Source: an uncultured virus (IMG/VR IMGVR_UViG_3300047195_000798)
Lineage: Duplodnaviria > Heunggongvirae > Uroviricota > Caudoviricetes
Direction: 5' to 3' (one strand)
DNA: 37,923 bases
IMG/VR virus record: IMGVR_UViG_3300047195_000798
Shown: piece after piece, positions 1-37,923 of the stretch
How positions within the stretch are numbered: position 1 is the stretch's first letter
How the letters are laid out: each line of letters opens with the position of its first letter
Program-made: the position numbers and the translations under genes
The notes under the pieces: generated by a model
What the model was told of the DNA's origin: nothing
Databases searched by the model: none
The model's input: the letters and a program-made list of their open reading frames with translations, nothing else

Positions 1-34
1 CGATTCAGAAAGGTGCATTCTTCAAAGACGACGC

Positions 35-142
35 ATGAAAGAAAGCATACGTGTCGATGGTGAAAGTGAAACACAGCTTTATGTGGAGATTGAACGGGAT
101 GGAAAATTCTACAAAGGCTTTGTTTCAACAGAGTGGAGTTGA
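35..142 (+). CDS. Small hypothetical protein (35 aa, MKESIRVDGES...)
   Basis: Read manually; ATG overlaps the TGA of a truncated upstream ORF (ATGA). Confidence 0.45.
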   Translation: MKESIRVDGESETQLYVEIERDGKFYKGFVSTEWS

Positions 143-150
143 GTGAAAGA

Positions 151-810
151 ATGTCAAAAGAACTGTGGACGGAAAGACACAGACCGAAGACTCTGAGTGC
201 CATTAAGGGTCAGAGCTCGGTCATCCAACAGATAGGGGCAAAGCTCAAACAGGGGGAGATTACGAATTTGATTTTGAAAGGGCCGCCCGGCGTCGGTAAG
301 ACAACTACGGCAAAGGTGATAGCAAAAGTGCTCTATCTGGAAAATGGGGAGATGATAAACTTTAAGGAACTGAATGCTGGCGATAAGCGGAAGCTCGAAG
401 ACATCAGGAAACTTGTCGGGGATTTCATGCGATACCGGCCATGGGGAAAAGCCAAATTCAAGTTGCTTTTGCTGGACAAAGCGGAATCGATTACAAAGGA
501 TGCGCAGGAGGCGCTTGAGCGAATGATGGAAGAGTGTGGGAACAACTGCAGGACGATACTCTGCGTCAATGACATAGAGCGGATAGAGCCGACAATTCGA
601 TCACGTTGCACTGAATACCAGTTCCAGCCGTTGACTGAAAAAGATATTGCAGAACGTTTGAAGGAGATAGCGATTGCACAAAATATCCATATCTCTGATG
701 CAGATATCATGAAGATAGCTGAAAAGGCCCACGGTGACGCAAGAAAAGCAATCAATAACATGCAAATGGGAAACTATCCGCGGGATGAAGTCGAGGATTT
801 GTTCAACTAA
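151..810 (+). CDS. rfcS: Replication factor C small-subunit-like AAA+ protein, C-terminally truncated, Walker B altered (DK instead of DE)
   Basis: LWTERHRP (W.EKYRP-like), Walker A GPPGVGKTT, ELNAGD, AQEALERMME, SRC motif (IRSRC), GDARKAIN; ends after the lid domain. Confidence 0.9.
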   Translation: MSKELWTERHRPKTLSAIKGQSSVIQQIGAKLKQGEITNLILKGPPGVGKTTTAKVIAKVLYLENGEMINFKELNAGDKRKLEDIRKLVGDFMRYRPWGKAKFKLLLLDKAESITKDAQEALERMMEECGNNCRTILCVNDIERIEPTIRSRCTEYQFQPLTEKDIAERLKEIAIAQNIHISDADIMKIAEKAHGDARKAINNMQMGNYPRDEVEDLFN

Positions 811-820
811 AAGGAGGAAG

Positions 821-1117
821 ATGAGCCAGAAAAAATCACCCAAGAGGAAACTGTTGAACGGAACGAAGAAATTGATGAGGCCAACAAAGAAGCAGAACGG
901 TGAGCATAGGATAACCATCATCGCCAAGCTGAAGAAATCATTCAATGCCGAAGATAGGATGGAACCGTTTGAAAACAGAGAATATGCAGATGAGACAAAC
1001 AGATTGTATGATATGCTCATGGAAGAATATCCTTATGATCCTCCAGACCAAAAAGACAAGGCAGTCTTCGATATCGTCACGGACATTCTAAAAGAATGCG
1101 GGAAGGAAGTGGAATAA
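821..1117 (+). CDS. Hypothetical protein with basic N-terminus
   Basis: AGGAGG RBS before ATG 821; in-frame part of ORF 734..1117. Confidence 0.65.
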   Translation: MSQKKSPKRKLLNGTKKLMRPTKKQNGEHRITIIAKLKKSFNAEDRMEPFENREYADETNRLYDMLMEEYPYDPPDQKDKAVFDIVTDILKECGKEVE

Positions 1118-1220
1118 TGGGAACGCAGCAAATTGAACAAGACGAGCTGAAAGAGTGTTATGGAACATAGAGTGCGAGGAAAATCTGATGTATTTGAACA
1201 TAAAAAAGTGAGGAAGAATC

Positions 1221-2018
1221 ATGGAGAAAATACTACGCGTTGCGACATTCAATAATTTTTGCTTCCAAGATTCTGAATTTGAACAACTGGATGAAATAAC
1301 AGATAGATATCCAGAATACAATATCTTCGTGAACACGAATTCTCATCCAAAGCTCCGCGGCAAATATCCTGCCGTGGTGACAACAAATCCAGAGCTCATA
1401 AAATTCACTGCCCCGAAAGGCGACCTCAGCATCATCAAGGCCGTACGGGTGAAATACATCGCGGATGCCAAACCGATAGTTGAAGAGAACTTCAACAAGG
1501 CTATTAATTGGGCCTACAAACTCGATATCCCGATACTCATTACCTATATGCGTTTCAGGAGCCTTCCGATGATGAAGAAGTTCACGAAGACGTATGGGAA
1601 TCAGAATGCGAACTATCTGTGGGAACACAACTACTTCAGGCAGATAAAGAAGAAGACGTGGGAACTTGAGTTGTTCCATTACTGTGATCTCAAGGACATG
1701 GGCTGCCCATCGTGCAACAACTGCGCGAAGCTGCCCTTTGGCATCATGAAGGCGAAGTTCTACAGCATCAATCTGAGCACATCGGGGAAATGCCCGTACA
1801 ATTGCCCGGATTGTTTTGCCAAGCATCTGCAGAAATGGCAGAACGGCATCTGTTACGATCGCATCATCCAGAACTCGAAGCAGGAAGGGCACGATCCGTT
1901 CCACAAGGATTTCGCGAAGATACATTCGCTGGAAGACTTCTTGTCCCTGAAGAACAACGAAGCATCATTAGACAATTCCCAGCAGAAGCTGACAATCCGT
2001 TGGGGGAAGACCAACTAA
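1221..2018 (+). CDS. Fe-S/radical-SAM-like protein, Gp88-like with permuted motif order
   Basis: Cx6Cx2Cx2C (CDLKDMGCPSCNNC) followed by SINLSTSGKCPYNCPDCFAK (CxxxCxxC) and QNSK near the C-terminus. Confidence 0.6.
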   Translation: MEKILRVATFNNFCFQDSEFEQLDEITDRYPEYNIFVNTNSHPKLRGKYPAVVTTNPELIKFTAPKGDLSIIKAVRVKYIADAKPIVEENFNKAINWAYKLDIPILITYMRFRSLPMMKKFTKTYGNQNANYLWEHNYFRQIKKKTWELELFHYCDLKDMGCPSCNNCAKLPFGIMKAKFYSINLSTSGKCPYNCPDCFAKHLQKWQNGICYDRIIQNSKQEGHDPFHKDFAKIHSLEDFLSLKNNEASLDNSQQKLTIRWGKTN

Positions 2019-2036
2019 GATGAGAGAGGCATTTTC

Positions 2037-2294
2037 ATGGGACGCAAGAACAAGCTAAAAGATAAAAAGTATCCAAGGAAAATGATAATACATCCAAAGC
2101 CAATCTCGAAGAAAGAATGGGATTGGTTCATCCCGATATTCACAGATTTTGTGATGACGTTCGAACACAACTTTGATATCTATGATCCAGAAGATGAGAC
2201 AACTTCTGATAAGTTCGACATCTATCTGCATGGCATGGTGAAAGGTATGTGGGGGATGCTGAGCGTCATAGAAGAGCGGATGGTGGAGAAATGA
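2037..2294 (+). CDS. Hypothetical protein
   Basis: ORF with GAGG RBS, coupled to the next gene by ATGA. Confidence 0.65.
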   Translation: MGRKNKLKDKKYPRKMIIHPKPISKKEWDWFIPIFTDFVMTFEHNFDIYDPEDETTSDKFDIYLHGMVKGMWGMLSVIEERMVEK

Positions 2295-2743
2295 CTAGAT
2301 GGGTTAAGCGGTGGGAAGTGATGGGCCGCAGCGGCAAAATATGGGTCGTCGCCCAGGATGTGGACGGGAACTACGGCTGTTCATGTCCTGTGTGGAAGTT
2401 CCATCGAAAGGAATGTCACCATATCGTAGAAGTGAAAGAGAACCTTGCAATAGTGGGACGTCAGCGACCGATACTAAAAACAGAGGACATAAGTGATAAA
2501 GGGGACAGCTTTGACCCTTTCATGTGCCGCTATCAGATGATACCGAAGCACCCGAAGAAAATAACGAAGGCGAAAAAAGCGAAAAAGAGATGGGCGATAG
2601 TAACGGTAAACCTCCAATACGAGATACCGGACAACGTACTCACAAACGAAGCAATAAAAGAGTTTGTTGCCAACGTGGAGTTGCCGGGCAACTATGTCGA
2701 AGATACATTTGATTTTGTGAAGGTGTGGGAAGGAGACAAATAA
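2291..2743 (+). CDS. SWIM zinc-finger protein with small C-terminal ELPxxYV domain
   Basis: GCSCPVWKFHRKECHHI fits CxC-xn-CxH; GGAG RBS and ATGA overlap at 2291. Confidence 0.8.
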   Translation: MTRWVKRWEVMGRSGKIWVVAQDVDGNYGCSCPVWKFHRKECHHIVEVKENLAIVGRQRPILKTEDISDKGDSFDPFMCRYQMIPKHPKKITKAKKAKKRWAIVTVNLQYEIPDNVLTNEAIKEFVANVELPGNYVEDTFDFVKVWEGDK

Positions 2744-2887
2744 ATGAAGAAAATGATAACAGTCATATTCGATGAAGATGGAAAACATATGATGTTGGAT
2801 GAAGAAAACAAGATGTGCCAGATTTGCAATGCGACAATACAACCGACAGACAAAAACTGCAGAAACTGCAATGAACCGAGGAGGTAG
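2744..2887 (+). CDS. Small zinc-ribbon protein (47 aa)
   Basis: Read manually: MKKMITV...CQICNATIQPTDKNCRNC; GGAG RBS. Confidence 0.7.
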   Translation: MKKMITVIFDEDGKHMMLDEENKMCQICNATIQPTDKNCRNCNEPRR

Positions 2888-2891
2888 TTGA

Positions 2892-3035
2892 ATGAAAATA
2901 GTAAGAGCACAGATAGAACTGAACATAATTTGCAAAGATGCAAAAACAGACGATGAAGCAAAAAGGGAAGCCGAAAACTACGAGTTGCCGCCAGAATATG
3001 TTAACGATAGTTTCGAAATACTGGAGGTGCATTAA
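2892..3035 (+). CDS. Small protein (47 aa) paralogous to the C-terminal domain of the SWIM protein
   Basis: Read manually: ...EAENYELPPEYVNDSFEILEV vs ...FVANVELPGNYVEDTFDFVKV; GGAGG RBS. Confidence 0.7.
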   Translation: MKIVRAQIELNIICKDAKTDDEAKREAENYELPPEYVNDSFEILEVH

Positions 3036-3205
3036 TGCTATTTGGAAGAAAAAAACAACTGGAAGAATTGAAAAAGAAGAAAGAGCAACTGGATTTAGCC
3101 ATGACAATGTACATGAGCGGAAGGACCGATCCGGAGACAAAAGAGAGGATAATCATCGGACAGAACGAACTGATCGAGAAGATGGCAACGCTATTGGGGT
3201 TCTAA
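3035..3205 (+). CDS. Small helical protein (56 aa, MLFGRKKQLEEL...)
   Basis: Read manually; GGAGGTG RBS; TAATG overlaps at both ends. Confidence 0.65.
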   Translation: MLFGRKKQLEELKKKKEQLDLAMTMYMSGRTDPETKERIIIGQNELIEKMATLLGF

Positions 3206-3474
3206 TGCCAACAGCATTGCCGACGATAGACGGATATACTATTGATGTAAGATTGAAAGAGTTCCGAAAGATGAATCTTGGAGAAGAACCGGAGTTCATC
3301 TCGTTCGATTCAGAAAAAGGTCAGGAACTGTTGAAGGAATATTACAATGAATTGGACAAAAAACGAGAAAAAAGGGTCGGTACGGAAAACATAGCACTGG
3401 GTGAAGAGATGATGGTCATCGAAAAAGAGATAATCGATGGCCCTTGGTTCAGCATCGATGGATTGGATTTTTGA
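3205..3474 (+). CDS. Hypothetical protein (MPTALPTIDGYTIDVRLKEFR...)
   Basis: 3' part of ORF 2938..3474; TAATG coupling gives the start. Confidence 0.65.
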   Translation: MPTALPTIDGYTIDVRLKEFRKMNLGEEPEFISFDSEKGQELLKEYYNELDKKREKRVGTENIALGEEMMVIEKEIIDGPWFSIDGLDF

Positions 3475-3488
3475 AGAATTGAGGAGGT

Positions 3489-3695
3489 TTGATTATGGAA
3501 ATAACTGGAGACGTTGAAAAAGAATTCGAGACAGATATCGATATTGATTTCTCAAAGCTGCCTGACGAAGAAAAGATGAAAATACGGCAGGCCCTGGAAA
3601 AAGGGGAGAGACATACATTCAAGAAAGTGACCGTAATCTTCGATGGAGAAGTCACAATCGATTTCGAACCAGATTACAGTTCCAGATACGAGTAG
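3489..3695 (+). CDS. Small acidic protein
   Basis: GAGGAGG RBS; ORF track. Confidence 0.65.
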   Translation: MIMEITGDVEKEFETDIDIDFSKLPDEEKMKIRQALEKGERHTFKKVTVIFDGEVTIDFEPDYSSRYE

Positions 3696-3831
3696 AAAAT
3701 GGACGTTGATCAGCTGGAAGCATTGGCACAAGCCGATGCTGAGGACGAAGCGTTATTGAAAGAAAAGAGGATGGAACGGAAGAAAGATCCCATCTCCCCA
3801 TCCCCCTATGAAGCTTACACAGAGGTAGACG

Positions 3832-4260
3832 ATGCAAAGAAGCAATGAACAGATAGAGTTGTTGTTGAAAAGCAATGATACGGACGATGATGTCGAGATT
3901 CTGGCTGCTGAGGAGGATGACGAAATAGAAACTCTGCTAGCCAGTATCGATTTCAAATATGAACTGATCAAAGAGATGTGTGAAGAGATAAGAGAACGGG
4001 CGGAAGAATTCTTCAAAGAGCACGGCATCACAATCGAATTCATGGTCGATAACCATGGCTTTTTGGAACGGAAAAAACCCGGAGGCGAAAAAACCATGTT
4101 TAAAGAAATTGATCGCAAGGTGGTGAAAGGTGGGAAGGACCTGGCGTTTCTGCAGGCAGTATATATTGCATTCCCTGACGCAAAGGATGACGAGACGTTT
4201 GGAGTCACTGCCTGCGGGGAAGATTTGCTAGTGAGGCGGTTCGCAGGTGATAAGAAATGA
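3832..4260 (+). CDS. Acidic hypothetical protein
   Basis: GAGGT RBS; ORF track. Confidence 0.65.
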   Translation: MQRSNEQIELLLKSNDTDDDVEILAAEEDDEIETLLASIDFKYELIKEMCEEIRERAEEFFKEHGITIEFMVDNHGFLERKKPGGEKTMFKEIDRKVVKGGKDLAFLQAVYIAFPDAKDDETFGVTACGEDLLVRRFAGDKK

Positions 4261-4430
4261 CCGATTACGAGATAGTCGTTGACCTGCAGTCATTCGTGAT
4301 GGAATTGCCAGCGGGCATGAACCCGGAGGATATTGATGCAGTTCGAGAAGCGGCGATAAAAAAGATAAAAGAGAAATGCGAAACCGGGGAGATTTATCTG
4401 GATAGTGTGGAAGTTGACGAAGGAATTTGA
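4257..4430 (+). CDS. Small acidic protein (57 aa, MTDYEIVVDL...)
   Basis: Read manually; AGGTGA RBS and ATGA overlap. Confidence 0.65.
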   Translation: MTDYEIVVDLQSFVMELPAGMNPEDIDAVREAAIKKIKEKCETGEIYLDSVEVDEGI

Positions 4431-4445
4431 AATGGAGGAAGACAA

Positions 4446-5651
4446 ATGACCATACGACCCACATGCGTGAAATGCGGGAAAGAGATGACGTGCGTAAAGA
4501 ATGATGTGCCCGTCGTCCATTATATTGACGATGACGAAGCAAAAGGAATAGATGCCGTGCGGATTGGCGACATATGGGGCTGCCCGAAATGCAACTGCCA
4601 GGTCGTCATCAACATGGGCACTCAAATCGATGCGAGAGACATTTCTCTCTATCAATTACATCAATTTGAAAAGATCGTCGAGATAAAAAGAGAAACAGTG
4701 GGGAAGACAAACGACATAAAAGAACGCGTCTTTACCGTTCGAATACCGTTCTGCCCTGAGAACATGGACACAAAAGAAATCGCGTACATGTTTCAAGACG
4801 AACTCGCCGTGTTCCCGATTGTGACGGAAGAGACGAAGATGATACTTAATCCGAATTGTTCGGAAAGTGTCCTGCGTTTCTATACAGTAGACCCAAAGCA
4901 GATGCAAAAGATATTGCAGTCCATAAAAGATGAGATAGTATCCAAGTATCCGAAAGAAGATTACGCATGGTTGCATGCTGACAAGAAGATACCATTGCTG
5001 CCAAAAGCAGAGATGTATGACTCAAGTTACAAACCAGATGCAGAAACACCGAGATATACGAACATAAAGAAATGCAATGTGGAGGAGAAACCGGAGCTGT
5101 GGTGCTGCGCGGGAATGGGAGATAATGATGCAGTCATAACTGTAGAGACGGAATCATTCGTCCTGAACATCGGGAACAACGACATACAACCAGGGACTGA
5201 AGGAACGAGCTGGATAGATATCGTGATGGAGATGGGCCTCAAAGTGCAAGAGGCAGAATATTCGGAAGAGCTAACCGATAGGGGCCGCGACTGCACCTGT
5301 GGAATTCGTTACTATGACGGATACAAAAACCTCATTAAAGATCCAGACTTCGGAAAGTTATTGCAGAAAGCGGGTCTCGACTTGAACTTCGGTTATTATC
5401 TGAAAGAAGAAGAAAAGAATCCGAACTTCAAAGAAGCACAAGTCCTGCTGGAACTATTCAAAATTTGGAGAAAAGAAATGCTACCGAATTTAAAGCCGCA
5501 CAATACGAAACTGGCGCACGCAATAGAATTCTTAGCAGTTCCGCTCACAACATCGATAGAAATCGAGGACCCATTTTCAGAATATCCCGCACCAATGATA
5601 GATGCCGAGGAATTGAGGAAAAAGCTAGTGGAAAAATATGCCAAAAAGTGA
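4446..5651 (+). CDS. Multidomain hypothetical protein with N-terminal zinc ribbon
   Basis: CVKC...CPKC at the N-terminus; GGAGG RBS; 401 aa. Confidence 0.7.
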   Translation: MTIRPTCVKCGKEMTCVKNDVPVVHYIDDDEAKGIDAVRIGDIWGCPKCNCQVVINMGTQIDARDISLYQLHQFEKIVEIKRETVGKTNDIKERVFTVRIPFCPENMDTKEIAYMFQDELAVFPIVTEETKMILNPNCSESVLRFYTVDPKQMQKILQSIKDEIVSKYPKEDYAWLHADKKIPLLPKAEMYDSSYKPDAETPRYTNIKKCNVEEKPELWCCAGMGDNDAVITVETESFVLNIGNNDIQPGTEGTSWIDIVMEMGLKVQEAEYSEELTDRGRDCTCGIRYYDGYKNLIKDPDFGKLLQKAGLDLNFGYYLKEEEKNPNFKEAQVLLELFKIWRKEMLPNLKPHNTKLAHAIEFLAVPLTTSIEIEDPFSEYPAPMIDAEELRKKLVEKYAKK

Positions 5652-6084
5652 CTTCTTCGCCAAGATCCCGAACGATGACGAAGGAAAGTACTTTCTCTTC
5701 CTTCTGGAAAAATATCTGAATAAGGAATCCTATCTGATAAAGAAGCGAGGGCGTTTTCCAAATCATGATTTGATGGAAAAAGATGGCCTTGACGGACGAA
5801 CAAGATTCTGGCAGCATGTACCAGCAAAGTATGCACTGGCCTTCAATCTTTATCTATGTGTACGAAGAGAGAATATGTGCCCAGCAGTCGTAGGAATAAG
5901 CACGCACAACAGCGAACGGAAAAGATGGGAGGATCTGGACGAACAGAGAGCTGTGTCACGGAGACTTTCGGAGAGGATACAAGCACTGGAGTGTCAGAAA
6001 ATGGAAGAAAAAGGGATAGTCAAAAGAACAGGGGAACGTTCTGATTTCGAACCGAGATATCAACATCTGGAGAAAAAACTATGA
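5638..6084 (+). CDS. Hypothetical protein
   Basis: ORF in the operon, overlapping its neighbours. Confidence 0.6.
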   Translation: MPKSDFFAKIPNDDEGKYFLFLLEKYLNKESYLIKKRGRFPNHDLMEKDGLDGRTRFWQHVPAKYALAFNLYLCVRRENMCPAVVGISTHNSERKRWEDLDEQRAVSRRLSERIQALECQKMEEKGIVKRTGERSDFEPRYQHLEKKL

Positions 6085-6338
6085 ATTTACTCGAAGAAAT
6101 AGAGAAGCTGAATAAGGAAGAATTGCAGAATATCGTTTTGCACTGCATAGGAATCTACAGTAAAATGTGGGGTAAGAAGTTGCCGTTCGTCTATTGCCCC
6201 CTGTGTAGTGAGAGAATCAAGGAACCGAAACCCGTGCACAAACATTGGGTTCCTTGCCTGCACGAGACGGTGGACAAAATAGACGAAGAGCATTGTTATT
6301 GTAGCGATTGTGGTGAAGAATTTCACATGGAGGAATAA
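6081..6338 (+). CDS. Zinc-finger protein
   Basis: CPLC, HKH, C, CYCSDC motifs; GGAG RBS. Confidence 0.65.
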   Translation: MNLLEEIEKLNKEELQNIVLHCIGIYSKMWGKKLPFVYCPLCSERIKEPKPVHKHWVPCLHETVDKIDEEHCYCSDCGEEFHMEE

Positions 6339-6343
6339 AAAAC

Positions 6344-6622
6344 ATGATTGAAAAACCAGATATAGAAAGATATTTGTGGAATATAAACACAAAAGAAGAA
6401 CTCATCTCCATGAACCAGATTATACGACAACGAATAAAAGAACTTGAGGCACACCAGACATGGAACTACCAAGAAGGAGATAAAGTCGAATGGAACGGCA
6501 AACGAGGTCATTTGACAGGCATAGTAGAACAGATCAATAAAACAACCGTAACCGTAGATGCAGGGGTGAACGGCAAATGGAGAATACCACCATCCATGCT
6601 AAAAAAAGTCGAAGAGGAATAA
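6344..6622 (+). CDS. SH3/KOW-like small protein
   Basis: GDKVEW...TGIVEQINKTTVTV...WRIPPSML pattern. Confidence 0.65.
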   Translation: MIEKPDIERYLWNINTKEELISMNQIIRQRIKELEAHQTWNYQEGDKVEWNGKRGHLTGIVEQINKTTVTVDAGVNGKWRIPPSMLKKVEEE

Positions 6623-6623
6623 A

Positions 6624-7007
6624 ATGTCAGAAGAAAAAATAAAGCCAGAAGAGAGCAAAGAAAGTAAATTCAGCATCATGTATGTGGTACAAGGCATCGG
6701 TCCATATGATCGGCTGAAAGATTGGGTACAAATCCTGTTGATGCCCATGGATCCATTGGATGTGCCTAAAGAGCAGCGGAGAGGAAATATAATGGTGCGT
6801 GGCATTGGTCCGATGGGGCCAGTACCACCGGAGGCCATGGACGAGATGCAGGCAATGTTTTCCCAACTGCTCCCTCAACTTAGGCAGAGGCCGGAAGAAG
6901 GCAGGGAAATAGTGCTAATTGAGAAAGATGTGGATTTCCAGAAACGGGGATGGAAATACAGGGACCAGATCAATGTGACATTCGAAAAGCTGGAGATGAA
7001 AGATTGA
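6624..7007 (+). CDS. Hypothetical protein
   Basis: GAGG RBS; ORF track. Confidence 0.65.
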   Translation: MSEEKIKPEESKESKFSIMYVVQGIGPYDRLKDWVQILLMPMDPLDVPKEQRRGNIMVRGIGPMGPVPPEAMDEMQAMFSQLLPQLRQRPEEGREIVLIEKDVDFQKRGWKYRDQINVTFEKLEMKD

Positions 7008-7408
7008 ACAAAGCAGAGAAATTCTTGATCGTTCTCGCTTGCATAATGCTGTTCGTTGGCTCAATGGTGGCATTCAATACCGCAGTTGGATATACTGATT
7101 TCCCAAAGATGTTCATCGGAGTGGCATTCGGGGCAGCGATGGAAATGATTGCAGTTGGAGCGATACTAAAGTGGTGGCCTGAAAAACCAGAAAAATCTAC
7201 ATTAGTGGAAGAAAAACCAGAGGAAAGGACAGCGGTGGCGTCTTTCTTCGAACAGATCGAAGACATCAAACCAGACCATTTACAGAAGCAATCAAAATAT
7301 GATGCGTGTCTATCCTGCCTTCACGAAGGGGAAGAGCCTCCGCACTTTTGTATCACATGTAATCAAGAAAGCGAAGAGCAGCTACCAACGAATTATGAGG
7401 AAGGATGA
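7004..7408 (+). CDS. Two-TM membrane protein with C-terminal Cys motif
   Basis: Two hydrophobic helices; CLSC...CITC; TTG start overlapping the upstream TGA. Confidence 0.65.
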   Translation: MNKAEKFLIVLACIMLFVGSMVAFNTAVGYTDFPKMFIGVAFGAAMEMIAVGAILKWWPEKPEKSTLVEEKPEERTAVASFFEQIEDIKPDHLQKQSKYDACLSCLHEGEEPPHFCITCNQESEEQLPTNYEEG

Positions 7409-8325
7409 TGAAGAGATTCAAAGTTATCTCAATACATTTCTGCAGCGATTGCAATTTGCAATGTCCTATATGCTATAGGGGGAAAAGGGAAGGAATACCA
7501 AAACCCTTCTCTTTCTTCAAGGAGCTGATACCGTACATTTCAGAACTAACGGACCAAGCAAGTTTTGGTGGTGGAGAACCATTTCTCCATCCGGGGGCAA
7601 TCATGGCTCTTGGGCGAGAATGCAAAAAGAACGGCATTCTGATGAATGTCACGACCAACGGTACGCAACCAATGAAACCAGAACATGTCAAAGACATCGA
7701 GATGGTGAGCGTCTCTTTCGACAAATACAAGAGGCCGAGAATCAAGGATCTGGCAAGATATGCAGAAACAGTGCGGCAGTTGAAGAAGCATACCCGCGTG
7801 GGGACAAACCTGCTCATCGACAAGGATATGATGAAGCGAAAGGAGACATTCCCGATGCTCGTGAAGTGGCTATTTGACGATGTGGGTGTCGAGCGCATCT
7901 TTGCTCTCTATCCAAAGAACTGGGAGTTCATCGACATCATCCCGCTCACCGACATCTATGCAGCATTGACGACGATGTATCCGCATTTTTACGTGGACGA
8001 TCTCTCAAATATGATACTCAGAGAACAGCGCTATAGCGATTGGAAGAAACCATGCCACTACGGTGAGGACATCATCAGCATCAATGAGTTTGGTGAAGTG
8101 ACTGGATGCTCGTTCGATGGACCCGAGAAAACAGTGCTGAATCTAAACAGACCAGAAGACATCTTGGAGATAAAAAACATTAAAATGGAAGAACGACATT
8201 CATGTCCGTATTTAAAACTGGAGGTGCGGGATGGAAGTAGAGATGTTGGAAAAGAGCACTCGAATGACACAGTTGCTCTTGAAGAACGAACGGCAGCAAG
8301 TATTGTTCAGCAAGAAAGAAGCTGA
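7405..8325 (+). CDS. Radical SAM protein with C-terminal SPASM/twitch-like Cys region
   Basis: CNLQCPICY (CxxxCxxC), GGGEP, VTTNG, VSVSFD, C...I..NEFGEVTGCSF...C. Confidence 0.9.
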   Translation: MMKRFKVISIHFCSDCNLQCPICYRGKREGIPKPFSFFKELIPYISELTDQASFGGGEPFLHPGAIMALGRECKKNGILMNVTTNGTQPMKPEHVKDIEMVSVSFDKYKRPRIKDLARYAETVRQLKKHTRVGTNLLIDKDMMKRKETFPMLVKWLFDDVGVERIFALYPKNWEFIDIIPLTDIYAALTTMYPHFYVDDLSNMILREQRYSDWKKPCHYGEDIISINEFGEVTGCSFDGPEKTVLNLNRPEDILEIKNIKMEERHSCPYLKLEVRDGSRDVGKEHSNDTVALEERTAASIVQQERS

Positions 8326-8635
8326 ACGGCTTCTGAACGAACGAGAAAGGTTAAAATTCTATTGTGAGAACTGTAAGAACGTATGGACGCAGTGGAAACC
8401 AGAAGGATATGTGGTGCGGAGCGGGGACAACACGAATTTTTTCATTCACATCGGAGAACCAGATGACAGCATACGAACATACATTCAATGCCCCGAATGC
8501 AAAGGGACGAAGAAGATACGCAGGATGAATGTCGTGAAGATAAGTTCGCATCCACAGAAGAGGATACACCCAATCATCAGAAAAGATGATTTTTCTGATA
8601 CGGTGATGGGAAACTCAGAGACGATGATTTTTTAA
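8231..8635 (+). CDS. Zinc-ribbon protein
   Basis: CENC and CPEC; GGAGGTG RBS. Confidence 0.7.
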   Translation: MEVEMLEKSTRMTQLLLKNERQQVLFSKKEAERLLNERERLKFYCENCKNVWTQWKPEGYVVRSGDNTNFFIHIGEPDDSIRTYIQCPECKGTKKIRRMNVVKISSHPQKRIHPIIRKDDFSDTVMGNSETMIF

Positions 8636-8661
8636 GGCAGACCTGAATTAGATGAGGCATC

Positions 8662-8907
8662 ATGGATAAAATAGAGTTGGAGTACAAATTGAAAGAGGAG
8701 CTCACAAAAAACACTCCGCTGAAAGATATAAAAGTCAAAGAAATAGAAGACAAGCATGACGGGGCAAAACTCATAAGGATTGATTTGGTGGGTGAAGATT
8801 GGACTGATGGGTTCAGCACAAATCAATCCGACGACTTATATGATGAAGTAATCGGAGAACTCTACGACATTGTTGTAGAACATGAGACGAAAAAGACAAT
8901 ATTCTAG
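8662..8907 (+). CDS. Small acidic protein
   Basis: GAGG RBS; ORF track. Confidence 0.6.
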   Translation: MDKIELEYKLKEELTKNTPLKDIKVKEIEDKHDGAKLIRIDLVGEDWTDGFSTNQSDDLYDEVIGELYDIVVEHETKKTIF

Positions 8908-8915
8908 GGGGCAAT

Positions 8916-9047
8916 ATGAAAGAATATACAATTACCTTAGAGATAATCATATCGGCTGATACTGAAACAAAAGCGGTAGAAGAATTTTGGAGAACCGTCG
9001 ATAAGGACCATGGACTCCTTTCATTAGACGTGCAACCAGAGGGGTGA
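8916..9047 (+). CDS. Small protein (43 aa, MKEYTITLEIIISADTETKAVEEF...)
   Basis: Read manually; YxIxLxIxIxAx(S/T)xxxA pattern common in small MGE proteins. Confidence 0.55.
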   Translation: MKEYTITLEIIISADTETKAVEEFWRTVDKDHGLLSLDVQPEG

Positions 9048-9051
9048 TAGG

Positions 9052-9828
9052 ATACCGAATTGGTGTTATCAGACATTGACCATCTCTGGACCAGAAGCAG
9101 ACCTGCAACGGTTCAAAGAATGTGCAAAAGGAAAAGAATCTGGGGACGGCCAGGAATACGTTCTCGATGCCAACAAGTTCATTCCGATGCCAGATTCTTT
9201 GAACATAGAATCCGGATCTCAGGACGTGCTCTATGATGTATGGTTTGGGAAGATGCCGGAAGTTGAGTGGCTTCCAAAAGACAGGGAGGCTGCAAAAGGG
9301 CAACTTCGAAAGGAATACAAAGAACGAAAAGAGCCATTGGATGCAGATAAGATTGCAGAGCAGTACAAATTCAACGTGGACAACTATGGATGCAAGACGT
9401 GGTATGAATGGCACCTGAGATATTGGGGCTGTAAATGGAACTTCAGTGAACCAAGCCTTAGAGAAGAAAACGGAGCATTGATATATGCTTTTTCTTCTGC
9501 ATGGTCGCCAATGATTCCGGTGATACGCAAGATGGGCGAAATGTTCCCGATGCTGAGATTCGAAATGGAATACGATGAGGAGAGCCACGCTTTCGTCGGG
9601 AAATTCGTCGTATGGCACGGCATGATATTGGAAGATGAGAGCCATGAACCGGCACCGGAAGAATACATGAGCGAGGAAGAAATAGCGGAGTCGATGGAAG
9701 AGCAGTTGCAGGACATAGACGATCATCTGGCCGAGTCTGGAGAAAAAGGCGAAGAATTGAGACATCAGAAAAAGGGGGAAGAAAGCATGCTGCCTAGATA
9801 TGCACATTTAAGAGAAGGCAATGAATAA
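9052..9828 (+). CDS. DUF1281/YubB ferredoxin-like family protein, probable ATA start
   Basis: (M)PNWCYQTLTISG N-terminus, WYEWHLRYWGCKWN, FSSAWSP, YDEE motifs. Confidence 0.8.
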   Translation: MPNWCYQTLTISGPEADLQRFKECAKGKESGDGQEYVLDANKFIPMPDSLNIESGSQDVLYDVWFGKMPEVEWLPKDREAAKGQLRKEYKERKEPLDADKIAEQYKFNVDNYGCKTWYEWHLRYWGCKWNFSEPSLREENGALIYAFSSAWSPMIPVIRKMGEMFPMLRFEMEYDEESHAFVGKFVVWHGMILEDESHEPAPEEYMSEEEIAESMEEQLQDIDDHLAESGEKGEELRHQKKGEESMLPRYAHLREGNE

Positions 9829-9904
9829 TTATCATGGGGAGCAACATGGTTAGAGAGACAATCGATAGGTATCAGGAAGAAAAGTTGAAAAGACCGGAGG
9901 TAAA

Positions 9905-10090
9905 ATGAAGAAAATGAAGAAGCTCGTCCTACGATATCCAGATGGGCGGTCTCTTTACAAACACCCTGAGACTGCAGAGGAATTCAAGAAACTGTTCGAC
10001 AGGATGCGGGAATGTAAGAAGATCAACGACATCGATGGCGTCTTCACCTGTGCGATGCAGCTGATACCGACAGTGATGGATGTCCAATGA
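9905..10090 (+). CDS. Small hypothetical protein
   Basis: GGAGGT RBS; ORF track. Confidence 0.6.
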   Translation: MKKMKKLVLRYPDGRSLYKHPETAEEFKKLFDRMRECKKINDIDGVFTCAMQLIPTVMDVQ

Positions 10091-10341
10091 TGAAAGAAAT
10101 AGTATCGGTGGATTGGATAGATACGACCAAAAAAATAAGCGACGATTCTTTCGATGAGAACGGAGATATCGACAATAGATTGTCTTCCATGAAAACGATT
10201 GGTTGGCTATACCAGGAATCGGAGAAGACAGTTCTATTGGTGCAAGAATATGACGGAGATTCACCAAGAGATTGGATTGTTATTCCCCGCGTGCTGATAA
10301 TAAAGATGATGCATGTAAAAGGGAAAAGTGAGTTGAAATGA
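10087..10341 (+). CDS. Small viral-type beta-barrel protein
   Basis: VxWxD...TIGWL...IP pattern typical of small phage proteins. Confidence 0.6.
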   Translation: MMKEIVSVDWIDTTKKISDDSFDENGDIDNRLSSMKTIGWLYQESEKTVLLVQEYDGDSPRDWIVIPRVLIIKMMHVKGKSELK

Positions 10342-10511
10342 ACGACATCAAGATAGACGAGATCATGCCATCCTATGAGAACTATCAAGTGAGGATTGGT
10401 CGGAGGTGGGTCTATGTGTCGAGGGAGACGATGAACCACATCATTAAAGGGGTGACGGTAAAGGCGAACATCGTCAAGAAAAGAACGAGAACCTGGATTG
10501 AAGTGGATTAA
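10338..10511 (+). CDS. Small hypothetical protein (57 aa)
   Basis: Read manually; ATGA overlap. Confidence 0.55.
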   Translation: MNDIKIDEIMPSYENYQVRIGRRWVYVSRETMNHIIKGVTVKANIVKKRTRTWIEVD

Positions 10512-10520
10512 CGGGGGTGA

Positions 10521-10697
10521 ATGATGCCAAGATATCTTGGATACGATTCGGAAGATGGTTTTATGATAATAGATGGAGCAGATGACGAGCAGAGCGCAAG
10601 CATTATGATGAACCAGGATTCCGTGGTCCTTGGCGAACTGAACAAAGATATGGTCAAGAGCATGCGCCACGTGTTAACAGATATAGAAAAAACATAA
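10521..10697 (+). CDS. Small acidic protein (58 aa)
   Basis: Read manually; GGGGGTGA RBS. Confidence 0.55.
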   Translation: MMPRYLGYDSEDGFMIIDGADDEQSASIMMNQDSVVLGELNKDMVKSMRHVLTDIEKT

Positions 10698-10712
10698 TCA
10701 TTATATATTAGG
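10698..10712 (+). promoter_or_regulatory. Putative archaeal TATA box upstream of the wHTH/histone operon
   Basis: TTATATAT preceded by an A-rich BRE-like tract, about 35 nt before the GGAGG/ATG. Confidence 0.5.
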
Positions 10713-10743
10713 CAAGCGATTCAATTCGTTGGAGGACTATTTT

Positions 10744-11124
10744 ATGAAACAGATGGATAGAGAGATTTTAGATGAGGGGGACATGGAAACGGTGAAACTA
10801 CTAACGGCGTGTGGTTGCAATGGCAATGAAGCAAAATGTCTTTGCTTTCTGCTGTCGCATGAAACAGCAATGGCGCCAGAGATAGAAATAGCGATGGATA
10901 TGAGACAGCCGGAGGTGTCTGTCGGGCTCACGGCATTATTTGACAAGGGCCTGATCTCTTACAAAAAGATACCTGCTGAAGGAAAAGGTCGTCCGAAGCA
11001 GAAATATACCCTTGATGGGAAGGAAATCGTGCATAAAGAACTGAAAAAAACATTGATGGACGTAATTCGTGATGCCAACGTGCATATGAACGATATCGAC
11101 GAGCTGTTCTTGGCATTGAAATGA
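10744..11124 (+). CDS. Archaeal winged-helix transcriptional regulator (TrmB/ArsR-like, COG4738 type)
   Basis: EIEIAMDMRQPEVSVGL...EGKGRPKQKYTL signature. Confidence 0.85.
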   Translation: MKQMDREILDEGDMETVKLLTACGCNGNEAKCLCFLLSHETAMAPEIEIAMDMRQPEVSVGLTALFDKGLISYKKIPAEGKGRPKQKYTLDGKEIVHKELKKTLMDVIRDANVHMNDIDELFLALK

Positions 11125-11765
11125 AAGCAAAAAAAATGCAAAAGAAAGGCGTACAGAAGGGACGACCGAATCTTCAGAAGCCACGGAAGAAAACTAAACG
11201 GAAAGAAAGGAGAAAGATACTCTACCCGAAGAAAAAAGGTCGGTTGACAAAAGCAGAGGCAAAACGGAGAGTGAAAAAACTAAAAGGAGTAAAACTGGTA
11301 GAACTCAATTTGAAACGGATTAAACCAATTAAACCAAAAGTTAAACCAAAGGTTAAACCAGCAGCGAAGATCAACCGCAACATCGTGGCAAGACTCATCC
11401 GGGAGAGTGCAATAGTCAAGACAGAATACCTCCGGAATGAAAAAACATGCTTCCGGGAAACGAAATTGAAAGTGACACCTGCTTTCATCGATGAATACAT
11501 CGATCGGGTAATCATTGGGATAGAAGCGAACATACCAGTGATATGCGAGCAGGTCCTGGCCAAAGGACGCAAGACGTTGATGGTCAAGGAAGGGAACGGC
11601 ATCAACGACGTCGTGAACTTCTTCGATATGAAGAAGAACACCATAGCTGATTTGCCAAGCAATTTGCCGAAACCATTGATCGAACAGCCTGGATTTAAGA
11701 AACTTTACGAGGAGGAAACGCATGAGCCTGAACCTAAACAAAGAAGGAAGACGGGAACTCGATAA
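11121..11765 (+). CDS. Histone-fold-like protein with long Lys/Arg-rich N-terminal tail
   Basis: INRNIVARLIRE...KVTPAFIDEY...EQVLAKGRKTLM resembles histone a1-L1-a2-L2 (R.I...RVS...GRKT); ~80-aa basic tail with PKVK repeats. Confidence 0.6.
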   Translation: MKAKKMQKKGVQKGRPNLQKPRKKTKRKERRKILYPKKKGRLTKAEAKRRVKKLKGVKLVELNLKRIKPIKPKVKPKVKPAAKINRNIVARLIRESAIVKTEYLRNEKTCFRETKLKVTPAFIDEYIDRVIIGIEANIPVICEQVLAKGRKTLMVKEGNGINDVVNFFDMKKNTIADLPSNLPKPLIEQPGFKKLYEEETHEPEPKQRRKTGTR

Positions 11766-11940
11766 TTTTCTCTTGAATTGTCCCGCAATATCACAAGAGG
11801 AACGCGAAGACATCATGGAGTACGTCAACAAGCCAAACTATGAGAAGGCATACCATCTCTTCATGATGTACCTTGGTGAATTAGATGTAGCCACACAGGA
11901 GAAAATAAGCAAAGGCTTGGAGGAGCACTGCGGACTATGA
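11722..11940 (+). CDS. Small hypothetical protein
   Basis: GAGGAGG RBS; ORF track. Confidence 0.6.
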   Translation: MSLNLNKEGRRELDNFLLNCPAISQEEREDIMEYVNKPNYEKAYHLFMMYLGELDVATQEKISKGLEEHCGL

Positions 11941-12317
11941 CGACAACACAGACATTCATGGTAGAGATTACGGATGTCACGGGGCAGTTCCCCGTGAATC
12001 CACAGAAGATACAAAATGAGTTGGAGAAGATGCTACCGACGTCCCATCACGTACTCGTGATGGAGCGACGGCGGGGGGGCATGAAAAACGAATGGGATGT
12101 CTCCTGTGTGAACGGCGACATGTGTTCAAGTTGCCCAATCATATTCACAGAACAGTGCATCCTGAAAGGAAATGAGCAGCTGACGAAATTCAAGACAACG
12201 GAAGAGTTGGCGAAGTACCGATTGGGTCTGAAACGCCAACTGCAGGAAAAAAAGATACCGTTCGATGTGAGGGAGCCAACGGTCCTGCTTGAGAAGAAAG
12301 TAAAGGGATGCGAATAG
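11937..12317 (+). CDS. Hypothetical protein with Cys cluster
   Basis: ATGA overlap; C...CSSC...C. Confidence 0.6.
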   Translation: MTTTQTFMVEITDVTGQFPVNPQKIQNELEKMLPTSHHVLVMERRRGGMKNEWDVSCVNGDMCSSCPIIFTEQCILKGNEQLTKFKTTEELAKYRLGLKRQLQEKKIPFDVREPTVLLEKKVKGCE

Positions 12318-12320
12318 AAT

Positions 12321-12351
12321 TGTGGGGCAATCCCCACTCTCTATTTTTTTA
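12321..12351 (+). terminator. Hairpin plus oligo-T terminator at the convergence point
   Basis: GTGGGG-CAAT-CCCCAC followed by a T tract directly after the stop at 12317. Confidence 0.75.
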
Positions 12352-12357
12352 TTAACT

Positions 12358-12801
12358 TTAATTATGTTTTTCCCAATCGACCATGTTATCAAAGGTATCG
12401 ACCCGTGATCGAGGTCTTTCGGAGGGGAATAAATATGTCAGGTTGGTAGTAGATTGGTTGGACTCTATCGCTGCTTCCCTTTTTATGGGTCGCGGAGAAT
12501 CATCAAATAACAATGGTTCGGGTCGTCTGGCAAAATCGAGGACGGGCATCGGTCGTATGGTTGTTTCTTCATAGATTGCCGTAGGGCGGATTGCATGGGG
12601 GATGGCTGCCCGCCTGTTGATGTCACGGAACCGTTCCTCTGCTTTTAGTCTCCGGTACGTCGCAATGGCCGACAACGCATCGTTGAGCAGGCGTTGTTTC
12701 AGCAGTTTTCGGTATTCGACGAAAGCATGGTATAACTCATTGGCAAGACCCATGCCAAATGCACCTGCGAATGCATTGGCGAGAAGTTGTGTCAGATCCA
12801 C
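12358..12801 (-). CDS. Hypothetical protein with N-terminal hydrophobic helix
   Basis: GTG start with GAGGG RBS; LANAFAGAFGMGLA. Confidence 0.6.
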   Translation of the reverse strand: MDLTQLLANAFAGAFGMGLANELYHAFVEYRKLLKQRLLNDALSAIATYRRLKAEERFRDINRRAAIPHAIRPTAIYEETTIRPMPVLDFARRPEPLLFDDSPRPIKREAAIESNQSTTNLTYLFPSERPRSRVDTFDNMVDWEKHN

Positions 12802-12812
12802 GTCCGTCCCTC

Positions 12813-12848
12813 AAAAAAAATAAAAAAAAAGAAGAGTCGAACTCTTCT
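12813..12848 (-). terminator. Hairpin plus oligo-T terminator
   Basis: Minus strand AAGAAGAG-TTCGA-CTCTTCTT followed by long T tracts right after the stop of 12848..13807. Confidence 0.75.
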
Positions 12849-13807
12849 TAGATTACCACTGGCACTGCGGTCAATAAGGTCTCGAATGCGTAGTGCCCTG
12901 GCATGATGTTGAAATCAACGTGATAGCAGCTGATCCAGCAGTAGGTGGATAGGGGTAGCAGTATGTTGGTGTCGAATTGCGGGAAGACGTAGGGGAGGCA
13001 GTATGGCGTCCAGTCGTCACAGTCAATGTAGAGGGCAAGGTCTGTCTCGAACAGGTAGCATCCCGGAGTCCAGCTGATCAATTGGCCATCTAGTATATTT
13101 TCAGTTGGAACTAACCAGAACTTTGCTCCGCTCGTGTGTTCGTAATCAGGATATGCGCCAGTGTTTCCCGCATTCCAATCATCTGCATATGGCATGGTCG
13201 CAATATCTTTTGAGCCAGATACTGTTCCGCTTCCATCGAACTCCATTCCATCAATCACGAATACTTTTCCCCAGACTTCGAATCGCGGATCCTGATCGAT
13301 GTAGTAGACCAATGAGTAGACTCCCTCTAAGCCCCAGTATTTAATGCTATAGTCGAAGGTACTTCCACAGGTGTTGAAAGTGATGTCAGCTCCCATGTTC
13401 TCTGCGTTGATGACATTCCATTGTGCATCTTTGTATCTGAGTTCAATCATCTGTGAATCGCCGAAGATGTGATGAGATATGCTGACTCCCTCAGGACCGC
13501 TACCAGGATAAGCCGTGGCAACATCGGTAATGGTTGCAGTTGCCGCTTCGCAGGCTTGGTTCTTTATCAATAGTTTGTAGCAATAGTCGGTACAGTGGAT
13601 GACATCGCCAAGGTCTCTTGCTATAGGTTCATTCCAGTTGTGCCAAGTGATACCAACTGGTCCTGGTCCTGGCTCTCCGATAACGATGGACTGTTGGACG
13701 TTCATAGTCGTGGTGACTTTGCCGAAATAAGGTAGCAAAGCCGCACTTACCAGCGTTGTGCTCAGGAGTAAAACCCCAAGCACCACTAAGATTTTGCTTT
13801 TTTTCAT
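12848..13807 (-). CDS. Secreted TasA/CalY-like filament subunit
   Basis: Signal peptide ending VSAALLPYFG followed by alternating strand KVTTTMNV; C-terminal PGHYAFET. Confidence 0.55.
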   Translation of the reverse strand: MKKSKILVVLGVLLLSTTLVSAALLPYFGKVTTTMNVQQSIVIGEPGPGPVGITWHNWNEPIARDLGDVIHCTDYCYKLLIKNQACEAATATITDVATAYPGSGPEGVSISHHIFGDSQMIELRYKDAQWNVINAENMGADITFNTCGSTFDYSIKYWGLEGVYSLVYYIDQDPRFEVWGKVFVIDGMEFDGSGTVSGSKDIATMPYADDWNAGNTGAYPDYEHTSGAKFWLVPTENILDGQLISWTPGCYLFETDLALYIDCDDWTPYCLPYVFPQFDTNILLPLSTYCWISCYHVDFNIMPGHYAFETLLTAVPVVI

Positions 13808-13812
13808 TTATT

Positions 13813-14430
13813 TCACGTTTCCTTTTTCCTCTTTCTTAGAATTAAGAATATGAGGAGAATGATACAGAATGCGATAAAAGCGAACATGATGATGGGAAGC
13901 CAATATGATGGCTGTTCAGCTGGCGGTGGAATTATCGGAAGTATGGTATCATTTGTTTCGTTCTGTTCTTCACCGGGAGTTGGATTGTCAGTTGGATTGT
14001 CACTTGGGGGTGGAATTACTGGATTTCCGCTGGATGCATGGACATGTCGTCTTATGGGGGCCGGCGTCTCTTGATCGGCATACACGGTAGATGTAATGAT
14101 ATATTGTCCAGGCGCAAGGAGCATGCTCGTATTGATATGCATCTGGATTGTATAGACCATATTGGAAAGGAGCATCTTCGGCATATTCGAATACGTCACA
14201 TCGATGCCAAGGGAATCGGGAACAACGGTGGTTGTGATATGAAAACCGCTGATCGTATTCAAGTTTGATGTTTGGAACTCGAACGTGATGTTCTGCGTGA
14301 TTCTCATTCCCGCGATGAGGTTCTTGGTGTAATCTGTCTGGGAAATGACGAAATCAGCCTTTGCAGGAACGAACAGGGCGCAGCAGGAAATGAGCAGCAG
14401 CACCGATAAGACTGCAATTATTTTCTTCAT
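13813..14430 (-). CDS. Secreted Ig-like protein with Pro-rich linker and C-terminal TM anchor
   Basis: Signal peptide (AKA/D), LAPGQYIIT, Pro/Asp/Asn linker, TM helix plus RKRKK; paralog of 15627..16346. Confidence 0.75.
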   Translation of the reverse strand: MKKIIAVLSVLLLISCCALFVPAKADFVISQTDYTKNLIAGMRITQNITFEFQTSNLNTISGFHITTTVVPDSLGIDVTYSNMPKMLLSNMVYTIQMHINTSMLLAPGQYIITSTVYADQETPAPIRRHVHASSGNPVIPPPSDNPTDNPTPGEEQNETNDTILPIIPPPAEQPSYWLPIIMFAFIAFCIILLIFLILRKRKKET

Positions 14431-14783
14431 GTTTTCTTCTCCAAAAGAATTCTGCTTTTGTTCTTCAGCCTCGCAATCTCAGAGTCAATCTGCTGTTCCG
14501 ATGAGAACTCTTTCGGATATGCAGATGTCTCGCCGGCCTGTTTTCTCAGGTCATTTATCCATTTTATCTGCTTCTCGGTGGGTAAGAAACTGCCATTTGA
14601 AGACGACTTGCGTTCCACTATCCTCGCCTGCCGTATCTCGGAACCAATCTCGGCAAGGACGGCATTGGTATCATATGTAGTAATCGGGAATATGACTTTC
14701 TTATAAGCCCGTATGTTATCCAGCCTCTTCCAAATCTTTGGTATCAACTCTTCTTCGAGTTTCAATTCTTCTACTTCGTTCAT
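14427..14783 (-). CDS. Hypothetical protein with PTEKQ motif
   Basis: PTEKQIKWINDL...SEQQIDSEIARL; GGAGGT RBS. Confidence 0.65.
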   Translation of the reverse strand: MNEVEELKLEEELIPKIWKRLDNIRAYKKVIFPITTYDTNAVLAEIGSEIRQARIVERKSSSNGSFLPTEKQIKWINDLRKQAGETSAYPKEFSSEQQIDSEIARLKNKSRILLEKKT

Positions 14784-14794
14784 TCATAACCTCC

Positions 14795-15034
14795 TCATGA
14801 TGCAGAACCAATGGTATCCTGCATCTGTTTGATTCTATATTTTAGATCAACGACTTCGGTACCCAGTGAGTCAGAAGTCCATTCCCAAACCTTCCTACAT
14901 TTCTTGCAGGAACAGTATTCGACGTGGGCAATCGGGTTCACACACGGGTCGTTGACGAACTCGGCAATCTTCGGGGTGAATGTACCGCACCTAGGACATG
15001 TACCCTCATTAATGATTATCTGCTTTTCAGTCAT
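14795..15034 (-). CDS. Zinc-ribbon protein
   Basis: CPRCG...CSCKKC; GGAGGT RBS. Confidence 0.7.
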   Translation of the reverse strand: MTEKQIIINEGTCPRCGTFTPKIAEFVNDPCVNPIAHVEYCSCKKCRKVWEWTSDSLGTEVVDLKYRIKQMQDTIGSAS

Positions 15035-15208
15035 TTAACCTCCCTTGGCTTTTTTGATTAAAAGCGTTTTGCCTTTTATTTCTATGATGATGTCTTCGTT
15101 GTCTTTCTTCAGAAAGGGGAATGCAGAATCGCGGGCCATCTTCATAGGGATATGGATGATGACCTTCGATCCATATCGAAGCATTTTACTTTCCGTTGCT
15201 CGTACCAT
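15035..15208 (-). CDS. AbrB/SpoVT-like DNA-binding protein (57 aa, not in the ORF track)
   Basis: Read manually: MVRATESKMLRYGSKVIIHIPMKMARDSAFPFLKKDNEDIIIEIKGKTLLIKK; AGAGG RBS. Confidence 0.75.
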   Translation of the reverse strand: MVRATESKMLRYGSKVIIHIPMKMARDSAFPFLKKDNEDIIIEIKGKTLLIKKAKGG

Positions 15209-15266
15209 TCTCTATCCTCTTTCCATTCTCAAATGTCCAAGAATTGGTAAGGTATAGCGCACCTGC

Positions 15267-15332
15267 TATAAATAGGTTGCCATAATTGAAACCAAAAATG
15301 GAACCATTTTTGTAACTGCAAAAGTTTAAATA
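15267..15332. promoter_or_regulatory. Divergent TATA boxes flanking a perfect inverted repeat
   Basis: TATTTATA on - (15267-15274), TTTAAATA on + (15325-15332), CAAAAATGG-AA-CCATTTTTG at 15293-15312. Confidence 0.6.
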
Positions 15333-15352
15333 GGGCAGTTCCAATACGTATT

Positions 15353-15440
15353 AAGGAGGTTTGGCTTACACGTCTCTCAAAATGCATTTCTCTCCTGCTA
15401 ATTGAACTGTGTTTTTTCGCGTGTAATCCAACCCCCTTCC
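15353..15440 (+). ncRNA. Candidate small RNA with paired 5' and 3' ends
   Basis: Starts about 20 nt after the TATA; AAGGAGGTTTGGCTTACACG pairs with CGTGTAATCCAACCCCCTT (17 of 20 positions); no convincing ORF. Confidence 0.45.
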
Positions 15441-15444
15441 AATA

Positions 15445-15630
15445 TCATAATCGTTTTTGCACCTTGTCCTTCTTTCGTATGATAACTTGATGGAATTTTG
15501 GAACTACTTCTATGTCGAGGTCATCGCCATCTGCAAACGGGAACTGGCTGTCGGAACTGACCGGGGAAAAGATGAAGACCTGTGATTTCCCTTTGTACTT
15601 GTGATACTTGCCGTTTCCCATCAACGTCAT
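15445..15630 (-). CDS. AbrB/SpoVT-like DNA-binding protein
   Basis: VFIFSPVSSDSQFPFADGDDLDIEV...VIIRK; paralog of 15035..15208. Confidence 0.75.
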   Translation of the reverse strand: MTLMGNGKYHKYKGKSQVFIFSPVSSDSQFPFADGDDLDIEVVPKFHQVIIRKKDKVQKRL

Positions 15631-16346
15631 TTGTGGCGCCTCCCGACAATGGTGATCTGCTCTTTCTGTTCTTCTATCGGCCTGACGCCATTCGGGAGGG
15701 TCTCATTGAACGGTACCAAAGGATATCGCCTTCGAAAAAGAATGGTGACGACAAGGCCTATTCCAATGGCAATGATGACGACGATCAGAAGAGTACGGAA
15801 TGCCTCCGCGCTCTGTTTTTCACGGTTGTACTTCGCTGTCTCATTGTCAACGTCTTTCTGCAGCTTTGAATTGCGGACGAAAAGAACGGTCAAGTTTTCT
15901 TGCAGAGAGTTATAGTTGCCCGTCAACAATGCGTACTGCGATTGGATCCAGGGATCGACGACGGTGACAGTATTGTTCTTTATGATAATCTGCGCCTCCG
16001 TCATCACTTCGATAACTGTCCTGATTGTATAGTTCCCGGGCTTGAGTGCCGGGTTGGCCGCGATAATCATCGAGATGTTCTCGTGCTTCGGCTGCAAGAA
16101 AAAGTACCCATTCCATATCGGGATTCCATAGCTAACGTAGAGGCCGGTGCCGTTCGGCGTGATGTTCGTCGAGATGCGAGCGGCAGTAATTATATTCCCA
16201 TTCCAGTCAACAGCGATGCTCCGAGTTATGGTACTTCCACCGGCAAGATGAAAAGCGATGGAAGTTGGACTAATGGTCAGATCTGCTTTAACCAAACTGC
16301 ATGCAACTACCATCGCCACGATACAGATGACGATAGCTGATTTCAT
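15627..16346 (-). CDS. Secreted Ig-like protein with coiled coil and C-terminal TM anchor
   Basis: Signal peptide (VKA/D), LKPGNYTI, heptad region, TM helix plus RRR. Confidence 0.75.
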   Translation of the reverse strand: MKSAIVICIVAMVVACSLVKADLTISPTSIAFHLAGGSTITRSIAVDWNGNIITAARISTNITPNGTGLYVSYGIPIWNGYFFLQPKHENISMIIAANPALKPGNYTIRTVIEVMTEAQIIIKNNTVTVVDPWIQSQYALLTGNYNSLQENLTVLFVRNSKLQKDVDNETAKYNREKQSAEAFRTLLIVVIIAIGIGLVVTILFRRRYPLVPFNETLPNGVRPIEEQKEQITIVGRRHK

Positions 16347-16358
16347 TTAGAGTTATGC

Positions 16359-16970
16359 TTATGACCAAATGTAGCTAGTTGGTCTGATCACTAAACTGAA
16401 TCTATACATGGCGGGAGTAAGGCCGTCTGCAAATTCGACATGGAATGTAAGAAGAATCCGTGTTGCATCTCCACCTGTGGGAAATGTAAACGAAGTTGTC
16501 GCTGGAAAACGTATATCGTAGTTGCTGTTCACCAATAAACCAGCATCCGATATAGGGGCAGTGCATGTGACAGTTATCCCACCATCGCCATCAACAAAGT
16601 TGTATGGGCTCCATGTGTTTCCACCATCAGTGCTGACCATAATCCATATGTCTGCAATACCCAGTATGTCTTGATTTGCTGCATTCGATGCATAGGTGGA
16701 TAAGTCAAAGTTGCTACCGCCAGTGGCTTGAAGATCTTCCCAATCATCCGAAAGAGTGATTGGCGATGTGACAGTCACATTCGTTGTCGCAGTCTGGCTT
16801 AGATAGTTCACCAATGTTGCCGTCGCAATCGTTGAGCAAAGGGCCACGATTAAAATTCCTGCCAACAACCGCTTACGTGGTGATTTTCTCCGTGCTTGTG
16901 GTTGGATAACTTGCGCTTGCCTCACAACACCATCCCTGTGGCGCTGCACCATGTTCATTTCTCGGTTCAT
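16359..16970 (-). CDS. TasA-like secreted subunit, paralog A
   Basis: RKRLLAGILIVALC...ATATLVNYLSQTATTNVTVTSP; ends YRFSLVIRP; GGAGAG RBS before ATG 16970. Confidence 0.65.
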   Translation of the reverse strand: MNREMNMVQRHRDGVVRQAQVIQPQARRKSPRKRLLAGILIVALCSTIATATLVNYLSQTATTNVTVTSPITLSDDWEDLQATGGSNFDLSTYASNAANQDILGIADIWIMVSTDGGNTWSPYNFVDGDGGITVTCTAPISDAGLLVNSNYDIRFPATTSFTFPTGGDATRILLTFHVEFADGLTPAMYRFSLVIRPTSYIWS

Positions 16971-16981
16971 ATTATTCTCTC

Positions 16982-17569
16982 CTACGACCAATTTGCTGGT
17001 CTGATTGTTAAACTGAATCGATATTGCGCTGATTGAAGATATGGACTGAATACTATCTTAATATAGATGTAGGACAGCCCAACTGGAAATGTTATATTCT
17101 GACCTGATCCCGGAATCCGTATGTGTGATCCGCCATAAATTCCCTCGGTCCAAATCGTTCCATTATCCGTGCTCCAATACATAGTAATATTGTGAACGGT
17201 TGTCCCTAAATCAAATGGTAACCAAAAAGTACCATTGTCTGTGCTAAACTCCACTTGTATGTCTCCAGAACCATTCACCGTCTTACTTGCATGGTTCGTG
17301 GCGTTCACAGGTACAATGTATTCAAACTGCGCTTGGCTAGAGTTGAAGTCTTTGAGAAAAATAGGGTTCACAACCGTTATAGCTGGCCCGTTTAGATCGA
17401 ACAATACCACTATCGCAATCAAGCAAAGGGCAGCCACAATCAAAATAATCCCTGCAAGCAACCGTTTGCGTGACGGTGCCTGGGGACTGGTTTGTTCTTG
17501 TAGTACAGCATCATCTATAATATCCTCTCCATCTCTATAACGCTGTACCATATGCATCTCTCGGACCAT
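16982..17569 (-). CDS. Membrane-anchored paralog B of the TasA-like subunit
   Basis: Shares MVQR.RDG, RKRLLAGI, STD.G..W, TFP.G and YRFSL.IRP with 16359..16970. Confidence 0.7.
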   Translation of the reverse strand: MVREMHMVQRYRDGEDIIDDAVLQEQTSPQAPSRKRLLAGIILIVAALCLIAIVVLFDLNGPAITVVNPIFLKDFNSSQAQFEYIVPVNATNHASKTVNGSGDIQVEFSTDNGTFWLPFDLGTTVHNITMYWSTDNGTIWTEGIYGGSHIRIPGSGQNITFPVGLSYIYIKIVFSPYLQSAQYRFSLTIRPANWS

Positions 17570-17665
17570 ACCCTTTCCCTTCCAAAGTTGTTAGACCTAG
17601 TTTCAATCCTAGTATCTCACAGAGTGTATAAATAATTTACCCAAACAGGAAACATTTTTGGAACC

Positions 17666-17752
17666 AAAAAAACCATGGGGGAGGCGGCGGAGTGCGTAAA
17701 CTCCGGAAGATAGAAAATTTTTGTTATACTTGCAATCCCATCGCTCCGCCAT
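17666..17752 (-). ncRNA. Candidate small RNA B
   Basis: TTATAT TATA at 17774-17779 (-); starts GGCGGAG and contains its complement CTCCGCC; ends in a T7 tract. Confidence 0.45.
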
Positions 17753-17790
17753 ATGTAGTATGGGTATAGCTGCATATAATTTTTGTGGTG

Positions 17791-17882
17791 AAAGAAAAAA
17801 ATTGATGGAGGGAGATTTCTTTTTGAGTGTCCGGTGAAGACATGCCCAAAAAGAAGTGTATCAATTATGCATCTCTCTCCGC
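17791..17882 (-). ncRNA. Candidate small RNA A
   Basis: TTTTTAAA TATA at 17903-17910 (-); GGAGAGAGAT/ATCTCCCTCC terminal stem, TTCTTTTTGGG/CTCAAAAAGAA inner stem; ends in a T tract. Confidence 0.5.
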
Positions 17883-18023
17883 AGATGGATATCAACTTCC
17901 AGTTTAAAAATTTTAGTAAAAAAAGAACCCCATCTATCTTCATTTATCATACATCACATCCATACCATCATAGAAACACATATAAAGGATTTCAACGATT
18001 CAATATGTGGCAGGAGAGTAGAG

Positions 18024-18557
18024 ATGAAAAACTTCAATAAAGCATTGACGATTATAATCACCATACTGGCTACATTTGAATTTGCATGCCTGTCGACACC
18101 AGAGTCTTTAGCGAAAGCCGATGAGTACAATGTTATCATAAAATGGGTCATACCTTCAGACTATAGCTTGACAATCTCATATCCAACTGGGAAGGGGGAA
18201 ATAGATTTCACCGCGGTCGGGCAGAACTTCACCGGGCTTGGAGCAGATTCGCAGACGTATGTCGCAAATGCCGTGTATGCAATGAACATAACGAACTCCG
18301 GCAACATCGCTGTTTATATACGAGGAAATTTTACGAGTGCGGGCATGGCAACCGGGATAACTTTTTTCAATATCAGTCAAACTAGTACAAACAGGCGGTG
18401 GGTCTACTGGGCAGTTGCAAATCAAACTACACAGCAAATCATAGCCAGTGCACTAGCAATCGGCGGCCATGTCGGGTACTTTGCATGGAGCTCCGGAGCC
18501 ACTGTAGCCCCTGGAACAACGACAAAAACATTCAAGATTAATTCAGCGGCAAGCTAA
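18024..18557 (+). CDS. Secreted pilin-like Ig-fold subunit (candidate major filament or virion protein)
   Basis: Own promoter (ATATAAAG ~17980), AGGAG RBS, signal peptide (AKA/D), several N-x-S/T sequons, homologous to the C-terminus of the 1440-aa protein. Confidence 0.75.
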   Translation: MKNFNKALTIIITILATFEFACLSTPESLAKADEYNVIIKWVIPSDYSLTISYPTGKGEIDFTAVGQNFTGLGADSQTYVANAVYAMNITNSGNIAVYIRGNFTSAGMATGITFFNISQTSTNRRWVYWAVANQTTQQIIASALAIGGHVGYFAWSSGATVAPGTTTKTFKINSAAS

Positions 18558-18659
18558 TCGGCCCAAAAAACAAAAACCATCGCGGATAGCGGATAATTAG
18601 TTTTAAATACTTGACTGATGATACTAATTTAGTTAAAATTACTTAGCTGGAGAGATGCG

Positions 18660-19301
18660 ATGGAAAAGCCTAAAAAGAATGGAAGAGTGTTAATTAAAAT
18701 AACCGCGTTAACATCATTTCTCATCCTTGGGATGACCGTGGGGATCGTTTTTATGGGGCAGTTCCAGGATGTTGTTTATGAGCAAGTCATTCATCAGCAA
18801 AGGAACCATTGGATTGCAGTTGCAGAAGGAAATCCTGGGGCGGGAAAGACAGGATTCCTTGTCGCAGTATTCGTTCTGCACAATCAGACGATGCCAACAT
18901 GGAAGAACGCAAACGACAGCCGTTGGAACAAGACATTTGATGGTACCTGGTCGAATTTCAGCTGGTCAGGCGCATTGAATGCATCTGCGCAGAAGACGCT
19001 CCCATACAACCAGAAGTTCGATATCTACTTTAAAGTGCGTGTCAACGTAAGCGACGGACAGAACTCAACGACGAAATACTGGAATCCAGCCTGGCAGCGG
19101 GCAAACATCACCTGTGCTGCACTTGGTCTCAGCAATCAGCCGATGAAGGTGTGGAACATATCGGCAACCAAGGGTGGAACGGGACAGGGATATATCTGGT
19201 GCGCATACTTCGTGAACGGGACTGCAGGGAACTGGGGTTACCAGATAAGCAAAGGACAGAAGATCAATATTTCTCTATGGCAACTTCAAATCTACAAGTA
19301 G
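18660..19301 (+). CDS. N-anchored extracellular glycoprotein
   Basis: Basic N-terminus plus TM helix; many N-x-S/T sequons; TTTTAAAT promoter at ~18601. Confidence 0.75.
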   Translation: MEKPKKNGRVLIKITALTSFLILGMTVGIVFMGQFQDVVYEQVIHQQRNHWIAVAEGNPGAGKTGFLVAVFVLHNQTMPTWKNANDSRWNKTFDGTWSNFSWSGALNASAQKTLPYNQKFDIYFKVRVNVSDGQNSTTKYWNPAWQRANITCAALGLSNQPMKVWNISATKGGTGQGYIWCAYFVNGTAGNWGYQISKGQKINISLWQLQIYK

Positions 19302-19315
19302 TCGAAAGGGATCGA

Positions 19316-19660
19316 ATGAAATGGTGGCACAACGTCCTTCTTTGTTTTATCCTATTCTGGATTGGGTTCAGCATGACATTTCCCATCTTCACGGGGAAGT
19401 CCGAACTCGAAACTGAGACGATTGCCACCGACCATCTCTATTCAAGCGATTGGATTGCTGCACAGAACATCTTTTCTAGGTGTGCGGAACTCTCCATATG
19501 GAAAGTCTCGCCGTTGCTACCTGAAAGTGAAAAGGTCGATGACAATCCATGCGAACCGCCAATCCTAAAAATAGTGATTCAGGAGACGACCACACAGATT
19601 GACTATGATGGGCAACATCGGTTGACAGTTTTGGTTAAAGGGGGGGATTTTGATTGGTGA
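19316..19660 (+). CDS. Small N-anchored/secreted protein
   Basis: MKWWHNVLLCFILFWIGF hydrophobic N-terminus; 3' part of ORF 19151..19660. Confidence 0.65.
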   Translation: MKWWHNVLLCFILFWIGFSMTFPIFTGKSELETETIATDHLYSSDWIAAQNIFSRCAELSIWKVSPLLPESEKVDDNPCEPPILKIVIQETTTQIDYDGQHRLTVLVKGGDFDW

Positions 19661-22600
19661 GATGGAAACGGATATTCAATGTTCTTTTTTCATTGTTTCT
19701 TGCTTTCATCGTAGTGCAGATGCCGCTGCCGATCGCAGGGGCATTGTTCGGTCAGATGGGTGACCAGAATGAAAATACATATGAATGGAACGCCAATGAG
19801 GGGAGGAGGCCGAACACTATCCGGTTGGGGAATAGCGAATATTATCTCATTGTGACTTCTGGTGCATCTGCAACAGATTACGATGGATGGGCATATACAA
19901 TACGGGTGTGGAACAACAACGGGACAATCAGGAAAGGGGTCGTCAGTTCCTACGAGTTCGATCCAAGCGAGGGTTGGGACCCGGAGGTTGTGAAGGTGAA
20001 CGGTTCATCATCCTACTATGCCGTGTCGTATGTCGACAGGTTCCCTACGCAGCGGAAAAGGGTGGTGATGGTCTTGGAGGCCTGGGAGAACAACGGGACG
20101 ATACGGAACAGGAACATATCGCGCATGTCCTTGTCCTACGAGGGGGGATACACATCGACAAGCGGGAACATCTTTGCTTCAATGAAATATATATCGAACA
20201 ACATCTATGCCGTTGCATACAACGTGAGCGGCAACCTGTATCTTGAAACGGTCTATATCAGCCCGACGAACGGGTTGATAGGGCCAAGCGTGAATGACAC
20301 GCAGATGGTGGGTAAAGGGATCAATCCGTCCATGTTGGCTCTGGATTCGGACACCGTTGCGCTCGTCTATTCGAAGAATACTTCCGTCACAAGGGGAGAT
20401 GGGCTGTTGACGACATACAATATTTCATCGACGGGCGCGATCACAGATCTGTATGCAGACAACTGGACATGTGAACCAGGTGCGGCGGGGAACCCGTATA
20501 TCATGCCGATATTGGAATCCAGTAATAACTGGGTTGTCGGCATCGCATATTCAGACCGGGCGAGCGACGGGAGATTCAACACGACCAAGGTCAACAAGAC
20601 CGGGAAGTTCGAGACGAAGACGTGGGCTGGGAACATCGAGTTCGATACATCGGATTGCTTGTACCCCTACGTATTCAAAGTATCCGTGAACCAATCATAT
20701 TCTGCAACGATATCGATGCTCTTTGGCATCTCATACCAATGGGGTTCGGCCGATGGCGCGACGAAGGTGCTCACGGTGAATCCTTCAGGAAATCCTGTCG
20801 CCGTCGTGGATACACTGGAATTCGACACAGCGGATTGCATCTCCCGTCCAAATACATTGTTCGTCTCCAACTTCAATTTTCTGACCGTCTATGAAGGCAA
20901 TGGGAATGACGGAATGTCGTGCGTCTATAGGATATATACCAATGATCCCCCAAAGATACTGTCCCCGTATCCTGCAGACAATGCAACTGGTGTCACCCTG
21001 CAACCGTCCAATGTTACGGTATTTGTGAACGTTTCAGATGTCGGAGACATCATCAATGCGACGTGGTGGAGCAATTCAAGCGGTTCATGGAAGCAATTTG
21101 GAAAAAATCTGACGATTCCAAGCAGAGGGTCCATCTCAAACAAAAATGTGAGCTGGTATAAATATGATCCACAGGAAGGTCAGCGGCCGGACATCTTGAG
21201 GCTAGGTGACATAGGGAATACATACTATCTCATCGCTTCGGACGGGGACAATGGAACCGATAACGACGGGTATTTCAGGACGATAAAGGCCTGGAACAAC
21301 AATGGGACGGTGAGGAAAGGGCTCGTCGATTCCTTCGAATACAGCAAGCAAGATTCCGTCGCTCCAAGTCTTGTCTGTGTGGGGGAGAATATGTTTGCGG
21401 TACTGTACTATGCTGCATCATCGACCGGTGTAGGTGGAAAGAAGCAAAGGGTCGCAACAGTGGGGGTGACGAACAGCACAGGGGACATCGCATCATCCGT
21501 GACAGATACATTAGACCTCACAAATAACGGGATCAATGCCAGTAGCTGCCAGATCATGCATCTAAATAGAACGGTCTATGCCTGTCTCTATTCGGCATCG
21601 GATTCGGACCTTTGGCTGGAGACCATCAATATCTCGGCAGATGGGACCATCGCCGATGCGGTCATCGATTCGCAGGAGATCAACATTACAGACGGTGTCT
21701 ATCCAAGGATGTGCAGGGTGGACGGGAACACCATCGCGATGGTCTATGCGGGAGGGGGGAGCGACGGCATCCTGATGACATGGAACATCACGGACTCGGG
21801 AGACATCGCATCATCATATGGAAATTATTGGAAGTATGAAGCTACGCAAGGTCTCTATCCAGATATAATCCGGGCGAATGGAGCTGGTACGATCTATGTC
21901 GTCGTGTGCAGCGGCTCTGGCGGAGATGGATGGATGCAGACAATTCGGATAAATAATACTGGGCAGATGCAAAGGAATCTCATCAATTCATACGAGTATG
22001 ATCCGGCAGATGGGAATTATAATAGGGTATATTACATGGGATACAACACATTTGCAGTGACCTATCAGTGGTCGAGCACTGACGGTGCAATGAGGACTTT
22101 GAGAATAACGCCAGAAGGCGACATAGGGGCCTTCGAACGGGACACATTGGAATTCGAATGGGCAGGTGATTTATTATCATATGCTCCGCTGGTTTCAATG
22201 GGGAATGATTTTTATCTGATTGCTTGGGAAACGGTCGGGGCTGATGGGCAAGTGGCAACGGTACAGGTCGGAGACCAGGGCGGATATGTCATCAAGATGG
22301 CGAACAAAAATTTCAGCACCCAGAGCACAAAATATTGGTGGAAAGTCAACTGCACGGACGGGGTAAACTTTTGTGAAAAGGTATTCAGATTCACGACAGC
22401 GCAGAATGTGACAGCAGGACAAAAAACATGGAGGAATCGAGAAATCGGTTGGATCACTTCTCAGAACATTACTCGATTCACATCGATTCAAGGATGGTTG
22501 ACTGCTCAAAACGACACCAAATTCAAGACGACAACATATGGCTGGCTGTCTGCCCAGAACAACACCAGGGGGCATAAAACGGCAGTCGAAGGGTGGTTGA

Positions 22601-23976
22601 CAGCACAAAACAACACAAGGTTCAAGAACAGCGTTCAAGGGTGGTTGACTGCTCAGAACACATCGACATCGCTTGCTGCATGGACGATGAAGGCAAGTGG
22701 GTGGCTCATCGCTGAAAACACAACCAGATTTAAGAATAGCGCACAAGGGTGGCTCACTGCTCAAAATACGACAACGGTTGGATGGGTGACGAGATCAACA
22801 GGGTGGCTCACTGCTCAGAATACAACCACGATTACATGGCGTGTAAGAACGACCGGTTGGCTCACGTCTCAGAACAACACAAGGTTCAAAGCATCTATTT
22901 CAGGCTGGCTCACTGCTCAGAACAATACCAGATTCAAGACATCGACGCAAGGCTGGCTCACTGCTCAGAATACAACCACGATTACATGGAGTGTAAGAGC
23001 GACTGGCTGGTTGACCTCTCAGAACACCACAAGATTCAAGACATCGACATACGGCTGGATATCCGCGCAGAATATATCCGTTGCGGGCTGGGTCATAAGG
23101 ACGATGGGTTGGTTGACCTCTCAGAACAACACAAGGTTCAAAGCATCTATTTCAGGCTGGCTCACTGCTCAGAACAATACCAGATTCAAGACATCGACGC
23201 AAGGCTGGCTCACTGCTCAGAATACAACCACGATTACATGGCGTGTAAGAACGACCGGTTGGCTCACGTCTCAGAACAACACAATGCCAGAATTAACGCT
23301 CCCGTCTGTGTATCCGACTTCAGGAATAGCGAGCTATACAATATTTTACTTTAATATAACCTGGGAAGATATCGATGGGGATGCGCCTACGGCGGGCTAT
23401 CTGAATGTTAATATAAGCAGGACGGGCTGGTACGTGAATGCAAGCATGACGTGGGTGAGCGGAAGCAATATATCTGGAGCGAATTATACTTACAGTACAA
23501 AATTGACCGCGGGTTCCTATTCATATCAATTTTGGGCATATGATGGGATAAGTTACAATCATACGTCTTCCTACAACAATCCAACTGTGAATGCCCAATC
23601 GTATTCGATAAGCGTCACACAAAGTGATTCAATACTGTGGTTCAATATGACTTCATTGGGAACATTTGGCACGCAGGCCAATGTACCGGCATCAGGGCAG
23701 TCATCAGGAAATCCAGCATTGGCAATATTGAATCAGGGAAACGTCCCTATCAATCTCACCATAAAAATCAACGTGAGCGTCGGATCAGGGCTATCATTGA
23801 AATGGAAAGGAGATAATAGTTCGACAGGTGCCACAGTGATAACAACAAGCGAAAATATAATTCAGGTGGACCTTGCAGTTGGAACGGAAAAAGATATATG
23901 GCTATGGATGGACTTTACAAACGCAGCTCCCGGGTCAGGCACTCGGGCGATAACCATAACAAGCAGCGAGGGATAA
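19654..23976 (+). CDS. Large secreted adhesin-like glycoprotein: two beta-propeller-like repeat regions, Ig-like domains, GWLTAQN repeat stalk, C-terminal pilin-like domain
   Basis: Signal peptide; recurring (Y/F)E(F/Y)D...G..P blades in two duplicated blocks; 17 GW(L/I)xxxN repeats; no C-terminal TM helix. Confidence 0.85.
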   Translation: MVRWKRIFNVLFSLFLAFIVVQMPLPIAGALFGQMGDQNENTYEWNANEGRRPNTIRLGNSEYYLIVTSGASATDYDGWAYTIRVWNNNGTIRKGVVSSYEFDPSEGWDPEVVKVNGSSSYYAVSYVDRFPTQRKRVVMVLEAWENNGTIRNRNISRMSLSYEGGYTSTSGNIFASMKYISNNIYAVAYNVSGNLYLETVYISPTNGLIGPSVNDTQMVGKGINPSMLALDSDTVALVYSKNTSVTRGDGLLTTYNISSTGAITDLYADNWTCEPGAAGNPYIMPILESSNNWVVGIAYSDRASDGRFNTTKVNKTGKFETKTWAGNIEFDTSDCLYPYVFKVSVNQSYSATISMLFGISYQWGSADGATKVLTVNPSGNPVAVVDTLEFDTADCISRPNTLFVSNFNFLTVYEGNGNDGMSCVYRIYTNDPPKILSPYPADNATGVTLQPSNVTVFVNVSDVGDIINATWWSNSSGSWKQFGKNLTIPSRGSISNKNVSWYKYDPQEGQRPDILRLGDIGNTYYLIASDGDNGTDNDGYFRTIKAWNNNGTVRKGLVDSFEYSKQDSVAPSLVCVGENMFAVLYYAASSTGVGGKKQRVATVGVTNSTGDIASSVTDTLDLTNNGINASSCQIMHLNRTVYACLYSASDSDLWLETINISADGTIADAVIDSQEINITDGVYPRMCRVDGNTIAMVYAGGGSDGILMTWNITDSGDIASSYGNYWKYEATQGLYPDIIRANGAGTIYVVVCSGSGGDGWMQTIRINNTGQMQRNLINSYEYDPADGNYNRVYYMGYNTFAVTYQWSSTDGAMRTLRITPEGDIGAFERDTLEFEWAGDLLSYAPLVSMGNDFYLIAWETVGADGQVATVQVGDQGGYVIKMANKNFSTQSTKYWWKVNCTDGVNFCEKVFRFTTAQNVTAGQKTWRNREIGWITSQNITRFTSIQGWLTAQNDTKFKTTTYGWLSAQNNTRGHKTAVEGWLTAQNNTRFKNSVQGWLTAQNTSTSLAAWTMKASGWLIAENTTRFKNSAQGWLTAQNTTTVGWVTRSTGWLTAQNTTTITWRVRTTGWLTSQNNTRFKASISGWLTAQNNTRFKTSTQGWLTAQNTTTITWSVRATGWLTSQNTTRFKTSTYGWISAQNISVAGWVIRTMGWLTSQNNTRFKASISGWLTAQNNTRFKTSTQGWLTAQNTTTITWRVRTTGWLTSQNNTMPELTLPSVYPTSGIASYTIFYFNITWEDIDGDAPTAGYLNVNISRTGWYVNASMTWVSGSNISGANYTYSTKLTAGSYSYQFWAYDGISYNHTSSYNNPTVNAQSYSISVTQSDSILWFNMTSLGTFGTQANVPASGQSSGNPALAILNQGNVPINLTIKINVSVGSGLSLKWKGDNSSTGATVITTSENIIQVDLAVGTEKDIWLWMDFTNAAPGSGTRAITITSSEG
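22447..23283 (+). repeat. Intragenic tandem repeat, 17 units of about 15-20 codons (GWLTAQNxT)
   Basis: Visible in protein and DNA; 22867-22989 identical to 23119-23241; 22804-22881 identical to 23206-23283. Confidence 0.95.
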
Positions 23977-23990
23977 AAGGGAGAGAGAAA

Positions 23991-25097
23991 ATGGAACGAA
24001 AAAGGGCAGAGAACAAGAGGGTGGAACGAAAAAGGGCAGAGAATACGAAAATAAAGAAAAGAAAGGCCAGTAGCATTATCCTCGTAATACTGCTAGTGGC
24101 AATAGCTGCGATAGGGGCCGGAATATTGATAAATAAAAGCAACACGGGAACGGATGGAATTCTTTATAGCAACGATCCATACAATTCGACAGTGCCGTAT
24201 AAGCTGTTCGAACCATCGGGGCTGAATCGTACCGTGAGCCAGTTCATCGCTAACCCAATATACAACGTGTTGACGAAAGACTATCGGCCAAGATGGACCG
24301 GTTGCACGGATGAGGAGTTCATGCAGATATTCGTCAGTCTGCCGAAAATGCCGCAGGACTTCTACAAGAAATACAGCATGTTCATGAATGGGGAGCTTAC
24401 TGATTATGACCGGCTTGGGCCGGAGTATTGGCAGCAACCAGAATTCTATGGTTTGGATCAAACGGCTTTTAACAATTATTTGAATAGGCCGGGTACCGGC
24501 ATGTGGACGCCAGGGACGATTGGTTGTAAGCCATCTGTGCGGCAAATTGAAATGAGGAAGGGCGCTTCGGTGAGTGTCTCTGCATTCTTCCATGGCAATG
24601 TCGAGGGATCAGAAGCGTATCTTGGAACGATGTTCTATGTATTGTTCCCCGATGCAGCAATGAACTACGATGGAGTGAAGATATTCAATCAGCCAAACAA
24701 CGCCAGCAAATACATTCATGCAAGTATCACTGGTCCGGATAATGATATAGTATTCACATCATTCCAGAAAAACATCACTGGCCTGGGGATAAGAGCCAAT
24801 GAAAGGCTTGTGTTGTTTTCACCTACCTATCATAAAAATGATATGATGGGAAAACAGATGCAACTGGGATTCAAGCCGAGCTGGTGTTATAAAGTGACAC
24901 TGGCAATCTCTGTGGATAAGGAATGTCCGCTCGGAACTTATGACATTGCAATAGACATGGAGAATCCATCAGCAGCAATCAATCAAGAATATATTTGGGT
25001 GCTGAGTGGGCACCCCTATTATGCGTTCTACTTTCCAGCACCACGTGAATGGAGGCCAGTATGTCCGTTCTTTCAGGTCATCATAACCGTGGTGTGA
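23991..25097 (+). CDS. N-anchored extracellular protein, paralog 1 (DYRP / YxQPE family)
   Basis: GGGAGAG RBS; 22-bp duplication encoding ERKRAEN twice; TM helix; similar to the next gene. Confidence 0.75.
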   Translation: MERKRAENKRVERKRAENTKIKKRKASSIILVILLVAIAAIGAGILINKSNTGTDGILYSNDPYNSTVPYKLFEPSGLNRTVSQFIANPIYNVLTKDYRPRWTGCTDEEFMQIFVSLPKMPQDFYKKYSMFMNGELTDYDRLGPEYWQQPEFYGLDQTAFNNYLNRPGTGMWTPGTIGCKPSVRQIEMRKGASVSVSAFFHGNVEGSEAYLGTMFYVLFPDAAMNYDGVKIFNQPNNASKYIHASITGPDNDIVFTSFQKNITGLGIRANERLVLFSPTYHKNDMMGKQMQLGFKPSWCYKVTLAISVDKECPLGTYDIAIDMENPSAAINQEYIWVLSGHPYYAFYFPAPREWRPVCPFFQVIITVV

Positions 25098-25954
25098 TTC
25101 AAATAACGGTTCAATTGTTGTTTATCGTGCTCACACTTTGCAGTTCATTTCAGGTCGTGGCAGAGGAAGCCGTGTACAATCCAACAACTGGAGATTATCG
25201 ACCAGTATATACAAATTTTTCATACAGTATTTTTAAGGAACTCCCTTCATTCCCCTTTGACTTCTGGATAAAAAAGGCATTGTTCGATAATCAGGGACTG
25301 GAGGCAAAACGATTGGCACCAGAGTGTTATTTGCAGCCGGAGATAATGCCTGGGTGGGCGCAGTGGCACGACAGAGTTTACGGGGAGAAAAACCGGAGCA
25401 TGGTCGGACTTTACGGCATATCGATATATCCATCCCGATTTGATATCTTTAACATGAAAAAGATGGAGACGACAAACATATCTACATTGCTCTATACTGC
25501 ATTCGGGGTGGAAATCTATCAGGGGGCAAAACTAGTGGCAGTGTATGACAACACGAGCGTCGATATAAAATTGATGTCGCCGAACTCCAATGTATTTCTT
25601 CTCACTCCAACATATCCATCATTCAATGCCTCGTGGTGTAGGCCAATCATCTACAAGATAACGATGTTGAAGCAAAAAAATACCACGATAGAGATAATGG
25701 AAATAAAGCCACCAAGTGATATCGATTCTCAGTACGCAAACGAATATGGCAATAAATATGTGTCTGGAGGCAGCATGTTGGGGCTGCGTGTTCCAAAAAT
25801 GAAGATTTACATATATGCAGCTCCATGGGGCAACATAAGTGCAAAAGATAAAAATGTCGATAATTATAATCCATATTTGTATCTATTCGTCATCATGACG
25901 ATTGTGGTCGTAGTGGCGGTGTTTGTATATGCAAGATTGCGGAAAAAACGTTAA
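25094..25954 (+). CDS. Secreted, C-anchored protein, paralog 2 (DYRP / YxQPE family)
   Basis: GTGA overlap start; signal peptide; C-terminal TM plus RLRKKR; shares DYRP, LP..P.DF, RL.PE.Y.QPE, PTY and SWC. Confidence 0.75.
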   Translation: MIQITVQLLFIVLTLCSSFQVVAEEAVYNPTTGDYRPVYTNFSYSIFKELPSFPFDFWIKKALFDNQGLEAKRLAPECYLQPEIMPGWAQWHDRVYGEKNRSMVGLYGISIYPSRFDIFNMKKMETTNISTLLYTAFGVEIYQGAKLVAVYDNTSVDIKLMSPNSNVFLLTPTYPSFNASWCRPIIYKITMLKQKNTTIEIMEIKPPSDIDSQYANEYGNKYVSGGSMLGLRVPKMKIYIYAAPWGNISAKDKNVDNYNPYLYLFVIMTIVVVVAVFVYARLRKKR

Positions 25955-27746
25955 AAAAAGAAAGAGGGTATGGCCATATGCACTGGCGATTGTATTATTG
26001 TTGTTGCTGGTGGCTGTAGCAACGAATTACAATGTATTGGTGAGATGGGCCGTCCGTCCACCTAGTCCAACAATCGAGCTAACTCATCCAGATGCCTATG
26101 AAACGATACCGAGCAATGTAACGTATTTCAGTTGGATTGGAAGCGGAGGGGGCGGGCCGTTATGGTATGTATGGTACTGCGATGTCGTCAATACTTTTAA
26201 CAGTCCATTGCGAAGGGTGGTTGACACAGGAACGATGCAGCACTACACGGCATCATTCATGGACGGGACGTATTATTGGAGGGTGGAAGTAACCGACAAC
26301 ATTACTGTCGCTGTGAGCGAAACAAGGAAATTCACCGTAAAAAAGTACGCAACAAATTCATTCCCCTATCTGACCGATGGCTCCGTCACGCCAACCAGCG
26401 GATATAACGACATTCCATATGTTTACAAGGTAACGTTCAACGACCCCAATAACAATCCAGCAGCATGGGTGAGAGCGTACATCGATAGGAATCCGTTCAA
26501 TATGATTGAACAAGATATCTCTGACCTTAATACGATTGATGGGAAGATATATACCTATGCGACACTGCTCAGCGTTGGCAGTCATAATTATACGTTCTTC
26601 TGCTCAGATGGCTTTGCTATCAACCATACTGGAGTATATCTCGGTCCAAATGTGACGCAGACGCCAGGCGGGAGGAAGATGAACAAGGTGACGATACAGG
26701 CTGACAACACCAACAGACAACCGGGGGAAATATTCACCGGGAATTTATTGATCATCCAGGAAAATAAAACAGATAAATACGAGGTGTACTGGTATGTCTC
26801 TCTGCTGGACATATACGATAGAGCAGTCAACTTTGACAGCGGTTCGAGTGCAATACTGACCTCAATCACAGTTGCCTATTCCATTCTTGTTAGCAGTACG
26901 GCAAACACTGGAAACTATCGGTTGGAAGCAAAAACGTATGACCGGCCAAGAAGTCAAGCGGGAGCGGAGCTGCTCGGGACTGACAGCATCGAGGTGACGG
27001 TAGGGGGTCAGTCATGGATTACTATCATTCAGAATGCTCTTGGTACCCTTGGCAGCGCTTTCGGCATAATCCCTATACAATTTTGGTTCGTGGGAATAAT
27101 GTTGGCAGCGGCTGTCATCTATCTGTTCTGGCGCGGGAGAGGAATTCCAAAAAACAATCCCGAAAAATCAAGACGGGAAATGTCTATGGTAAAAAGAAGA
27201 TCGGCGGAAACCAGATCGCTGGAGAAAAAGATGACTCAGCCTGAACGGGGGAACGGCTCTTGGTGGAAGGTGGCATTCGTAGTCATCGTAGCAACACTGA
27301 TTATCGCTGCAGGCTGGATAGTGCTTCCAAGGTATCTCACACCAACTATAGTGGACACGACATTCACCGACGCATCGTACCGTTGGATACGACAAGAAGC
27401 ACCGAACCTGACGACATTCACGGGAAATGGAAGCGATGGGGATTGGGGCACCTGGGAACCATTGTCGAACGTGACGAACGGGACGTACTACTTTTGTAAC
27501 TATAACGTACGAGTTGGTGCGGTCGGAGCAGTATGGGAGGTAAAGGATAGCTACGGACGCACAAACTACACGATGCCTGCGGCCACACTCAGTGAGGCCA
27601 TTATAAAAGTACAAGGCTACTACGATATAGCTGCTGGGACGATAACATATCAGCTCTATTATGGTTCTGCATGGTATGACCTGGCAACTAGGGTATCAGC
27701 GAATGAGTTTTATGAAGAAGCAATACTATGGAAATTCCCTGTCTAG
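25923..27746 (+). CDS. Multi-Ig-domain membrane protein with three TM segments
   Basis: N-terminal TM, FN3/Ig-like GTYYWRV, PYLTDGSVTPTSG domain (shared with the adhesin), two further TM helices. Confidence 0.75.
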   Translation: MYMQDCGKNVKKRKRVWPYALAIVLLLLLVAVATNYNVLVRWAVRPPSPTIELTHPDAYETIPSNVTYFSWIGSGGGGPLWYVWYCDVVNTFNSPLRRVVDTGTMQHYTASFMDGTYYWRVEVTDNITVAVSETRKFTVKKYATNSFPYLTDGSVTPTSGYNDIPYVYKVTFNDPNNNPAAWVRAYIDRNPFNMIEQDISDLNTIDGKIYTYATLLSVGSHNYTFFCSDGFAINHTGVYLGPNVTQTPGGRKMNKVTIQADNTNRQPGEIFTGNLLIIQENKTDKYEVYWYVSLLDIYDRAVNFDSGSSAILTSITVAYSILVSSTANTGNYRLEAKTYDRPRSQAGAELLGTDSIEVTVGGQSWITIIQNALGTLGSAFGIIPIQFWFVGIMLAAAVIYLFWRGRGIPKNNPEKSRREMSMVKRRSAETRSLEKKMTQPERGNGSWWKVAFVVIVATLIIAAGWIVLPRYLTPTIVDTTFTDASYRWIRQEAPNLTTFTGNGSDGDWGTWEPLSNVTNGTYYFCNYNVRVGAVGAVWEVKDSYGRTNYTMPAATLSEAIIKVQGYYDIAAGTITYQLYYGSAWYDLATRVSANEFYEEAILWKFPV

Positions 27747-27830
27747 GTCTATGTCAACATTTTTATAGTGAAAAACCATTCTGTCTAGTATAGCAAGAGA
27801 GAAATCTAAAACTAGGAAGGGAAAGAGAAT

Positions 27831-29063
27831 ATGTTTAGAAGAACAGCAATTATTTTAGTTTTAATGCTGGTGATGAGCGGAACGACAACCATATTGATAT
27901 CAAATGAAAACTACATAGCTAAAGCAGAACAATGGCCAAACTACGTCAATGCGACAATTGCAAATCTAACTGCCACAATTAATGCACGTTTTAGTAATCT
28001 AAGCGCAAAGATGAATGCCACATTTACTGCATTAAGAGAACTAACAATCAACGGAAGTATGAACCTTGCGAACCTGAGTCTAGTTCAACGGCAGATTCTT
28101 TATGGTCTTATAGACAAGTACAACAACTATATATTGCAGAACGGGACGCTCAACGGCCCACGCGGCAATTCGACGTTCGCGAATACGTTCACCAAACTAC
28201 AGCTCCTGCTAACCTCAAATGCAACCATGGCGGGAAAAATCGACAGGATACTACACTGCATAGCCGGGAACAACACACTGACTAATTGGAACTTATTCCA
28301 ACTATCGAATGAGATATTATTCGGATTGATAGACAAGGACAATCGGTACATATTGCATAATGGGACGCTGGCATTTCCGCATGGGAATTCCGCAATGCTC
28401 ATTTCACTGCAGAATGACGTAGTTATCTCGGAGATGATAAAAGCTGCCAGTGCGCTGCAGAGAAACGACACGCAACAAATCGTAAGCGCAGGAGATAGCA
28501 ATAAGAATACATTAACTACTAATCTGAACGATATGGGAAAAACTACTGTAAACAGCGTAGGGAACCTGCAGTGGTGGCTCGCAGCAATACTGGTGATTCT
28601 AGTTCTCTTGACATTCTATATGGTGTATCTAAGGGAAAGGCTACGACGATATTCACCGCGACTGAAGTATCCGCAGTGCTATGGAGAGCCACGGGTGTTC
28701 GATTCAACTGGGGCATGTCAGGGATGCAAACTGAAAGAAGACTGTGAGCGGTCAATCATCGCGACGACGGCAAACCTCCAGGCTCAAGAAGAAGCAATAA
28801 CGACGGAACAGCCAAAAAAGAAGAAGATGGGGCTAGGTCTGCTCAAACGAAATAGAGAACCAATTGTTGAAGCAGAAGAACCGGTAGAAGATGTCCCGCA
28901 ATGTTTTGGAAAATACCTTGCAGGCGACAAAGAATGCACGAAGTGTAGCAAAGCCATGGAATGCATGGATGAGACTCCGGGAGTAAAACCAGCACGGCAG
29001 GATGTACGACAGAGGCAACAACAACCAGCATCTGGATCTTTTGATCCATTGGCAGGGATGTAA
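27831..29063 (+). CDS. Single-pass glycoprotein: helical ectodomain with internal duplication, two cytoplasmic Cys4 motifs
   Basis: Signal peptide; ILYGLIDKYNNYILQNGTL vs ILFGLIDKDNRYILHNGTL; TM; PQCYG...CQGC...C and PQCFG...CTKC...C; own TTTTTATA promoter ~27760. Confidence 0.8.
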   Translation: MFRRTAIILVLMLVMSGTTTILISNENYIAKAEQWPNYVNATIANLTATINARFSNLSAKMNATFTALRELTINGSMNLANLSLVQRQILYGLIDKYNNYILQNGTLNGPRGNSTFANTFTKLQLLLTSNATMAGKIDRILHCIAGNNTLTNWNLFQLSNEILFGLIDKDNRYILHNGTLAFPHGNSAMLISLQNDVVISEMIKAASALQRNDTQQIVSAGDSNKNTLTTNLNDMGKTTVNSVGNLQWWLAAILVILVLLTFYMVYLRERLRRYSPRLKYPQCYGEPRVFDSTGACQGCKLKEDCERSIIATTANLQAQEEAITTEQPKKKKMGLGLLKRNREPIVEAEEPVEDVPQCFGKYLAGDKECTKCSKAMECMDETPGVKPARQDVRQRQQQPASGSFDPLAGM

Positions 29064-29064
29064 A

Positions 29065-29583
29065 ATGACGACAATAACCAGTTGTAAAGATTGCTTCGGA
29101 GTCAAAACTGCAGATGGGAAAAAACTAAAGTACCAGAAGCCAAAATGCGCATACGAGCGCGCTGTAGATTATATGAATGCTTACAATTTTTTCAAAGAAA
29201 AGTGGGGCGACGATTTCCAAGAACTGATTCAAAATGCACAGGCATTGGTACCAGAGACGAATGCATGCAAAGGAGACCGGAATGCTTCCATGGCTATCCT
29301 TGAGCAGCAGGAAATGTTTGACGAGATGAAGGAAAACATGAAGGCGTTCAACGAGGCGATAAAACAGCTTGGGACGGTACTGCCTACAACAACAAAAAAG
29401 CCCGCAAAGGAAAAAGTTCCAAATCGAATGGAAACGTGGCGACCGGACATCAAGGAAGAGAACATGCAAGATGCCCTTGACAAGCTCAAAGAGAGGTACC
29501 CGACATTGACTGAAGCAGACATCGTCACCAGTAAAAATAAGAACAACAATTTGACGATACGATACAGAGTCCCGGCCGATTAG
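29065..29583 (+). CDS. Hypothetical cytoplasmic protein with CxxC and coiled coil
   Basis: ATG one base after the upstream stop; CKDC. Confidence 0.7.
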   Translation: MTTITSCKDCFGVKTADGKKLKYQKPKCAYERAVDYMNAYNFFKEKWGDDFQELIQNAQALVPETNACKGDRNASMAILEQQEMFDEMKENMKAFNEAIKQLGTVLPTTTKKPAKEKVPNRMETWRPDIKEENMQDALDKLKERYPTLTEADIVTSKNKNNNLTIRYRVPAD

Positions 29584-29603
29584 ATTTGAAGATAGGGAGA
29601 GAG

Positions 29604-30317
29604 ATGTGCACGATACGGGCAGGATTACTGCTGTTCAGGAAAGCGGTAAAGCTAAATGCAAAATGGCATCCGTTGGTCATCCCTTTGATAGTCGTCGGCA
29701 TCTATACGACGATGTTTTCGTGCGCCTATTTAGTTTCTGCAGATGATATCGGTGGAATAAACTACAATCAGAATAACACAGGGCAGCCGAACATGTTCTA
29801 TCAGTTCGAAGGACGAGTGTTCATCTTTGGAGAAAGCATCGGCGGAATGTATGTCTATGCCATTCCATCTGGGGGAACACTCACTAGCAAATTCACGGTC
29901 GAAATGCTTGCGAACCAGCACTGCTATTACCAGATAAAACTGGACAACCAGACCGTAGACCAGGGTGACTTTGACTTCTGGAAAAAAGTCCCACTGGAAT
30001 CCCAATATTCTTTTACAGACATTGAAGTGACCTTGAGGAATGGAACTGGGACAACGCTACCGAAATTCACGTTCAGCCATGTGACCATCATGCAAACCGG
30101 TGGCGGTGGCGGAGGTGGTGGTGGAGGCGGTGGCGACGGTGGAGGAAATGTTTCTCCAATCATCGAACCGTACATCAAGATGACACAGGGTCAATGGAAT
30201 CTGTTCATATTGGCCAGGCTCCTTATCGATATCTCGCTTGGTGTATTGGGATATCTCGCTGGATCGAGTCTCGCTGTCATAAAATGCGATTACAGGGGGG
30301 TCGAGCAGGTACTATGA
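29604..30317 (+). CDS. Membrane protein with poly-Gly linker
   Basis: N-terminal hydrophobic segment, beta-rich domain, Gly run at ~30098-30146, C-terminal TM. Confidence 0.75.
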   Translation: MCTIRAGLLLFRKAVKLNAKWHPLVIPLIVVGIYTTMFSCAYLVSADDIGGINYNQNNTGQPNMFYQFEGRVFIFGESIGGMYVYAIPSGGTLTSKFTVEMLANQHCYYQIKLDNQTVDQGDFDFWKKVPLESQYSFTDIEVTLRNGTGTTLPKFTFSHVTIMQTGGGGGGGGGGGGDGGGNVSPIIEPYIKMTQGQWNLFILARLLIDISLGVLGYLAGSSLAVIKCDYRGVEQVL

Positions 30318-30577
30318 GTCGAGCGGAGAAGCGGCTGGAGAAAAGAGTGCAGCAGATGCGTGACCAGGAGACCCATGATGATCCGACCATTCAGTATAGA
30401 AGAACAGTTGTCAAGACTAAGATGTATTGGCCGCTAGAGCTGATGCGGCGAGGGGAGACAAGGGTAATATTCCAATACATAGCAGTATGGGCCTTTATTA
30501 TCATTGCATTTGGAGCTGGATTAGTTCTCCTGATTAGATTTATTCTATTGCATTTCGGGTGGTGGCCATGGCTCTGA
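30314..30577 (+). CDS. Small membrane protein
   Basis: ATGA overlap; long C-terminal hydrophobic helix. Confidence 0.7.
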   Translation: MSRAEKRLEKRVQQMRDQETHDDPTIQYRRTVVKTKMYWPLELMRRGETRVIFQYIAVWAFIIIAFGAGLVLLIRFILLHFGWWPWL

Positions 30578-31590
30578 TAGATGTCCACGAAAATGCGACT
30601 CCAGATATGTACCAGGAAGTCCCAGCAGAGGTACCATCAGATCGCGTCTATGCAGAGCAGCAGGTGATGCAGGAAGAAGCGATATCGAACATGCCACCAT
30701 TGGCGACGCTGCTTCTCCAAAAACAGTATGACCTCTCCCAGACGATAAAGATAATCGCGGGGGTAATCGTGATAGCCGTTCTATGGTATTTCGTTGGATT
30801 GGATGCGGTCATCACCGGTATCATCATGTTCAGCATCTTCTTCGCATTCGGATACATTACGATGATACGGCACATCATGAAGGACAGGACGGTCTTCTTT
30901 GAATCGAGAAAGGCGGGGCAGATCGTAGACCCGAAGCAGCCGGGTGTCCCGCAATATACGCGGAGGTTCCAGGTGGGATTTGACAGGACGGCCATCTGGG
31001 CGGTGCCGAATACGATACTTCGGAAAGGCTTTTTCAGGATACCTGGGGAAGCCGTGACGCCGTTGCCTGGAAACATACACTGGTACTTTGTGGATCTCTT
31101 CGACGAGCGGAACTACACATGCGTATTACCGAGATCGGCGGACGTGGCGAACATCTGCCTGGACGCAAACATGAACCCTTCATTGGGCATGCAGTTCAAC
31201 TATCAGTTGGACATTTTGCAGGAAGTTGAACGCCTGGATCATGAGACGCTCAATCAATGGGAATCGAAGTTGATATCGACAGAGGCTGCAAGGGAAAAGC
31301 TGCTGATAACGCAGCAGAAGATCCAAGCAATACTGGGGCCTGCAGGAAGCGGTGCACGGCGCGATGTTTTCTTCACACTGCAAAGTCAGGTCCCGATACT
31401 GCAAAACTTAGTAAGGGTTGCAAGAAACAGCATCATAGTGCTTGCCAACTCTGTTGCGGCTGAAATTCTTTACGACTACATGAATGAGCCCATGCCTGCC
31501 AAGATCAAAGCCAACATTAATGAAGTACGAAAGCGCTTAAATGCACCATTGGTTGGTGAATTCCGTATTGAAGATTTGTGGGGCATATGA
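30568..31590 (+). CDS. Two-TM membrane protein with large soluble C-terminal domain
   Basis: GGTGGTGG RBS; hairpin TM pair; helical C-terminus. Confidence 0.75.
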   Translation: MALIDVHENATPDMYQEVPAEVPSDRVYAEQQVMQEEAISNMPPLATLLLQKQYDLSQTIKIIAGVIVIAVLWYFVGLDAVITGIIMFSIFFAFGYITMIRHIMKDRTVFFESRKAGQIVDPKQPGVPQYTRRFQVGFDRTAIWAVPNTILRKGFFRIPGEAVTPLPGNIHWYFVDLFDERNYTCVLPRSADVANICLDANMNPSLGMQFNYQLDILQEVERLDHETLNQWESKLISTEAAREKLLITQQKIQAILGPAGSGARRDVFFTLQSQVPILQNLVRVARNSIIVLANSVAAEILYDYMNEPMPAKIKANINEVRKRLNAPLVGEFRIEDLWGI

Positions 31591-31674
31591 TAAAGAAAAA
31601 GAAGAAAGTTAATCGCAGTCCTCCAAAACGATGGAGGTGGTAGAACGCCGATACACGACTCCGAAGAAGACAAG

Positions 31675-32244
31675 ATGAAAACGATACTGAAAGCGCAGGG
31701 ACTGCACCCCTTCGCAAAGATGTCCGTCAACATCGGCAGGGTCAATATGGAGAAGATCGTTGCCATGACGAGATATGCAGAGAGCCTGACAAAACCTCGT
31801 TCGTATCCATTCTTGAGCATAAACCACCCGATAACGTTCTTCGATTTGCATGCGTTGAAGCGGATAAAGTACGATCCGATATACGGATTCGTATGGTATT
31901 ACCAGGAAAAGGGGGAAATGGAAACCTTCGGGGAGCTCGTGCGTGCAGCGGACATGGCCTCAGACGTGCCGCTAGGAACCGCTTCGGAGATTGCTGCGGT
32001 GATTCCGACTACGCAGGGAAAGATGCCGACGATCGTCACGAAGAAAGAGCTGGGGATGAATGACCAGACGACTCAGGAGATGCTCCAGGATTTCAGGCAG
32101 TTTCAAGAGAGGCCCCAAGAACATGAGACAGTGGATGAGACTGAAACAGAGGTCGTGAAAAGGGACGTGCCGAAGTTGATACGATTCGAGGGGGAGCAAG
32201 GAAGATCCGCACCGGTCCCGCCATGGGCAAAGAAAAAAAGGTGA
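31675..32244 (+). CDS. Hypothetical protein upstream of the ATPase (start uncertain)
   Basis: ORF track; frame is open from 31594. Confidence 0.7.
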   Translation: MKTILKAQGLHPFAKMSVNIGRVNMEKIVAMTRYAESLTKPRSYPFLSINHPITFFDLHALKRIKYDPIYGFVWYYQEKGEMETFGELVRAADMASDVPLGTASEIAAVIPTTQGKMPTIVTKKELGMNDQTTQEMLQDFRQFQERPQEHETVDETETEVVKRDVPKLIRFEGEQGRSAPVPPWAKKKR

Positions 32245-32283
32245 GAACAAAGGGAAAGGATCGACACGAAAGAATGCAAGAAT

Positions 32284-34707
32284 TTGATAAAATATAATTC
32301 TCAAACCTGGACTTGCGGAAAAAACATAGTGGGGGAAGACGGTTTTTGCAATTGCGGGACCCATCCAAAGACGGGAGATTTCTTCGTCTATAGGAATTGT
32401 CCAGAATATTCGCCAGTGGAAAAAAGCTCTTTGTCCATTGCTGAAAGAATTTCGAAGGATGTAGGAATAAAAGAAAAGAAATTCAAAGATTCTCTGAAGC
32501 CATTGGACCACACCGAGGTACCCACCGACATATACGATCCCTTTGTGGAAATAAGAATGAAAAAGGATTCGTTCGAGACCGTCCATGCAAAACCACATAT
32601 CCAGAAAAAGAAGATGTTCGATCTCACAAAAGAGTTTTTCGAATCGCTGAAACAGCCGATACCGCACAACGATTCCACAGATATAACGAACCCGAATATC
32701 TTCGACAATATTCAACTCATGAATATTCATATTTATGGCGGCCCGGGGAGTGGAAAGACAACAATGGCCCGTTCCATAGGAGAAAAAATATATGATCATT
32801 ATGGCTCAGAAATCACTGATTGCATAGAGTCATCGTACATCCCGGAGGCGATTGTCGCTATGGATCCTTCGAAGACAGTTTTCGTATTATCAATAGACGA
32901 CCCCATGAGGGAACAAGATGCCAGAAAGCCGAACGATCCGGTCGTCGACGAGGCATGCCAATCGTTCTTCGAGATACGTCACATCCTGATGAGGAGCAAG
33001 GTGAAGTACAAATTGGAGGAATATCTTGACATTAAGCGACTGTCAAAAGAGGACGAGCGTCTGATACGGGAAGAGCGCTGGATAGAACTCGCCAACAAAT
33101 ATCCACTCCCCCTCATCAAATGCAGTGCATTGGTCTTCACCATATTCGGGCCACAGGTTCCGCAGTTGGATCAACGGCTACATCTTGGAAAAGCCTGGGA
33201 GATATACAAGGCGTATGGCTCATTAGACGTCCAGAGACGGGCAATTCTGGAAAAAGAGCTGCAGGAGCATTATTATGTCCAGCATCTCAAGGAGAATGAG
33301 AAGTTGTGGCGCATCGATAAAAACATGGCCTTTATGTCCCGGAGTCTAGTGAAAGATCCATTTGGGGACAAACGGTGCGGGTGGCTCTGGATATATCCGC
33401 CGAAGAAGATGGTGTTCAAGCGCAAAGAGCGCGGGGAGCAGAGGCATCAGGAACGAGTGAAGAACGAGACAGAACTGCTCGACGAATGGGCACATTATCT
33501 TTATTTCAATCGTAAGAACCTCCAACCACCCTACACGCCGCATGAGAAGATACACGACCGGAGGGCATCTATCAACAATTTCATACGGGACACGGTGAGC
33601 ACAGGGATTGATCCAAGGTCGGGGCAGCAACTGCCGCCGCAGGATCAGACTTTTTTCAGGAGGACGAAAAACCTTGTTACGACGCTCGACGACCGCATCA
33701 CGAAGATGTTCGCGGTGCAGGCGGATGAAGAGAAGATCAAATTTATGGCAGAGGCCCTGCTAGCGAGGGCTGAAGAAGAGGAAATCAATCCATTCCAGAA
33801 ATCCGCGCAGGCCTTATTCAGGGCACTGTCTCACAGATTGGAAAACCGGGATGATGAATTTCTAAGAAAAAAAGGCGTATGGACTAGGATATTCGACCTG
33901 GTCATCTACAATTGGATAAAGAAATACGGAGAGGAAACAGAAGACGAGGGTGAGGGGCCGCCAAGGATGGATGGGGCTGCGCGGGTGCCGATGCTGATCG
34001 AACAGATGAGAGAAACAGTGAGAGGGCAGATGAAGGAAGATATCGGAGATACGGCGAAGTTCAATCTCAGCATCGCAGACGCGATAAACCTGGTATTGCA
34101 GGACCGGCAGGATCTGAAGAATGGTGCGGATATCTATTGTAGCATGTATAGCCTCTGCGACAAGGACCACATGACGTGCAAGGAAATGTCGCTGAACTCG
34201 ATGACACTCTATGGGGAGCAGCTCACCGAAGAGCAGGTGAGGTACCGGAAGAATCAGTTCGAAGGCGTCTTGAACCAGAGGATAGGCGACCTATTCGAGA
34301 TATGGCTGGAATCGATACTTAACCAGGGATACGAGATGCCCGGGGTGATTGAAGAGGTCGAGAGGGCAGAGCGAGTTGGGGGCCTGGGAAAGCCAGATCT
34401 CGTCATCACGCACACTGACGGGCGAGAATCGGTGGGATCTGCAAAGTGCTACACGAGTCAGCGGACGGAATCGTTCGAGAAGGCAGAGTTTAACGCAGAG
34501 CTTCTATATCATAGCAGGCTTCTGAGGAACAAAGGGAAATTGTTCTTTATTTACAGAAACCTGGGGATAAAGGATATGCTTTCTGTGAAGGTGTTCGATT
34601 CGGCGATGGATGTACCGCTGAACGTCTATTTCTCACCGAAGGACGCAGGCTCATTCGTATTCAGAAAGAAAGATGAAGTGAAGGAGGAGAAAAATGATAC
34701 TGACTGA
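32284..34707 (+). CDS. P-loop ATPase (A32/Zot-like, FtsK-HerA type) fused to a C-terminal PD-(D/E)xK-type nuclease
   Basis: Walker A GGPGSGKT, Walker B VLSIDD, FFEIRH, PQ...LDQRL; C-terminal GDLFE...GGLGKPDLVI...SAKC; N-terminal Cys cluster. Confidence 0.75.
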   Translation: MIKYNSQTWTCGKNIVGEDGFCNCGTHPKTGDFFVYRNCPEYSPVEKSSLSIAERISKDVGIKEKKFKDSLKPLDHTEVPTDIYDPFVEIRMKKDSFETVHAKPHIQKKKMFDLTKEFFESLKQPIPHNDSTDITNPNIFDNIQLMNIHIYGGPGSGKTTMARSIGEKIYDHYGSEITDCIESSYIPEAIVAMDPSKTVFVLSIDDPMREQDARKPNDPVVDEACQSFFEIRHILMRSKVKYKLEEYLDIKRLSKEDERLIREERWIELANKYPLPLIKCSALVFTIFGPQVPQLDQRLHLGKAWEIYKAYGSLDVQRRAILEKELQEHYYVQHLKENEKLWRIDKNMAFMSRSLVKDPFGDKRCGWLWIYPPKKMVFKRKERGEQRHQERVKNETELLDEWAHYLYFNRKNLQPPYTPHEKIHDRRASINNFIRDTVSTGIDPRSGQQLPPQDQTFFRRTKNLVTTLDDRITKMFAVQADEEKIKFMAEALLARAEEEEINPFQKSAQALFRALSHRLENRDDEFLRKKGVWTRIFDLVIYNWIKKYGEETEDEGEGPPRMDGAARVPMLIEQMRETVRGQMKEDIGDTAKFNLSIADAINLVLQDRQDLKNGADIYCSMYSLCDKDHMTCKEMSLNSMTLYGEQLTEEQVRYRKNQFEGVLNQRIGDLFEIWLESILNQGYEMPGVIEEVERAERVGGLGKPDLVITHTDGRESVGSAKCYTSQRTESFEKAEFNAELLYHSRLLRNKGKLFFIYRNLGIKDMLSVKVFDSAMDVPLNVYFSPKDAGSFVFRKKDEVKEEKNDTD

Positions 34708-35179
34708 TGGAGACATCATTGAGTTATGTAACGCAGAAGAACCGCTGATAGCACCATTCAACGAGAAGCAACTGACACCGAACGGATACGACGTATCAAT
34801 CAAGGAGATAGCTGTTGATGGAAAGACCCTGGAGCCACGGGAGGATAGCAGCGGAAAGAAGATAATCGTCATCCCTGCGAAGAAGCCGTTCATCATCCTG
34901 ACGAGGGAATGGCTCATCATGCCAGCGATAGTCGTAGGAACACCATTTATAAAGACAAAATATGCGCGCATGGGGATAGTTCCAGCCTTTGGTGGTATCG
35001 AGGCCGGATTCAGAGGTAATCTGAACCTTTGTGCAATGAACGGGAACGATGCACCGATAGAGCTTTGTTTGGATGCAACCTTCACCCAGATAATGTTTCA
35101 TCTTGCTGGCAAAAAACCGCAGAAGCTTTATGCCCAGAGATCCGGCAATTATCAGAATCAAGATAGGGTTATGAAGTAA
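34694..35179 (+). CDS. dcd: Trimeric dCTP deaminase/dUTPase family protein
   Basis: MILTD.DI, QLTPNGYDV, ARMGI, IEAGFRGNL, FTQIMF, SGNYQNQ. Confidence 0.85.
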   Translation: MILTDGDIIELCNAEEPLIAPFNEKQLTPNGYDVSIKEIAVDGKTLEPREDSSGKKIIVIPAKKPFIILTREWLIMPAIVVGTPFIKTKYARMGIVPAFGGIEAGFRGNLNLCAMNGNDAPIELCLDATFTQIMFHLAGKKPQKLYAQRSGNYQNQDRVMK

Positions 35180-35220
35180 TAAAAACACCTTGGTTAAAAC
35201 TAATTCTTCTTATAAACCAT

Positions 35221-35292
35221 CGAAACCTTTTTTATCTACAACGCGATACTAAACTGTATCACCTACCCTTGCCCTAAAAAGGCAAGCGTAGG
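35221..35292 (+). promoter_or_regulatory. TATA-like promoter followed by a leader hairpin
   Basis: GAAACC-TTTTTTTAT, then CCTAC-C-CTTGCC/GGCAAG-C-GTAGG stem. Confidence 0.5.
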
Positions 35293-35314
35293 CCCTAGAG
35301 GTGTGGAGGGGACA

Positions 35315-35491
35315 ATGCCAGTCATGCGTGGATACACCACGAAAGATGGGAAACGGTGCGGGTATTACAAATGGGGAGAATCGGGTTTTAAGTACAAGTA
35401 CGACCTTGACAAAGAACAATCACGTAAATTAGCACTTGCAAAGGTCAAACGATACGGGCGCGCAGTGGAGGTAAGCAAACATGGAAGATGA
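35315..35491 (+). CDS. Small basic viral-type protein (MPV...YKWG..G.KY)
   Basis: GGAGGGG RBS; motif resembles small proteins found near phage morphogenesis genes. Confidence 0.65.
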   Translation: MPVMRGYTTKDGKRCGYYKWGESGFKYKYDLDKEQSRKLALAKVKRYGRAVEVSKHGR

Positions 35492-35684
35492 TTATTGTAA
35501 AAAGGATATCTTGACTGAAGTGGCGATATCAGCTGTGGAGGGACTCCATTATGCCGAGGACCGATTGAGGTCGCTTGCCTTTCAGGTCGAGTTCGGAAAA
35601 CAGCCAACGGAAAAGGATCAGGAAATATTGAAAAAATTAGCATACAAAAAAATACTCCGAGAAAAACTAGGCGTCACCATATAA
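35481..35684 (+). CDS. Small hypothetical protein
   Basis: GGAGGT RBS; ORF track. Confidence 0.6.
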   Translation: MEDDYCKKDILTEVAISAVEGLHYAEDRLRSLAFQVEFGKQPTEKDQEILKKLAYKKILREKLGVTI

Positions 35685-35702
35685 ATATGGAGTGAATTAA
35701 TT

Positions 35703-35906
35703 ATGGAAATAACTAAAGCATATTTGAAAAAATCCATACGAGCTGAGAGCAAAGCAAACAAAGATTATTTGAAACATGCAAAAGGAAAACAAGGGAAATA
35801 TCTGAAAGAGATTGCACGTGATGAAAGAGATCATCTAAAGAAGCACAAGAAGCATCTTAAAAAATTGGAAGACGCTGAAAAACAAAAAACTAAAAAGAAG
35901 AAATGA
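35703..35906 (+). CDS. Half-ferritin/rubrerythrin-like helix-pair protein, Lys-rich
   Basis: E..A...Y...L.EIA.DE..H diiron half-motif. Confidence 0.6.
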   Translation: MEITKAYLKKSIRAESKANKDYLKHAKGKQGKYLKEIARDERDHLKKHKKHLKKLEDAEKQKTKKKK

Positions 35907-36107
35907 GACTCGCTGAATTACCTCTAGGCTTAGGGGATTCGAAGATCAGCGAGAGGTTTCATCGCAGACCTGCTTTCCTTCGATATCCCCCAGTATGCCT
36001 AGCTGAGACTCGCTGGAACTTAATACCTCATCTATGGCCAGGGGCATCGGAGGTCAGCGAGGGGGTCCATCCAGGATCTTGTTCATGCCTCCGATATCCC
36101 GATGCCT
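35904..36107 (+). ncRNA. Tandem pair of ~100-nt structured repeats (candidate novel RNA motif)
   Basis: TGAGACTCGCTG at 35904 and 36004; shared TACCTC, AGGGG, TCAGCGAG, CGATATCCC and ATGCCT; compensatory changes in the stems. Confidence 0.65.
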
Positions 36108-36213
36108 TAAAGTGGTGATAAATTATGGAATTCGGGGAAGAATTGCATCTATATGAGCAACTGGTAGAGCTTCAACTCTGGTGTAGAAGAGTTCTAGAGG
36201 CGGTGAGTATTAG

Positions 36214-36615
36214 GTGACATTAATTAATAATGAATCAATATTTTCTCCTAAAGAACAAATAATGATACATGTTATAAGCTGTTTTTTATTTCCAGTTGGA
36301 TTAGTTATCTTGTATTATTGGAATGATTGGAGATTTACATTATCAGAATTTGAGTATCAGACCGTTGGGATGTCTATTGGATTGTTAAGTTTATTTTTCA
36401 TTGGTATTGGTTTTGTTTGTATTGCTACTCTAGGAGAAACTTTTGATGATATTAAAAAATTGCGAAGCACATCAATAAACGCACACACGATGACATTGAT
36501 GATGCAGGCACACATGCCAAGCCCCCACCAGTTATGCATGAAATTCAGAAGGTCCTGCCCTCCGATGAAAAAGGGAAACAGGCATAATTGGGGGAAACGA
36601 AGTTGTACGGGGTGA
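36214..36615 (+). CDS. AT-rich two-TM membrane protein
   Basis: GGTGA RBS with GTG start; two hydrophobic helices; C-terminus uncertain. Confidence 0.5.
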   Translation: MTLINNESIFSPKEQIMIHVISCFLFPVGLVILYYWNDWRFTLSEFEYQTVGMSIGLLSLFFIGIGFVCIATLGETFDDIKKLRSTSINAHTMTLMMQAHMPSPHQLCMKFRRSCPPMKKGNRHNWGKRSCTG

Positions 36616-36676
36616 TATTAAAGCCCTGGTTGAAGACGATATATTAAAGGTAGAGTTTAAGGATTGATGGAGGATC

Positions 36677-37153
36677 ATGGACGAAAAGAAAAAAATCAGG
36701 AAAAGATCGCTTGTTGGTGACATCTTCTTTACAACAATGATCTGTGCATTTGCTTTATATGTGATAGTCTCCAACATTCTGGCAAAAGACACATCATTAT
36801 TGGGGATGCTGGCTGTATGGATAAACGCTGGAGTAGCAGTTGGTATGGTCTATGTGTTGATCAAAAGGATAAAACACCCGGAGCCCGAGGAGACCTGGGA
36901 CCGGTATTGTACCCAAGTTGTAAACGGACAGATGACCGAATTCCCGACCATCCTGAAACAGCAGTGCTCCAAGAGCATAGCAGAAGGGGCCAGGTGGGCA
37001 GACGGTATCAAGGCATCGATGGGGGCCTTTCATAGTTATAGGATCGTGGATTTAGCGGATGGCAGCATAATCGTTATCGATGGAAAAGAGGTGCGGAAAG
37101 CCGAAAAGAGGCAAGGATATGAGGGAGTCCATGTACCGAATCGTAACTGGTGA
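36677..37153 (+). CDS. Two-TM membrane protein
   Basis: GGAGG RBS; two hydrophobic helices. Confidence 0.7.
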   Translation: MDEKKKIRKRSLVGDIFFTTMICAFALYVIVSNILAKDTSLLGMLAVWINAGVAVGMVYVLIKRIKHPEPEETWDRYCTQVVNGQMTEFPTILKQQCSKSIAEGARWADGIKASMGAFHSYRIVDLADGSIIVIDGKEVRKAEKRQGYEGVHVPNRNW

Positions 37154-37362
37154 TTGAATGAACCAGGGGGGGGAAAACATTAAAAATCAATGAGTGATAG
37201 AGGTATTGGTGAAATGTAGGGTGAAGGTATCTTTTTATTACCATCTCCTTAACCATACCTTCACCTCCCCTCATTCTATTGGGAAACTATATAGTAATCT
37301 AAGGCATACTACTTACGAGGAACTATGCCAGGAACCCGGTAAAAGATGGATTTGGAGGTCAA

Positions 37363-37656
37363 ATGTCCGAAAATAGGGGAAAAATAAAAAAAACCATGAC
37401 CAAGGACGAGGCGCTCCGGTTCCACAAGACATGGTCGATAGCCTTCGTTCTGGGTGGCGTCTTGATGATTTTCATCGGAACGGAAGGGGCAATCGCGCTG
37501 TACAACGATATTAATGAAGGATTCGTCTGGTGGATGATAGGATTGCTATTCATAGGGGCGGGAATTGGTGAATTACGAAGCTATCGTAAGATGAAGAAGA
37601 GCGGGGATATCCCGCCCGTACAGGAAAAAATTGGGGATCGTGGCGAAAAAATCTAG
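37363..37656 (+). CDS. Two-TM membrane protein
   Basis: GGAGGT RBS; two hydrophobic helices. Confidence 0.7.
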   Translation: MSENRGKIKKTMTKDEALRFHKTWSIAFVLGGVLMIFIGTEGAIALYNDINEGFVWWMIGLLFIGAGIGELRSYRKMKKSGDIPPVQEKIGDRGEKI

Positions 37657-37741
37657 GGTTCGGGGCAGAAAAACCCCTGATATAGCTAGTTTTAAGGAGG
37701 GATTTTCGAGGTGTCTTTTACGAATTTTTCCTAGTTTTGAA

Positions 37742-37840
37742 CCGTTTTGGTACCAAAATGGGGAGACTGTAGAGTACCTGCTAGGGGATACAACTAGGTA
37801 AACTAGAGGGGATACTACAGAGTACCGTGTAGAGTACCGC
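37742..37840. repeat. Palindrome plus iteron-like short direct repeats
   Basis: TTTTGGTACCAAAA (37745-37758); AGAGTACC at 37771, 37819 and 37831; AGGGGATAC twice; AACTAG twice. Confidence 0.65.
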
Positions 37841-37923
37841 ATACATCTACCCAGATATCTCCCTATTTTGAAATATTATTCCTCCTCACCCACCCCCCCA
37901 AACCGCCTACGCCCCTTTAACCC

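Follow-up and report, generated by a model that had tools for sequence, protein, structure and literature searches.

The analyzed window is a stretch of 37,923 nucleotides from an uncultured virus (IMG/VR record IMGVR_UViG_3300047195_000798) and forms part of a contig of ~100 kb. Its clamp loader, which has relatives with 70-80% identity, was found to be closest to archaeal RFC small subunits, and the window also encodes an MreA/Lrs14-like regulator, a dCTP deaminase, and numerous proteins without a family that are predicted to be secreted or membrane-located. Neither a packaging motor or capsid family nor a transposase or relaxase family was recognized in the window. The element is likely an archaeal virus or another mobile element. 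Two divergent blocks, at 12848-17569 on the minus strand and 17856-31590 on the plus strand, encode signal-peptide or membrane-anchored proteins for which no Pfam or PHROG family was found above cut-off. These blocks include a 1440-aa protein with a repeat of 16-18 residues, followed by an 807-aa P-loop protein, and their content suggests that the archaeal element is enveloped or bears filaments and belongs to an undescribed group.

A cluster of small genes lies toward the end of the window on the plus strand, preceded by an archaeal-type promoter-like stretch at 35221..35236, where visual comparison with the consensus picked out a purine run followed by a T-rich box. Between this box and the first small gene's ribosome-binding site (RBS), two to three small hairpins were predicted (35245-35312; z of -2.83, 2 of 200 shuffles), and they may constitute a 5' leader structure. 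The first gene (35315..35491) encodes a basic protein of 58 aa, and 7 of the 10 substitutions listed before the first indel of a relative were at third codon positions. The second gene (35481..35684) encodes a 67-aa protein without a known family, for which 6 of 11 listed substitutions in the relative were at third codon positions. The third gene (35703..35906) encodes a lysine-rich, two-helix protein of 67 aa, which resembles half of a rubrerythrin/ferritin bundle and carries an ExxH motif. Its match to Pfam Rubrerythrin had an E value of 4.4e-5, above cut-off, and only two distant homologues were found among 1.84 billion representatives, both named rubrerythrin and located on contigs of 4.3 and 8.1 kb. 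The structural model of this protein (pLDDT 88) consists of two helices, and the nearest folds were EncFtn, EncB, and rubrerythrin, none of them at E <= 0.001. As a strongly basic, stand-alone half-rubrerythrin hairpin, the protein may either form a di-iron bundle as a dimer or interact with nucleic acid.

The stop codon of the third gene forms the first three bases of a tandem RNA motif, which is followed directly by an RBS-like GGTGA (36114-36118) and an open reading frame (ORF) of 30 codons (36125-36217), together occupying 36114..36217 on the plus strand. The GGTGA starts ~7 nt past the second hairpin of the motif and is predicted to pair with the linker of the second unit; no family match was found for the ORF. 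In addition, a 71-codon open frame (35903..36118, plus strand) starts in the upstream stop codon and runs across both units, and it was judged not to be a gene for the reasons given below. A bacterial-type terminator-like site was not found on the plus strand of 34600-37923. Further downstream, the contigs of two other studies pass directly from 36197 to 36559 in window coordinates, thereby skipping a 361-nt A+T-rich stretch (36198-36558) that contains most of a membrane-protein ORF (36214-36615). This A+T-rich gene is therefore variable and not tied to the motif, and its control by the motif was rejected as a candidate function because its DNA is absent from the contigs of those two studies. 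Past an A-run near 36455-36460, the tail of the same ORF makes better sense in a different frame, which suggests a frameshift or an assembly error.

Unit 1 of the motif occupies 35904..36003 and unit 2 occupies 36004..36110, with the 3' limit of the latter at ~36106-36110. On the plus strand, each is composed of a 13-nt leader, a linker (7-10 nt in unit 1 and 19 nt in unit 2), and a long hairpin. An earlier sequence-only reading had described two diverged units with starts exactly 100 nt apart, which the sequence bears out: the 12-mer TGAGACTCGCTG was found at 35904 and 36004 and at no other site in the window, and the two units are identical in 68 of 96 gap-free aligned columns. Their alignment score of 79 was far above that of shuffled sequences (mean 18.6, maximum 39, n=2000), and only four pairs of adjacent 100-nt windows scored higher, all of them within a protein repeat at 22.8-23.0 kb. 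A third copy was not found within the window, including by a scan with a hand-structured model. The tandem units are probably a real, uncatalogued RNA motif, as judged from two copies in one rare lineage.

Folding prediction placed the hairpin body of unit 1 at 35924..36002 on the plus strand, where it is divided into an outer stem (35924-35929/35997-36002), a G-rich stem (35933-35938/35985-35990), a middle stem (35939-35944/35978-35983), and an apical stem (35954-35971). The hairpin body of unit 2 was similarly predicted at 36036..36106 on the plus strand, with an outer stem (36036-36038/36104-36106), a G-rich stem (36041-36044/36097-36100), a middle stem (36046-36053/36088-36095), and an apical stem with three G-U pairs (36062-36080). 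The outer, middle, and apical stems named in the sequence-only reading were all recovered by the folding prediction, where most pair probabilities exceeded 0.9, and both apical stems were predicted to be plain 6-7-bp helices with 5-6-nt loops. The hairpins alone had z scores of -3.79 (unit 1) and -3.75 (unit 2), and none of 200 shuffles was equally stable. Among 1892 GC-corrected windows of 82 nt, they ranked first and third by stability. The z scores of the whole units were weaker (-2.17 for unit 1 and -1.81 for unit 2), because the leader remains unpaired in nested folding. A preference for the plus strand through G-U pairs, which had been proposed for the motif, held for unit 2 (-39.2 kcal/mol on the plus strand and -32.4 kcal/mol on the minus strand) but not for unit 1, which folds equally well on the minus strand (-35.5 kcal/mol, versus -33.5 kcal/mol on the plus strand).

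The conservation of base pairs between the two units was consistent with these folds. The compensatory change previously noted in the middle stem, from A39-U77 in unit 1 to G47-C88 in unit 2, is truly two-sided. Among 31 pairs matched by hand, 20 were unchanged, seven were changed on one side, three were changed on both sides, and one was broken, such that 10 of the 11 changed pairs still pair. The chance that all 10 kept pairs hold was 2.7e-4 under a transition bias, with the broken pair excluded from the product, and it was 0.059 when the apical stem and the P0 helix described below, the two helices with an analyst-chosen register, were left out. In an alignment guided by sequence only, 45 of 46 cells pair, compared with 33-56% with slid partners, and two changes were two-sided. 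A column-shuffle control on the two-sequence alignment was not significant (122 of 500). From these tests, the hairpin is therefore well supported yet unproven by covariation statistics, and it is very probable that an RNA hairpin is under selection at this locus.

The apical stem of each unit is flanked by the two strands of an internal loop of 15 nt, which is split differently in the two copies. The loop of unit 1 (35945..35977) consists of 35945-35953 and 35972-35977 (9 + 6 nt), and would measure 13 nt if an A.C mismatch were counted as closing, whereas that of unit 2 (36054..36087) consists of 36054-36061 and 36081-36087 (8 + 7 nt). The leaders (35904..35916 and 36004..36016, plus strand) are complementary to both strands of the loop. 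An 8-bp helix with the 5' strand, named P1, would form between 35909-35916 and 35946-35953 in unit 1 and between 36009-36016 and 36054-36061 in unit 2. A further helix with the 3' strand, named P0, is possible between 35905-35907 and 35973-35975 (3 bp) in unit 1 and between 36004-36007 and 36082-36085 (4 bp) in unit 2. P0 includes G-U pairs and its bases overlap a rival, weak 3-bp helix that closes the loop in an identical register in both units. Two states may thus be available to each unit, as docking of the leader competes with the loop-closing helix. In the docked model, leader base A5 and the G after the apical stem are left unpaired at the junction. The pairing of the leader with both strands goes beyond the sequence-only reading, which had considered the 5' strand, and the docked state itself is a prediction.

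In terms of energy, opening of the loop would cost 3.5 kcal/mol (unit 1) and 5.8 kcal/mol (unit 2), and the leader duplex would contribute -14.2 and -13.8 kcal/mol, respectively, with the pseudoknot loop cost lying outside the model. Within the P1 strands, the two units agree at 15 of 16 positions, compared with 53 of 80 elsewhere (P of 0.013); the leaders agree at 12 of their first 13 bases and the partner strands in the loop at 8 of 8. The only change in P1 converts an A-U to a G-U pair, and no two-sided change was observed. An equally long complement between leader and body was obtained in 27 of 3000 leader shuffles for unit 1 and 171 of 3000 for unit 2, and the same topology was formed by chance inside a coding region at one of the 82 loci (L174) of a viral control set. 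The 8-bp pairing that had been claimed is hence present as complementarity in both units and constitutes their best-conserved part, but it shows no covariation and its length is not rare among shuffles. The docked leader fold is considered moderately probable on these grounds. The broader proposal of an undescribed structured RNA with a pseudoknot or an alternative fold is supported, given the absence of an Rfam match, the retention of structure despite sequence change, and the energetic plausibility of leader docking.

Few relatives of the motif were identified. No RNA data set was listed among 10 sequencing runs, which bears on transcription in neither direction, and four of these runs were used for the comparison. 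Contig X2 from a second study is identical across 36009-36197, two further contigs (X4 and X5) lie outside the units, and a related contig with a depth of 2.6 covers 35925-36197 with 11 substitutions, three of which are shown, and four gaps. The segment TCAGCGAG, previously described as invariant, is not strictly so, as its first base is changed in unit 2 and deleted in unit 1 of the low-depth relative. The former change, U-to-C at 36054, would make a G-C pair of the G-U that ends P1 in unit 2, and would equally extend the middle stem; the latter, a deletion at 35946, leaves only 7 bp of P1 in unit 1.

Homologues of the RNA motif were not found beyond these near-identical sediment contigs. Exact patterns matched 0 and 0 stretches in viral contigs. 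Looser patterns matched 45 and 82 viral stretches and 110 metagenome stretches; all 237 were aligned and folded, the motif was present in none, and all were judged to be chance matches. These pattern scans require exact words, such that relatives with a covaried P1 would escape them. Covarying homologues, which the sequence-only reading had named as a test, were not found: with a hand-structured model across the window and 238 loci, only the two units were significant, and the best other matches had E values of 0.017 and 0.034, both within loci preselected by pattern. A blastn search against phages and plasmids returned short matches only, with E >= 0.8. Searches that proceeded through neighboring proteins were similarly negative for the motif, including those through the ferritin-like 67-aa protein (0 of 79 viral contigs, 0 of 339 in the alignment, and 0 of 132 genomes), an ATPase-like protein (0 of 69), and the clamp-loader alignment (1 of 189 viral records, which has 38% identity and does not carry the RNA, and 0 of 600 genome candidates). 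A protein atlas provided leads below threshold only. A description of the motif was not found in the literature, including by a search with sequence strings, where an unnamed entry in a supplement is possible. A term search of six of the nine supplementary files of PMC10690425 gave no match, and section 2.5 of bioRxiv 10.64898/2026.10.21.760802 includes no such motif. As a separate observation, a G+C-rich stretch of >100 nt recurs in two unrelated metagenome contigs (L105:279-355 and L026:716-766, both on the minus strand); it has no Rfam match, adjoins a tRNA-like sequence in L026, and is distinct from the tandem motif.

Comparison with known RNA families indicated that the motif is uncatalogued. 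An Infernal-type search against Rfam, proposed earlier as a check, found no family near its cut-off: with Rfam 15, the two weak matches in the whole window were both outside the units, and the best scores in 35850-36160 were 18.3 bits (cut-off 50) and 13.8 bits (cut-off 40). ARAGORN found no tRNA or tmRNA genes in the window. The core of the hammerhead ribozyme consists of CUGANGA and GAAA around three stems. CUGANGA and YUGANGA were absent from both strands of 35880-36140, and the sole GAAA on the plus strand is upstream of the units. The cores of the hairpin, twister, and pistol ribozymes showed no in-register recurrence in both units and had no Rfam match, and twister-sister and hatchet gave no match by their Rfam models. 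The L3 pattern of the HDV ribozyme was absent on both strands. The earlier inspection by eye had likewise matched neither hammerhead, HDV, twister, and pistol ribozymes nor tRNA, SECIS, and K-turn elements. An archaeal SECIS element was rejected, as the GAA in unit 1 is not kept in unit 2, and the apical stems, being plain 6-7-bp helices, form no K-turn. Other rejected candidates included a C/D box RNA, for which no C box was found; a bulge-helix-bulge, whose central helix would be only 3 bp when judged by eye against the rule for this motif; and stop-codon read-through, where the next in-frame stop follows after six codons.

Several other RNAs share parts of the architecture. The HDV-like and theta ribozymes, which occur in viruses of prokaryotes, have the same order of P1 strand, linker, P2 strand, P1 partner, apical hairpin, joiner, and P2 partner (PMC10879173). 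In contrast to these, the units lack P3 and L3, their P2 strand abuts the P1 partner (0-1 nt), and no catalytic C opens the joiner corresponding to J4/2, whose first bases are GC (unit 1) or GU (unit 2) (PMC10879173). An H/ACA guide RNA on its target is similar in that an internal loop pairs on both sides with one strand, which produces a three-way junction under an apical stem, and archaeal H/ACA RNAs contain one to three hairpins (PMC7991803). However, the docked strand here would be the unit's own leader, and the unpaired base is A rather than U (PMC7991803). Pocket pairing of this kind (>=3 bp on each side) was found here only with the own leader, with 8 + 3-4 bp. Furthermore, a K-turn or K-loop 5-6 nt above the pocket was absent, no ACA follows either hairpin, and the candidate boxes AGA and AAA are located 34 and 28 nt from the top of the loop, not 14-16 nt. 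A site at 30266 fits the pocket with a U at the unpaired place, by a pattern chosen after being seen; it was rejected as a trans target, as it is not the best duplex in the window. The type III antitoxins toxI, cptI, and tenpI also consist of two non-identical tandem repeats that are pseudoknot-capable and reside on mobile elements, but here a downstream terminator and toxin gene and an A-rich loop are missing, and the repeats follow three genes rather than a promoter (PMC12283969). No toxin of the ToxN, CptN, or TenpN families was found among the downstream ORFs in Pfam, PADLOC, or NCBIfam. The units therefore belong to none of the Rfam families, nor to the H/ACA, HDV-like, hammerhead, or type III antitoxin classes.

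The closest analogy may be with the exoribonuclease-resistant RNAs (xrRNAs) of flaviviruses and tombus-/luteoviruses, in which rings of 15-16 nt around the 5' end are formed with a pseudoknot, often in tandem copies, and which stop the bacterial RNase J1 as well as Xrn1 (PMC8374639). The likeness extends to tandem copies just past a coding region, a pseudoknot that in the units would capture the 5' end, and a closed loop of ~15 nt (PMC8374639). In the units, P1 and P0 can form in both copies around a 15-nt loop, without a two-sided change. In contrast to the xrRNAs, which in the part of PMC8374639 drawn on here are confined to RNA viruses of animals and plants, the motif resides in a DNA element of a prokaryote, its putative ring is a two-stranded internal loop, and it contains a hairpin of ~20 bp. 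The units are also without the three-way-junction xrRNA consensus and without an Rfam match. The ring analogy is hence a loose one, as a 15-nt internal loop differs from the continuous ring of the solved xrRNAs.

Built upon the observed duplication, hairpins, conserved complementarity, and gene context, a tentative reading is that a knot locks the 5' end of each unit and marks an RNA processing or decay boundary in the manner of an xrRNA, which is possible though short of probable. Each unit would fold as RNA within a polycistronic transcript made from a mobile element that is probably archaeal. Its own 5' leader would invade the 15-nt loop, forming P1 (8 bp) on its 5' side and P0 (3-4 bp) on its 3' side and displacing the weak loop-closing helix, and the docked state would tie the extreme 5' end of the unit into a knot, presumably by threading through the loop. 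Unit 1 would dock only when the upstream stop codon is free of the ribosome; docking would follow the end of translation because the unit 1 leader lies under the terminating ribosome. Decay of the upstream small-gene message may then stall at the knot, if the knot blocks nucleases, and the outcome would be either a stable RNA of 100-200 nt or a protected 5' end for the short downstream ORF. The second copy would serve as a back-up, as do tandem xrRNAs in flaviviruses. A decay or processing boundary fits best with a conserved leader whose start can be tied into a junction, a constant loop, tandem copies, and a position between a stop codon and an RBS. Counting against it is the distribution of aRNase J, the archaeal 5'-3' exonuclease, which PMC7144898 describes as missing from the Thermoplasmatales and Archaeoglobales; the host may lack aRNase J.

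Alternative functions for the same fold were weighed against this boundary reading. A cis-regulatory leader for the ORF at 36125 was considered unlikely, whether as a protein-bound translational operator (e.g., for the basic 67-aa or 58-aa protein) or as a tandem riboswitch, possibly metal-sensing given the ferritin-like neighbor. Two similar domains before one RBS recall tandem aptamers with a single expression platform, as in the glycine and SAM-II riboswitches (PMC9481103). The location of the GGTGA ~7 nt past the hairpin, with its predicted pairing to the unit 2 linker, and the invariance of the P1 sequence, which suggests recognition, would also suit a regulator. However, the RBS core (36114-36117) was predicted to be paired with the leader free or docked, with an unpaired probability of 0.00-0.13 in both states, and the downstream ORF has only 30 codons and no family, with the DNA at its end differing between relatives. 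No known aptamer was present either, and the ORF provides no clue to a ligand, in which respects the units differ from the tandem riboswitches (PMC9481103). The riboswitch proposed in the sequence-only reading is therefore weakened in its simple form, as the predicted RBS pairing is unchanged by leader docking. For the ribozyme proposed in the same reading, the cores of known classes are absent; a self-cleaving ribozyme of an undescribed class was retained and regarded as rather unlikely. Here, the docked junction would set the unpaired leader A against the unpaired G, and if both units were cut at the same position, the upstream message would finish just past its stop codon and a 100-nt monomer would be freed. 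The exact head-to-tail spacing, a compact double pseudoknot, predicted for both units and with unvarying bases at its junction, and a helix order that appears like that of the HDV ribozyme minus P3 are in line with this idea. Against it, no Rfam ribozyme matched, no conserved cytosine opens the 3' loop strand, and new ribozyme classes are rare among new motifs. An RNA with a scaffold, packaging, or decoy role would arise if leaders docked into the loop of the neighboring unit, or into that of a separate molecule, to build pRNA-like dimers or rings, and the basic small proteins might coat it. Cross-unit duplexes of leader and loop (-13.0 and -14.7 kcal/mol) were as stable as those within units, and such cross-pairing would explain the identity of P1 instead of covariation. 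This scaffold is nevertheless distinctly unlikely, considering that no packaging motor or capsid family was recognized, and that the unit 2 leader is one base from the foot of hairpin 1, from where the loop would be out of reach without unwinding.

Other explanations require no docked leader. In one of them, only the hairpins matter, either as REP-like elements that stabilize the upstream message against 3'-5' decay or as a decaying duplication, and the complementarity of the leader is due to chance. The start of the units at a stop codon, the sufficiency of the nested fold to account for all two-sided changes, and the shuffle frequencies given above, by which a complement of this length is not rare, are compatible with such an explanation. 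It was nonetheless deemed improbable, as it leaves unpaired the very leader that is the best-conserved stretch, together with its fully conserved partner strand. An element acting at the DNA level, by means of single-stranded hairpins or protein-binding inverted repeats for replication or recombination close to where the element ends, appeared very unlikely. The motif is 1.8 kb from the end of the window and near short repeats, CTCGCTG/CAGCGAG is also an inverted repeat in DNA, and unit 1 folds on both strands. With DNA energies, however, unit 2 loses its apical stem and the stability of the hairpins falls to -17 and -13 kcal/mol; furthermore, the arms of the inverted repeat are spaced differently (29 versus 37 nt), and no transposase or relaxase family was recognized in the window. 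Least credible of all was a 71-codon gene at 35903-36118, coupled to the upstream stop codon and with incidental folds, which is highly improbable despite its ATGA overlap at the start and an end inside the next RBS. This frame has no family match, and it was rejected as a gene because the units, being offset by 100 nt, fall in different frames and because two single-base deletions in the relative, at 35946 and 35984, would bring a stop at 36004 into frame.

If either of the more unusual functions applied, the units would represent the first members of a new functional RNA class of archaeal mobile elements with a leader threading a closed 15-nt loop, being either a stop-codon-adjacent self-cleaving ribozyme of a new fold that releases a 100-nt unit or an exonuclease-resistant knot, gated by the termination of translation, outside the RNA viruses of eukaryotes; this outcome is considered unlikely. 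Few structured RNAs are known from archaea or archaeal viruses, and a confirmed function would amount to a new ribozyme class, a prokaryotic counterpart of the viral xrRNAs, or an archaeal RNA switch linked to the termination of translation.

Additional sequence features were observed elsewhere in the window. A stretch at 30248-30276, inside a membrane-protein gene and ~40 nt before the next likely start, contains two copies of the 7-mer at the core of the leader and an 8-mer complementary to the 3' strand of the hairpin. These leader-like words are probably due to chance, as the pattern was chosen after the fact. A strong hairpin at 17800-17875, between the divergent gene blocks, ranked fourth of the 1892 windows with a minus-strand z of -3.04, and it is possibly a terminator or a leader. 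Near the window end, the region 37760-37860 includes one 8-mer in three copies and another in two, followed by C-rich runs, and represents a possible origin or terminal region.
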